Origin: an uncultured Clostridium sp.
GTDB lineage: Bacteria > Bacillota > Clostridia > TANB77 > CAG-508
Assembly: GCA_930982035.1 (NCBI GenBank)
Contig: CAKNJL010000004.1
Location: forward strand, 408 to 64,407
Direction: 5' to 3'
Length of the DNA: 64,000 nucleotides
Part shown: piece by piece, positions 1 through 64,000 of the stretch
Layout: each line of letters begins with the position of its first letter
Position numbering within the stretch: the first letter of the stretch is position 1
The notes under the pieces: generated by a model
Database searches by the model: none
What the model saw: the letters and a program-made list of their open reading frames with translations, nothing else
Told to the model about the DNA's origin: nothing
Translations under genes and position numbers: made by a program

Positions 1-8922: not shown

Positions 8923-9028
8923 GAAAAATATTTATTTTCACTTTATGTTACAAAACTAAAAAACGAATGGTATTTACTATAAAGTGAAAAGCAATAAATA
9001 AAAAAATAAAATAAAGTGAGGAATTTAT

Positions 9029-10216
9029 ATGAAAATATTGGTTTTAAATTCAGGTAGTTCATCATTAAAGTATCAAGTAATTGATATGGAAACAGAAGAG
9101 GTTTTAGCAAAAGGATATTTTGAAAGGATAGGTCAATCAGATTCATTTTTAACACATAAAGTAAATGGAAAAAAGCATAAATTTGAACATTATGCTGAAA
9201 ACCATGATAAAGCTATCTCTTTTGTATTAAGCAGATTAATGAATCCACATTATGGAGTAATAAAAAGTTTAGATGAATTAGCTGGAATTGGTCATAGAGT
9301 TGCACACGGAGGAGAAAGATTTACAAATCCAGTAGTAATAACTGATGAAGTAATAGAAGAAATAGAAAAATGTATAGAATTAGCACCATTACATAATCCA
9401 GCGTCTATACTAGGGATAAAAGCTTGTAAAAAACTTGTACCAAACATGAAAATGGTAGCAGTATTTGATACAGCTTTTCATCAAACATTAGAAAAAGAAA
9501 GATATTTATATCCAATTCCATATGAATATTATGAGAAATATGGAATAAGAAAATATGGATTCCATGGGACTTCACATAAATATGTAGCAAATAGAGTTGC
9601 AGAACTTGTCGGAAAAGACATCAAAGATTTGAAAATAATAAATTGCCATTTAGGACAAGGAGCAAGTATTTGTGCAATAGAAAATGGTAAATCTGTAGAA
9701 ACAAGTATGGGATTAACACCACTAGGAGGAATATCAATGGGAACAAGAAGTGGAGATTTAGACCCATCAATAATTACATATATAATGAAAAAAGAAAATT
9801 TAAAATCAGAAGAAATGGAAGATATTTTAAATAAATATTCTGGAGCATATGGAATATCAGGAGTATCTGTAGATTTTAGAGACATAGAAGCAGAAGCAGG
9901 AGAGGGAGAAGAAAGGTCAATATTAGCATTAGATAATTTTCATTATTTAGTAGCAGGTTATGTCGCAAGATGTGCAGTAGCAATGAATGGATTTGACATA
10001 TTAACATTTACAGCAGGTGTAGGAGAAAAAGGACAAGATTCGAGAGAAGCAATTTGTGACTATCTAGAAGTTTTTGGAGTGAAAATTGATAAGGAATATA
10101 ATCAAAAAGTAAAAGGAGAAGAAGCAGAAATTTCTAGCAAAGATGCTAAAGTTAGAACATTTGTAATCCCGACAAATGAAGAATTAATGATAGCAAGGGA
10201 AACTTTAAGCAAATAA
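9029..10216 (+). CDS. ackA: Acetate kinase (copy 1)
   Basis: MKILVLNSGSSSLKYQ, HRVAHGG, FDTAFHQT, GFHGTSH, MGTRSGDLDP and IPTNEELMIA motifs. Confidence 0.93.
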   Translation: MKILVLNSGSSSLKYQVIDMETEEVLAKGYFERIGQSDSFLTHKVNGKKHKFEHYAENHDKAISFVLSRLMNPHYGVIKSLDELAGIGHRVAHGGERFTNPVVITDEVIEEIEKCIELAPLHNPASILGIKACKKLVPNMKMVAVFDTAFHQTLEKERYLYPIPYEYYEKYGIRKYGFHGTSHKYVANRVAELVGKDIKDLKIINCHLGQGASICAIENGKSVETSMGLTPLGGISMGTRSGDLDPSIITYIMKKENLKSEEMEDILNKYSGAYGISGVSVDFRDIEAEAGEGEERSILALDNFHYLVAGYVARCAVAMNGFDILTFTAGVGEKGQDSREAICDYLEVFGVKIDKEYNQKVKGEEAEISSKDAKVRTFVIPTNEELMIARETLSK

Positions 10217-10231
10217 AGGAGGCTTAATAAA

Positions 10232-10423
10232 ATGGGGAATTGTAAAGAATGGAGAGAAAAGCAAAGAAGAATAAGCGATGAAGAGTTAAGTATATTAACA
10301 AGACATATTAATGAAAATATGAAAAAACATGATCAAGATATAGAAGCAAAAATGGAACTATCTGATAGAGAAGAATTAAATATGTACAAAGTTAGAGACA
10401 ACCATGATGATAGAATTTGGTAA
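10232..10423 (+). CDS. Small acidic hypothetical protein (63 aa) between the two ackA copies
   Basis: Good SD aaggagg upstream. Charged sequence with no recognisable motif. Confidence 0.45.
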   Translation: MGNCKEWREKQRRISDEELSILTRHINENMKKHDQDIEAKMELSDREELNMYKVRDNHDDRIW

Positions 10424-10470
10424 TATATAATTAAACTATTTGTAATTGAATTTAAGGAGGAATTTTAAAA

Positions 10471-11661
10471 ATGAAAATTTTAGTTTTAAATTGTGGTAGT
10501 TCATCACTAAAATATCAATTGATTAATATGGAAACAGAGGAAGTATTAGCTTCTGGAAAATATGAAAGGATTGGAGAAGAAGAGGCTTTTATAACACATA
10601 AAGTAAATGGACAAAAAATAGAGATAAAAAAACCTGCATATAATCATAAAGAAGCAATAGAGTTTACTTTACAACAATTTACTAATCCAGATTATAAAGT
10701 TATTGATTCTTTAGATGAAATCAATGCAGTAGGACATAGAATAGTGCATGGAGGAGAAAAGATAACAGATTCAGTTTTAATAAATGATGATATAGTAAAA
10801 ATAATTGAAGAATGTACAGATTTAGCACCACTACATAATCCAGCATGTATTTTAGGAATAGAAGCTTGTAAAGAAGTAATGCCAGATAAGCCAATGGTTG
10901 GAGTATTTGATACAGCATTTCACTCATCAATTCCAAAAAATAAATATATATATCCAATACCATATGAATATTATCAAAAATATGGTATAAGAAAATATGG
11001 TTTCCATGGTACTTCACATATGTATGTATCTCAAAGATTAGGAGAAATTGAAAATAAATCACTTGAAGGAACAAAAATAGTAACATGTCATTTGGGACAA
11101 GGTTCTAGTATTTGTGCTGTTAAAGATGGAAAATCTTTAGATACAAGTATGGGATTAACACCACTTGGAGGATTACCAATGGTAACAAGAAGTGGAGATT
11201 TAGATCCATCAGTAGTTACATATATAATGAAAAAGGAAAACATAGGTCCTCAAGAAATGGAAGATATCCTAAATAAAAAATCTGGATTAGCAAGTGTATC
11301 AGGTATGGCACCAGATTTTAGAGTTATAGAAGATGAGTCAAACAAAGGAACAGAAATGGCTAAAATAGCAATAGAACAATTCACTTATTCAATTGCAAGT
11401 TATATAGCAAAATATGCAGTAGCAATGAAAGGTATTGATTATATTGTATTTACAGGAGGAGTTGGTGAAAACCAAATAAATATAAGAAAAGGTATTTGTG
11501 AAAAATTAGAATTTATGGGAGTTAAACTAGATTTGGACGCAAATAATATGAGAGGAGAAGAAAAGGTAATCTCAACATTAGACTCAAAAGTAAAAGTTTA
11601 TGTAATCCCAACAAATGAAGAATTAATGATAGCTAAAGAGACGAAAAGGCTTGTTAAATAA
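10471..11661 (+). CDS. Acetate/short-chain acyl kinase paralog (copy 2)
   Basis: Full-length AckA homolog, by eye about 60% identical to copy 1. SD aaggagg. It carries MVTRSGDLDP instead of MGTRSGD. Confidence 0.88.
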   Translation: MKILVLNCGSSSLKYQLINMETEEVLASGKYERIGEEEAFITHKVNGQKIEIKKPAYNHKEAIEFTLQQFTNPDYKVIDSLDEINAVGHRIVHGGEKITDSVLINDDIVKIIEECTDLAPLHNPACILGIEACKEVMPDKPMVGVFDTAFHSSIPKNKYIYPIPYEYYQKYGIRKYGFHGTSHMYVSQRLGEIENKSLEGTKIVTCHLGQGSSICAVKDGKSLDTSMGLTPLGGLPMVTRSGDLDPSVVTYIMKKENIGPQEMEDILNKKSGLASVSGMAPDFRVIEDESNKGTEMAKIAIEQFTYSIASYIAKYAVAMKGIDYIVFTGGVGENQINIRKGICEKLEFMGVKLDLDANNMRGEEKVISTLDSKVKVYVIPTNEELMIAKETKRLVK

Positions 11662-11792
11662 AGTTATTTTTTAAAAGATATTGACAAAGGCAGGTTACAA
11701 TTATAAAATAATATTGTAATCTGTTTTTTATATTATAGTAAATATAAAAAATAATATTGCACAAAAAATTGCAAGCAATTAATGGAGAAAAA

Positions 11793-12779
11793 ATGAAAGA
11801 GAAAGTAGATATATTATTAGCGACATATAAACCAAACATTACATATTTAAAAGAACAAATAGAAAGTGTATTAAATCAAACATACAAAAACATAAAATTA
11901 TACATATCTGATGATTGCTCAAATGAGCAAGAAGTAATAGAAATACTAGAAGATTATGCAAAAAGCGATGACAGAATAGAACTATATGTTCAAGAGAAAA
12001 ATTTAGGATATATAAAAAATTTTGAATTTCTATTAACAAAGTCGACAGCAAAATATGTAGCATTTTGTGACCAAGACGATATTTGGTATCCAAATAAAAT
12101 AGAAAAATCTTTAAATACATTAATAGAGAAAAATGTTGATTTGATATATTGCAATTCTAAACATATAAATGAAAATGATGAAATTATAAATTTAAATTAT
12201 TTTAAACATAAAAATATGCCTTTGGTAAAAGGTAAAAACAACATTTTAACAATATCAAGATACTTAGGATTAGGTTGCTCTCAAATTTTCACATCAGAAG
12301 TTAGACAAAAAATGTTACCATATAAAGAATCTGTAATGGCACATGATTGGCTTGCAAGTTTTATAGCAAGTGAAGCAAAAGGCGTAGACTATATTGAGGA
12401 ACCACTTTTTTCATACAGATTACATACAAGTAATGTTTTCGGCGGGAGAAGTTTAAATCAAAACATTAGTAGATGGAAACAAGAACATGGGAAATCTTAT
12501 CAAAGTTATTTGCAATATAGAAATGAAAAAGTAATAGATAAAGCATATTTAAACGGAGTAAAAATGTGCTTAGAATATGCAAGAGATGAGAACAATAAAA
12601 AAGCAATTCAACGAATTATTCAATATTATGAAAAATTAAAACAATCCAAGTTTATAAATTTACACCTCATAAGTTATATAAATTTCCTAAGTGGAAGAAA
12701 CATGTTTAAAAAAATGGTGAAGGAAATAATTATTTTTCATTTTCCAATATTAGGATATATGAGGTTTGTATTACAATAA
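11793..12779 (+). CDS. Family-2 glycosyltransferase (rhamnosyltransferase-like)
   Basis: DILLATY...SVLNQTY..ISDDCS and DQDDIW motifs. ATG at 11793 follows ggag. Paralog of 19100..20092. Confidence 0.8.
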   Translation: MKEKVDILLATYKPNITYLKEQIESVLNQTYKNIKLYISDDCSNEQEVIEILEDYAKSDDRIELYVQEKNLGYIKNFEFLLTKSTAKYVAFCDQDDIWYPNKIEKSLNTLIEKNVDLIYCNSKHINENDEIINLNYFKHKNMPLVKGKNNILTISRYLGLGCSQIFTSEVRQKMLPYKESVMAHDWLASFIASEAKGVDYIEEPLFSYRLHTSNVFGGRSLNQNISRWKQEHGKSYQSYLQYRNEKVIDKAYLNGVKMCLEYARDENNKKAIQRIIQYYEKLKQSKFINLHLISYINFLSGRNMFKKMVKEIIIFHFPILGYMRFVLQ

Positions 12780-12804
12780 TAATATATATTAAGGGGGGGA
12801 AAGT

Positions 12805-15369
12805 ATGAAAATAAAAAAAGGATTTATTTTTATAACATTAATATTTTTTGTTTTACTATTTGGACTTAGTATACCAAGTGTTGCTACTCCGAATGTAATT
12901 TTGCATGTTGATTATCCTAGCCAAGAAAATATCCAGCAAGATAAATTATATATAGAAGGTTGGTTCTTAACAGATAACAATGATACAAAATTAGAGATAT
13001 TATTTGATGGAAAGGACAGAACAAAAGAAATAAACAGAAGTGAGAGAGAGGATGTCTTGAAAGCAGAACCTAGTTTTGATAGAAACATAAATCAAAAACC
13101 AGGTTTTATTGGAACATTAGATTTGTCAAATGAGAAAGATGGAACACATACTCTGACAATTAATGTTGTAAATAATGATATAATACTAGCAACGCAAACA
13201 AAGACAATCTTTTTATCAAAGTATAAATCTGTATTACATGTAGATTATCCAACTAAAGATATAAAAGGAACGAATTTATATATAGAAGGATGGGGAATAT
13301 CAGATAGTAGTAATTTTGATATACAAGTATCAATAGATAACCACGAAATAACTGAAGGAATAAAAAGAGTAGAAAGACAAGATGTTTTAAATGCATACAA
13401 AGAATATAATAATGATATTAACAAAACGCCAGGCTTTGAAGGGAATATTGATATTTCATCTTTAATTGATGGAAGACATACTGTAACTTTTAAAATTATT
13501 AATACAATTACAAAAGAAACAATGCAAGAACAAAAAAGAGAATTTTATGTATCAAAATATAACACATTATTGCATGTGGATTATCCAAGAAACGGAGAAT
13601 CTGTTGATGAAATTTATATGGAAGGTTGGGTAATGTCTGAAAATCCTAATCTAGAAGTTAAAATTAGTATAGATGATATAGATTATAGTAATCAAATTCA
13701 AAGAGTAGAAAGAGAAGATGTTTTAAAAGCAGTAGAAGGCTATGGTTCTAGTGATACAAATAAATTACCAGGATTTGAAGGGATTATAGATTCTTCTAAT
13801 CTAAGTTATGGTAACCATACTGTTAAAATTGATATATATATGCCAGATACTAATGAAACAGCTATAACTGAGATACGTAATATAACACTAAGACCGAAAG
13901 AAACTTTATTAAATGTAGATTATCCAAAAATAAACGGAAATGTAAATTCGGACTTATATGTTGAAGGTTGGGTTATGTCAGAAGAAACAGATATACAAGT
14001 AAGGGTAAAAGTAAATGAAAAAGATTATACAAGCAATATAGAAAGAGTAGAAAGAACTGATGTGTGGAATGCTATAAAAGACTATGGAGGAAAAGAAAAT
14101 AATTTATTACCAGGATTTATAGGAACTTTAGATCTTTCTGATTTAAAAGATGGACAAAACACAGTTAGAATAGAGATACTTTCTAAAGAAGGATTTTTAA
14201 TAACACAAGATGTAAGAAATATATATTTGACAAAATATAAATCAACTTTGTACATGGATTATCCAAAACCAAATCAAAATTATAGAGATACATTATATAT
14301 AGAGGGTTGGTATTTATCTGAAACACCTGATAAGTATGTGAAAATATATATAGATAGTTGGGATGTAACAAATCAGGTTAGTTTTGTTGAGCGTAATGAT
14401 GTTTTAAATTCTGTTAGTGGTTATGGAACAAAAGAAGCAAATCCAACACCAGGAATAATAGGATATATAGATATTTCTAACATACCTGCACAGTATAATT
14501 ATTATTATGATTTAGATATAAAAGTTATGAATTCTGTTACAGATGAAATTATAGCAAGAGAAACAATGAAAATAGCAATAAATCAAATACCTTATGAAAG
14601 TGGATATTATGGATATAGTGGATTAGCGGCTTTAGGTGATGGAAGGGGTAGTGATTTATACTATTACAAAATAGGTAATGGACCAAATGTATTTTTTGCA
14701 ACATTTTCTGTTCATGGATTTGAGGATTTATGGAATAATGACGGAACGGAGTTAACATTAATTGCAGAAGATTTAAAAAACCATTTGTTAAAAATGCAAG
14801 ATCAAGCTTTATCAGATAAGTGGACTATTTATATTATACCAGAGGTAAATCCAGATGGTAGAAAATATGGATATACAAATAATGGACCAGGAAGGACAAC
14901 TTTATATAGTTGGGCACCAAACAATAAAGGAATTGATTTAAATCGTTCTTGGCAAGTGGGAAGTTATAGACGTTATACAGATAATAGAAATTATAATGGA
15001 ACAGAAGGTTTTCAAGCGTATGAAGCAAGATTTTTAAGAGATTTCTTATATGCTAATAGATCAAAGACAGGACAAACAGTGTTAGTTGATTTACATGGAT
15101 GGACGCAACAATTAATAGGAGATCCAAGTATTTGTAGTTATTATAAAGCACAATTTCCAGAAAATAGTAGCAGAACTGTAGGACAATATGGAGATGGATA
15201 TTTAATTAACTGGGCAAGAAATAATTTAGGTTCATCAAACTATTCAGCAAAAGCAGCATTAATAGAATTACCAAGTGCAGGAATAAATGGTCATAATTCT
15301 GTTATACAAAATGGGTTCCCAACAAGATATATTAATGCAACATTAAATATGTTAAGAAATATTGTATGA
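12805..15369 (+). CDS. Secreted cell-wall hydrolase: signal peptide, 5 copies of an unassigned ~112-aa repeat module, C-terminal M14 zinc carboxypeptidase-like domain
   Basis: N-terminal hydrophobic signal. Repeats span nt ~12895-14580 (LHVDYP...LYIEGW...VER.DVLNA...PGF.G.ID.S.L.DG.HT). The M14 domain has HGFE (HxxE), NPDG, DLNRSW and DLHGW. Confidence 0.8.
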   Translation: MKIKKGFIFITLIFFVLLFGLSIPSVATPNVILHVDYPSQENIQQDKLYIEGWFLTDNNDTKLEILFDGKDRTKEINRSEREDVLKAEPSFDRNINQKPGFIGTLDLSNEKDGTHTLTINVVNNDIILATQTKTIFLSKYKSVLHVDYPTKDIKGTNLYIEGWGISDSSNFDIQVSIDNHEITEGIKRVERQDVLNAYKEYNNDINKTPGFEGNIDISSLIDGRHTVTFKIINTITKETMQEQKREFYVSKYNTLLHVDYPRNGESVDEIYMEGWVMSENPNLEVKISIDDIDYSNQIQRVEREDVLKAVEGYGSSDTNKLPGFEGIIDSSNLSYGNHTVKIDIYMPDTNETAITEIRNITLRPKETLLNVDYPKINGNVNSDLYVEGWVMSEETDIQVRVKVNEKDYTSNIERVERTDVWNAIKDYGGKENNLLPGFIGTLDLSDLKDGQNTVRIEILSKEGFLITQDVRNIYLTKYKSTLYMDYPKPNQNYRDTLYIEGWYLSETPDKYVKIYIDSWDVTNQVSFVERNDVLNSVSGYGTKEANPTPGIIGYIDISNIPAQYNYYYDLDIKVMNSVTDEIIARETMKIAINQIPYESGYYGYSGLAALGDGRGSDLYYYKIGNGPNVFFATFSVHGFEDLWNNDGTELTLIAEDLKNHLLKMQDQALSDKWTIYIIPEVNPDGRKYGYTNNGPGRTTLYSWAPNNKGIDLNRSWQVGSYRRYTDNRNYNGTEGFQAYEARFLRDFLYANRSKTGQTVLVDLHGWTQQLIGDPSICSYYKAQFPENSSRTVGQYGDGYLINWARNNLGSSNYSAKAALIELPSAGINGHNSVIQNGFPTRYINATLNMLRNIV

Positions 15370-15383
15370 AAGGATAGTAGTAA

Positions 15384-16148
15384 ATGACTAAAAGAGTGAA
15401 AACAATAAGTATAATTGTGGTAGTACTTATAATTCTAAGTGTTAGTTTTGTTGTGATAAGAAAAAAAATTTTTCAAACTGATGCTGAAAACAATGAAAAT
15501 AATATAGAGAACAGTTATACAACTATTGATAAAGAAAATGAAATTGCATATAATGAATCAACAGGGGTAAATGAATTAAAAGAAGCTACAGGAGCAACAG
15601 GAGATTCTAATATATATCAAGTGGAAGAAGAATATGATGGAAGAAAAGCATTAGTAATAAAACCGTCTCTTCAATACCAGGTTGTTTTTGCAGGAATGAT
15701 AAAAGAAGATAAACCAGAATTATCTGAGATTGAAGAGATATATAATACTAATATAGTTCAGAGTCAAGGGATATTTGTTAAGAAAGATTCACAGTCTAAA
15801 TTCTTAGAAATGTTAGAAACTTGTTCAAATTCAAGTTATTATTTTGATGACCAGGACATGTTACAAATAAGAGAAGAAATTCAACCTAATGAAAATGATG
15901 AAATACTGAAAAATGTTATAAATAGCGAGAAACAATATGTCATAGATATTGATGGAACGTGTTATATTATAGATCAAATGACAGGTGAAGTTGTAAATTA
16001 TGATTATGAAATCATGAATCCTTATCAGCCATATCAATACTATCAGAATGAAAATAAAATCATCATGATGATAACTGAAAATATTGAGGGAAAATTGCAG
16101 GATGAGGAAATTATAAAAAGTGTAATAGATTTGATGGCACAAATATAG
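15384..16148 (+). CDS. Membrane-anchored hypothetical protein
   Basis: Single N-terminal TM helix followed by an acidic extracytoplasmic region. No recognisable motif. Confidence 0.55.
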   Translation: MTKRVKTISIIVVVLIILSVSFVVIRKKIFQTDAENNENNIENSYTTIDKENEIAYNESTGVNELKEATGATGDSNIYQVEEEYDGRKALVIKPSLQYQVVFAGMIKEDKPELSEIEEIYNTNIVQSQGIFVKKDSQSKFLEMLETCSNSSYYFDDQDMLQIREEIQPNENDEILKNVINSEKQYVIDIDGTCYIIDQMTGEVVNYDYEIMNPYQPYQYYQNENKIIMMITENIEGKLQDEEIIKSVIDLMAQI

Positions 16149-16154
16149 AAAATA

Positions 16155-16190
16155 AAAACTAGAGTAAATATGATTCTCTAGTTTTTTATT
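16155..16190. terminator. Bidirectional terminator between convergent genes
   Basis: aaaactagag / ctctagtttt 10-bp stem with flanking A/T runs. Confidence 0.6.
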
Positions 16191-16275
16191 ATATGAAATA
16201 GCATTTTATTTTAAATAAAGTTACAAATTTTAAATGTTCAAAAAAAGCTTATACCATTTTTTAGAGTTTGTTAAC

Positions 16276-18135
16276 TTAATATTGATATAGAATGTTTTCT
16301 CCAATTTCTGTTATATTTAGTGGAAGAGTTTGATTCATGTAATTTACAATATTTAAATTAGTATTATCTATAATAATCCAATTTATTTTATATTTTTTTC
16401 TTAGAACGTTAAAGTCTTCAATACTAAGGTTTGGAACTGCATTCCTATAGATGTCACGAAGTGATTGAAGTTCCGATAATTCTTCTTGTGAAAGTATTTC
16501 ATACATATACATATCTCTTGACCAAATTATATTTATCTCAGAGCTTAATTGTCTCATGGTAGCACTATGTAAAGGTTCTGGCGGTGCTAGAACAGTAGCA
16601 GGTTCTGTGCTATTTTTTTCAGTTTCCTTATCCAATATATACTGTGTTTGGTCTATAATTGATTGAGGAATCTTATAAAAGTTTTCAGCTATTTCAAATC
16701 CATTGTCTTTTGTATAAACAAATTTCCCCATAAAGATTAGTAGTAATATTTCTATTAATAGAACTAGGGATTTGTATACTTTATTATTTTTTAAATTTAG
16801 TAGTATAACAAAAGAATATATTATTGAAAATTCTAGTGGTAGTAGCCAGAACAATCTCCAAAATACTTCAGTACCAGTAAAATATTGAGTGATATACTTA
16901 GTTAAAAATGGATTATATAATGTAACTAAGTAAATTAAAGGTACTAATACAAAATATCTTCGAGCCATAGAGTTTCCTTTAAGTAAGATTATAATAATGG
17001 AGAAGATATATAAAATAAAGTAATATCCGGTACCAATATAATTTTTAAAAATATCTAATATATTCAAATTCTCATTATATGTAGAACCATGAATGTTTTT
17101 GGCTATTATTAAATATAAAATACCATATATAGCGATTGGTAATCCTGTTAAGAGTAATTTTCCAAAAGTTTTCCAGTTTCTTTGAAATAATGCAATAATG
17201 CCAAATCCTATATAAGCAAAAGGAACTAAGAAAATAGCTGTGTTAGTAAAAAATACTGCTGATAAATTTAATATTAATAAGGCTTTTATATTTCTTTTTT
17301 CGTTATATTTTGATAGACTAATTAAATTTACTAGTATTAATGTAAGTACAATATTTAAAAATATTTCTTTTCCTTGCCACATTCTGCTTAGTAAGATAAT
17401 ACCTCTAAATCTTGATGTGAATCCACTAAATAAAAATAATATAGAGAGTAGTAATACATAAATCATGGCAGTTCTATTTTTATGTAATAATTTTCTTGCT
17501 AAAAGATAATATGCCATATATGAAAATAAAATCATTATAAAAGGTATTATAGTATGACATAATGTTGTTGAGGGGATATTAAAGATTTTAGCAAGAACGG
17601 ATAAACTTAATTCATATCCAGATATCATATATCTAGATAAAAATATCGTGTTTTCACTTCCTAATGAAGGTGCGTGTGTATAGATGGCATCAGAGTTTTG
17701 ATTTTCTTCTACTAGACTAACATAGAAAGCATCATCAGCATTTTCATTAAAAAGCAAACTAGAAACTGTAGCTTGAGTCAAAACCATTAAAATTAATATA
17801 GAAGCGATGACAAAGTCTGTTTTCTTTATGTGCTTTAATTTAGCATAGTTGTGTTTAAAAAATTTTTTTTCTTGCTTTGGTTTACAAATAAAGAAAGAAG
17901 TTATAAAGAGTATACTAATTATAAATATGGTTATATACAAGACAAATTCGAAACTTACATGCAATAAAATTAAAGGAATGTAAATGATTTGTAAAATTGC
18001 AACTGTTGTTAAAAAACCATATAATATAATTGATATATAATTATGGTTTTTTAATATTTTATTTATTATTAATCCTATTCTATAGCTAATAATTACAATT
18101 GTTAAATATAAAAATATAGTTTTCATAAAAAGCAT
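16276..18135 (-). CDS. Large polytopic membrane protein, GT-C-like glycosyltransferase/polymerase candidate
   Basis: More than 12 predicted TM segments. An acidic ENADDAFYV motif sits in the first external loop, as in GT-C enzymes. SD aaggag upstream. Confidence 0.6.
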   Translation of the reverse strand: MLFMKTIFLYLTIVIISYRIGLIINKILKNHNYISIILYGFLTTVAILQIIYIPLILLHVSFEFVLYITIFIISILFITSFFICKPKQEKKFFKHNYAKLKHIKKTDFVIASILILMVLTQATVSSLLFNENADDAFYVSLVEENQNSDAIYTHAPSLGSENTIFLSRYMISGYELSLSVLAKIFNIPSTTLCHTIIPFIMILFSYMAYYLLARKLLHKNRTAMIYVLLLSILFLFSGFTSRFRGIILLSRMWQGKEIFLNIVLTLILVNLISLSKYNEKRNIKALLILNLSAVFFTNTAIFLVPFAYIGFGIIALFQRNWKTFGKLLLTGLPIAIYGILYLIIAKNIHGSTYNENLNILDIFKNYIGTGYYFILYIFSIIIILLKGNSMARRYFVLVPLIYLVTLYNPFLTKYITQYFTGTEVFWRLFWLLPLEFSIIYSFVILLNLKNNKVYKSLVLLIEILLLIFMGKFVYTKDNGFEIAENFYKIPQSIIDQTQYILDKETEKNSTEPATVLAPPEPLHSATMRQLSSEINIIWSRDMYMYEILSQEELSELQSLRDIYRNAVPNLSIEDFNVLRKKYKINWIIIDNTNLNIVNYMNQTLPLNITEIGENILYQY

Positions 18136-18293
18136 TGAATATTTCTCCTTCTTTTCATTTTTATATTGAGATTATAACATAGCATATTATATATAACAAG
18201 TATAAAATTACATTTTTCGATAGATTTAATTGACAAAATATTAAATTAAATATACAATATAACAAAATAGAAAATGAGGAGTGAAAATACAAG

Positions 18294-19088
18294 ATGAGTT
18301 TTATAAAAGAAGTATGGAGAAATAGGAAATTAATATGGCAATTAGGGAAAAATGATTTTAAAAATAGATTTGCAAATACGAGTTTAGGTAGTATATGGGG
18401 GTATTTATCACCATTTATTTTTATGATGATGTATGTAATAGTATTTCAATTTATATTCAAAACACCAGGACCAAGTGCAGATATTCCATATATTGTATGG
18501 TTTATGCCAGGGATGGCTATGTGGATGTGCTTAAATGATGGAATTATTGGTGCTAGCAATGCTATTAGAGGATATAGTTATTTGGTAAAGAAGGTTGTAT
18601 TTCCAGTAGATGTTATACCGATTATTTCAATTATTGCAAATGCCTTTGTTGCTATATTTCTATTTTTATTAGCTACAGTAGTTTGTATTGCATACAAATG
18701 TATACCTAATATTTTAAGCATAATTTATATTATAGTAGCTGCATATGCTTTTTTAATAGCAGTAACAAGATTTACATCTGCTATAGTAACGTTAGTACCA
18801 GATTTTTCTAACTTATTAGGTATTATTATGCAATTGTTTTTCTGGTTAACACCAGTTGTTTGGAACTTATCAATGATAGCAAATAATCCAATGATTTTAC
18901 GAGTTTTAAAATGTATTCCATTTACATACTTGGTAACAGGATTTAGAGATTGCTTTATGGAAGGAAACATTGTAACAGCAGGACATGGAGCATATACGAT
19001 TGTTTTCTGGGTAATTACAATTATAATGTTTGTATGGGGGAATTATATCTTTAAAAAGAATAAAAAAGATTTTGCAGATGTACTATAA
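18294..19088 (+). CDS. ABC-2 type polysaccharide/teichoic-acid export permease (Wzm/TagG-like)
   Basis: 264 aa with 6 TM segments. The N-terminal KNDFKNRFANTSLGSIWGYLSP motif is typical of ABC-2 exporters. Promoter-like TTGACA-N17-TACAAT at 18231-18259. Confidence 0.85.
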   Translation: MSFIKEVWRNRKLIWQLGKNDFKNRFANTSLGSIWGYLSPFIFMMMYVIVFQFIFKTPGPSADIPYIVWFMPGMAMWMCLNDGIIGASNAIRGYSYLVKKVVFPVDVIPIISIIANAFVAIFLFLLATVVCIAYKCIPNILSIIYIIVAAYAFLIAVTRFTSAIVTLVPDFSNLLGIIMQLFFWLTPVVWNLSMIANNPMILRVLKCIPFTYLVTGFRDCFMEGNIVTAGHGAYTIVFWVITIIMFVWGNYIFKKNKKDFADVL

Positions 19089-19099
19089 GGAAGGAAAAA

Positions 19100-20092
19100 A
19101 TGGAAGAAAAAATAGATATATTACTTGCTACATATAATGGTGAAAAATATGTGCAAGAGCAAATAGAAAGTATTTTAAATCAGACATATAAAAATATACA
19201 TCTAATAATATCTGATGATGTATCTACAGATGGGACAAGAGAAATCCTGAAACAATATGAAGAAAATAAAAATATTACTATATATTATCAATCACAAAAT
19301 TTGGGATATATAAAAAATTTTGAATTTTTAATTTCTAAAGTAGAAAATAATATATATATGTTATCAGACCAAGATGATGTATGGCTACCAGAAAAAATTG
19401 AAAAAACATTTTCTGTGTTAAAAAAAGAGAATGCAGATATGGTTTTTAGCGATTTAAAAGTTGTAGATCAAAATTTAAAAGAACTATATGCATCATTTAA
19501 TGATTATATGCTTTTATCAAAAAAAATAAAAAAATATATAAATACAAAATATTTGAATTATTTATATAATTGTGTGACTGGATGTACTATTATGTCTAAG
19601 AAAGCATATATTAAATATATATTGCCAATACCGAACAAGTCGAAATATGTAGCACATGATTATTGGATGAGTTTAATGATTTCTATTAATGGTAAGCTAG
19701 CATATCTTCCAGAACAAACTATTTTATATAGGCAACATGGAGATAATCAGATAGGAACTGAAAAGATATCTCATAAATTTAAAAAATTAGAACAAGTTAG
19801 GAACTTATTCATAGAAGTAAAATTAGGTGTATTTTCAACATATGTAGAAAATAATTCTAAATTTCCCGAAGATATGCAAGAATTAAATAAAAAAGCATTG
19901 AATTATTATGAAATGATCACAAATAAAAAAAATTTTAATTTTAAAGGGTGGCATATATTTCATACCTTGTACAAGCATGAAAGAATATCATATTATATTT
20001 TAAATTTTATTATAATGAATTTACCATTTATAGGTAAAGGGTTATTCAAAGTTAGATATACTATTTTAAAGATTTTAGGGAAAAGAGATTAA
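19100..20092 (+). CDS. Family-2 glycosyltransferase (paralog of 11793..12779)
   Basis: DILLATYNGEKYV..SILNQTY..ISDDVSTD and DQDDVW motifs. Confidence 0.8.
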   Translation: MEEKIDILLATYNGEKYVQEQIESILNQTYKNIHLIISDDVSTDGTREILKQYEENKNITIYYQSQNLGYIKNFEFLISKVENNIYMLSDQDDVWLPEKIEKTFSVLKKENADMVFSDLKVVDQNLKELYASFNDYMLLSKKIKKYINTKYLNYLYNCVTGCTIMSKKAYIKYILPIPNKSKYVAHDYWMSLMISINGKLAYLPEQTILYRQHGDNQIGTEKISHKFKKLEQVRNLFIEVKLGVFSTYVENNSKFPEDMQELNKKALNYYEMITNKKNFNFKGWHIFHTLYKHERISYYILNFIIMNLPFIGKGLFKVRYTILKILGKRD

Positions 20093-20119
20093 GTATATTA
20101 GACAGAAAAATAAGAAAGG

Positions 20120-21583
20120 ATGAGTCTTTCAATGGAAAATAATAATCAAAAAGAAAAGATGAACCAAAATGAATTAGAAGATTTAAATGAAATAGAGAAA
20201 TTAAATGCAGAAAAATTAAAAACATATGAGGATTTAGAGGATAAAAAAGATAATACAGTAGAAGATATAAAAGAAATATCAACAGAAACTGCAATAGAAA
20301 TAACAAATTTATGTAAACAATACAAAATGTTTGCAAGAAAAAAAGATAGAATACTGGAAACATTATTTCCATCACACCCAAGACATGGAGTATTTAGTGC
20401 AATAGAAGATTTTAATTTAGAAGTGAAAAAAGGAGAAGTGCTAGGTGTATTAGGAAAAAATGGAGCAGGAAAATCAACTTTATTGAAAATGATAACAGGA
20501 GTTGTTACGCCTACAGCGGGAGATATAAAAGTTAATGGGAAAATTAGTTCGTTGTTAGAGTTGGGGACAGCGTTTAATCCAGAATTAACAGGAATTGCAA
20601 ATATTTATCAACATGGACAAGTTATGGGATTATCTAACGAAGAAATTAAAGCGAAGGAACAAGAAATTATAGATTTTGCAGATATAGGAGAACATTTATA
20701 TCAACCTGTAAAAACGTATTCTTCTGGTATGTTTGCACGTTTGGCTTTTGCTTGTGCTATTAATGTTGATCCAGATGTCTTAATTGTTGATGAAGTTTTG
20801 TCAGTAGGAGATATGGCGTTTCAATTAAAATGCTTTAAGAAATTTGAGCAATTTAAGAAAAAGGGGAAAACCATACTTTTTGTAACACATAGCATCACAG
20901 ATATTTTAAGAAATTGTACTAGAACAATTATAATTGATTCTGGGAGAAAGATATTCGATGGTGGTGTAAAAGAAGGAGTAGAAAGGTATAAGAAAATTAT
21001 TGTGGGATTAAGTCCTAAAGAAAGCAAAGAAGGTGTTTTATCAGATAAAGAATTATTAGAAAAAAATGCAAATTATAATGCTGATAAAAAGGCAAGTGGA
21101 GATACATGGAAGTCTCACTTTAATGAAAATCCAAATTTAATTACATATGGTAATGGAGTAGCAGAAGTAATTGATTATGGAATGTTTGATGAAAAAGAAA
21201 ACTATATATCTGTCTTAGAAAATGATAGAGAAGTCATATTAAAATCAAAGATTAAATTTCATAAGGATGTTAAAGATCCGATTTTTACAATGACTGTTAA
21301 AGATTTTAAGGGATTGGAGATGTGTGGAACAAATACTTTAATAGAAAAGATTGCAACAGGAGATTATAAAAAAGGAGAAATTGTAGAAGTTTCATTTAAG
21401 CAAAAAATTAATGTCGCACCAGGTAAATACACATTATCTTTTAGTTGTACACATTTTAATCATAGAGGAGAACTAGAAGTATTAGATAGAAAATATGATG
21501 CTTTATTAATAGAAGTATTATCTACAAAGGATACTGTAGGACTTATGAGATTAGACTGTGATATTTCCATTCAAAAAGTATAA
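20120..21583 (+). CDS. Polysaccharide export ABC ATPase (Wzt/TagH-like) with acidic N-terminal extension and C-terminal Wzt_C-like glycan-binding domain
   Basis: Walker A GKNGAGKST, signature YSSGMFARL and Walker B LIVDEVLSVGD. The ~160-aa C-terminal beta-rich domain resembles Wzt C-terminal domains. Confidence 0.85.
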   Translation: MSLSMENNNQKEKMNQNELEDLNEIEKLNAEKLKTYEDLEDKKDNTVEDIKEISTETAIEITNLCKQYKMFARKKDRILETLFPSHPRHGVFSAIEDFNLEVKKGEVLGVLGKNGAGKSTLLKMITGVVTPTAGDIKVNGKISSLLELGTAFNPELTGIANIYQHGQVMGLSNEEIKAKEQEIIDFADIGEHLYQPVKTYSSGMFARLAFACAINVDPDVLIVDEVLSVGDMAFQLKCFKKFEQFKKKGKTILFVTHSITDILRNCTRTIIIDSGRKIFDGGVKEGVERYKKIIVGLSPKESKEGVLSDKELLEKNANYNADKKASGDTWKSHFNENPNLITYGNGVAEVIDYGMFDEKENYISVLENDREVILKSKIKFHKDVKDPIFTMTVKDFKGLEMCGTNTLIEKIATGDYKKGEIVEVSFKQKINVAPGKYTLSFSCTHFNHRGELEVLDRKYDALLIEVLSTKDTVGLMRLDCDISIQKV

Positions 21584-21600
21584 TAGTTAAAGGAGAAAAG

Positions 21601-22530
21601 ATGAATAATAATAGATGTAATAATATAAAAATAGTGACATTTTCAATACTAATATTATTAATGATATTATTTGTAGTAGTCTATATATTTTCTAAAGGAA
21701 ATAAAGAAATAAAAACAACAAAATTAACACAATTAAAAAATAATACAAATAGGCAAATGATGGGGTATATTATAAAAACTGAAAATGATAATACTGTTGT
21801 GATTGATGGGGGGACTAAAGACGATACAGAAAATTTAATACAATGGATAAATCAACAAGGAGGAGAAGTACATTCTTGGTTTATTACACATCCACATATT
21901 GACCACATGGGGGCCTTTTTGAAAATTGTAGAAGAAACAGAAATTCCAATCAATCATATATATGTGACATTAAATGATTTGACTTGGTATGAAAAAAATG
22001 GCCCAACTGAGGCTAATGAAATTAATGAAGTGAAAGAATTTTTTGATGTGATACAAAATTCAAGAATTTCGAGAGCTGTACAAGAAGTCTATCTAGACCA
22101 AAATATAGAAATAGACAATTTGAATTTTGAAATTATAGGAGTCAAAAATCCAGAAATAATAAATAATGGAAACAATAATTCAAGTATGGTAATAAAAATG
22201 CATTCAGATACAAAAACCGTAATATTTTTAGCAGATACGGGAGAAGAGAGTGGTAAAAAATTATTAGAAAATCAAAGTGACAAATTGAAAGCTGATATTG
22301 TACAAATGGCGCATCATGGTCAAAATGGAGTAACAGAAGATGTATATAAAGCAATAAATCCTGAAATATGTTTATGGCCAACACCAGACTGGTTATGGAA
22401 TAATGATTCTGGAGAGGGAGAAGATTCAGGCGATTGGAAAACCAAAATAACTAGGGAATGGATGAATAAATTGAATGTTAAGAAAAATATAATCGGAAAA
22501 GATGGAGATCAAACAATAGAACTTCCATGA
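21601..22530 (+). CDS. Membrane-anchored metallo-beta-lactamase-fold hydrolase
   Basis: N-terminal TM helix; HPHIDHMG (HxHxDH) and a downstream MAHHG motif. Confidence 0.7.
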   Translation: MNNNRCNNIKIVTFSILILLMILFVVVYIFSKGNKEIKTTKLTQLKNNTNRQMMGYIIKTENDNTVVIDGGTKDDTENLIQWINQQGGEVHSWFITHPHIDHMGAFLKIVEETEIPINHIYVTLNDLTWYEKNGPTEANEINEVKEFFDVIQNSRISRAVQEVYLDQNIEIDNLNFEIIGVKNPEIINNGNNNSSMVIKMHSDTKTVIFLADTGEESGKKLLENQSDKLKADIVQMAHHGQNGVTEDVYKAINPEICLWPTPDWLWNNDSGEGEDSGDWKTKITREWMNKLNVKKNIIGKDGDQTIELP

Positions 22531-24395
22531 TAATAGTAAAGGAGAGAAATTCATTGAAATTAAGTACAGAATTTTATCATAATGAAATTCCAATTTCAAA
22601 AGAAAAAAAAGATTTAATTGATAAATATATAAATCAATACGAGATAGAGAATTATGAAGATAAATTTGATGAAAATATAACATGTGAGGAATTGTATTAC
22701 TTAACAGCAACTAGTCAAAACTTGTTAAATTGGTATCCTTTTTCTAGTGAATGCGAAATATTAGAATTGGGAGGAGATATAGGAGAACTTACAGGATTAT
22801 TCTGCCAGAAATGTAAAAAAGTGCTAACAGTTGAACCACAATTGGATTGCGCAAAAGCGATTAGTAAAAGGTATAAAAATAGGGAGAATTTAGAGATTGT
22901 TGCAGGAAATTTGAAAGATATAGACTTAGAAGAGAAATTTGATATTATAACATTTATTGGAAATATTGATAGAATAGAGGAAATAGTAGGAGAAGATATT
23001 TCATTAGAGAAAACAATAGAATATTTGGAAAATTTCTTAAAAGAGAATGGAAGGATATTATTAGCTATTGACAATAAATTTGGATTAAGATATTGGTCAG
23101 GAAATCCAGACAATATTTTAAATAAGAAATTTTCAAGTTTAATAGGATATCATAATGAACCTAAAGTATATGAAACGTATACAAGAAAAAGTTTAGAAAT
23201 TATGTTAAAAAATATGGGGTATTATACAAATTTTTATTATCCATTACCAGATTATAAAATGCCCAATGTTATATTTACAGATAATGGATTACCTCAATAT
23301 AATAGCATAGATAAATATAATCCTTATTGTGCTGGGAAATCTGATTTGATTATAAATGAAATAGATGTATTTAGAGAAATTTTAAAAACAAATCCAGAAA
23401 TGTTTACATTTTTTACAAATTCTTTTTTAATAGAAATCTCAAAAGAAACAATGAATTTGCCATATAAATATATATCATTTAATAATTTAAGAAAAGCAAA
23501 ATACCGATTAATAACTAAAATAGGAGAAGATATTGTTGAAAAGCAAGTAGTCACAGGTGAAGCTAGAGAACATCTAGAACATATGGGAGAAAATATTAAT
23601 TTATTAAAAGAAAATGCTATTAAAAGTTTAGATGAAATGAAGGAAAATCATTTAATTAGTAAATATGTTGATCAAAAATATCTCTTAAACGAAGTACTTA
23701 CACAAGAATTAGAAAAAGGAAATCAAAAAACGTTTGATTATATAATAGAAAAATATAAAGACATATTATTAAAAAACTCGTTTAAAATAGAAAGCTATGA
23801 GGATACTATATTTAAACAATATAATATACCTGTTAAAGATGAAAATTTGATAAAAGATATGAATTTTCTAGAAAATGGCTTGTGGGATATGACTTTTAAA
23901 AATTGTTTCTATATAGAAAATGAATTTTATTTTTTTGATCAAGAATGGAGAGCGAAACATATACCTGTTGAATTTATATTATATAGATCAATAATATATA
24001 CAATATCTTTAAGAAGATATATTAACATAGAAGATTTAATGGAGAAATATCATTTAAAGAAATACAGAGAAATATTTGATGAACTAGATAGTAAACTTCA
24101 AAAAGAAATTAGAGATGACAAGATATGGAAGTTTTATAGTCAGAATAAATATTTTGATATAGAAGCAACAAAACAAGAATTAATTAATGTAAAACAGCGA
24201 GATGAAGCTAAGGAATTAGCAATAAAAAATTTACAGAAAGATAATACATATTTATTAAATGAGAGAGAAAATTTAATAAAAGAGAATGAAGAATTAACAA
24301 ATGAATTGAATTATGTAAAAAAATTGTATGGTGAGAAACTTAGTGTAAAGGTTTATAGGAAAATAAAGAGATTTTGGGGAGGAAAAAATGAATAA
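22527..24395 (+). CDS. Class I SAM-dependent methyltransferase with large middle domain and C-terminal coiled coil (WbdD/WsaE-like chain terminator candidate)
   Basis: Motif I ILELGGDIGELTG. The C-terminal ~80 aa are heptad-rich (ELINVKQRDEAKELAIKNLQKDNTYLLNERENLIKENEELTNELNYVKKL). Overlaps both neighbours by 4-8 nt. Confidence 0.65.
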   Translation: MIIVKERNSLKLSTEFYHNEIPISKEKKDLIDKYINQYEIENYEDKFDENITCEELYYLTATSQNLLNWYPFSSECEILELGGDIGELTGLFCQKCKKVLTVEPQLDCAKAISKRYKNRENLEIVAGNLKDIDLEEKFDIITFIGNIDRIEEIVGEDISLEKTIEYLENFLKENGRILLAIDNKFGLRYWSGNPDNILNKKFSSLIGYHNEPKVYETYTRKSLEIMLKNMGYYTNFYYPLPDYKMPNVIFTDNGLPQYNSIDKYNPYCAGKSDLIINEIDVFREILKTNPEMFTFFTNSFLIEISKETMNLPYKYISFNNLRKAKYRLITKIGEDIVEKQVVTGEAREHLEHMGENINLLKENAIKSLDEMKENHLISKYVDQKYLLNEVLTQELEKGNQKTFDYIIEKYKDILLKNSFKIESYEDTIFKQYNIPVKDENLIKDMNFLENGLWDMTFKNCFYIENEFYFFDQEWRAKHIPVEFILYRSIIYTISLRRYINIEDLMEKYHLKKYREIFDELDSKLQKEIRDDKIWKFYSQNKYFDIEATKQELINVKQRDEAKELAIKNLQKDNTYLLNERENLIKENEELTNELNYVKKLYGEKLSVKVYRKIKRFWGGKNE

Positions 24396-26490
24396 AAAAA
24401 TTAATATTTATAAAACGCAAAAGAAAAAATTGAATATAAATGTTCCAAAAAAGGTAAGTGTAATTATTCCAAATTATAATTATCAAGATTATATAATCGA
24501 AAGAATTGATTCTATTTTAATGCAAACATATCCAATATATGAACTTATTATATTAGATGATTGTTCGACTGATAATAGTGTAGAAGTAATAGAAGAAAAA
24601 ATAAAAACTATACCGAAAGACATAAAAGTAAAATTCATAAAAAACGAAAAAAATAGTGGAGGATGTGTTTTTAAACAATGGAAAAAAGGATTTGATGTTT
24701 CTACAGGGGACTTTATATGGATAGCAGAAGCCGATGATAGTGCTGAAAGTACTTTCGTAGAAGAATTGATAAAACCATTTGATGATGAAGAAGTTATTTT
24801 ATCTTATTGTGAATCTGCAAGAATTGATGGAGAAAATAATTTAATAAGAGAAAAATCAGATGATTTATATGATATGTGTCGAACAGGAGAATGGAATAAT
24901 TCTTATACATGGACAGGGAAAGAAGAAAATATTTACCATTTAAGTGTAACAAATACAATTCTAAATGTGTCTAGTGTTATGTGGAGAAAGAAAGACTATA
25001 CAGAGATTTTGGAAAAAGCAGGAGAATTTAGAGTAGCAGGAGACTGGTATATATATAGCCACATTTTAAAAGATGGAAAAATAAGTTGGAATAGTAAACC
25101 ATTAAATTATTATCGTAAGCATGGAAGCTCTGTTTGCACAGATATTAAATGGGAAATTGAATATAATGAAATATGTAAAATACAAGATGAAATTTCTAGT
25201 TGGTATGACTTACCAGAAGAAGTTAAGAAAAAACAGGAAATGAGAAGAGAATTAATGAGACAATCTATGCCTCCAAAGGATAGTGGAAAAAAGAAAATTG
25301 CATGGGTAATACCACATCCAGGAAAAGGTTCTGGAGGACATAGAACAATTATTCAAAACGTAAATGCATTAATTAACCATGGATATGAATGTGATATTTA
25401 TGTAGAAGAAGATGGAGTATCTACACCACAAACTGTTAAAGATAAGATAAATAGTTGGTATGAAAAATGTGATGCTGGCGTATATGTAGGAATGGAACTA
25501 AAAAAAGATTATGATATAGTATTTGCTACAGGATGGCAAGTTATTAACTTTGTAAGAAGAATGCAAGCAAGAAAAAAAGCTTATTTTATACAAGATTTTG
25601 AACCATGGTTTTTCCCTATGGGAGATCAATATTTAATTATTGAAAATTCTTATAGATATGGTTATAAGCCAGTTACTATAGGAAAATGGTTAGCACATAA
25701 GATGTCAGCAGAATTTAATACACCTGTTCAATATTTTGACTTTGGAGCAGATTTAAACACATATAAAAAACTAACGAATGTGAAAAAAGAAAATGCAATA
25801 TGTTTTGTATATCAACCAGAAAAACCTAGACGTTGTGATTATATAGGATTAAAAGCATTAAAAATTGTAAAAACAATAAGACCAGATATACAAATTTATT
25901 TATATGGTTCTAATGCACCTGCTGGTTTTGAGTTTGAATGCAAGAATTTAAATATTATACCAATTAAAGAATGTAATGAACTATACAATAAATGTATGGT
26001 AGGAATATGTATGAGTTCTTCAAATCCATCAAGGATTCCATTTGAAATGATGGCAGCAGGATTACCAGTAGTTGAACTTTATAGAGAAAATAACCTATAT
26101 GACTTACCAGATGAAGGTGTATTACTTGCAGAGCCTTCTCCAGAAGCAGTTGCAAATGCAATTTTATATTTAGTCGACCATCCAGAAATAAGAGAAAAGA
26201 TGTCTAATTTCGGAACACAATTTATGAAAGATTATCCGCTAGAAAAAGGATTTTCACAATTCTTGAAAGCGGTTGATGATATGATAAATACAGATTATGA
26301 AGAAAAAAATGAAATAAAAAAATTATATAACAAAGAACCATTTAAAGCAAGCGAAGAAACAACAAAAGTAGCAATTGAGGGCATAGAACCAGTTTATATT
26401 GATACACATGGACCAATATATAGATTTTTGAGAAGAGTAAAACGATTACTTAAAGGTTGGTTAATAAAATTGGGGATAAAAAAATCATAA
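24388..26490 (+). CDS. Bifunctional glycosyltransferase (N-terminal GT2 plus C-terminal GT4/WsaF-like rhamnosyltransferase domain)
   Basis: VSVIIPNYN...DDCSTDNS (GT2). The second half has KIAWVIPHPGKGSGGHRTI, typical of WsaF-like enzymes. Confidence 0.7.
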   Translation: MNKKINIYKTQKKKLNINVPKKVSVIIPNYNYQDYIIERIDSILMQTYPIYELIILDDCSTDNSVEVIEEKIKTIPKDIKVKFIKNEKNSGGCVFKQWKKGFDVSTGDFIWIAEADDSAESTFVEELIKPFDDEEVILSYCESARIDGENNLIREKSDDLYDMCRTGEWNNSYTWTGKEENIYHLSVTNTILNVSSVMWRKKDYTEILEKAGEFRVAGDWYIYSHILKDGKISWNSKPLNYYRKHGSSVCTDIKWEIEYNEICKIQDEISSWYDLPEEVKKKQEMRRELMRQSMPPKDSGKKKIAWVIPHPGKGSGGHRTIIQNVNALINHGYECDIYVEEDGVSTPQTVKDKINSWYEKCDAGVYVGMELKKDYDIVFATGWQVINFVRRMQARKKAYFIQDFEPWFFPMGDQYLIIENSYRYGYKPVTIGKWLAHKMSAEFNTPVQYFDFGADLNTYKKLTNVKKENAICFVYQPEKPRRCDYIGLKALKIVKTIRPDIQIYLYGSNAPAGFEFECKNLNIIPIKECNELYNKCMVGICMSSSNPSRIPFEMMAAGLPVVELYRENNLYDLPDEGVLLAEPSPEAVANAILYLVDHPEIREKMSNFGTQFMKDYPLEKGFSQFLKAVDDMINTDYEEKNEIKKLYNKEPFKASEETTKVAIEGIEPVYIDTHGPIYRFLRRVKRLLKGWLIKLGIKKS

Positions 26491-26508
26491 TAAAGGAACG
26501 AAGAAAAA

Positions 26509-28212
26509 ATGAAAGCAATTTTTAGGAAAGTTAAAAAAGTATTTCATGCAATTAAAATCCAAAATATAAAAGCAATTATAAGATATATAAAAAATAATGG
26601 ATTTAAAGGCTTATATACAACATGTATAAATAAAATACGTTTTGGAACTGTTATATTAGATGAATATAAAACATGGATGGCAAATAATGAACCATCTAAA
26701 GAAGAATTGGAAAAGCAACGTAAATATGTATCTTGTCAAAATTTAAAATTTGAACTAATTGTGATGAAAACTACAGAAAGTCTTCAAAATAGTATACAAG
26801 ATCAAACATATTCCAATTTTGTAAAAACAGAAATACAAGATAGATCACTATTAGATATTGTAACAAATTCAACTAGTGATTATCTTGTATTGATTGGAGA
26901 AGACATTGTTTTACCAGAGTTTACACTTTATGAGCTTGTAAAATCAATAGAATATAGAGATTCTATTATGATTTATGCAGATAATGATACTATAATAGAT
27001 GGAGAAAGGAAAAATCCTAATTTTAAACCAGATTTTTCGAAAGATACATTAACTTCTGAAAACTACTTGGGGAATTTTTTGGTAATAAAGACAGACTTTC
27101 TAAAGATACATCAAAATATTTTGCAGAATCTTAATAAAAACATAATTTATGATTTGGCTTTTAGAGTAAGTGAAAAAACAAGGAAAATAGAACATATACA
27201 AAAAGTATTATTCCATAATATAACAACAAATATGGAATATGATACAGAAGATGAAAAAAAGATTATAGCAGATTATCTAAAAAGATGTAATTTACAGTAT
27301 AATGAGATTATAGATGGAAGATATAAAGGACAATATAAAGTTCAATATGCAATTATTGGAAATCCAAAAGTATCCATCATTATACCAAATAAAGACCACA
27401 TAGAAGACCTAGAAAAGGCGATTAGTTCTATACTAGAAAAATCTACTTATAGAAATTATGAAATTGTTATAGTAGAAAATAACAGTGAAAATAAAAGCAC
27501 TTTTGAATATTATGAAAAAATTCAAAAGGAAAATCCAAATAAAATACGTGTTGCAAATTTTAAAATAGATTATTTTAATTATTCAGCATTAGTAAACTTT
27601 GGTGTAGAGCATGCAGAAGGAGAATATGTTATATTGTTAAATAACGATATAGAAATCATTAATGAAGATTGGATTGAACAAATGTTGATGTATGCACAAA
27701 GAAAAGATGTTGGAATATGCGGAGCAAAACTATATTTTCCAGATAGAAGTATACAACATGCAGGAGTTACAATAGGTACAAGAGGATTGGCAGGACATCG
27801 CTTTAGAGAAATTGAAGAAAAAGATTATCATCGTGATGATTATATTAATATTGTACAGAATGTTAGTGCAGTTACAGCTGCTTGTTTTATGGTAAGAAAA
27901 GATTTATACATAGAATTACTGGGATTTGACGAAAAATTAGCAGTTGCTTTTAATGATGTAGATTTTTGTTTAAAAGTTAGAACAGCAAAATACCTAGTTG
28001 TTTATAACCCATATGTTGAAGCATATCATTATGAATCAAAATCTAGAGGACAAGATCAAGAATCAGAAGACAAGCAGAAACGTTTTGCTAAGGAGTATGA
28101 ACTTTTTGTTAAAAGGTGGTCAAAAACAATACAAAAAGGAGATCCATATTATAATAAAAACTACAGACTAGATACAGATTTACCAAAAATTAACTATAAT
28201 AAAATCCATTAG
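26509..28212 (+). CDS. Two-domain family-2 glycosyltransferase
   Basis: C-terminal GT2 core VSIIIPNKD...IVIVENNS...LLNNDIE. The N-terminal half is a degenerate GT-A-like domain. Confidence 0.75.
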   Translation: MKAIFRKVKKVFHAIKIQNIKAIIRYIKNNGFKGLYTTCINKIRFGTVILDEYKTWMANNEPSKEELEKQRKYVSCQNLKFELIVMKTTESLQNSIQDQTYSNFVKTEIQDRSLLDIVTNSTSDYLVLIGEDIVLPEFTLYELVKSIEYRDSIMIYADNDTIIDGERKNPNFKPDFSKDTLTSENYLGNFLVIKTDFLKIHQNILQNLNKNIIYDLAFRVSEKTRKIEHIQKVLFHNITTNMEYDTEDEKKIIADYLKRCNLQYNEIIDGRYKGQYKVQYAIIGNPKVSIIIPNKDHIEDLEKAISSILEKSTYRNYEIVIVENNSENKSTFEYYEKIQKENPNKIRVANFKIDYFNYSALVNFGVEHAEGEYVILLNNDIEIINEDWIEQMLMYAQRKDVGICGAKLYFPDRSIQHAGVTIGTRGLAGHRFREIEEKDYHRDDYINIVQNVSAVTAACFMVRKDLYIELLGFDEKLAVAFNDVDFCLKVRTAKYLVVYNPYVEAYHYESKSRGQDQESEDKQKRFAKEYELFVKRWSKTIQKGDPYYNKNYRLDTDLPKINYNKIH

Positions 28213-28249
28213 TAAGAACTAAAAACATAAGAAGATAAAAGGAGTCAAT

Positions 28250-29809
28250 ATGAATACAGAAAAACTAAAAAAATATTTAAAAATAATTAATGAATTCGTA
28301 TTACGATTTGGATTCGTTTTTGAGTTTATTTTTTCCATTATAATGGCAATTGCTGTATACAAAGTGATTATGTATAAAACATATTATGAACATTTTTCTT
28401 ATAAAAACATGATATTAATCGTGGTTTCAGTAATTATTATTCTATATATTGCTATTTTAAATATCGTGAAAAATAAGAAAAAATATGAAAAGATTTTCTT
28501 GCATCTTATGATACCAATAGGAAGTCTATTTCTAATTTTAATGATACCAGGCTTTGTAGCAGATGAGCCTGCACATATTTATAGAGCTTATGATATATCA
28601 AGAGGGATTTTGATACAACCAATAGATGAAAATGGAAAATCAAGTAGTAGTATACCAAAAGATTTTAATTTAAATCATAGAGATACATTTAGTAATTACA
28701 AAACTTTAAATGATAAATTTAAAGAACAAACAGATTATAATGAAACAGAAGAATTGTATAACCCTGCACAAGGATATAATCCAATTATGTACTTATTTTC
28801 TAGTATTGCTTTTTTAATAGGAAGAGTATGTGGAATGAATTCTTTTTTAGTTATATATATGGCTAGAATTTTTAATTTCATTCTATTCCTATTTTTAGGA
28901 TATTATGCAATAAAGATAATACCATTAGGCAAGTTTCTATTATTGGTATATTTCTTCAATCCAATGATGATAAGCCAAGCAACTTCTGTTTCAGCAGATA
29001 GTATTATCAATTCTATTGTCATATTTTTTATAGCTTTTGTCTTGCATTTATATTTTCAAGAAAAAGAAATGACAAAAGTACAAAAAATTATATTTGTTAT
29101 AAATGCAATTGCAGTTTCGTTGGCTAAATATGTATATTTCCCAGTGATATTCATATCATTAATATTATTAAAATCTAAGGCAATTGGAGAGAAAAAAAAT
29201 AGAAAACTTATTTATATAACAATTGCAGTTACTTTATTATTAGCTGTAGCAAGTTACTGGATAGGTAGCCAATATGAGAACTTGGGAGCATATGCAAAAG
29301 AGCACTATGTAAATTCAACGGAACAAATAAAAAATATAATTACTAATCCAATACGATATATTGGGACAATTTTTACAACTTTGGCAGAATTTGGAGAATA
29401 CTATTTTTACGGTTTTGCAGGTAAATATCTTGGTTGGATAAATATTTTGGTTAATAGTGTACCAATTATTATATACGGATTTTTATTATTAATGACACCA
29501 ATGATAGAAAAAAATAATAAAGCCCTAAAAAGAAAAGATAAAATAATATGTAATGTTGTTTTTTTAGTAGTATTTATCTTAGTATTAACAGGAATGTATT
29601 TAATTAATTCGGAAGTAGAATCTAATATTATTGAAGGAGTACAAGGAAGATATTTTATACCAATTATTCTATTACCATTAATTACATTTATTATGAAAAA
29701 CAAATATATGAATTATAGTGAAAGAAATGTACTAATTTTGTATATTCTATTTATATTTTTTATTGATGGATCTGCTTTAAATGCAATGTGTAAATTTTTT
29801 ACAGTATAA
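28250..29809 (+). CDS. Polytopic membrane protein, DUF2142/GT-C-like glycosyltransferase candidate
   Basis: About 12 TM segments, with an ADEPAHIYRAYD motif in the first external loop. Confidence 0.6.
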   Translation: MNTEKLKKYLKIINEFVLRFGFVFEFIFSIIMAIAVYKVIMYKTYYEHFSYKNMILIVVSVIIILYIAILNIVKNKKKYEKIFLHLMIPIGSLFLILMIPGFVADEPAHIYRAYDISRGILIQPIDENGKSSSSIPKDFNLNHRDTFSNYKTLNDKFKEQTDYNETEELYNPAQGYNPIMYLFSSIAFLIGRVCGMNSFLVIYMARIFNFILFLFLGYYAIKIIPLGKFLLLVYFFNPMMISQATSVSADSIINSIVIFFIAFVLHLYFQEKEMTKVQKIIFVINAIAVSLAKYVYFPVIFISLILLKSKAIGEKKNRKLIYITIAVTLLLAVASYWIGSQYENLGAYAKEHYVNSTEQIKNIITNPIRYIGTIFTTLAEFGEYYFYGFAGKYLGWINILVNSVPIIIYGFLLLMTPMIEKNNKALKRKDKIICNVVFLVVFILVLTGMYLINSEVESNIIEGVQGRYFIPIILLPLITFIMKNKYMNYSERNVLILYILFIFFIDGSALNAMCKFFTV

Positions 29810-29867
29810 TATGAACATATTATAAGCGATTTAAATATTTGAATATATGTAATAAAAGGAGAAAAAA

Positions 29868-32800
29868 ATGAAAAATAAAATGAAATCAAGAATTAAATAC
29901 TATATTGTTATGATATTTGTTTTTATAGCACTAGTAATTTTAAATAACAACATTAGTAAGGCTTCAAATGATACGGAAATGATGTTAGACTATCCACGCG
30001 AAGCAACTGTGAAGACAGAAATGTATGTTGAGGGTTGGATTATGTCTCAACAAGAAACAGAATTAAAAGTATTGATTGGAAATTATGATGTTACAGATCA
30101 ATTGGTTAGAGAAGAAAGACAAGATGTTATTAATGCTATAAAAGGGTATGGAGATGAGATAATGAATCCTACACCTGGTTTTAGTGGTACTGTAGATTTA
30201 ACACAAATACCAGATGGAACCTATGTGTTGTCTGCTCAAGCGATATCAACTAAGACAGGGAAAATTTTAAAAAAATTAGATAAGCAAATTACGGTAAAGA
30301 AATATAATACTAATTTACATATTGATTATCCAAATATAGAAGAACAAAAAGATACATTTTACTTAGAAGGCTGGGTTATGTCAGAAGATCCAGGAACAAT
30401 TATTAAGGTTTTTATTGATGGTTATGAAGTAGAGCAACAAATTAATAGAACAAAAAGAAGAGATGTTATAAATGCTATCAAAGGATATGGAACAAAAAGT
30501 GAAAATCCATTTCCTGGTATTGAGGCAACAATTGATGTCAGTCATTTAACAGATGGACCACATACAGTGGTTATTAGAGCACAATCATCTTCTACAAATG
30601 AAATCTATATGGAATGTACGAAGAATATTCGAGTGAAAAAGTATGATAGTCAAATTTGTTGGGACTATCCCAAATTGAACCAAACTTCTAATTATGATTT
30701 ATATATAGAAGGTTGGGTTATGTCAGAAGATAAAAATGCAACAGTACAAATATTAGTTGATAATAATGATGTTACAGAGAATATTGAAAGAACAGAAAGA
30801 CAAGATGTATTGAATGCAGTTAATGGCTATGGAGGAAAAGATAAAAATGTAGCACCTGGATTTGTAGGAAATGTGAATTTAGAAAATTATAAAGACGGAG
30901 TTCATACTATAACATTAAAAGTAAGTTCACCAAAAACAGGAGAGCTTATTTATGAAAAATCAAGAAGATTTGTATTAAATAAATATAGTTCAGATTATAG
31001 GTTCGATTATCCAATACAAAATGGAACTGTAAAAGATAATCTGTATATTGAAGGTTGGATAATGAGTGAAAATAAAAATGCAACAATTACCTTGAGTATT
31101 GATGGAAAAGATTACTCTAGTCATATACAAAGAGTAGAAAGACAAGATGTATTAAATGCAGTGAGTGGATGTGGAGGAAAAGAAGCAAACCCATTACCAG
31201 GATTTTATGCTAATATAGATATTAGTGACGTAAAGGATGGACTACATAAAGTGGCATTACAGATAACATCACCACAAACGAATGAAATAATTGCAAGACA
31301 AGAAAAAATAATTCAAGTACATAAGTATGAATCTACTATGATATTTGATTATCCAAAGCAAGGACAAAATGAAAAAAATAATTTATATGTAGAAGGCTGG
31401 TTGATGAGTGAGAATGAGGATGCAAAAATTAATCTGTACATTGATGGAGAGGATTACTCTAGCTATTTGCAAAGAGTAGAAAGACAGGATGTATGGAATG
31501 CTATTAAGGACTATGGGGGAAAAGAAAAAAATCCATTACCAGGATTTAAGGCAAATATCGATTTAACAAACATAAAAGATGGAAAACATACGGTAACTTT
31601 ACATATTATTTCACCATTAACAAATGAAACAATTTTTAAACAAGAAAGAACAATACAAGTAAATAAGTATGAATCTACAATGATGTTAGATTATCCTAAA
31701 CAAGGGGAAATGAAAAAAACAGATTTATATGTAGAAGGTTGGTTAATGAGTGAGGATGAAAATGCAAAAATCACTTTAAGTATTGATGGAAAAGATTATT
31801 CTACTTATATTGAAAGAGTAGAAAGAGAAGATGTATGGAATGATATAGAAGACTATGGAGGAAAAGAAACAAACCCATTACCAGGATATATAGCAAATAT
31901 TGATTTAACAAATATAAAGGATGGAACACATACAATTCTAGTACAAGCAATTTCACCTAAAACGAATGAAATGTTATGTGAAATAAGAAGAACAATTAAC
32001 ATAAAAAAATATGATGGGACAATATATATAGAAACACCAATTTCTAATATGATAACAACACAAGAATTATATATAGAGGGATGGACAATGACAGAATGTC
32101 CAAAATCAACTGTTAAAATTTTAATGGATAATCGTACTATAGATGTAGAAGTAAAAAGAAGAGAAAGAGCAGATGTAATAAATGCAATTAAAGATTATGG
32201 AGGAATAGAAGAAAATCCTACACCTGGATTTTATACAACTGTAAATACGAAACAATTTACTGAAGGAAGACATACATTAACAATTCAAGTGATTTCTAAT
32301 TTAGGAGAGGTTATTACTGAGTATAATAAAGTTATTAGTATTTATTTAAATAAATATTGGGGAATTGATGTTTCTGAGCATCAAGGAGAAATAAATTATG
32401 ATGCATTAGTATCAACTCAAAAATTAGATTTTATGATTATAAGAGCTGGATATGGTAAATTTCCAGAGCAAATTGATGATTATTTTGAGAGAAATTACAG
32501 AGAAGCGACAGCAAGAAATATTCCTGTAGGTGCATATTTGTATTCATATGCAACCGACGTAGAAGGAGCAAAATTAGAGGCATATAATATGCTTTCATGG
32601 CTTAATGGAAGAAGTTTTGAATTACCAATTTTTTATGATATAGAAGATTCAACACAAGATGGGATTGATATGCAAACAAAAACAGATATGTGTATTGCAT
32701 TTTGCGATATAATAAAATCAGCTGGATATAAAGTAGGAATTTATACAAATAAAAATAGATTAATTACACAAATTGATTTAGACAGAATACCAAATGATTA

Positions 32801-32963
32801 TTCTATTTGGGTAGCAAGTTATGGTCAAAATAATGGTGATGTTCCAGATGACATATATCAATATACAGGAAATCATGATATATGGCAATACACATCAACA
32901 GGAACGATTAATGGAATTAGTGGATACGTAGATTTTAATATATGCTATAAAAAATATTTTTAG
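29868..32963 (+). CDS. Secreted GH25 muramidase with 7 copies of the same ~112-aa repeat module
   Basis: Signal/anchor helix. Repeats span nt ~29979-32354. The C-terminal GH25 domain has GIDVSEHQGEINYD, DFMIIRAGYG, and later YDIE and WQYT. Confidence 0.85.
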   Translation: MKNKMKSRIKYYIVMIFVFIALVILNNNISKASNDTEMMLDYPREATVKTEMYVEGWIMSQQETELKVLIGNYDVTDQLVREERQDVINAIKGYGDEIMNPTPGFSGTVDLTQIPDGTYVLSAQAISTKTGKILKKLDKQITVKKYNTNLHIDYPNIEEQKDTFYLEGWVMSEDPGTIIKVFIDGYEVEQQINRTKRRDVINAIKGYGTKSENPFPGIEATIDVSHLTDGPHTVVIRAQSSSTNEIYMECTKNIRVKKYDSQICWDYPKLNQTSNYDLYIEGWVMSEDKNATVQILVDNNDVTENIERTERQDVLNAVNGYGGKDKNVAPGFVGNVNLENYKDGVHTITLKVSSPKTGELIYEKSRRFVLNKYSSDYRFDYPIQNGTVKDNLYIEGWIMSENKNATITLSIDGKDYSSHIQRVERQDVLNAVSGCGGKEANPLPGFYANIDISDVKDGLHKVALQITSPQTNEIIARQEKIIQVHKYESTMIFDYPKQGQNEKNNLYVEGWLMSENEDAKINLYIDGEDYSSYLQRVERQDVWNAIKDYGGKEKNPLPGFKANIDLTNIKDGKHTVTLHIISPLTNETIFKQERTIQVNKYESTMMLDYPKQGEMKKTDLYVEGWLMSEDENAKITLSIDGKDYSTYIERVEREDVWNDIEDYGGKETNPLPGYIANIDLTNIKDGTHTILVQAISPKTNEMLCEIRRTINIKKYDGTIYIETPISNMITTQELYIEGWTMTECPKSTVKILMDNRTIDVEVKRRERADVINAIKDYGGIEENPTPGFYTTVNTKQFTEGRHTLTIQVISNLGEVITEYNKVISIYLNKYWGIDVSEHQGEINYDALVSTQKLDFMIIRAGYGKFPEQIDDYFERNYREATARNIPVGAYLYSYATDVEGAKLEAYNMLSWLNGRSFELPIFYDIEDSTQDGIDMQTKTDMCIAFCDIIKSAGYKVGIYTNKNRLITQIDLDRIPNDYSIWVASYGQNNGDVPDDIYQYTGNHDIWQYTSTGTINGISGYVDFNICYKKYF

Positions 32964-33015
32964 AATAATAGATAATATGAGATTTTGGTGATTAGATAAG
33001 ATAGGAGATGACAAT

Positions 33016-33957
33016 ATGGAAAAAATATCAATAATCGTACCATGCTATAATGAAGAAGAGAGTTTACCATTATTCTATCAAGAAATGGAAAAAGTAAGAG
33101 AAAATGATTTTCATGATGTGGAAATGGAATATATATTTGTAGATGATGGTTCAAAGGATAGTACCTTGAAAGAAATTAAGAAATTAAAAGAACATGATTC
33201 AAAAGTAAAATATATTTCATTTTCTAGAAACTTTGGGAAAGAATCAGCAATGCTTGCAGGGTTAGAATCTTCATCAGGTGATTATGTTACATTAATGGAT
33301 GCTGATTTACAAGATCCCCCTTCATTACTAAGAAAAATGTATGATATCATAAAAAATGAAGACTATGATTGTGTTGGAACGAGAAGAGTTACTAGAAAAG
33401 GAGAGCCACCTATTAGAAGTTTTTTTGCAAGAATATTTTATAAATTGATAAATAAAATGTCAGATGTAGAAATGGTAGATGGAGCAAGGGATTATAGATT
33501 GATGACTAGGCAAATGGTTGATGCTATAATTTCAATGAGAGAATATAATCGTTATTCAAAGGGAATATTTAGTTTTGTAGGTTTCAAAACTAAATGGTTA
33601 GAGTATGAAAATATTCAAAGAGTAGCAGGAGAAACTAAATGGTCTTTTTGGAAATTATTTAAATATGCAATAGAAGGAATAACAGCTTTTTCAACTGTTC
33701 CATTAATACTTTCTTCAATAATTGGATTGTTGTTTTGCTTAATTTCTTTTCTATTAATTGTAATTATTATAATAAAAACTTTAATGTATGGGGATCCTAC
33801 ATCTGGTTGGCCATCATTAGTATGTATTATATTTTTAGTAAGTGGTGTTCAATTGTTTTCACTTGGAATAATCGGGCAATATTTGTCAAAAACATATTTA
33901 GAAGTAAAGCGAAGACCAAAATATATTGTAAAAGAAACTAATGTTAATAAAAAATAA
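33016..33957 (+). CDS. Polyprenol-phosphate glycosyltransferase (GtrB/CsbB-like GT2 with two C-terminal TM helices)
   Basis: ISIIVPCYNEE...VDDGSKD...MDADLQDPP, plus a C-terminal TM pair. Confidence 0.85.
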   Translation: MEKISIIVPCYNEEESLPLFYQEMEKVRENDFHDVEMEYIFVDDGSKDSTLKEIKKLKEHDSKVKYISFSRNFGKESAMLAGLESSSGDYVTLMDADLQDPPSLLRKMYDIIKNEDYDCVGTRRVTRKGEPPIRSFFARIFYKLINKMSDVEMVDGARDYRLMTRQMVDAIISMREYNRYSKGIFSFVGFKTKWLEYENIQRVAGETKWSFWKLFKYAIEGITAFSTVPLILSSIIGLLFCLISFLLIVIIIIKTLMYGDPTSGWPSLVCIIFLVSGVQLFSLGIIGQYLSKTYLEVKRRPKYIVKETNVNKK

Positions 33958-34029
33958 GAAAATATATTGAGTTTGATATAAAAAAATGATATTATTATCA
34001 TATCATATATTTTTAAGAAGGGAGAAACT

Positions 34030-34719
34030 ATGAAAGTTATACTAATTATACCAGCATATAATGAAGCATTGAATATAGAAAAAACAATAAAAGATGTAAC
34101 AGAAAATACAGATTATGATTATGTTGTTGTAAATGACTGTTCAAGTGATGATACTTTAGAGGTATGTCAAAAAAATCATTTTAATGTTCTATCATTACCA
34201 GTAAACTATGGACTAACTAGTGTTGTACAATTGGGAATGAAATATGCAAAGAAAAATGATTATGATATTATTGTTCAATTTGATGGAGATGGTCAACACC
34301 AAGCAAAATATGTAAAAGATTTAGTGAAACAAATTGAAGATGGCTCATGTGATATTGCAATAGGTTCTAGATTTGTTACTAAAAAGAAACCGAAGAGTAT
34401 GAGAATGTTAGGTAGTGGATTATTAACAAGTATTATAAAATTGACAACAGGAAAAACAATCAAAGATCCAACTTCAGGAATGAGAGCATATAATAGAAAA
34501 GCTATTGATGAATTTATTAGAAATAAAAGTTTAACTCCAGAACCAGATACATTAGTATATATGATGAAAAAAGGAATAAATATTAAAGAGGTTCAGGTAG
34601 AAATGAGTGAGAGAGAATTTGGTGAGAGTTATTTAAAACCTTTAAAATCAATGGAATATATGATGAATATGTTTTTGTCAATTATATTTATTAGAGCAAT
34701 TACTAGAAAGAATATATAA
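34030..34719 (+). CDS. Small GT2 glycosyltransferase (DPM1-like)
   Basis: VILIIPAYNEA..VVNDCSSDDT..FDGDGQH motifs. Confidence 0.8.
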   Translation: MKVILIIPAYNEALNIEKTIKDVTENTDYDYVVVNDCSSDDTLEVCQKNHFNVLSLPVNYGLTSVVQLGMKYAKKNDYDIIVQFDGDGQHQAKYVKDLVKQIEDGSCDIAIGSRFVTKKKPKSMRMLGSGLLTSIIKLTTGKTIKDPTSGMRAYNRKAIDEFIRNKSLTPEPDTLVYMMKKGINIKEVQVEMSEREFGESYLKPLKSMEYMMNMFLSIIFIRAITRKNI

Positions 34720-34739
34720 AAATATATGAGGAGGAAAAA

Positions 34740-35102
34740 ATGAGTATCACATTAAGAATTATATTATTTGTTTTTTCATTAATATCTTTTGGATTATGTG
34801 TTATGAAAATAAAACAATCAAAATTAAAAATGAATAATTCTATTATATGGATGTTAGGAAGCTTTCTATTAATTTTAATGAGTATTTTTACAGATGTAGT
34901 AGGATGGATTTCATCATTACTTGGTTTTATGGCTCCAGTTAATTTTGTATTTTTTATCATTATTACTTTTTTATTAATAGAAGTATTCTTAAATAATATG
35001 GCAATATCTAATTTAAATGAAAAAGTAAAGGATTTAGATCATTATATTGCTATTAAAGAAAAAGAAGAGGAAGATAGAAAAAAAGAAAAAAATAATAAGT
35101 AA
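34740..35102 (+). CDS. DUF2304-like small membrane protein (commonly paired with GT2 genes)
   Basis: Three to four TM helices followed by a charged C-terminal coiled tail. Position directly after a GT2 gene. Confidence 0.55.
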   Translation: MSITLRIILFVFSLISFGLCVMKIKQSKLKMNNSIIWMLGSFLLILMSIFTDVVGWISSLLGFMAPVNFVFFIIITFLLIEVFLNNMAISNLNEKVKDLDHYIAIKEKEEEDRKKEKNNK

Positions 35103-35132
35103 AGGAAATGTGCTATGAAAGGGAGAAAAATA

Positions 35133-35486
35133 ATGCAAATCATTTTAGTAATTTTATATTTAGTATTAACAGTTTCAGGATTAGTATTAATGAAAATGGG
35201 AAATAATCCAGGAAGTATTGCTATAAAGGATGGAACGGCAACTTTTGGAATTAGTTTAATTAGTTTTGCAGGATTATTTTGTTATTTATGTAGTTTTTTA
35301 CTATTTACAAGAATTGTGGTTATGTTTGATTTAAGTTATATTATGCCAATTGTTACAGGAATTGTACAAATCTTGACACTAGTTGCTTCTAAAGTTGTGT
35401 TTAAGGAAAATATATCTGTTTATGGTATTGTAGGAGCAAGTTTGGTTATTATAGGAATTGTTGTTATGAATTGGAAACAAAGCTAA
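35133..35486 (+). CDS. SMR/EamA-half-like 4-TM protein, candidate Und-P-sugar flippase subunit (ArnE/F-like)
   Basis: About 117 aa with 4 TM segments. SD agggag lies 8 nt upstream of the ATG at 35133. Confidence 0.55.
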   Translation: MQIILVILYLVLTVSGLVLMKMGNNPGSIAIKDGTATFGISLISFAGLFCYLCSFLLFTRIVVMFDLSYIMPIVTGIVQILTLVASKVVFKENISVYGIVGASLVIIGIVVMNWKQS

Positions 35487-35586
35487 AAAAGTACAAGGAA
35501 AACCTTGTACTTTTTTCATTTAAATGATATGATATATGAAGTTGAATAGTGCAAAGATTTTAAAAAAATTGAAAGGAAGTGTAATA

Positions 35587-36456
35587 ATGAAAATATTAAT
35601 TACAGGAGCAAATGGAATGCTTGCAAATTCAGTTAAAAAGAGGTTAGCAAATGGAAATGAATTAATTTGTACAGACGTATCAGAGCTAGACATTACAGAT
35701 TTAGAGGCAGTTAAAAAGATGGTATCAGAAGTTAAACCAGAATATATTATAAACTGTGCAGCATATACAGCAGTAGATAAAGCAGAAGACAACTATGATT
35801 TAGCAGAAAAAATAAATGCTGACGGACCAAGAAATCTTGCAATAGCAAGTAAAAATGAAAATGCAGTTTTAATACATATAAGTACAGACTATGTATTTGA
35901 TGGAGATTTAGATGTTTCAAAAGCATATGTAGAAGATGATGAAGTTGGACCTGTAACAGTATATGGTAAAACAAAATTACATGGAGAGCAAGGAGTACAA
36001 GAAAACACAGATAAATATTATATATTTAGAACAGCATGGTTATATGGAGAAGGAAATAATTTTGTAAGAACAATGTTAAAATTAGGACCAACTAAAGATG
36101 AATTAAATGTTGTATCAGATCAACATGGAAGTCCAACATATGCAGAAGATTTAGCAAATATAATAGCAGAAGCAATTGAAAAGAAAATACCTTATGGAAT
36201 ATATCATACAACAAACCAAGAATTTACAACATGGTATGAATTTACAAAGAGAATATTTGAATTAGCAAATATTGACTGTAAAGTAAATCCAGTATCAACA
36301 GAAAAATATATAGAAATAATGAAAATCAAACAAGCTAAAAGACCTAAAAATTCACAACTATCAAAAGACAAAATATTAGCACAAGGAATTAACATTCCAA
36401 CATGGGAAGATGGACTAAAGAGATATCTAGAAGTAGAATTACATAAAGAAAATTAA
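35587..36456 (+). CDS. rfbD: dTDP-4-dehydrorhamnose reductase
   Basis: MKILITGANG, ISTDYVFDG, YGKTK and SPTYAEDLA motifs. Confidence 0.9.
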   Translation: MKILITGANGMLANSVKKRLANGNELICTDVSELDITDLEAVKKMVSEVKPEYIINCAAYTAVDKAEDNYDLAEKINADGPRNLAIASKNENAVLIHISTDYVFDGDLDVSKAYVEDDEVGPVTVYGKTKLHGEQGVQENTDKYYIFRTAWLYGEGNNFVRTMLKLGPTKDELNVVSDQHGSPTYAEDLANIIAEAIEKKIPYGIYHTTNQEFTTWYEFTKRIFELANIDCKVNPVSTEKYIEIMKIKQAKRPKNSQLSKDKILAQGINIPTWEDGLKRYLEVELHKEN

Positions 36457-36621
36457 ATTTTCTGATTATTTAAGAAATTAAATAATAAAAGTGAAATCTT
36501 ACTTAATAGAAAAACACCAAAAAATTCTTTTAAAAATAAAAAATTACAAAAAGTTTTGTTTACAATAAAAAGAAAACTTGGTTAAATAGAAAAATGTCTT
36601 AAAGAAGGGATTGTGATAAAA

Positions 36622-37512
36622 ATGAAAAACAGAAAAGGAATTATATTAGCAGGAGGAAGTGGAACAAGATTATATCCATTAACACTTGCAATATCAAAAC
36701 AAATAATGCCAGTATATGACAAACCAATGATATATTACCCATTATCTGTATTAATGGAAGCAGAGGTTAGAGAAGTTTTAATTATTTCAACACCTAGAGA
36801 TATGCCTATATTCAAAGAATTGCTAGGAGATGGTTCACAATGGGGAATGAATTTTGAATATAAAGTTCAAGAAAAACCAAATGGACTAGCAGAAGCATTT
36901 ATAATAGGAGCAGACTTTATTGGAGAAGATAATGTTGTAATGATTTTAGGAGATAATATGTTCTATGGTTCTCATCTACCAGAAATATTAAGAAGAGCAA
37001 ATAGAAGAGAAGATGAGGCAACAATTTTTGGATATTATGTAAAAGATCCAAGAGCATATGGTGTTGTTGAAATTGATGAAAACGGAAAAGCAATTTCTAT
37101 CGAAGAGAAACCACAAGATCCAAAATCAAATTATGCAGTTCCAGGATTATATTTCTATACAAATGAAGTTATAGAAATAGCAAAAAACATTAAACCATCA
37201 GCAAGAGGAGAACTAGAAATTACAACAGTAAATGATGAATATATGAAAATGAAAAAACTAACAGTTGAAAAATTAGGAAGAGGAATGACTTGGTTTGATA
37301 CAGGTACACATGATGCATTACTAGAAACAGCTAGTTTTGTTCAAACAATTGAAAAAAGACAAGGAATGCAAGTATGTTGTCCAGAAGAAATCGCATTCAA
37401 AAAAGGTTGGATAACAGGTGAACAATTATTAGAACTAGCTAAAAAATATATGAAAACAGAATATGGTGTATACTTAAAAGATTTGGCAGAAAATAAATTT
37501 GGAAATGAATAA
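36622..37512 (+). CDS. rfbA: Glucose-1-phosphate thymidylyltransferase
   Basis: [24 protein letters not shown] and WFDTGTHD motifs. Confidence 0.93.
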
Positions 37513-37527
37513 TAGGAGGAACTTTAA

Positions 37528-38112
37528 ATGGGAAAATTTAAAAAAATAGAAACTTCTATAAAAGATGTATATATTATTGAACCAACTGTATTTGGTGATA
37601 ATAGAGGATATTTTATGGAAACATACAGTGATGCAGAATTTGCAGAAATTGGACTAAATTACAACTTTGTACAAGATAATCAATCAAAATCTAGTAAAGG
37701 TGTTTTAAGAGGGCTACACTTCCAAAAAGAAAATACACAAGCAAAATTGGTTAGATGTATTAAAGGAGAAGTATTTGATGTAGCAGTAGACTTAAGACCT
37801 GGAAGTGAAACATATGGTAAATGGGAAGGTGTTATTCTTTCTGAAGAAAATAAAAAAATGTTTATGATACCAAGAGGATTTGCACATGGTTTCTTAGTAT
37901 TATCAGATGAAGCAGAATTTACATATAAATGTGATGATATATATAATCCAAATGCAGAAGGTGGACTTGCTTGGAATGATAAAGATGTAAATATTGATTG
38001 GCCTTTAGGAGATATGAAAATAGGTGATTTATTAACATCAGAAAAAGACGCAAAATGGCCTAGTTTGGAAGAATTAAGAAAAACAGATTTATTTAAAAAT
38101 TTGAAACAATAA
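37528..38112 (+). CDS. rfbC: dTDP-4-dehydrorhamnose 3,5-epimerase
   Basis: FGDNRGYF.E, RGLHFQ, KLVRC..G.VFDVAVDLR and GFAHGF motifs. Confidence 0.93.
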   Translation: MGKFKKIETSIKDVYIIEPTVFGDNRGYFMETYSDAEFAEIGLNYNFVQDNQSKSSKGVLRGLHFQKENTQAKLVRCIKGEVFDVAVDLRPGSETYGKWEGVILSEENKKMFMIPRGFAHGFLVLSDEAEFTYKCDDIYNPNAEGGLAWNDKDVNIDWPLGDMKIGDLLTSEKDAKWPSLEELRKTDLFKNLKQ

Positions 38113-38280
38113 AATGAAATGCATTCTGATAGAAGAATTTTAGTATGAATTAAAACAAAGATTTGTAGAATACTTTACACATTTTTAACTTTATGATATA
38201 CTATAAAACACAAAAATAAAATATAAAAAACAAAGAGTGAAAAAAAGCTTTTTGTACATTAGGAAGGAATGGAATTAAAG

Positions 38281-39249
38281 ATGAAAAACAATATATTAGT
38301 AACAGGAGCAGCAGGATTTATAGGAGCAAATTTTGCTGAACACTTTGTAAATAAACATCCAGACTATAATATAATAGTATTAGACAAATTAACATATGCA
38401 GGAAATTTAGACAATCTAAAAAAAGTTATGGACAAAATAACATTTGTACAAGGAGATATATGTGATTTTGAATTTGTAACAGAAATATTCAAGAAGTATG
38501 ATATCAATGGTGTTATACATTTTGCAGCAGAATCACATGTAGATAACAGTATAAAAACACCATTTGTATTTACACAAACCAATGTATTAGGAACACATAC
38601 ACTTTTAGAAGTAGCAAAACAAATATGGGGAGAAGGAAGTAGTAACAAATTTGTTCATATATCAACAGATGAAGTATATGGAACATTAGGAGAAGAAGGA
38701 TATTTTACAGAAAAATCTCCAATACAACCAAATAGTCCATATTCAGCATCAAAAGCAAGTTCAGACTTAATTGCTTTAGCATATCATGAAACATATAAAA
38801 TGAATGTAACAGTAACAAACTGTTCTAACAATTATGGACCATATCAACACAATGAAAAATTAATACCTCATATGATTAAATTAGCATTAAAAGATGAAAA
38901 ATTACCAGTTTATGGAACAGGTAGAAATATTAGAGACTGGTTATATGTAGAAGATCATTGTGAAGCAATAGATTTAGTATTCCATAATGGAAAAGCAGGA
39001 GAAAGATACAATATTGGGGGACACAATGAAAAAAGAAATATTGAAATTGTTAAATTAATTTTAAAAAGATTAGATAAACCAGAAACATTAATAGAATTTG
39101 TTGAGGATAGAAAAGGTCATGACTATAGATATGCAATTGACCCAACAAAAATAAAAAATGAATTAGGATGGTATCCAAAAACAAAATTTGAAGATGGAAT
39201 TGTAAAAACAATTGATTGGTATTTAGCAAATCCAGAGTGGTTAAACTAA
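38281..39249 (+). CDS. rfbB: dTDP-glucose 4,6-dehydratase
   Basis: ILVTGAAGFIG, HFAAESHVDNS, STDEVYG and YSASKASSD motifs. An alternative ATG lies at 38269. Confidence 0.92.
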   Translation: MKNNILVTGAAGFIGANFAEHFVNKHPDYNIIVLDKLTYAGNLDNLKKVMDKITFVQGDICDFEFVTEIFKKYDINGVIHFAAESHVDNSIKTPFVFTQTNVLGTHTLLEVAKQIWGEGSSNKFVHISTDEVYGTLGEEGYFTEKSPIQPNSPYSASKASSDLIALAYHETYKMNVTVTNCSNNYGPYQHNEKLIPHMIKLALKDEKLPVYGTGRNIRDWLYVEDHCEAIDLVFHNGKAGERYNIGGHNEKRNIEIVKLILKRLDKPETLIEFVEDRKGHDYRYAIDPTKIKNELGWYPKTKFEDGIVKTIDWYLANPEWLN

Positions 39250-39338
39250 TTTTCTGAATAAGCGTTAGCAAAATTTAAATGATAAATATAGTGAAATTAC
39301 ATGACAAATAATAAAGAAAGGTTAAAATTGGTGTAGAA

Positions 39339-39374
39339 ATGATTATTATTAATAAACTAACAAAAATAAAATAA
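39339..39374 (+). promoter_or_regulatory. Candidate leader peptide ORF (MIIINKLTKIK) of the ABC-F gene
   Basis: 11-codon ORF ~90 nt upstream of the ABC-F start. A second mini-ORF (MTNNKERLKLV) lies at 39301-39336. Confidence 0.4.
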
Positions 39375-39429
39375 GATATAATCATATTTTAGAAAGGTTT
39401 ATTAATAGTGCCAATTAATCTATTTATAT

Positions 39430-39463
39430 AACTCCTTCTTTAATATGATTTAAAGGAGGAGTT
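39430..39463 (+). promoter_or_regulatory. SD-sequestering hairpin of the ABC-F gene
   Basis: aactccttctt (39430-39440) pairs 10/11 with aaggaggagtt (39453-39463). The latter contains the SD for the ATG at 39467. Confidence 0.6.
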
Positions 39464-39466
39464 TTT

Positions 39467-41044
39467 ATGTTACTTGAATTAAAAAATATTTCAAAATATT
39501 ATGGAGATAAAAAAATATTAGAAATCGAAAATTTAAAAATTTATGAAAAAGAAAAGATAGGGATTGTAGGTCAAAATGGTTCAGGAAAAACAACATTACT
39601 TAATATTATTTCTGGAAGAATAAAGCCAGATATTGGAGAGGTTATTTGCAATCAAAATATAATATATATGGAGCAATTTGAAATTATTGATGAAGAAAAT
39701 AGATATTTAAGTGGGGGAGAAAAGAAGAAAAAAGCGTTTAATAATAAAGTATTAAATCAAAATGGAATTATATTATTAGATGAGCCATCTAGTAATTTAG
39801 ATGGAGATAGTATAAATTATATTAAAAAGGAATTAAAAAAATATACAGGTACAATACTTATTATATCACATGATAGAAGTTTACTAGATGAAATATGTAC
39901 ATCTATTATAGAAATATCAGATGGAAATGTAAAAAAATATGATGGGAATTATTCTAAATATAAAATGCAAAAAGAAGCAGAAATAAAAAGAAAACAATTT
40001 GAATATATGGAATATGTAGAAGAAAAAACTAGATTAGAAAAAGCTATCAATATTTCAAAAAATACAGCTAAGGAAATTAGAAAAACTCCAAAAAGAATGG
40101 GGAATTCTGAAGCAAGACTTCATAAAAGAGGAGTAGAAAATAAGAGAGAAAAATTAGAAGGACATACAAATGCTTTAAAAACAAGATTAGATAAATTAGA
40201 AGAAAAAGAAAGACCACAAGATAACTCCAAAATATATATGAAATATCAAACAAATCAAAAAATAAAAAATAAAATTGCAATTCGAATAGAAGACCTAAAC
40301 ATAAAACTAGGAAATAAGGTACTATTTGAAAATGCAAATTGTATTATAAAAACAAATAGTAAAACAGCTTTAATAGGTGAAAATGGAATAGGAAAAACAA
40401 CATTACTAAAGGAAATTATTTCCCAACATGATAATATAAAAATAAATCCAAGTGTCAAGATAGGATATTTTAGTCAGGACTTTACTGAACTAGATTTTGA
40501 CAAATCAATAATAGAAAATGTTATGAAAGATACAAATTATTCAGAAATAATGGTAAAAAATGTTTTAGCAAATCTTTTATTTAAAAATAAAGATTTAGTA
40601 AAGGAAATAAAACAGTTAAGTGGAGGAGAAAGAGTAAAAGTAGCAATTGCTAAGATATTATTATCAGAAAGCAATTTATTGATATTTGATGAGCCTACAA
40701 ATTTTCTAGATATTGAGTCAATTGAAGGTTTAGAAAAATTATTTAAAGAATATAATGGAACGATTTTATTTGTTACACATGATAAGACATTTATAAACAA
40801 TATAGCTACAGATGTCTTAGTGATTAAAAATCATAAAATTATAGAATATAATGGGAATTATTCTAGTTATTTAGAGTATGAAAAAGAAAAATCAATTAAA
40901 AAAGATAATGAAAATGATAAGTTATTGATAGATTTTAAATTGTCACAAATTAGCTCAGAATTATCTATTACAAAAGATGAAAAAAGAAAAATTGAATTAG
41001 AAAAAGAATATGATGAGCTAATAAAATTAAAAAGGAAAAGGTGA
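39467..41044 (+). CDS. ABC-F family ATPase, antibiotic-resistance (ARE: Vga/Lsa/Sal-like) type
   Basis: Two NBDs (GQNGSGKTT/LSGGEKKK/ILLDEPSSNLD and GENGIGKTT/LSGGERVK/LIFDEPTNFLD) and no TM domain. The K/R/E-rich interdomain linker contains MGNSEARLHK. Confidence 0.85.
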   Translation: MLLELKNISKYYGDKKILEIENLKIYEKEKIGIVGQNGSGKTTLLNIISGRIKPDIGEVICNQNIIYMEQFEIIDEENRYLSGGEKKKKAFNNKVLNQNGIILLDEPSSNLDGDSINYIKKELKKYTGTILIISHDRSLLDEICTSIIEISDGNVKKYDGNYSKYKMQKEAEIKRKQFEYMEYVEEKTRLEKAINISKNTAKEIRKTPKRMGNSEARLHKRGVENKREKLEGHTNALKTRLDKLEEKERPQDNSKIYMKYQTNQKIKNKIAIRIEDLNIKLGNKVLFENANCIIKTNSKTALIGENGIGKTTLLKEIISQHDNIKINPSVKIGYFSQDFTELDFDKSIIENVMKDTNYSEIMVKNVLANLLFKNKDLVKEIKQLSGGERVKVAIAKILLSESNLLIFDEPTNFLDIESIEGLEKLFKEYNGTILFVTHDKTFINNIATDVLVIKNHKIIEYNGNYSSYLEYEKEKSIKKDNENDKLLIDFKLSQISSELSITKDEKRKIELEKEYDELIKLKRKR

Positions 41045-41048
41045 TAAT

Positions 41049-41489
41049 GTGATAAGAAAAATAAAAGAAGAAGATTTAACAAAGGTAATGACAATATGGG
41101 TAAAAGGTAATTTTAAGGCAAATAGTTTTATAGATAGAGATTATTGGTTAGAAATCTATAATGACATAAAAATTGATTTTTTAGAAAAATGGAAAACATA
41201 TGTATATACTGAAAATGAGGAAATTTTAGGATTTATTTCTATAGATAATAATGAAATTAAAGCAATTTTTGTAAAAGAAAATTATAGAGGAAATGAGATA
41301 GGAACAAAGTTGGTTAATTATTATAGAAATAATTTAAAAGCAGGAGAAGAAATATTCTCAAAAATTTTTAAGAAAAATATGAAGGGAATTATATTTTTTT
41401 CAAATTTGCAATTTAAAAATGTAAAAATACAATTAAATGAAAAATTTAATGAGACAGAATATATTATGACATGGATAAAAGATAAGTAG
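41049..41489 (+). CDS. GNAT-family N-acetyltransferase
   Basis: FVKENYRGNEIGTKLV acetyl-CoA binding motif; GTG start. Confidence 0.7.
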   Translation: MIRKIKEEDLTKVMTIWVKGNFKANSFIDRDYWLEIYNDIKIDFLEKWKTYVYTENEEILGFISIDNNEIKAIFVKENYRGNEIGTKLVNYYRNNLKAGEEIFSKIFKKNMKGIIFFSNLQFKNVKIQLNEKFNETEYIMTWIKDK

Positions 41490-41700
41490 GGATATGAAAG
41501 ATGAAATCTTTTTGATGTTGTGTTTTCTTAAGAAAAAATTAATAATTGCTAAAAAAATATTTAATAAATGATTGATATACTATATTTACAATATATCTTA
41601 CATTATTGTAAGATAAAAATGTTACAAAAAGCGTACATTTTAAGAAAAATGTGGTATAATATGTATGTTGAATTTAAGCATATTAGCAGAAAGGATAAAA

Positions 41701-42432
41701 ATGAGCAGAAAAAATAAGGTAAAGATTTTTAGAATATTAGTAGCAATAGTCGCAATAGCGATAATTATAGGTGTTATAGCATATTTAGTTCCTGTTATGA
41801 GAAACTTAAGTACAGTAGAAGGGCAAGAGGCTTTCAAAAATAAAGTAAATGATTCAGGGTTTATTGGATTATTAATGTTATTTGGATTGCAAGTAGCACA
41901 AATTTTTCTTTTTATCTTACCAGGAGAGCCAATAGAAATACTTGCTGGAATGTGTTATGGTGGCTGGGGAGGACTCGCATTCATAACAATATCTGTATTT
42001 ATTATTACAACAGCAGTATTTTTTCTAGTAAGAAAACTGGGAAAAAGATTTGTATATGATTTTTGTGATGAAGAAAAGGTTAAAAAAATAGAAAATAGTA
42101 AATTATTTAAAAATCCTAAAAGAATCGAATGGATAATGATTATACTATTTATGGTACCAGGAACACCAAAAGATTTATTAGTATATATTGCAGGATTACT
42201 ACCAATAAAACCATTGAGATTTATATTAATATCAACATTTGCAAGATTACCTTCAGTTGTTTCATCAACATTTGCAGGAAATACTTTAATGAAAGGTGAC
42301 TGGAAATCAAGCTTAGTTATATATGCAGTTACATTTTTTCTAGTAGGGGTTTTAGTGCTTATTATAAATAAATTTGATAAAAGTAAGACAACAGAAGAAG
42401 CTTTAAAATCAATACAAAATGAAATCAAGTAG
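41701..42432 (+). CDS. TVP38/TMEM64 (DedA-related) family membrane protein
   Basis: Multi-TM protein with a FILPGEPIEILAG motif. SD aaagga precedes the ATG at 41701. Extended -10 TGgTATAAT at ~41652-41660. Confidence 0.7.
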   Translation: MSRKNKVKIFRILVAIVAIAIIIGVIAYLVPVMRNLSTVEGQEAFKNKVNDSGFIGLLMLFGLQVAQIFLFILPGEPIEILAGMCYGGWGGLAFITISVFIITTAVFFLVRKLGKRFVYDFCDEEKVKKIENSKLFKNPKRIEWIMIILFMVPGTPKDLLVYIAGLLPIKPLRFILISTFARLPSVVSSTFAGNTLMKGDWKSSLVIYAVTFFLVGVLVLIINKFDKSKTTEEALKSIQNEIK

Positions 42433-42452
42433 AAAGGAAAAAAGGGAAGTTT

Positions 42453-43007
42453 ATGGAAGAAGAAGTTGTAAAATCAAAAGATTCCAAAGATAAAGTATTT
42501 GAATATATAACATATTTTTTTGTATACTCATTTTTGGGATGGTTAATAGAAACAATTTATGCTTTATTTGTACATGGACATTTTGTAAAAAGAGGATTTC
42601 TGTTTGGTCCACTTTGTCCAATATATGGTTTTGGAGCAGTTATACTTATAATGGCAACTAAAAAATTATATAAGAAACCATTCCTAAAATTTTTAATAGC
42701 AACTGTAGCCTTTACATTATTTGAGTACATAGTATCTTTTTTACTAGAAATGCTATTTGAATTAAGATGGTGGGATTATTCAAATGATTTCTTAAATATT
42801 CAAGGAAGAGTTAGCTTACCATATTCTATATTTTGGGGAGTTATTGGACTTATTTTGCTAGAAAAATTACACCCATATATACAGGAAAAAATACAGAAAA
42901 TAACTAAAGGAAATACAAATAATATTCAAACAGTAACATGTATAATACTAATTTGTTTAATAATAGTAGATACAATTTTATCTGTAATAAGATATTTGGG
43001 GACGTAG
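42453..43007 (+). CDS. Polytopic membrane protein (DUF1113-like)
   Basis: Five to six TM helices; GWLIET and RWWDYS motifs. Confidence 0.55.
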   Translation: MEEEVVKSKDSKDKVFEYITYFFVYSFLGWLIETIYALFVHGHFVKRGFLFGPLCPIYGFGAVILIMATKKLYKKPFLKFLIATVAFTLFEYIVSFLLEMLFELRWWDYSNDFLNIQGRVSLPYSIFWGVIGLILLEKLHPYIQEKIQKITKGNTNNIQTVTCIILICLIIVDTILSVIRYLGT

Positions 43008-43049
43008 CACAAATTGCATACAATTAGTGCCACGTCCATTTTTGTTTTT
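43000..43049. terminator. Bidirectional terminator between convergent genes (contains a GGGGACG box)
   Basis: ggacgtagcac / gtgccacgtcc stem followed by a T-rich run. Confidence 0.6.
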
Positions 43050-43808
43050 TTAAGGTTCCTCTATCAAGTCTTGCCAATATTTTTTTGGCATAAATTGCAT
43101 TTGACATCTAGCATTTTTCCTTTCTTTTATTGCAATTGTTTTAAAAAACATTTTCCAGAGATTTTGATATATTTGTTCATTTTCAGTAATTTCTGGTATT
43201 TTCAAGTTTTTACTATCAATAATTTTATACTCTTTGCAATTATATAAAAAACATAAATTCCTAATTTTATCATGAATAATAAAATTTTGAGTAGGTAATC
43301 TTTTTATAAAATGATGTCCTAATGGTTCAATGATATTATTATCAGGATGAATAGAAGCATAATAAATATTTTCTCCAACTTCCATAAATCTAAGTAAGCC
43401 TTTTAATTTATGACATTCTGATAATGCTCTTTTTCTCATATTAATAACAGAGAAGACATATGAAATTGTGAGCATTGTATTAATTTTAGGACCTATATCA
43501 AAACCATCACATAAATATTTTAAGATATTTATTTCTTTATCCTTTCCATCTGATAAAAATGCGTAAAAGCTATTATATAAAGCTTCATAGCAAATATTTT
43601 TATTAATACCCTCAAAAACTCTTTTAGATTTTTCATAATTTGTATTAATATATTGAGTTTTATCCAAAAAATTATTTATATAAACCTCTTCTGAAATAAT
43701 TTTTTGTGGCAATGTTTTGTTAGAATAACTATCAAAAACAATAGTTAATAATCCATCAAATGTACCATCATATAGATAAGTTTTATTTATAAGCTTCCAG
43801 TTAGACAT
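43050..43808 (-). CDS. DUF4130 / TIGR03915-like probable DNA metabolism protein (uracil-DNA-glycosylase family 4 related)
   Basis: Size, and its conserved pairing downstream of the radical-SAM gene with a 22-nt overlap. SD aaggagga. Confidence 0.65.
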   Translation of the reverse strand: MSNWKLINKTYLYDGTFDGLLTIVFDSYSNKTLPQKIISEEVYINNFLDKTQYINTNYEKSKRVFEGINKNICYEALYNSFYAFLSDGKDKEINILKYLCDGFDIGPKINTMLTISYVFSVINMRKRALSECHKLKGLLRFMEVGENIYYASIHPDNNIIEPLGHHFIKRLPTQNFIIHDKIRNLCFLYNCKEYKIIDSKNLKIPEITENEQIYQNLWKMFFKTIAIKERKNARCQMQFMPKKYWQDLIEEP

Positions 43809-45085
43809 TTTATTTTATCCTCCTTTGTAGGTAGCAATTTATCAAAGATTGATAATTGCTCAAATTTCTTTTGTGGAATAGTATTTCTTTCTTCATAAAG
43901 TAAATTAGTTTCAATAAAATTCTTATTAAATTTATATGCTTGATTAAAATATTTTCCTTTACAAGTAATGAAATATTGAGCTCTTTTTAGCACAACACCT
44001 AATTTTTTTAAACTATCAAAATCAAGAAGAAACTCTCTTCTAGCTGTTATTATCTTTTTAGCACTTATAACTCCTATGCCTGGAATTCTAAGCAAAGTAT
44101 AGTAACTTGCTGAATTGATTTCTATTGGAAATTTATCTAAATTCCTTAAAGCCCAATCACATTTAGGGTCTAATAGGGTATTAAAATTAGGATGTTTTTC
44201 ATTTAATAATTCGTTGGCTTTAAAACCATAGAATCTGAGTAGCCAGTCAGCTTGATAAAGCCTATTTTCTCTTAATAGAGGTGGATTTTCTAAAGTAGGT
44301 AAATTCTTGTCATTGTTTATAGACACATATGCAGAGTAATATACTCTTTTCAATTTTAAAGAATTATACATACTTTCAGAAAGTTTCAAAATTTTTAAGT
44401 CAGATTCAGGAGTTGCTCCAATAATTAATTGAGTAGTTTGACCAGCAGGGACAAATTTTTTCTTATATTTTGATTTATCTACTTTGTTGAATTTTATAGT
44501 ATTTGAAATATAAGTCATAGGTTTTAGAATTCCATCTTTTTCTTTTTGCGGAGCTAATAATTTTAAACTAGAGTTAGAGGGGAGTTCTATATTAATACTT
44601 AATCTATCTACCAAAGTTCCTAATTTATCAATTAATTCTTGGCTACATCCAGGAATAGTTTTACAGTGAATATATCCATTAAAATTATATTCATTTCGCA
44701 AAATAGAGGCAGTTTCTACAAGTCTTTCCATAGTGTAATCAGGAGATTTTATAACAGCTGAACTTAAAAATAGTCCTTCAATATAATTTCTCTTATAAAA
44801 ATTAATAGTTAAATCAGCAACTTCACGTGGGGTAAATGTAGCTCTTCTGACAGAATTTGAACATCTATTAATACAATATTTGCAATCATACATACAGGCG
44901 TTCGTAAAAAGGATTTTTAAAAGAGAGATACATCTACCATCTGCACCCCAACTATGACAAATACCAGAAACATGACCATTTCCGATTCCATTATTTGAAT
45001 TTTTTCGATTACTACCACTAGAACTACATGAAGCATCATATTTGGCAGAATCAGCAAGGATTTTCAATTTATCAAAAATTTCCAT
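43787..45085 (-). CDS. Putative DNA modification/repair radical SAM protein (TIGR03916-like) with C-terminal helix-hairpin-helix
   Basis: CMYDCKYC (CxxxCxxC) cluster motif and a C-terminal LLRIPGIGVISAKKI HhH motif. SD ggaggtg. Confidence 0.8.
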   Translation of the reverse strand: MEIFDKLKILADSAKYDASCSSSGSNRKNSNNGIGNGHVSGICHSWGADGRCISLLKILFTNACMYDCKYCINRCSNSVRRATFTPREVADLTINFYKRNYIEGLFLSSAVIKSPDYTMERLVETASILRNEYNFNGYIHCKTIPGCSQELIDKLGTLVDRLSINIELPSNSSLKLLAPQKEKDGILKPMTYISNTIKFNKVDKSKYKKKFVPAGQTTQLIIGATPESDLKILKLSESMYNSLKLKRVYYSAYVSINNDKNLPTLENPPLLRENRLYQADWLLRFYGFKANELLNEKHPNFNTLLDPKCDWALRNLDKFPIEINSASYYTLLRIPGIGVISAKKIITARREFLLDFDSLKKLGVVLKRAQYFITCKGKYFNQAYKFNKNFIETNLLYEERNTIPQKKFEQLSIFDKLLPTKEDKIKCLTGSL

Positions 45086-45146
45086 ATTGCACCTCCAAAC
45101 ATATGTACGATTATATCAATAAAAAATAAAAAAAGCAATAGGGAAA

Positions 45147-46019
45147 TTAACTTTTTTTATTTGATTTTTCAAATATTATATCTAAATCACCTTTTTTGTA
45201 CATTTCCATTGTAGTTTCATATCCAGCATTTAAGCAATTGAATAAATCTTTTTCATTTCCTATTAAATCTGTTTCATTACAATCTACCTTTATCCATATT
45301 GTTGATGCTTTCTTTTGATTTATTACAGCTGATCTTCTCATTGATTGAAAGGTGTTTCTGATTCCAGTTATTAAATTTACTTTTTTATTATTAACTTTTT
45401 TTCTATACAAATTTTCTACTCCAACTACAATATCTGCAAATTCTTCCATATGTATTGTAGGAGTATTATTTGTCATACCGCCATCTAATAATTGATGTAG
45501 TTGACCATCAATATAAACATTATTAGGTAAATATAACATAGGTAAAGTACAAGAACTTTTTACAGCTTCCCAAATGGTTCTATCTGTAAAACATTTTTCA
45601 TCTTTTATTAACTTTGAAGTATAATATATGGTTTCTTTAAAAGTAATGTCTAATGCTGGAATAAATATTGGCATTTCTATTTCATTCATATATTGTTTTC
45701 CTTTATTTAGAGCTGAATCTTTAATAGTTGTTTCTATAATCTTAGGATTTTTACCACCACCTCTACAAACGAGTTTTATAGGTGCAAGTATTTTATCAAT
45801 TAAGCCAAATTTTGGATATTGAATTGCATAATATTTCATTTTTTCTAAAATTTCTTCTACAGTGTATCCCATTGCATACAGAACTGCTATGCAACTTCCT
45901 ATACTTGTACCCGAAATGGCTGATATTTTTATTCCTAATTCTTCAAAAGCTTTTATTACTCCTAGATTACTTATCGCTTTTATTCCACCACCAGTACAAG
46001 CTAAGCCAACAGTTTTCAT
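45147..46019 (-). CDS. Patatin-like phospholipase
   Basis: CTGGGIKA oxyanion motif, GTSIGS (GxSxG) and a DGG dyad motif. The ATG at 46019 follows the PlsC stop with SD aggggg. Confidence 0.85.
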   Translation of the reverse strand: MKTVGLACTGGGIKAISNLGVIKAFEELGIKISAISGTSIGSCIAVLYAMGYTVEEILEKMKYYAIQYPKFGLIDKILAPIKLVCRGGGKNPKIIETTIKDSALNKGKQYMNEIEMPIFIPALDITFKETIYYTSKLIKDEKCFTDRTIWEAVKSSCTLPMLYLPNNVYIDGQLHQLLDGGMTNNTPTIHMEEFADIVVGVENLYRKKVNNKKVNLITGIRNTFQSMRRSAVINQKKASTIWIKVDCNETDLIGNEKDLFNCLNAGYETTMEMYKKGDLDIIFEKSNKKS

Positions 46020-46020
46020 T

Positions 46021-46617
46021 TTATGATTTCCCCCTTTCATTATTTAGTTCATAGATTTTTTGTATAAGCATTTTAGACTTATTTTCTATTTCTTGTTTAC
46101 TGTTTAGTTCTTCTTTTTTTATATAAATTGGTTCTCCGAATGTAACAGTTACTTTTGAAAAGAAAAGTGGACGCATAGTTATATACACTGGAATAATAGG
46201 TATGTTACAATTAGCAGAGATATAAACAGCTCCTTTTCTATAGTATTTTCCAATATCTTCTTTTTTCTTTATTACTCTACCTTCTGGAAACATAAGTAAT
46301 TTTCTGTCTTCGTTATTATTATTAAAAATTTCTAATGAATGATATAAACTTTTAAAATCTACTTTTTCTCTATTTGTTGGAAATATATTATATTTTAAAA
46401 GTAACCATCGTATTAATTTATTTTTAAATAAATCAGACTTGGCCATTATATAAAGATTGTCTGTTTTTGTATATATAAAAACTGGATCCAAAACATTTGA
46501 ATGATTGGGACAAATTAGACATCTTTTTACATTTTTTATTTTTTCGAGATTCACATATTTTACTCTATATAATATTTTGCAACAAACTAAATTTAATATA
46601 TTTTTTATTAGATTCAT
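46021..46617 (-). CDS. plsC: 1-acyl-sn-glycerol-3-phosphate acyltransferase
   Basis: NHSNVLD (HxxxxD) and FPEGR motifs. Confidence 0.8.
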   Translation of the reverse strand: MNLIKNILNLVCCKILYRVKYVNLEKIKNVKRCLICPNHSNVLDPVFIYTKTDNLYIMAKSDLFKNKLIRWLLLKYNIFPTNREKVDFKSLYHSLEIFNNNNEDRKLLMFPEGRVIKKKEDIGKYYRKGAVYISANCNIPIIPVYITMRPLFFSKVTVTFGEPIYIKKEELNSKQEIENKSKMLIQKIYELNNERGKS

Positions 46618-46725
46618 TTTTTACCACCAAATACTAGTATATTATATTTATACATTTTTTTCAAGGTGGGTTTTGGAGATCGCTTTTCCAAAAGTTCACA
46701 AATTGAAGAAATTTCTATATTGATG

Positions 46726-46754
46726 TTGAAAATTTTAGAAATAAAAGATATAAT
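46726..46754 (+). promoter_or_regulatory. Sigma-A-type promoter of the FtsZ-like gene
   Basis: TTGAAA (46726-46731), 17-nt spacer, TATAAT (46749-46754). Confidence 0.55.
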
Positions 46755-46800
46755 ACTAATCAGTACACAAAAGTAAATCTAGAAAGGAAAGGTTGTAAAA

Positions 46801-47793
46801 ATGATACAAATAGAGAATAAACACGGAAAAAATTATGGAAATATATATGGAGAAATAAAAACATCCATACCAAAGATAAAAGTAATAGGAATAGGCGGAG
46901 GTGGAAACAATGCCGTAAGACAAATGGTTGAAGATAAAATAAAAGATGTAGAGTTTTGTTTTATAAATACTGAATTAGCAATGTTAAATAAAACAAAGAT
47001 GGAAAATGTATTACAGATTGGAAGAGAAACAACAAAAGGTTTAGGTGCAGGTGCTAATCCAGAAGTTGGAGAAAAAGCAGCAATCGAAAGTAAAGAAGAT
47101 ATAAAACAACTATTGGCAGGAACACAACTGTTATTTTTAACAGCCGGAATGGGAGGAGGAACTGGAACAGGAGCTATACCAGTTGTTGCAGAAATAGCAC
47201 AGGAAATGGGAATACAAACAATTGCAATTGTAACAAAACCATTTCTATTTGAGGGAAGATTAAGATCAAGTAGAGCAGATAATGGTATAGAAAAATTAAG
47301 ACAACATGTAAATAGCCTTATTTTGATATCAAATGATAAATTATTAAAAATTGCAGGAAATAAAAAAATGAGTGTTATTGATGCTTTTAAAATGACAGAT
47401 AATGTTTTAGAACAAGGAATTAAAAGTATTACAGATTTAATTACATCAATTGGAGATATAAATGTTGATTTTGCAGATATTAGTACAATGCTAACTTATA
47501 AAGGTATGGCATATATGGGAATAGGAGAGGCCTCAGGAGAGGGAAGAATGATTGATGCAGTAAATCACGCAATAGCTAATCCTCTTACAGAAAGTAATAT
47601 TAATAATGCAAAAGGTGTAATTTTTAATGTAAGAGGAAATACAGAATTAGCTCTAAGTGAAATTAATGATGGAATTGCTAAAATTAATGATTTAATTAGT
47701 GAAGATGCAAATGTAGTATTTGGAACAACAACAGATAATTCACTAGATGATAAAGTTGTAGTAACAGTAATTGCGACAGGAGTGGAACAATAA
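46801..47793 (+). CDS. FtsZ homolog lacking the C-terminal linker and conserved tail peptide
   Basis: GIGGGGNNAV, GGGTGTGAIPVVAEIA (tubulin signature) and a T7-loop NVDFADI. The ORF stops right after the globular core (VTVIATGVEQ*). Confidence 0.85.
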   Translation: MIQIENKHGKNYGNIYGEIKTSIPKIKVIGIGGGGNNAVRQMVEDKIKDVEFCFINTELAMLNKTKMENVLQIGRETTKGLGAGANPEVGEKAAIESKEDIKQLLAGTQLLFLTAGMGGGTGTGAIPVVAEIAQEMGIQTIAIVTKPFLFEGRLRSSRADNGIEKLRQHVNSLILISNDKLLKIAGNKKMSVIDAFKMTDNVLEQGIKSITDLITSIGDINVDFADISTMLTYKGMAYMGIGEASGEGRMIDAVNHAIANPLTESNINNAKGVIFNVRGNTELALSEINDGIAKINDLISEDANVVFGTTTDNSLDDKVVVTVIATGVEQ

Positions 47794-48089
47794 TCAATGT
47801 ACTTCAATTACAAGATTATCACAATAAAAAGATAACACTTGAAGAATGTGTAAGGGAAAAGGAGCAAATTACAGAAATAGTACAAATAGATAATATATAT
47901 AGATTTAAAAATATGATTAGATGGGCTAATATTACAAGAATGAAAAAAGTTAGTATATTAAGATTGAATTTTAATGGTACTATTGGTAAGGTGGATGGAA
48001 AATATTTAAGTACGATAAATGAAAAAATAAGAACAGAATTTTTTGAATAAAACATTGACTTATCGCATAAAATATAGTATCATAGTATT

Positions 48090-48193
48090 AGAAAGTAATC
48101 AATAAGGATTGCTGTGGGAGGAACAAAAGTTCCAGTAAAATTGCTATGGGGGGCAACTAATTAGAAATAATTAGTTGCCTGTTTTCTTATTTT
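48090..48193 (+). ncRNA. Candidate small RNA (own promoter and terminator, no ORF)
   Basis: TTGACT (48055-48060)-N17-TATCAT (48078-48083). Terminator hairpin at 48152-48179 (12-bp stem, GAAA loop) plus a T-rich tail. Internal duplicated ATTGCTRTGGGRGG motif. Confidence 0.3.
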
Positions 48194-48226
48194 ATGTTAT
48201 ATTAATTATAACAGTTGATAAATCAA

Positions 48227-49739
48227 TTATTTTTTTGAGCAGAAATTTGTTATATATTTTTTCTCTTGAAATAACACTATAAATCCTAGATAAGTAAAAA
48301 CAAATATAGATATTTGAATAATAGTATTAATGTTAAAAGAAAAAATATTTATATTAAATATTTGTATTAATAGATAAGAAACCAAACAAGCTAAACATGG
48401 TTTTACAACAAACTCCTTTAAATTCACAGAATAATTAATTTTCTTTTTTAACTGAACACTACTAATAGTAAAATTTAAAAGTTCACTCACAAAAATACTT
48501 AAAATATAACCATACATCCCAAAAACAGGAACAACAAAAAAGATTATAGAAATAGTAACTATCAAATCGATTATATTACAAAACATAACACTAACTTGTT
48601 CATTTATACCTTTTAGCATATTATCTATAATATTATCAATATACATAAAAAATATAAGAGGAGCAAGAATCCTGATCCATTTTCCTGTTTCAATTGATTG
48701 ATATACCATAAGGCTAATTTCATTTGCAAATATAATAAAAATGCCTGTAACGCAAATTGAAAAAATAAAAGTAATTTTAAAAATTGTATCACAAACAGTT
48801 TTCAATCTATTATAATTTTTTCCAGCAAGTAATCTAGAAAATTCGGGAACAAGCAAACCACTAAATGAGCTAATTAACACATTTGCAAACATTATAACAG
48901 GCATAACCATTCCGACTAATCAAACCATAATTAGAAACAGCCAAAGAATAGGACATACCAGATAATTCTAATCTAATAGGGATTAGAAATTGTTTTAACG
49001 ATGAAAGTCCAGAGCGTATGCAAGAAGTAATACTAATTGGAAAAGCAATTTTAAATATTTTTCTTTTCATCTGCATTGGTAAACTTCGTTTAGATAGATA
49101 TTTTCTTCTATCAACAAGGTAAAAAATAATATTTAAACTAAATGAAAATATTTCAGATATTACATCAGCCAAGATTAATGAAATACAAATAGATTCTACA
49201 TCTTTAGTGTCATTTATATAAAGTAAAAATATACTTGCAATAATTTTTACACCAGTTTCCAAAACTTGAGAAATAGCACTCTTATATGGTTTTTCAACAG
49301 ATGAAAAATATCCTCCAATTACTGAAGAAACAGAAATTAAAGGTAATCCAAGAGAAATTAAATAAAGAGGTATTTCAGAAACAGAGTTTTTTAACCAAGT
49401 AGCTGAAACAAGAGGAGCAAAAACAATTATCAAAGTTGAAGAAACAACTCCTAGTAAAATAGCAAAAAGAATAGAGGTTTTAACGGCTTTTAATCCATTT
49501 ATGTAATTTTTCTTAGCAAATTCCTCAGATACAATACAAGTACAAGCAATTCCTATTCCAGAAGTAGCAACAGTTATTGCAAAGCTATATACAGACATGA
49601 TTAAGCTAAATATACCAATAGCTTCTGAACCTACTCTATTTGCAACATATATATTAAATATTAAACCAATTCCTCGCAGAGCTAAAGAAGTAATAGTTAA
49701 AATAATACCATTAATAAAAAATAATTTTGCCTTTTTCAA
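48227..49739 (-). pseudogene. SpoVB/MurJ-like (MOP superfamily) polysaccharide/lipid II flippase-type gene split by a frameshift near 48905-48915
   Basis: Two overlapping ORFs (48870..49739 and 48227..48910) together give a ~510-aa, 14-TM MOP-type protein. The frames join at ..NYGLIS / GMVMPVIMF. Confidence 0.7.
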
Positions 49740-49785
49740 AATATCACCTTTTAAATGATATTAATGAATTTCTAGATTTATGAGT

Positions 49786-49926
49786 GGAGAGAGGAGGGAT
49801 TTTGGGGACGGTTCTTCAATCCCTGTTTTTAAGAAGTAAAAATCATATTTAAAAAATATTTAAAACAGGGATTGAAGGACCGTCCCCAAAATCCCTCCTC
49901 TCTCCGAAGGACCGTCCCCAAAATCC
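49786..49926. repeat. Composite GGGGACG-box repeat: 44-nt inverted repeat plus a third direct 21-nt copy
   Basis: 49786-49829 and 49862-49905 are reverse complements with 1 mismatch. 49906-49926 duplicates 49874-49894 exactly. Confidence 0.85.
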
Positions 49927-49934
49927 ATCCCTCA

Positions 49935-50672
49935 TTATTTCAAACTCATTAAAGTGATATTTACAGTACCGTTTGCTACAGAGGATAGAATTTTTATATC
50001 GTTTCCAGTATCATTTCTGAATTTAAAGTCATAACTACCATATGCGACTGCGGCATCTTTGCCGTCTGGCACATAAGGAACATGATTACTATGAGGATGT
50101 CTTTCGATAACAGTTAGAGTAGGAACAGCTAATACTGCATTATATAATGTACTACTAACTTGACAGTTACCGCCCCCATAGCCTTTTTTCTTATTTCCAT
50201 TTTTATCATATATATCGGCTTTTAAGTAACCTTTGCTACTTGTAGAAGGTCCTACTGTATTACAAAAAGAGAATGTTGCACCATTTTTTACAGTTGTTCC
50301 ATTTAATGTAGTTGTTGTTATTTGCATATTTGTTGTTCTATTTGTATCATTTGAATAAATTTTTGTAGAGAAAGCTGATAATTGTTCTTCAACAGGTGCC
50401 GGAGTAGTTTGAACTTGAGATGTATCTGGTTGAGGAGTTTGTTGTGGTGCTGGTTGTGCTGTGTTTGTTTCATTTGTCGAATTAGTAGGTGTTTCATTAG
50501 AAGATGTATTAGTTGTATTATTAACATTTACATTTTGTTCTGCTGAAGTTTTATTTGCTTCGTAATTATTATTTTCGTTATTATTTGATATATTTTGGGT
50601 ATAAATATATATACCAAGTGCAATTAATATTACTAAAGCAATTATTGCTAAAATTCCAATTTTTTTATTCAT
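49935..50672 (-). CDS. VanW-domain protein with N-terminal TM anchor and N/T/Q/P-rich linker
   Basis: TM helix, a low-complexity linker, then a VanW-like region (GATFSFCNTVGP...GGGNCQVSSTLYNA). Confidence 0.75.
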   Translation of the reverse strand: MNKKIGILAIIALVILIALGIYIYTQNISNNNENNNYEANKTSAEQNVNVNNTTNTSSNETPTNSTNETNTAQPAPQQTPQPDTSQVQTTPAPVEEQLSAFSTKIYSNDTNRTTNMQITTTTLNGTTVKNGATFSFCNTVGPSTSSKGYLKADIYDKNGNKKKGYGGGNCQVSSTLYNAVLAVPTLTVIERHPHSNHVPYVPDGKDAAVAYGSYDFKFRNDTGNDIKILSSVANGTVNITLMSLK

Positions 50673-50777
50673 TTTAAAATCAATTCCTTTAAAAATATTT
50701 AGGTTTTTATAAAGGGAGCTACCTATAAACCAATTTATTGTACTTTGTTGTAATTCATAGCTGATTTCTGAAATATT

Positions 50778-50829
50778 CTAAAACTAATAATATATAAATC
50801 TTATAAAATTTATATATTATTAGTTTTAG
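50778..50829. promoter_or_regulatory. Perfect 22-bp-arm palindrome in a divergent intergenic region
   Basis: ctaaaactaataatatataaat (50778-50799) and atttatatattattagttttag (50808-50829) are exact reverse complements. Confidence 0.6.
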
Positions 50830-50942
50830 GATTATTAAACTGTGCTTTTATTTTATTTTGTCCAAAAGTTTTAAAATTATTGACTTTTTGCAAAAAAATA
50901 TATATAATTATATATGTATATAAAAGAAAAAGGAGAAAAAAT

Positions 50943-51122
50943 ATGCTTGCTAAATATTGGAAAAAAATTGGAATGCTGATATTAATAATTGCGTGTGTAT
51001 TTAATGTAATGAGTAAATTAGTAAATAAACTTTCACTTAACAGTGAGATGTTGTCTTCAGCTCAATATGTATATGCTCAACAACAAGAAGAAAGTGAAGA
51101 AGAAAATAATGAAAATAAATAA
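50943..51122 (+). CDS. Small membrane-anchored protein (59 aa) with acidic tail
   Basis: SD aaaggag upstream; promoter TTGACT (50880-50885)-N17-TATAAT (50903-50908). Confidence 0.5.
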   Translation: MLAKYWKKIGMLILIIACVFNVMSKLVNKLSLNSEMLSSAQYVYAQQQEESEEENNENK

Positions 51123-51206
51123 AATTTAGACTTGAAAAATATAAAAAAATATGTTATGATAGAAAGCAGTCAAGTTATTTCAATTGAAGAAAGAGGTGAA
51201 CTATAG

Positions 51207-51407
51207 ATGAAAAAAGGACTACATCCTGAATATAATCAAACAACAATCACATGTGCATGTGGAAATGTTTTAGAAGTAGGATCAACAAAAAAAGATATTA
51301 AAGTAGATGTATGCTCTAAATGTCATCCATTCTGGACAGGAAACTTAAGACAAGATACAGTTGGTGGTAGAGCAGATAAATTTAAGAAAAAATATGGACT
51401 TCAATAA
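51207..51407 (+). CDS. rpmE: 50S ribosomal protein L31 (Zn-binding type A)
   Basis: MKKGLHPEY, CxC...CSKCHPF and GR.DKF motifs. Confidence 0.95.
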
Positions 51408-51408
51408 A

Positions 51409-51447
51409 ATAGAAGAGGTACAAAAACATACCTCTTCTATTTTGTTT
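51409..51447 (+). terminator. rpmE terminator
   Basis: atagaagaggta / tacctcttctat 12-bp stem followed by tttgttt. Confidence 0.75.
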
Positions 51448-51511
51448 ATACAATTTTTTATATAAAAAAATTGTATAATGATGATTTTTTTCTTCGTCTC
51501 TAAAATCATAG

Positions 51512-52207
51512 TTATAGTTCTTCTTTTTCTTTATTTGAATTTAAATATAATTTATAAACTTCCTCAGAAGTTAAAATATCATAAACTTTTAATTTTACTG
51601 CTTTTCCAGTTAGAGGAGAATTTATAGTCCCGCGTGGTGTTAAGTAAACTAAATAATTATAAGAAGATATAAATAATTCAACATTTCCATTATCATTTGT
51701 ATCATATCCATATCCAAATTCAACAAATTCATTGTCATCATTTAATGTTAATAATAGTACATAAGGTCTAAAATAACTATCTCTATCTGAAATTTCAAAA
51801 GTTACTAGAAAGATATTTTTAAAACTAATACCTTCTAATTCAAAACTTTTTATATATTTTATATCAAGTAGGTTTAAAATTCTTTGTTCATCAGAAAGAT
51901 AGGTATATTCTGGTAAGTCCTTTATAGGAATTATTTCCTTTGTCTTTAAAAAATAAGGATTTACTGTGTTACCAGATACGGCATCAACAAAAGATTTTAT
52001 ATCTAACATTCCCCATAAGGATAATATGTCATTATTTATTTTATTTTTATAATTTCTATATAAAAGGTCTCTAACATTTAATTTTTGCAATTTTTCTAAA
52101 GTAGGTTGTACGAAATCATTTTTTCCTTGTCTATATATGTTTACAGCATTAGAAGGACCTTTCTTTTTTGTAGTTTTTGTTTTTAATAAAGAATCAAAAT
52201 CACCCAT
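51512..52207 (-). CDS. Hypothetical protein (231 aa)
   Basis: Long ORF with SD aaggagg upstream; no recognisable motif. Confidence 0.55.
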   Translation of the reverse strand: MGDFDSLLKTKTTKKKGPSNAVNIYRQGKNDFVQPTLEKLQKLNVRDLLYRNYKNKINNDILSLWGMLDIKSFVDAVSGNTVNPYFLKTKEIIPIKDLPEYTYLSDEQRILNLLDIKYIKSFELEGISFKNIFLVTFEISDRDSYFRPYVLLLTLNDDNEFVEFGYGYDTNDNGNVELFISSYNYLVYLTPRGTINSPLTGKAVKLKVYDILTSEEVYKLYLNSNKEKEEL

Positions 52208-52376
52208 AATAATTTAAAGCCTCCTTAAAGTTAATTTTATATTTGTTTTTCTTATTATAACACAAGGCACATTATATCTGCAACCTAGAATTTTTGTACA
52301 ACTTGATATAATGTGGTTGCTAAAAAATAACGTATATGATACACTATTTAAAATAAATGAGATATGGAGGCAAAGA

Positions 52377-53482
52377 ATGAAAATAAATAATAATTACAAT
52401 GAATGTTTAACTAACTTAGCCTGTTCAATAAGAAAATATTTTGAATTAGCTTATAATCATAATACTTTAAGCTATATTGATGAAATTTTAGAAGAAAAAA
52501 ACCTAAAAATGTGGTCACAATTCTTTTCGATGGAATGGGTTCTAATATATTAGATAGAGTACTTGTATCAGATTCTTTTTTTATTAGTCATAGAATTAAG
52601 CCAATTACAACAGTTTTTCCTGCAACTACAGTTGCAGCTACTACGTCTATTCAAACAGGTCTAAATCCTTCTGAAACAGGAATGCTTGGTTGGAATATGT
52701 ATTTTAAGGATATTAATAAAATTATTACTACATTCAAAGAATCTGAAAAGGGAGACAAATCAGAAACACCTTTAGAAGAAGCAAAAAAATTTAAAAATAA
52801 GTATATGAAAACAAAAACAATAGTAGAAGAGATAAATGAAAAAGGGAAATATAAGGGATATAGATTATATCCTATCGAAGAAAATCCATATAGCGACTTA
52901 GAAGAAATGTTTGAAAAGATAGAAAAACTTTGCTCAGAAAATGGGAAAAAATATATTTATGCATATGATACGGAACCAGATCATCTAATGCATAGATTTG
53001 GTACATATTGTAGTGAAATAAAAGACTTAATTCGCTATAGAGATATTATGACTCAAAAATTATGTAATAAGTTAAAAGATACTGTTATCTTTATAGTAGC
53101 AGACCATGGACACACTCCAGTAGAAAATATTCATCTTGAAAATTATCCGGAAATTGTTAAATGCCTAAAACGAGGAACATCAATAGAGCCTAGAGCAGTA
53201 AATTTTTTTATTAAGGATGATAAAAAAGAAAAGTTTGTAAATTTATTTAATAAAAATTTCGGAAAAGATTTTGAATTATGCACAAAAAAAGAAGTAATAG
53301 ATAGCAAATTTTTTGGTGATGGAGATGAAAATCCAATTTTTAATAGTGCAATAGGTGATTTTTTAGCAATAGCTATAGGAAATAAAACAATTTTATTTAA
53401 TGGTGACAAGGAATTTGTATCTCAGCATGCAGGAATGACTGATGATGAGATTTTAGTGCCATTGATAGTTGTAAAAAAGTGA
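52377..53482 (+). pseudogene. Alkaline-phosphatase-superfamily phosphodiesterase/nucleotide pyrophosphatase-like gene interrupted by a frameshift in an A7 run (52494-52500)
   Basis: SD GGAGG (52366-52370) plus the ATG at 52377 opens a 41-codon N-terminal frame up to the A-run. One extra A would fuse it to 52511..53482 (..EEKKPKNVVTILFDGMGSN, ADHGH). Confidence 0.65.
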
Positions 53483-53691
53483 TACAAAAAAGGCTAAATT
53501 CTAATAAATATGTTTAATCTTGAAATTTTTTAGTGAGTTGACATATTTTGTAAAATATGGTATTCTATATATTGTAACTAGCAGTAATTTCTTATTTTAT
53601 GGATTATAAACAATTTATAAAATAAGAAAAGTTGTATATTGTGTATTCATTTATGCACGGATTCTAAGAGAATAGGAGGCTAGGAGATGTG

Positions 53692-54405
53692 ATGAAACGG
53701 TTACAAGAGCTAACGGTATTTATTCCAGCTGCTGGATATGGCAGGAGAATGGGAAAACGGTGCGTTAATTTTCAAAAATGCATGTTACCTATTTGGGAAG
53801 AAAAGAAACCAATTTTATTTCATATTGTTGATAATTTGAAAAAAGTTGGATGCACTAATTTTATAATTGCAGTAAATCATTGTAAGACTCAAGTTAAAGA
53901 GTATTTCAAAGATGGAAAGCAATTAGGAATCAATATTACTTATGTTGAAGGTGAATTTACTTCTACATATGACACTTTGATGAAAGCTATTGATGTACTT
54001 CCAGATATCTTCGTATACACACATGGAGATATGATTTTTAGACCGGAAGTGTATACACTACTTGAATCAAAGTTTAATGTGCACAATTTAAGTACAATAG
54101 CTTTAATGCCAAATACAAATCTTCAGATGACACATCCACAGATAACGTTATGCGGAGATATGGTCAAGAATATTTTCTTTGATGGAAAGATAGGAGAGTA
54201 TCCATATATGTATTTGGGTGGAGCCATTTATAACAAATCTGACTTTTTGGAAAATTTTGATGGTGATTTTTCTGGAATGGTTGAAAAAGTAATTGCACAG
54301 AAACTGAAGAAGCAAGAATATGTAAATGCAGTTATTTACAACAGAGAATGGAGACACCTGATGAATGAATGTGATTATCAGATTGTTGCAAATGAAAGTA
54401 ATTAG
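53692..54405 (+). CDS. Sugar-phosphate nucleotidyltransferase family protein
   Basis: IPAAGYGRRMG (GxGxR NTP-transferase motif); SD aggag. Confidence 0.7.
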   Translation: MKRLQELTVFIPAAGYGRRMGKRCVNFQKCMLPIWEEKKPILFHIVDNLKKVGCTNFIIAVNHCKTQVKEYFKDGKQLGINITYVEGEFTSTYDTLMKAIDVLPDIFVYTHGDMIFRPEVYTLLESKFNVHNLSTIALMPNTNLQMTHPQITLCGDMVKNIFFDGKIGEYPYMYLGGAIYNKSDFLENFDGDFSGMVEKVIAQKLKKQEYVNAVIYNREWRHLMNECDYQIVANESN

Positions 54406-54447
54406 TTAAATGCATAAAAGTTACAAATGTTAAAGGAGGAAGAAAAA

Positions 54448-55467
54448 ATGTCAATTTTATTAACAGGTGGAGCAGGATTCATTGGCTCTCACACAGCAGT
54501 AGAGTTAATCAACGCAGGATATGAAGTAATAATTGCTGACAATCTTGCAAATAGTAACAAAAAAGTCATCGACCGCATTGAGAAAATAACAGGAACACGT
54601 CCAAAATTTTATGAAATCAATGTGGCAGTGAAAGAAGATGTCTATAAAATCTTCGATGAAAATCATATTGATGGAGTAATCCATTTTGCGGGATTTAAAT
54701 GTGTTCCTGAATCAACAAGGATACCTTTAAAGTATTACCGTAACAATTTGGACACTACATTAACAATATTGGAAGTAATAGAAGAACGTAATTGTAGAGC
54801 ACTTGTATTTAGTTCCTCTGCAACAGTTTACGGAGATAAGAATCCAGTACCACTTAAAGAAGACATGCCTACAGGAAGTTCGACAAATGCTTATGGTAGT
54901 ACGAAACTAATGATTGAGAACATTATTAAAGATGTTTCTCGTGCATCTAAAGATTTTTCGGCTGTATTACTTAGATACTTTAATCCAATTGGGGCACATC
55001 CAAGTGGATTGATTGGTGAGGCACCAGATGGCATACCTAACAACTTGATGCCGTATGTCACCCAAACTGCTATTGGAGTACGTGATCATTTGAATGTATT
55101 TGGAACAGATTACAATACTCATGATGGGACAGGAGTGCGTGATTATATCCATGTTGTAGATTTAGCTAAAGGACATGTAGCAGCAATAAAATATGCAACT
55201 GAACATGTTGGAGTTGAAGCAATTAACTTAGGAACAGGTAAAGGAAGTAGTGTTTTAGATGTTGTGCATGCTTTTGAAAAGGCCAATAATATGAATATTC
55301 CTATTGAATATGGGGAGAGAAGACCTGGCGATGTGGATGCTTCTTATGCTTCTGTTGAAAAAGCAGCCAAGCTTTTAAATTGGCATGCAGAGTATACACT
55401 TGAAGACATGTGTAAACATTCTTGGAACTGGCAGAAAAATAATCCTAACGGTTATGAAGACAAATAG
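54448..55467 (+). CDS. galE: UDP-glucose 4-epimerase
   Basis: LLTGGAGFIGSH, SSSATVYG, YGSTK, LRYFNP and DGTGVRDYIHV motifs. SD aaaggagg. Confidence 0.93.
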   Translation: MSILLTGGAGFIGSHTAVELINAGYEVIIADNLANSNKKVIDRIEKITGTRPKFYEINVAVKEDVYKIFDENHIDGVIHFAGFKCVPESTRIPLKYYRNNLDTTLTILEVIEERNCRALVFSSSATVYGDKNPVPLKEDMPTGSSTNAYGSTKLMIENIIKDVSRASKDFSAVLLRYFNPIGAHPSGLIGEAPDGIPNNLMPYVTQTAIGVRDHLNVFGTDYNTHDGTGVRDYIHVVDLAKGHVAAIKYATEHVGVEAINLGTGKGSSVLDVVHAFEKANNMNIPIEYGERRPGDVDASYASVEKAAKLLNWHAEYTLEDMCKHSWNWQKNNPNGYEDK

Positions 55468-55501
55468 TTAAATTGTCTTGATATCATCTTGAATCCTAGA
55501 A

Positions 55502-55545
55502 AAAAGAGACTATAAATTTTTAATTAAAAGTTTATAGTCTCTTTT
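55502..55545 (+). terminator. galE terminator
   Basis: aaaagagactataaa / tttatagtctctttt 15-bp stem. Confidence 0.75.
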
Positions 55546-55865
55546 ATGTGTATGATAAGTAGTATGTTGGTTAATTAATTGGTGAGAGTCTAGAATATGT
55601 AAATATTGTTAATCGCCTAGAAGATATAAGTCATCCAGCCTGAGATGAAATTAGAGCAATTGTCTATCAAATAAAAAAGAAATAAAAGTAAATATGCATA
55701 ATAGGATAAGTACAATAAATAAACAGAAAGTTTAAACTATTATTATTATTATGGAATAAAAACACGAATTTTATAAAAAATCTAACATCCAAAAAAATCA
55801 TAAGTAAAAATCCTTGCAAAAATCGCCAAAATATAATAAAATATGCAATTGATGGAGGTATAAAA

Positions 55866-57284
55866 GTGAATACAATTAATGAAGTAAAAAAACAAGAAGA
55901 ATATATAGAAAAAGTAAAAGAATTAAATAGGGGAAAAACATTAAAATACAACATTTTTACAATGGGATGTCAACTAAATGAGAATGATTCAGAAAAACTT
56001 TGTGGTATGCTAGAAAAAATGGGATATATCAAAACAGATAAATTTCAGGAAGCAGACCTAAATTTATTTAACACTTGCTGTGTAAGAGAAAATGCTGAGG
56101 ACAAATTATTTGGAAAGTTAGGAGAATTAAAAAAGGTAAAAGAAGAAAAAGGAACAATCATAGCAATTGGTGGTTGTATGATGCAAGAAAAACATATAAC
56201 AGACAAAATCAAAGAATCATATCCATTTGTTGACGTGATTTTTGGAACACATACATTATATAGATTTCCAGAAGATTTGTATAAAGCTTTAATAGAAAAG
56301 AAAAAGCAGGAAGATATTTTAGATATTGATGGAGAAATTTATGAAGGTTTACCAATTAAAAGAGATAGTAATATAAAAGCATCTGTAACAATTATGAATG
56401 GTTGTAACAATTTTTGTACATATTGTATAGTTCCATATGTTAGAGGTAGAGAAAGAAGTAGAGAACCAAAAGAAATCATAAAAGAAGTTCAAGAATTAGC
56501 AAAACAAGGATATAAAGAAATTATGCTATTAGGACAAAATGTCAATTCATATTTAAGAGTTGAAAAGGAAAAAGGAAAAGCATTTGAAGAATATGAAGGA
56601 GTTAACTCTTTTGCTACATTATTAAGAGCAATCAACAAAATTGAAGGAATTGAGAGGATTCGATTTGTTTCTCCACATCCAAAAGATTTTACAGATGATG
56701 TTATTGATGCAATTGCTGACTGTGAAAAAGTTTGCAAATTAGTACATTTACCATTACAATCTGGAAACACAAAAGTTTTAAAAGAGATGAATAGAAAATA
56801 TAGCAAAGAACAATACTTAAATTTAGTAGAAAAAATGAAAAAAAGAATACCAAATTTGACATTATCAACTGATATTATTGTTGGATTTCCAGGGGAGACA
56901 GATGAAGAGTTTGAAGATACATTAGATGTAGTAAGAAAGGTAAATTTTGAACAAGTATATATGTTTATCTATTCAAGAAGAGTTGGAACACCTGGAGACA
57001 AAATGGAAAATCAAATTCCAGAAGAAATTAAACACAAACGTTTTGATAGATTAAAAGAATTAGTAGAAAGCCAAATAGAAGAAAATAATCAAAAGTATGT
57101 AGGAACGATTCAAAAAGTATTAGTAGAAGGCACTAGTAAAAATAATGAAAATATGTTAACTGGGAGGACTGATAGTAACAAAGTTGTTATATTTGAAGGT
57201 GATAAAAGTTTGATTAATCAAATTATAGATTTAAAAATTGTATCTGAGCATATGTGGTATTTGAAAGGAAATATAAATGAGTAA
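55866..57284 (+). CDS. miaB: tRNA-i6A37 methylthiotransferase
   Basis: GTG start after SD GGAGG. TMGCQLNENDSE N-terminal cluster, GCNNFCTYCIVP radical-SAM motif and a C-terminal TRAM domain. Confidence 0.85.
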   Translation: MNTINEVKKQEEYIEKVKELNRGKTLKYNIFTMGCQLNENDSEKLCGMLEKMGYIKTDKFQEADLNLFNTCCVRENAEDKLFGKLGELKKVKEEKGTIIAIGGCMMQEKHITDKIKESYPFVDVIFGTHTLYRFPEDLYKALIEKKKQEDILDIDGEIYEGLPIKRDSNIKASVTIMNGCNNFCTYCIVPYVRGRERSREPKEIIKEVQELAKQGYKEIMLLGQNVNSYLRVEKEKGKAFEEYEGVNSFATLLRAINKIEGIERIRFVSPHPKDFTDDVIDAIADCEKVCKLVHLPLQSGNTKVLKEMNRKYSKEQYLNLVEKMKKRIPNLTLSTDIIVGFPGETDEEFEDTLDVVRKVNFEQVYMFIYSRRVGTPGDKMENQIPEEIKHKRFDRLKELVESQIEENNQKYVGTIQKVLVEGTSKNNENMLTGRTDSNKVVIFEGDKSLINQIIDLKIVSEHMWYLKGNINE

Positions 57285-58215
57285 ATTAGATAGAGAAACA
57301 TTAATTATGTGCAAAAATAGAATTATGCAAGGTCAATCAATTAGTTCTATAGCAAGAGAAATTGGTGTTGATAGAAAAGATTTAAAAAGTAAAATTTTAG
57401 AGATTTTATCAGATGAAGAAAAAAATGAATTTAATGAAAAATTAAAACATAATTTTAGAAGAAACAGAAAAAGTGCTAGAAATATAAAAAAAGAAAATAG
57501 AGAAGAAAAGTATAAAATGGCAGTACAAACATTAGTAAGGTTAGGAATAACCAAAGAAGATATTGAAACTATATCAAGAGTATTAAGTACAAATCGCCAT
57601 ACAACAATGGCTAAAGATACATTTGCAATTAAATTAGTAGAAATACTTGAATTTATAAAAGAAAGAAATCAAGGAATAGAAGTTAATGATGAAGGATATA
57701 TTACTTCAAAAGATGTTATAAATATGATTATAAAAGACCCTAGATTTATGACAAATGATGTAAAAAGAAAATTGAAGCCAATGTGTGATATATTAGACAA
57801 TTGGTCTTCAAATGTAAATAAATATCAAATTAATAGTTATATGAAACAATATCCAGAAATATTTAAAAACTCAATCAAAAAGTTAAAAATGCATTTAATA
57901 ATAGGTGATAACTTTTTAGTTAAGTTTGATAAAAGATATATGTCATTATCAGAATATATTATTACAGAAAATCCATTCCTAATATCTGAAAATAGTTCAA
58001 AATTTTTTAGAAGAGTATGTATGCTAAAAGACTCAACTAAATCTGGGATAATAGAAGAAAAAGATTTAAATGGTAGTTTTGAAGAAACAGAAGAGATAAA
58101 GGAAAAATATGAGCTACCAGAATATGAAGATAATGAAAGTTTTAGAAGAGCTGTAGAAGATGTAATAAACAGAACAGATAGAGAAGATAAAAGCAAGAAA
58201 GGAGAAGAAATATAA
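57277..58215 (+). CDS. Hypothetical protein with N-terminal HTH-like segment and mTERF-like helical repeats
   Basis: Overlaps miaB by 8 nt and abuts the mutS ATG. Repeats of the form I..(K/Q/E)(D/Y/N)P.(F/I)(M/F/L)..(D/S/N)... Confidence 0.6.
   Translation: MSKLDRETLIMCKNRIMQGQSISSIAREIGVDRKDLKSKILEILSDEEKNEFNEKLKHNFRRNRKSARNIKKENREEKYKMAVQTLVRLGITKEDIETISRVLSTNRHTTMAKDTFAIKLVEILEFIKERNQGIEVNDEGYITSKDVINMIIKDPRFMTNDVKRKLKPMCDILDNWSSNVNKYQINSYMKQYPEIFKNSIKKLKMHLIIGDNFLVKFDKRYMSLSEYIITENPFLISENSSKFFRRVCMLKDSTKSGIIEEKDLNGSFEETEEIKEKYELPEYEDNESFRRAVEDVINRTDREDKSKKGEEI

Positions 58216-64000: not shown

Follow-up and report, generated by a model that had tools for sequence, protein, structure and literature searches.

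Two peptidoglycan hydrolase genes embedded among glycan biosynthesis genes in an uncultured Clostridium sp. raise the question of what the tandem repeat modules preceding their catalytic domains are, and whether such modules could hold the enzymes on the polymer made by the surrounding locus. To address this question, we analyzed a 64,000-nucleotide stretch of contig CAKNJL010000004.1 (hereafter the window), together with relatives of the module from other genomes.

Two secreted hydrolases with a common repeat array

The first gene (12805–15369, plus strand), defined by its open reading frame, its translation and a Pfam Peptidase_M14 match, encodes a secreted M14 peptidase of 854 aa with an N-terminal five-module array, and a near-identical copy (99.8%) is found in MAG contig L001. 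The protein starts with a predicted Sec signal peptide (aa 1–27, MKIKKGFIFITLIFFVLLFGLSIPSVA; 12805–12885, plus strand; sequence and hydropathy scan), whose putative cleavage site was placed from an SVA motif, and the hydropathy scan of the M14 protein indicated no hydrophobic segment beyond this peptide. Modules R1 to R5 span aa 32–594 (12898–14586), all on the plus strand: R1 (aa 32–142; 12898–13230), R2 (aa 143–254; 13231–13566), R3 (aa 255–367; 13567–13905), R4 (aa 368–480; 13906–14244), which was the copy chosen for modelling, and R5 (aa 481–594; 14245–14586), the most degenerate copy, which is devoid of the DGxH motif. Along this array the EGW motif recurs at spacings of 110, 112, 114 and 113 aa. 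The initial annotation had likewise described five tandem modules of ∼112 aa ahead of the M14 peptidase, at 12895–14580, and its motif (DYP, LYIEGW, ERxDV, PGF, DGxHT) agrees with our module alignment.

The zinc carboxypeptidase-like catalytic domain of the M14 protein (aa 595–854; 14587–15366, plus strand) was recognized by Pfam (PF00246, 47.9 bits for a cut-off of 21.6, E = 1.9e-12), by a PDB phmmer search and by its motifs (HGFE at 637, NPDG at 682, NRSW at 713, LHG at 763 and ELP at 821). The phmmer search led to carboxypeptidases A4 and B, with NPDG, NRxW and DLH in alignment, the solved M14 structures being only remotely similar to this domain (best CPA4, E = 1.6e-4). Accordingly, the domain carries what defines a Peptidase M14, namely the HxxE and distal His zinc ligands, the N-R substrate-binding pair and the catalytic Glu, of which HxxE and the Glu were assigned by motif alone.

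The second gene (29868–32963, plus strand; open reading frame, Pfam and module HMM) encodes a secreted GH25 muramidase of 1031 aa, with a 99.8% identical counterpart in L002. In this protein, seven N-terminal tandem modules belonging to the family seen in the M14 protein (aa 37–829; 29976–32354, plus strand) are followed by a GH25 catalytic domain (aa 833–1017; 32364–32918, plus strand) matching PF01183 over its full length (profile positions 1–180 of 180; 100.4 bits, E = 1.9e-28) as well as PHROG endolysin families (E = 2.6e-50), which bears out the earlier proposal that the module is also used by a GH25 enzyme 15 kb downstream. Signal peptides aside, the arrays constitute the entire non-catalytic part of both proteins, in which Pfam and hydropathy analyses revealed no other anchor or transmembrane segment; neither hydrolase matched a defence system in PADLOC.

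A six-frame HMM scan of the window confined the module to these two open reading frames. Pairwise identity among the 12 copies is 28–65%, and the most distant pairs are linked by BLASTP at E = 3e-18 (M14_R1 and GH25_R7) and E = 4e-20 (M14_R1 and M14_R5). Columns P7, Y18, E20, G21, W22, R50, D52, V53, N66, P69 and G70 are invariant in the 12-module alignment, and the wider family displays the signature GW...D...RxDV...YG...GF...GxH, the acidic residues D5, D37, D52 and D76 being among its family-wide invariants, to which P7, G21, W22, R50, V53, Y60, G70, G83 and H85 also belong. Residues Y6, Y18, E20 and E49 are lineage-specific; of these, Y18 and E20 are fixed in 23 of 23 modules of the window lineage and vary elsewhere, and both are predicted to lie on the outer face of strand B, their exposure being judged solely from the hydrophobic/polar alternation in this strand. 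The two arrays are acidic (pI 4.65 and 4.98), unlike most peptidoglycan- or teichoic-acid-binding repeats.

Family and fold of the module

When the whole proteins and each module were scanned against Pfam and NCBIfam, solely M14 and GH25 scored above threshold. In keeping with the initial annotation, which had found the module unlike the wall-targeting repeats that it listed, SLH, CWB2, CW_binding_1, LysM, SH3b/SH3_3, GW, Cpl-7, ChW and DUF5776 gave no match at E <= 10 with the M14 protein and the 12 single modules, nor at E <= 0.01 with the full-length GH25 protein, and the M14 protein, the GH25 protein and the single modules did not match any CBM family of Pfam. Matches to DUF4819, TcfC, DUF6941 (26.2 bits for the window copies, under the cut-off of 27), Y_Y_Y and the like stayed below threshold and were rejected as the kind of noise that Ig-like strands commonly produce.

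The bacterial Ig-like family Big_7 (PF17957), which presumably belongs to the E-set clan, was reached through relatives of the module. None of the 12 window copies attains the Big_7 gathering threshold of 24.1 bits: the full M14 protein has no match in the Pfam scan, the GH25 protein scores 18.0 bits at best, and two of the 12 modules give any match when scanned singly (best E = 0.12). Relatives retrieved with the module HMM (P0020, P0092, P0173, P0183, P0184, P0209, P0225 and P0254) match Big_7 with 35–206 bits per protein (56 for P0020, 206 for P0209 and 192 for P0184, the latter labelled 'Ig-like domain-containing protein' by NCBI), and their Big_7 stretches overlap the module matches by 79–87 residues. 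Some of these Big_7-positive relatives have the architecture of the window proteins and others are more distant. Because the relatives pass Big_7 over the same residues, the module is by transitivity homologous to this family, of which it is a divergent, lengthened branch and not a new fold. Compared to the 70 positions of the Big_7 model, the module has ∼113 aa, of which ∼83 align to ∼65 Big_7 positions; the roughly 18 extra residues probably correspond to the short helix-containing stretch of the structural model, and ∼20 further C-terminal residues provide one more strand.

The AF2 model of module R4 (pLDDT 92.9) is an Ig-like beta-sandwich of eight strands and two short helices. Using this model, Foldseek returned Ig/FnIII-type modules, the best being the mannanase 6tn6 (E = 2.5e-5, TMq 0.68), in a region that is probably an accessory beta-sandwich, together with the CbhA Fn3 domain and, weakly (E ∼1e-3), S-layer and GbpA domains. 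Searching the PDB with a sequence profile of the 12 aligned modules yielded chance-level matches only (colicin I receptor and OspA). The structural neighbours are accessory modules of glycoside hydrolases without proven binding, and the papers retrieved treat Big_7 itself as a generic accessory domain, seen on chitinases and without a defined ligand. The earlier description of the module as an unassigned, candidate new domain was overstated, since relatives pass Big_7 strongly and the fold is a generic Ig-like sandwich; of the known, characterised domain family that the initial annotation had named as an outcome contrary to its proposal, the known family was found and the characterised ligand was not.

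The glycan locus, partner enzymes and array divergence

Pfam scans and synteny delimit a rhamnose-type, ABC-transporter-dependent wall polysaccharide locus (11757–39249) that contains both hydrolase genes, which the initial annotation had likewise placed in a glycan biosynthesis locus. The locus begins with genes for GT2, the M14 peptidase, a 254-aa protein, DUF6077 (minus strand), Wzm, GT2 and Wzt with Wzt_C, continues with MBL, methyltransferase, GT2-WsaF, GT2 and DUF2142, and ends with the GH25 muramidase, two GT2 proteins, RmlD, RmlA, RmlC and RmlB. The same synteny was encountered in L003, L004, L005, L006, L009 and L011; L003, from a rabbit-gut MAG, retains the gene order of the window. 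The surroundings of nine related module proteins were looked up, on eight distinct contigs (two genes being adjacent on one); eight of the nine lie inside glycan loci, the exception being a GDSL protein (P0074) outside any glycan locus. As in the window, the conserved M14 setting is GT2, M14, an open reading frame of ∼250 aa, Wzm and Wzt, and the conserved GH25 setting is GT2 genes, GH25 and rmlDACB. The 254-aa open reading frame of the window (15384–16148, plus strand) encodes a membrane-anchored protein and is conserved 3' of the M14 gene in related loci too; it accompanies the M14 gene only, not the GH25 gene, and structure prediction gave a mediocre model with no fold match in the PDB.

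To survey the family, we used an exhaustive HMM search with the module profile, which revealed 1128 representatives (clusters at 50% identity), whereas a word-indexed homologue search with the same profile had returned just 15 short fragments. Peptidoglycan hydrolase domains occur on approximately two thirds of the best 150 of these 1128 representatives, with 62 GH25, 23 Amidase_3-cluster and 11 M14 proteins as assigned from one Pfam-scanned member per cluster; 14 of the 23 Amidase_3-cluster members in the same best 150 of 1128 also carry a glucosaminidase-like N-terminus. The taxon names of relatives are scattered (Clostridium cellulovorans, Clostridium sp., a Bacilli MAG), and a contig scan with a narrow back-translated pattern retrieved the source MAG and one rabbit-gut MAG. 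Some relatives pair the module with SH3_3 or with ChW, which we take to be a clostridial wall-binding repeat. The syntenic M14 gene in L009 has ChW repeats in place of most modules, interleaved with the remaining ones.

We also compared the arrays and the catalytic domains of orthologous enzymes. Identities of catalytic domain and array were 84% and 56%, 81% and 44%, and 60% and 32% for M14 orthologues, 94% and 70%, and 70% and 49% for GH25 orthologues, and 64% and 40% for a further pair, so that divergence is much more rapid in the arrays than in the catalytic domains. Module copy number varies from 4 to 7 among relatives, and no gene of the L003 locus has diverged more than GH25 (47%, compared to 59–87% for the biosynthetic genes). 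Within one genome, arrays on different enzymes are closer than arrays on orthologous enzymes elsewhere. The arrays of the adjacent M14 and GH25 genes P0025 and P0060 are 59.5% identical and collinear over 684 aa, compared to 31–37% between the P0025 array and those of more distant M14 orthologues (69% for the array of its near-identical orthologue P0023). Similarly, the arrays of P0044 (C39_2) and of the adjacent GH25 protein are 45.6% identical, compared to 32–36% elsewhere. Both enzymes of one genome share lineage-specific residues at module positions 5, 6, 18 and 20. Fast evolution and within-genome likeness could alternatively stem from relaxed constraint combined with gene conversion or en-bloc duplication.

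Proposed anchoring to the wall polysaccharide and its alternatives

From these observations we infer a ligand, a multivalent mode of binding and a physiological role for the arrays, in a model to which we give an even chance: the arrays would tether the hydrolases non-covalently to the wall polysaccharide encoded by the locus. Each module would be a weak putative site for this polysaccharide; in tandem, the modules would keep the enzyme on the wall of its own cell through multivalent, non-covalent contacts and place the C-terminal catalytic domain next to peptidoglycan, where the positioned hydrolase, a stem-peptide peptidase in the case of the M14 enzyme and an N-acetylmuramidase in the case of GH25, may serve remodelling, cell separation or polymer release. 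Since hydrolase and glycan genes are passed on jointly, the arrays would co-diversify with the polymer. The initial annotation had already proposed such anchoring, and the model is strengthened by the synteny, the bias towards hydrolases, arrays that evolve fast and in concert within a genome, and the substitution by ChW repeats. A more specific version, which we hold slightly more tentatively, is that the module is a previously unrecognised lectin-type repeat by which uncultured gut Clostridia and Bacilli would anchor proteins to the wall, each copy binding a rhamnose-rich polymer made by the neighbouring genes with a specificity that co-evolves with the locus, and that it may act as a genome-specific 'address tag' common to several hydrolases (GH25, M14, C39-like and amidase).

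The arrays might instead be passive stalks, in which rigid Ig-like beads, possibly stabilised by Ca2+, only extend the catalytic domain across a thick layer of polysaccharide or keep it at a distance, any retention being due to that domain or to other proteins. Tandem Ig-like arrays are often inert stalks, Foldseek yields only generic Ig/FnIII linker-type modules, and both the generic accessory status of Big_7 and the fast divergence of the arrays, which fits relaxed constraint, agree with such a function; yet a stalk would leave a secreted peptidoglycan hydrolase without any wall-retention device and would not account for the strong bias of the family towards such hydrolases. The conserved Asp residues (D5, D37, D52 and D76) could form a stiffening Ca2+ site and not a sugar site, and the position beside ChW or SH3_3 in some relatives fits equally well a spacer next to a real anchor, whereas the polar/aromatic residues that are fixed in the window lineage on what is predicted to be the outer side of strand B, and the conserved linkage to glycan loci, argue against a mere spacer. 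We consider the stalk, including the retention by other parts that it entails, to be rather unlikely, yet a serious alternative.

It appears improbable that the modules bind directly to peptidoglycan, via its glycan strand or stem peptide and regardless of the secondary polymer, as LysM or SH3b do: although nearly all partner domains are those of peptidoglycan hydrolases (GH25, Amidase_3, glucosaminidase and M14) and one family member (P0074) lies outside glycan loci, one would not expect the arrays to diversify rapidly and in a genome-specific manner if their ligand were chemically conservative, the arrays are acidic unlike most such repeats, and their tight conserved placement within polysaccharide loci would be left without explanation. 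Least probable of all, and in our view very unlikely, is a protein partner, be it self-association into an S-layer-like coat or docking to the ∼250-aa membrane protein or to GT-C-type DUF2142/DUF6077 assembly proteins, which would link the enzymes with the machinery that exports and attaches the polymer and not with the finished polymer; the conserved membrane-anchored open reading frame after the M14 gene and the Foldseek matches to S-layer and GbpA domains (GbpA domains 2-3 bind the bacterial surface, PMC3257281) speak for it, but the former goes with the M14 gene only, the latter are weak (E about 1e-3), and no sign of oligomerisation emerged.

A phage-derived cell-binding domain was rejected as a further candidate, as no relative of the module was found in PHROGs (no module family), in a pattern scan of IMG/VR, by tblastn against 50,697 phage genomes, or in BFVD, where Foldseek gave generic Ig matches only. 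These searches placed the module on no phage endolysin or receptor-binding protein, which we counted against wall anchoring; many genuine wall-binding domains are common to phages and bacteria.

Anchoring to the locus polysaccharide would have precedents, by analogy, in EpaU/AtlE and YccB. Enterococcus faecalis EpaU/AtlE (EF2174) is the GH25 autolysin of the epa rhamnopolysaccharide locus, and its variable repeats bind EPA decorations, as demonstrated by GFP-CWB pull-down and AUC (PMC13343894, PMC12208459). Similar to this system, the peptidoglycan hydrolase genes of the window lie inside a wall rhamnopolysaccharide locus and encode enzymes whose catalytic domain is conserved while the repeat array varies, also in copy number (4–7 here). 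In contrast to EpaU, in which an N-terminal GH25 domain is followed by C-terminal GW or DUF5776 SH3-like repeats, the window repeats are N-terminal and Ig-like, the window hydrolases have no Pfam match to GW or DUF5776, and a second enzyme (M14) bears the same array; moreover, polymer targeting by EpaU was established by binding, whereas for the window arrays it is proposed from sequence and synteny. Lactococcus lactis YccB is described as a GH25 protein with an Ig-like YjdB (COG5492) domain, whose alleles correlate with CWPS type or subtype and which could be either a phage receptor or a CWPS modifier (PMC10675428). YccB resembles the window protein in joining a GH25 enzyme to Ig-like domains, which in YccB are described as YjdB. 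The window proteins gave no match above threshold to another Ig family.

If the arrays bind the locus polysaccharide, a first function would be assigned to a large unnamed Big_7 branch (1128 clusters at 50% identity), and the EpaU/AtlE principle, in which an autolysin is encoded alongside the rhamnopolysaccharide that it targets, would hold in uncultured gut Clostridia too, on the basis of another fold, the module being the Ig-fold counterpart of the EpaU GW/DUF5776 repeats. In that case, the modules could be used as glycan-specific probes or as targeting domains of engineered lysins against gut anaerobes, and their sequence types could become proxies for wall-glycan serotypes in metagenomes, a typing and targeting handle for organisms beyond culture. 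If the arrays are merely stalks, the finding would be an ordinary one.

As tandem non-catalytic repeats on secreted peptidoglycan hydrolases, the modules are akin to ChW, CWB2, SLH, choline-binding, LysM, SH3b and GW repeats, from which they differ in being ∼112-aa Ig-like sandwiches, and not short repeats or SH3-like barrels, without sequence match to them. M14 peptidoglycan peptidases such as Lysinibacillus sphaericus endopeptidase I and MpaA-type enzymes include M14 domains fused to wall-targeting LysM repeats; the window protein likewise joins an M14 domain to tandem repeats, which are Ig-like and not LysM. Triplets of ChW are swapped with, or interleaved among, the modules in syntenic orthologues.

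Module arrays on two secreted hydrolases

The initial annotation had described five tandem modules ahead of an M14 peptidase, and both the coordinates and the motif of this array were borne out by the ORF, module alignment, BLASTP and a six-frame HMM scan. The 854-aa M14 protein (12805..15369, + strand) starts with a Sec-type signal sequence and shows no further hydrophobic segment in a hydropathy scan; its five modules of 111-114 aa each (nt 12898-14586, + strand; aa 32-594) precede a C-terminal Peptidase_M14 domain (PF00246, E = 1.9e-12) containing the motifs HGFE, NPDG, NRSW, LHG and ELP, and carboxypeptidases A4 and B align with it at NPDG, NRxW and DLH. The GH25 protein (29868..32963, + strand; 1031 aa) uses the same module, as had been proposed, with seven copies (aa 37-829) between a signal sequence and a full-length GH25 domain. 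Across the AT-rich window (GC ~23-32%), matches to an HMM built from these 12 modules were confined to the two ORFs. Pairwise identities among the modules range from 28 to 65%, the most distant pairs still being significant by BLASTP (E = 3e-18 and 4e-20). Pfam scans and hydropathy revealed no second anchor in either protein, and both arrays are acidic (pI 4.65 and 4.98), which makes anionic teichoic acids less likely ligands. Two contigs of the uncultured Clostridia MAG CALXJV01 encode proteins 95-100% (mostly ~99%) identical to those of the window.

The module had been regarded as an unassigned, new domain. This holds for the window copies, since no Pfam/NCBIfam threshold was reached by the modules, scanned singly or within the whole proteins (best sub-threshold Pfam scores: Big_7, 18 bits versus a cut-off of 24.1; DUF6941, 26.2 versus 27), but not for their homologues. 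As previously stated, no SLH, CWB2, choline-binding, LysM, SH3b, GW, Cpl-7 or ChW repeat was matched in Pfam, and a PDB sequence-profile search gave chance-level matches only. Searching 1.84 billion cluster representatives exhaustively with the module HMM yielded 1128 proteins at E <= 1e-3, of which 249 also passed E <= 1e-30; each has 2-10 copies. In Pfam scans of these relatives, the residues matching the module HMM were the same as those matching Big_7 (PF17957), well above threshold: 56 bits in P0020 (an M14 orthologue, 40% identity), 35 bits in the GH25 protein P0092, and 161, 192 and 206 bits in P0173, P0184 and P0209, respectively. NCBI names P0184 'Ig-like domain-containing protein', and Clostridium cellulovorans has another relative, an S8 peptidase.

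The confident AlphaFold2 model of one M14 module (R4; pLDDT 92.9) shows a beta-sandwich in which residues 51-56 and 62-65 form two short helices. Foldseek against the PDB returned Ig/FnIII-type accessory modules only; the top match was a Thermotoga petrophila mannanase entry (6tn6, E = 2.5e-5, TMq 0.68), followed by GbpA, CbhA Fn3 modules and S-layer domains (E around 1e-3). The Big_7 match spans module positions 2 to ~92, where ~83 residues align to ~65 Big_7 positions; the module thus has roughly 18 extra residues, which we infer to lie in the short helical segment, and ~20 more C-terminal residues beyond the match make one extra strand. Overall, the module represents a longer and divergent offshoot of the known Ig-like family Big_7, a family without a characterised ligand that is treated in the literature found as a generic accessory domain only, mostly of chitinases. 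Its signature, invariant across 773 module instances, consists of D5, P7, G21, W22, D37, R50, D52, V53, Y60, G61, G70, F/Y71, G83 and H85, while every one of the 23 window-lineage modules has Y6, Y18, E20 and E49, which vary elsewhere.

Genomic context and partner domains

Pfam scans agree with the earlier statement that both hydrolase genes are embedded in a glycan biosynthesis locus. Positions 11757-39249 form a wall polysaccharide locus of the rhamnose and ABC-transporter type, ordered GT2, M14 hydrolase, 254-aa ORF, DUF6077 (minus strand), Wzm, GT2, Wzt with a Wzt_C domain, MBL-fold protein, 622-aa methyltransferase, GT2-WsaF fusion, GT2, DUF2142, GH25 hydrolase, GT2, GT2, RmlD, RmlA, RmlC and RmlB, and flanked by housekeeping genes (metK, pta, two ackA, ftsZ, miaB, mutS). 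The co-occurrence extends to relatives, as eight of nine look-ups of related module proteins, on eight distinct contigs, fell inside glycan loci. The M14 protein P0021 is encoded in an order as in the window (GT2, M14, 244-aa ORF, Wzm, Wzt, MT, GT2 ... DUF2142), as are the genes of the rabbit-gut MAG locus L003; the GH25 proteins P0061 and P0092 lie in the order GT2s, GH25, rmlD-A-C-B; P0044 (C39_2) adjoins a GH25-plus-modules gene, an ABC transporter, GTs and DUF2142; P0030 lies among GT2, YfhO, PMT_2 and GtrA genes; P0025 (M14) and P0060 (GH25) are neighbours in a GLF/rml/DUF2142 locus; and P0045 occupies the M14 slot of its locus. The sole exception was the GDSL protein P0074.

The usual architecture of relatives is a signal peptide, 2-9 modules and a C-terminal catalytic domain of ~200-260 aa. 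Local clustering of the non-module parts of the 150 best of the 1128 representatives, each cluster being named from one Pfam-scanned member, yielded GH25 (62), Amidase_3 (23, of which 14 add an N-terminal glucosaminidase-like part), M14 (11), Peptidase_C39_2 (6), S8 subtilase (5), a few ChW-containing proteins, 12 without an assigned domain, and singletons with RCC1, Big_2/SH3_3 and GDSL; peptidoglycan hydrolases therefore make up about two thirds of this set. ChW triplets replace or alternate with modules in the syntenic M14 gene of locus L009 and in several GH25 proteins. At L009:1283-3727 and in P0045, P0047, P0053, P0230, P0231 and P0259, the order ahead of M14 or GH25 is ChW x3, module, ChW x3, module and so on, which is a regular composite array and not a simple fusion.

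Array divergence and candidate wall anchoring

In six relatives, arrays diverge from those of the window much faster than catalytic domains. Catalytic versus array identities were 84% versus 56%, 81% versus 44% and 60% versus 32% for the M14 orthologues P0018, P0019 and P0020, and 94% versus 70%, 70% versus 49% and 64% versus 40% for GH25 of P0032, P0042 and L003. Biosynthetic genes of L003 are 59-87% identical to those of the window, the GH25 gene only 47%. Copy number among the compared proteins varies from 4 to 7, and the GH25 orthologues P0022/P0027 (7 modules) and P0031/P0032 (6 modules) differ by one whole module at 90-94% catalytic identity, indicating recent copy gain or loss between strains.

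Arrays within one genome resemble each other. Those of the adjacent P0025 and P0060 align collinearly over 684 aa at 59.5% identity, whereas the P0025 array is only 31-37% identical to those of M14 orthologues with 50-63% identical catalytic domains; its near-identical orthologue P0023 shows 69% in the array versus 93% in the catalytic domain. The P0044 array is 45.6% identical to that of its GH25 neighbour, compared with 32-36% for other arrays. The two arrays of the window are 42.6% identical, as against 31% between the M14 array and that of P0020; here the contrast is weaker because the GH25 array reaches 40% with P0061. Residues at module positions 5, 6, 18 and 20 are genome-specific and common to both enzymes of a genome.

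These results strengthen, but do not prove, the anchoring hypothesis of the initial annotation. We give about even chances to a model in which the arrays are multivalent address tags that would attach non-covalently, at many sites, to the locus-encoded wall polysaccharide and would hold the muramidase and stem-peptide peptidase on the cell's own wall. Array rate and within-genome likeness are supportive and not decisive, because relaxed constraint plus gene conversion can give both. No phage protein carrying the module was found in PHROGs, an IMG/VR pattern scan, tblastn of 50,697 phage genomes or BFVD Foldseek, a mild surprise if the domain binds the wall. That the arrays form a passive stalk, possibly Ca2+-stiffened, is a less probable but tenable reading, consistent with the generic fold matches, the conserved Asp residues and the presence of ChW or SH3_3 alongside the module in relatives. 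Direct peptidoglycan binding is unlikely given the rapid and genome-specific diversification of the arrays, and protein-protein docking to the assembly machinery or a conserved neighbouring ORF is more doubtful still.

Besides the Ig-like fold and Big_7 family, the genetic principle behind polysaccharide anchoring is already known. The variable region of the epa rhamnopolysaccharide locus contains the gene for the E. faecalis GH25 muramidase EpaU/AtlE, whose conserved catalytic domain is followed by strain-variable C-terminal GW or DUF5776 repeats that bind EPA decorations, binding being required for lysis (PMC12208459, PMC13343894). In L. lactis, CWPS type correlates with the allele of YccB, in which GH25 is combined with an Ig-like YjdB domain (PMC10675428). 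A weak fold match links the module to GbpA domains 2-3, which attach to the surface of V. cholerae (PMC3257281), and relatives give faint Pfam GbpA_D3 matches; this is only a lead. In contrast to the EpaU/AtlE repeats, the window modules are N-terminal and common to several hydrolase classes in one locus; a wall-glycan-binding role for such a large Big_7 branch would, if true, be new.

Further observations in the window

The 254-aa ORF directly 3' of the M14 gene (15384-16148, + strand) has an N-terminal TM helix, and homologues of 33-44% identity occupy the same slot in loci L004, L009 and L011. A search of 5.8 billion proteins gave just 7 clusters of homologues, with no Pfam or PHROG match and no PDB fold match of its AF2 model (pLDDT 71.5); possible roles are those of a partner, regulator or inhibitor for the peptidase. 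The DUF6077 multi-pass membrane protein (16276-18135, - strand) is the sole opposite-strand gene within the locus, and the window's DUF2142 (28250-29809) has no counterpart in L003, a locus syntenic in other respects. In E. coli O8/O9a O-antigen, chain length is controlled by a terminal cap, and the set at 20120-24395 (+ strand), namely a Wzt ATPase with a C-terminal Wzt_C carbohydrate-binding domain, an MBL-fold protein and the 622-aa methyltransferase-like protein, resembles such control by analogy, albeit in a Gram-positive-type rhamnan locus.

Immediately upstream of the locus (7840-11661, + strand), pta precedes a tandem pair of acetate kinase paralogues (395 and 396 aa). At 1759-4357 (+ strand), a 636-aa protein with HerA/TrwB/TraG-type coupling-ATPase domains and a 232-aa ORF without a Pfam match, adjoined by an AraC-type regulator gene, may be the remnant of a conjugative or defence element. 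Two overlapping ORFs at 48227-49739 (- strand; 227 aa with a MatE match, 289 aa with Polysacc_synt and MatE matches) look like halves of one Wzx/MurJ-type flippase and may reflect a frameshift, pseudogene or assembly error. The FtsZ homologue (46801-47793, + strand; Tubulin and FtsZ_C domains) has only 330 aa, which seems short for FtsZ and leaves little length for a linker or tail at the C-terminus; a start call that truncates the protein, or a second FtsZ-like paralogue, might explain this.

Follow-up and report, generated by a model that had tools for sequence, protein, structure and literature searches.

Does a glycan locus in a clostridial genome encode both an enzyme that would cap the growing chain and an exporter that would read the cap, and if so, of what is the cap made? 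These questions are raised by a 64,000-nt stretch of contig CAKNJL010000004.1 (assembly GCA_930982035.1; "the window"), which comes from an uncultured gut Clostridia bacterium represented by a MAG that is ~88% complete.

The locus and its exporter

The genes of the locus are listed in Table 1, and from them we infer a rhamnose-containing surface polysaccharide made by an ABC-transporter-dependent route. The wzm gene is syntenic in related loci at 55-89% identity, and is preceded at 18230-18258 by a promoter-like TTGACA-17-TACAAT (a match to consensus only). The TuaG-like gene between wzm and wzt is kept in most related loci. A preliminary description of this DNA had noted a WsaF-like domain and a completing rfbDACB set. 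Both are present: the former is recognized by Pfam as GT2 plus WsaF_N/WsaF_C, and the latter as rmlD, rmlA, rmlC and rmlB (RmlD_sub_bind, E 1e-98; NTP_transferase, 1e-74; dTDP_sugar_isom, 1e-75; GDP_Man_Dehyd/Epimerase, 1e-92). The WsaF-like glycosyltransferase is syntenic in close relatives (68-90% identity); it and the GT2 protein that follows are probable components of the polymerase.

Table 1. Coordinates of the features discussed, numbered within the window
Feature	Position	Strand	Basis
wzm, ABC-2 permease of glycan exporter	18294..19088	+	PF01061 ABC2_membrane, E 1.7e-10
GT2 glycosyltransferase, TuaG-like	19100..20092	+	PF00535, E 9e-29
wzt, ABC ATPase with Wzt_C	20120..21583	+	PF00005 + PF14524
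wzt, acidic N-terminal extension	aa 1-58	+	part of 20120..21583
wzt, nucleotide-binding domain	aa ~59-305; nt 20294-21034	+	PF00005
wzt, Wzt_C carbohydrate-binding domain	aa 342-478; nt 21143-21553	+	PF14524
Membrane-anchored metallo-beta-lactamase (MBL)-fold protein	21601..22530	+	PF00753, E 3.7e-11, ComEC-MBL-like
Terminator, methyltransferase domain	22674..23411 (aa ~50-295)	+	BLASTP/hhalign to ORF6-O7; PF13489 in homologues
Terminator, kinase-like domain, ChoK/APH type	23412..24146 (aa ~296-540)	+	AlphaFold, Foldseek, conservation, profile-profile
Terminator, coiled coil, candidate molecular ruler	24159..24326 (aa 545 to ~600)	+	helix prediction, heptad register
Terminator, cationic amphipathic C-terminal helix (KLSVKVYRKIKRFW)	24327..24377	+	hydrophobic moment, charge
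Bifunctional GT2 + WsaF-like (GT4-type rhamnosyltransferase-like) glycosyltransferase	24388..26490	+	PF00535, E 1e-28; WsaF_C, E 1.2e-15; WsaF_N, E 3.9e-5
GT2 glycosyltransferase with 280-aa N-terminal region	26509..28212	+	PF00535, E 1.7e-22, aa 289-470
rmlD, rmlA, rmlC, rmlB (dTDP-L-rhamnose synthesis)	35536..39249	+	Pfam

The ABC ATPase does end in a Wzt_C domain, as had been proposed. PF14524 matches it at E 1.9e-33 (115.9 bits; cut-off 30.4 bits), and the domain is full length and C-terminal to the nucleotide-binding domain, as in the E. coli O9a (2R5O) and Aquifex (6O14/8DKY) proteins. The top match of the whole protein is Aquifex Wzt (8dku/7k2t, E ~1e-70), and that of the C-domain alone in the PDB is 2R5O, the O9a cap-binding domain and its best solved relative (E 6.5e-10, entire domain covered). 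It is the sole Wzt_C in the genome. The Wzt_C sequence shares only about 25-30% identity with 2R5O, too little for cap specificity to be deduced, and the likeness does not establish the identity of the bound cap. This Wzt also differs from known ones in its unusual acidic N-terminal extension of ~58 aa.

Between wzt and the terminator gene lies the MBL-fold gene, whose product has a hydrophobic N-terminal helix and an HPHIDH motif; it holds this position in about half of related loci and is not an obligatory part of the module. Overlaps of 4-8 nt had been reported along these genes. The terminator gene does share 8 nt with the glycosyltransferase gene downstream, which starts at ATG 24388, but the ATGA overlap (4 nt) between the MBL and terminator genes, which requires ATG 22527 as start, is doubtful, because the terminator homologues begin where TTG 22554 lies and a ribosome-binding site, AAGGAGAG, is found 8 nt upstream of that codon. 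TTG 22554 is therefore the likely start.

A probable terminator with two catalytic domains

The gene next but one after wzt (ORF 22527-24395) encodes a 622-aa protein, the putative terminator, which had been described as a methyltransferase with a long coiled coil. The methyltransferase stands, but the coil is only ~55 aa long and a kinase had been overlooked, so that the protein consists of four parts: a methyltransferase, a ~245-aa ChoK/APH-like kinase, the coil and a cationic amphipathic tail. For the methyltransferase, the Pfam match of the protein itself is weak (PF13489, E 6e-4, below cut-off).

The AlphaFold model of the kinase domain has a pLDDT of 92, and all of its top 50 Foldseek matches in the PDB are protein-kinase-like small-molecule or atypical kinases (ChoK/APH/Rio-type), the best being LicA (4r7b, E 7.8e-5). 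Among 44 sequences with identities as low as 21%, Lys339, Asn459, Asp471 and Glu473 never vary and Asp454 almost never does. Profile-profile comparison aligns the domain with the kinase region of ORF6-O7 of Klebsiella pneumoniae O7 (93%, E 2.9e-7), collinearly up to the catalytic loop, and pairs Asp454 with the catalytic Asp441 of that enzyme. The methyltransferase part likewise matches the N-terminal part of ORF6-O7 (BLASTP 30% identity over 199 aa, E 2e-23; hhalign 99.5%). In vitro, ORF6-N adds methyl phosphate to the terminal Rha, and phosphorylation is lost in the D441A variant (PMC11231755).

The resemblance to ORF6-O7 extends to the order of methyltransferase, APH-like kinase (which has no database annotation in either protein) and coiled coil (PMC11231755), and to the setting, a cluster for a rhamnose polymer that includes wzm/wzt and rml genes. 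In ORF6-O7, however, the kinase is followed by an Ig-like CBM and the coil by two GT2 polymerase modules, whereas the protein here terminates in an amphipathic helix, with the glycosyltransferases encoded by separate genes; some ORF6-O7 orthologues also end after the coil (PMC11231755). Further differences are the non-canonical SAM loop discussed below and the host: PMC11231755 lists orthologues in alpha- and gammaproteobacteria and in cyanobacteria but none in Firmicutes/Clostridia; the protein here is a putative clostridial member.

The preliminary description had likened the protein to WbdD of E. coli O9a/K. pneumoniae O3 (4AZS, 4AZT, 4AZW; PMC3482155). The design is indeed alike, WbdD too being paired with a Wzt, one whose C-domain binds a methyl-phosphate cap, and in the full-length model both catalytic domains are matched only by WbdD structures (4azs, 4azt, 4ax8 and 4azw; 485-503 aligned columns, E ~3e-8). 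A closer kinship is not demonstrable, and no significant sequence match of the 622-aa protein to WbdD was found. The WbdD kinase is eukaryotic-protein-kinase-like (Src-like), whereas the present domain comes closest to ChoK/APH/Rio kinases, and WbdD is absent from its top 50 Foldseek matches. The sugar differs as well: O9a has mannose, the present locus probably rhamnose.

The nature of the predicted cap

Because the closest relative is the N-terminal methyltransferase-kinase terminator of ORF6-O7, the predicted cap is phosphate-based and probably a methyl phosphate. The terminal O-methyl sugar expected earlier gives way to this prediction. Of the two steps, methylation is less certain than phosphorylation, because the SAM loop is non-canonical: it reads ELGGDIG, with Asp84 in place of the middle Gly (Gly93 of ORF6-O7), and thus departs from E/DxGxGxG.

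An alternative, which we regard as unlikely though deserving of consideration, is that the kinase is the sole activity and the cap phosphate alone, or some other phospho-derivative (a cyclic phosphate, for example), with the methyltransferase-like domain reduced to a structural remnant that no longer binds SAM. Besides the altered motif I, the domain has lost the Tyr of LIGVLEYA, and standalone paralogues elsewhere keep both features, as does ORF6-O7. In sister lineages the methyltransferase domains are visibly degenerate, and a separate canonical methyltransferase gene is present in some and absent from many; since the Wzt_C domains of these lineages are nevertheless ~80-87% identical to the one here, the methyl group may be dispensable or absent. 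There is also a Gram-positive precedent, the S-layer glycan of C. difficile SLCT-11, which is clostridial, ABC-exported and rhamnose-rich and ends in 2,3-cyclophospho-rhamnose, a phosphate-based cap proposed to end synthesis (PMC6254364); that study does not identify the capping enzyme.

Against a remnant, the domain is full length and strongly constrained within its clade. No variation is seen at Gly83, Gly86, Thr101, Glu103 (the ribose-binding acidic residue, counterpart of ORF6-O7 Glu112), Asn121 or Asp182-Asn183 among 27 sequences that are 49-67% identical, and PF13489 matches all 27 aligned homologues (best E 5.9e-15). A non-Gly middle position is compatible with activity, as in the GAYCG loop of catechol O-methyltransferase, an active enzyme. 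Moreover, no other candidate methyltransferase paralogue was found in the genome.

It is considerably more doubtful that the cap is a methyl placed directly on the terminal sugar, as by WbdD of E. coli O8 or by WsaE, with the middle domain a non-catalytic spacer. The S-layer poly-rhamnan of Geobacillus stearothermophilus is capped in this way, with 2-O-methyl-Rha added by WsaE; it is a Gram-positive, ABC-exported rhamnan whose cluster resembles the present one in its WsaF-like domain, its rml genes and its wzm-wzt-GT-rml layout (PMC2943079). In addition, 3-O-methyl sugars are read by the binding domain of Aquifex Wzt (PMC9445017). However, the fold of the middle domain is confidently that of a kinase. 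The Lys that binds ATP, the Asp and Asn of the catalytic loop and the Asp that binds metal are retained family-wide, and the domain aligns with an experimentally validated kinase, Asp441 included; of the two catalytic domains, it is the methyltransferase that is less well preserved. WsaE, which had been put forward as a close parallel, is in fact more distant than ORF6-O7: in WsaE a methyltransferase is joined to two rhamnosyltransferase domains (PMC2943079), with neither a kinase nor a reported coil ruler, and the 622-aa protein has no glycosyltransferase domains. Nor was an S-layer oligosaccharyltransferase gene seen in the window, in contrast to the Geobacillus S-layer context.

The coiled coil and its tail

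A single predicted helix (residues 545-617) includes the coil, which keeps a constant heptad register through ~8 heptads. It is much shorter than the C-terminal domain of WbdD (~250 residues, 460-708; PMC3482155). In a survey of 90 distinct homologue tails, the spacer measured 28, 35, 42, 49 or 56 residues, or one of those classes +4, in 84/89; the distance between two conserved anchors thus varies almost only by whole heptads. Such stepwise lengths are new support for the idea that the coil may act as a ruler that helps to set chain length.

The C-terminal helix has a hydrophobic moment of up to 0.87 and a net positive charge, and standalone homologues keep the basic motif at their C-terminus; it is a candidate anchor to the membrane or to a partner. 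In homologues of ~1190 aa (seven loci: L040, L042, L050, L054, L065, L071 and L079), fused GT2 modules replace the amphipathic tail, and the fused C-terminal module is a homologue of the GT2 protein at 26509..28212, a separate gene here; ORF6-O7 shows a like fusion.

Coupling of terminator and Wzt_C across genomes

The core idea of the preliminary description, a coiled-coil terminator paired with a cap-reading Wzt, is supported by homology, synteny and co-occurrence. A Wzt with Wzt_C is encoded within 10 kb of the terminator homologue, usually directly upstream, in 56 of 80 loci; none was found within that distance in the other 24. Among 151 genomes of the same order, the kinase domain occurs in 26, every one of which has Wzt_C as well, and 122 lack both; other genomes of the genus (n = 24) have both (9) or neither (15). 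This co-occurrence is in part plain linkage inside one mobile gene cluster.

The least probable reading is that the protein is not a terminator but decorates the glycan (internally or at some other position) or another glycoconjugate with phosphate or methyl phosphate, and that the coil only oligomerizes and Wzt_C reads something else: the 24 loci without a nearby Wzt_C, and distant members (25-30% identity) beside flagellin genes without ABC exporters, as in Lachnospira eligens (L062), are outweighed by near-complete Wzt_C linkage inside the clade of the 622-aa protein, by the terminator function of the closest characterized homologue (PMC11231755), by the terminator-ruler-polymerase layout of homologues with polymerase modules fused behind the coil, and by the heptad-step constraint on the spacer.

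Proposed mechanism and implications

We therefore regard a cap-and-export mechanism as reasonably probable. Cytoplasmic glycosyltransferases would lengthen the chain on a lipid carrier, while the terminator would hold its methyltransferase and ChoK/APH-like kinase on the ~55-residue stalk, whose cationic amphipathic end may sit at the membrane or the polymerase. With ATP, the terminator would phosphorylate the non-reducing terminal sugar, probably rhamnose, and would then, probably, methylate the phosphate at the expense of SAM. The cap would halt elongation and be recognized by Wzt_C on the Wzm/Wzt exporter, so that only finished chains would be exported, and the length of the stalk would contribute to chain length.

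Finally, we note that the enzyme type is not limited to polymer capping, because a distant branch of the family occurs in flagellin glycosylation islands that lack an ABC exporter. The cap-and-read mechanism is already known for Klebsiella and E. coli O-antigens; the locus described here would place it in a Gram-positive-type lineage.

Organization of the glycan locus

The window has a G+C content of ~27%, the closest relatives in public data are uncultured Clostridia from the gut, and the source genome is a MAG of 2.16 Mb that is ~88% complete. A single glycan locus occupies 18294-39249 on the + strand (see table); the remainder of the window, the DUF6077 gene aside, holds housekeeping genes. 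The WsaF-like domain and the rml genes named in the preliminary description are both present. A promoter and terminator scan, whose signals were no richer than in shuffled sequence, does no more than suggest an operon that runs from wzm to ~35486. Between the small 4-TM gene and rmlD there is a palindromic 14-bp stem-loop with A and T runs on its flanks, which may be a bidirectional terminator that sets the rml genes apart from the glycan operon. The tight gene overlaps described earlier hold in part: the 8-nt overlap of the 622-aa gene with the next glycosyltransferase is real, whereas the one with the MBL gene (ATGA) is in doubt, since homologues begin at TTG 22554, behind a AAGGAGAG site.

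Features of the glycan locus and its upstream flank (window positions)
Feature	Positions	Strand
DUF6077 membrane protein, divergent, upstream of the glycan locus	16276-18135	-
Wzm (ABC-2 permease)	18294-19088	+
GT2	19100-20092	+
Wzt	20120-21583	+
N-terminal extension of Wzt	20120-20293	
MBL-fold protein, membrane-anchored	21601-22530	+
622-aa protein	22527-24395	+
kinase-like domain of the 622-aa protein	23412-24146	
GT2 + WsaF-like	24388-26490	+
GT2	26509-28212	+
DUF2142 polytopic protein	28250-29809	+
GH25 muramidase with Ig-like repeats	29868-32963	+
Two GT2s, DUF2304, small 4-TM protein	33016-35486	+
Palindromic stem-loop	35485-35516	
rmlD, rmlA, rmlC, rmlB	35536-39249	+

The MBL-fold protein carries the metal motif HPHIDH and is ComEC-MBL-like; its gene lies between wzt and the terminator gene in about half of the related loci and is absent from the others. 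DUF6077 and DUF2142 are two GT-C-like polytopic proteins, and both GT2s that accompany DUF2304 resemble polyprenyl-phosphate-sugar synthases. Together with DUF2304 and the 4-TM protein, these look like components that add side-chain sugars outside the membrane. No initiating transferase, LCP ligase or Wzy_C-type ligase was found in the window; elsewhere the genome encodes one LCP ligase, one WbaP-like transferase and one Wzy_C protein. It also encodes, outside the window, a second Glycos_transf_4 enzyme, and one of the two is presumably MraY.

A predicted methyltransferase-kinase terminator of the O7 type

The 622-aa protein contains a kinase-like domain that the preliminary description overlooked. 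Residues ~296-540 are strongly conserved, with the motifs YRLITKI...VEK, WDMTFKN and FFDQEW. In an alignment of 44 sequences, with identities as low as 21%, Lys339, Asn459, Asp471 and Glu473 are invariant and Asp454 is nearly so; these residues form the pattern known from choline and aminoglycoside kinases, with an ATP-binding Lys, a DxxxxN catalytic loop and a DxE metal site. An AlphaFold model of the domain reaches a pLDDT of 92, and its 50 best matches by fold in the PDB are without exception small-molecule or atypical kinases of the protein-kinase-like type (ChoK/APH/Rio-type), including LicA, MphB, APH(2'')/(3'), Rio and MTR kinase. Pfam and NCBIfam contain no family for this middle domain, even at E ≤ 1, across all 27 homologues.

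The closest characterized relative is ORF6-O7 of Klebsiella pneumoniae O7, whose N-terminal part consists of a methyltransferase, an unannotated APH-like kinase and a coiled coil, in that order; in vitro the terminal rhamnose receives a phosphate and then a methyl group, and the D441A substitution abolishes phosphorylation (PMC11231755). The query sequence was machine-read from SI Fig. 9 of that paper and is slightly noisy. Its methyltransferase part matches the window protein by BLASTP (30% identity over 199 aa, E 2e-23) and by hhalign (99.5%, E 1.9e-22). For the kinase, the single machine-read sequence gave only a short N-lobe match to the domain alignment in hhalign (49%); a profile of nine orthologues was required to reach the catalytic loop (93%, E 2.9e-7). 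Between ANSFL and the catalytic loop this profile-profile match stays collinear; FIDAVPQN falls on LWDMTFKN, and Asp441 thereby on Asp454. On the basis of the two domain matches and the coincidence of these aspartates, we assign the 622-aa protein to the O7-type terminator family. The architecture is also the same, with the APH-like kinase directly behind the methyltransferase and the coiled coil following. As would be expected of a terminator of this type, the gene lies in an ABC-transporter-dependent glycan cluster, with wzm and a wzt encoding Wzt_C just upstream of it.

The protein had earlier been likened to WbdD, and a likeness in design stands: both are standalone proteins in which a methyltransferase, a kinase and a coiled coil are followed by a C-terminal amphipathic region, in the window protein a candidate membrane anchor, and WbdD structures are the only ones that align to the full-length model across both catalytic domains. 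The likeness does not extend to the kinase or to the length of the coil. The WbdD kinase is eukaryotic-protein-kinase-like (Src-like), and the O7-type kinase is reported to differ from it (PMC11231755). The window domain shows no specific relation to the WbdD kinase, and no WbdD structure is among its 50 best fold matches when it is searched in isolation. PDB sequence searches with the whole protein and with a 27-sequence profile returned generic methyltransferases only (KsgA, ToxA), with no match to the middle domain or to WbdD chains. The extended coil of WbdD, moreover, lies in a C-terminal domain of ~250 residues, whereas coil and tail of the window protein together have 78. The further comparison with WsaE, a methyltransferase fused to two rhamnosyltransferase domains, is rejected because glycosyltransferase domains are absent from the 622-aa protein, in which the methyltransferase is followed by the kinase-like domain instead.

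We conclude that the window protein belongs to the O7-type methyltransferase-kinase terminator family, as a standalone member of Gram-positive type. The kinase-domain profile retrieved 2,945 clusters at E ≤ 1e-3, and ~2,300 at E ≤ 1e-10, from 1.84 billion representatives, and in these ~200-300 residues almost always precede the kinase-like domain. As the domain has no Pfam or NCBIfam model, the proteins, where named at all, are annotated only as 'SAM-dependent methyltransferase'.

State of the methyltransferase half

The methyltransferase domain proposed earlier is present: although the protein's own Pfam matches are weak, PF13489 matches all 27 aligned homologues. The SAM contacts of ORF6-O7 that served as reference are Gly91 and Gly93 of the E/DxGxGxG loop, Glu112 and Tyr158. 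In the 622-aa protein the loop reads ELGGDIG, in which Glu80, Gly82 and Gly86 are kept; Gly93 corresponds to Asp84 (Asn in most homologues), Glu112 corresponds to Glu103, which is invariant among homologues, and the Tyr of LIGVLEYA has no counterpart.

Some homologue loci fetched from other genomes (labelled with L numbers) encode standalone methyltransferase paralogues with the canonical LEIGAGMGAITG and LIGVLEYA, like ORF6-O7 (L042 16806-17789; L079 16971-17954; L035 7192-8400; L013 6056-7183), and the terminator of these same loci has a degenerate or truncated methyltransferase half. In L016, L019, L027 and L031 the methyltransferase half is degenerate and the fetched DNA contains no paralogue. 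Motif I and the beta2 Glu are both gone from the short forms of the terminator. Judged by its motifs, the methyltransferase of the window protein is intermediate between the canonical paralogues and the short forms. A search of the genome for a second canonical paralogue found none. Given the state of the motifs and the lack of a second copy, phosphorylation is the better-supported step; that the 622-aa protein also methylates is somewhat more likely than not.

A putative cap-reading exporter genomically coupled to the terminator

The Wzt_C domain attributed to the exporter ATPase is genuine (PF14524, E 1.9e-33, aa 342-478), and is fused behind the ABC nucleotide-binding domain. The match is full-length, covering profile positions 4-143 of 143, and scores 115.9 bits (cut-off 30.4); there is no other Wzt_C in the genome. 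The closest structures to the whole protein are those of full-length Aquifex Wzt (8dku and 7k2t, E ~1e-70); when the C-domain is searched by itself, the best hit is its counterpart in E. coli O9a Wzt, 2R5O (E 6.5e-10 across the full domain). Ahead of the nucleotide-binding domain, Wzt has an acidic, Glu/Lys/Asn-rich extension of ~58 aa. A mis-called start was considered as its source; there is, however, no in-frame ATG, GTG or TTG from codon 14 to the nucleotide-binding domain, and the extension is therefore probably real. Among 56 related Wzt proteins, similarly long N-termini occur only in L001, L002, L016 and L055.

A Wzt with Wzt_C lies ≤10 kb away, usually directly upstream, in 56 of the 80 homologue loci, which were taken from species-representative genomes. 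Among 151 genomes drawn evenly from the same order, Wzt_C is above the cut-off in 28 and the kinase domain is present in 26, with neither in 122. All 26 genomes with the kinase domain also have Wzt_C, nearly always a few kb apart. Of 24 other genomes in the genus of the window, 9 carry both and the remaining 15 neither. The co-occurrence shows inheritance as a unit; as the genomes are related and the genes belong to one cluster, it does not independently prove that the products interact.

In seven loci (L040, L042, L050, L054, L065, L071 and L079; ORFs of ~1084-1204 aa that start near 9950) one protein combines the terminator and, behind the coil, a GT2 whose homologue in the window has a gene of its own (26509-28212); this reproduces the layout of ORF6-O7. 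Distant homologues with 25-30% identity adjoin flagellin genes in Lachnospiraceae, in loci that lack ABC exporters (e.g., L062 7874-11878 of Lachnospira eligens; likewise L072, L041, L046, L053 and L060). Their neighbours include glycosyltransferases, LicD and methyltransferases. This setting suggests that enzymes of the type also serve to modify flagellin glycans.

Coiled coil and stalk length

The coiled coil, described earlier as long, is real but short. There is one predicted helix (545-617), whose heptad register is constant for ~55 residues, or ~8 heptads, followed by a strongly amphipathic, basic tail. In 90 distinct tails, spacer length was taken as the distance from NLQ to the basic YRKIK motif, both of which are conserved and served as anchors. 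For 55 tails it comes to 28, 35, 42, 49 or 56 residues, and for another 29 to 18, 32, 39 or 46 (heptads plus 4); other values occur in 5 tails only. Such classes would be expected of a coiled coil that is forced to keep its register, and they are compatible with length change by whole heptads, which is no proof of a ruler function. Stalks that differ in length by heptad steps offer naturally occurring variants on which the ruler idea can be tested.

Implications for Gram-positive wall glycans

How rhamnose-rich wall polysaccharides are terminated and sized is an open question in Gram-positive bacteria; for termination, a 2022 review offers only a hypothetical RgpE cap sugar (PMC9574508). A phosphate-capped rhamnose glycan is known from C. 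difficile SLCT-11 (PMC6254364). The window locus probably encodes a real terminator-plus-cap-reader module. It is a concrete candidate on the Gram-positive side: a kinase/methyltransferase terminator together with an exporter predicted to read the cap. With it, the recently defined O7-type family now reaches beyond Proteobacteria and cyanobacteria. To a specialist in O-antigen assembly, the mechanism itself would be no surprise.

A broader reading, which we regard as speculative and on balance unlikely, is that gut Clostridia contain a natural series of ruler lengths and cap chemistries, including a cap-processing MBL. On this reading the stalks of near relatives differ by discrete heptad steps of ~1 nm, from 28 to 56 residues, and these steps would make wall-glycan length tunable by selection. 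The states of the methyltransferase half (separate with canonical motifs, fused with non-canonical ones, or lost) would represent several stages, and the cap would shift between methyl-phosphate and plain phosphate while a nearly unchanged Wzt cap-binding domain served as reader. The membrane-anchored MBL-fold enzyme encoded between wzt and the terminator gene might process the cap. If true, this broader reading would describe the first defined system of chain termination and length control for a rhamnose wall polysaccharide of the Gram-positive type.
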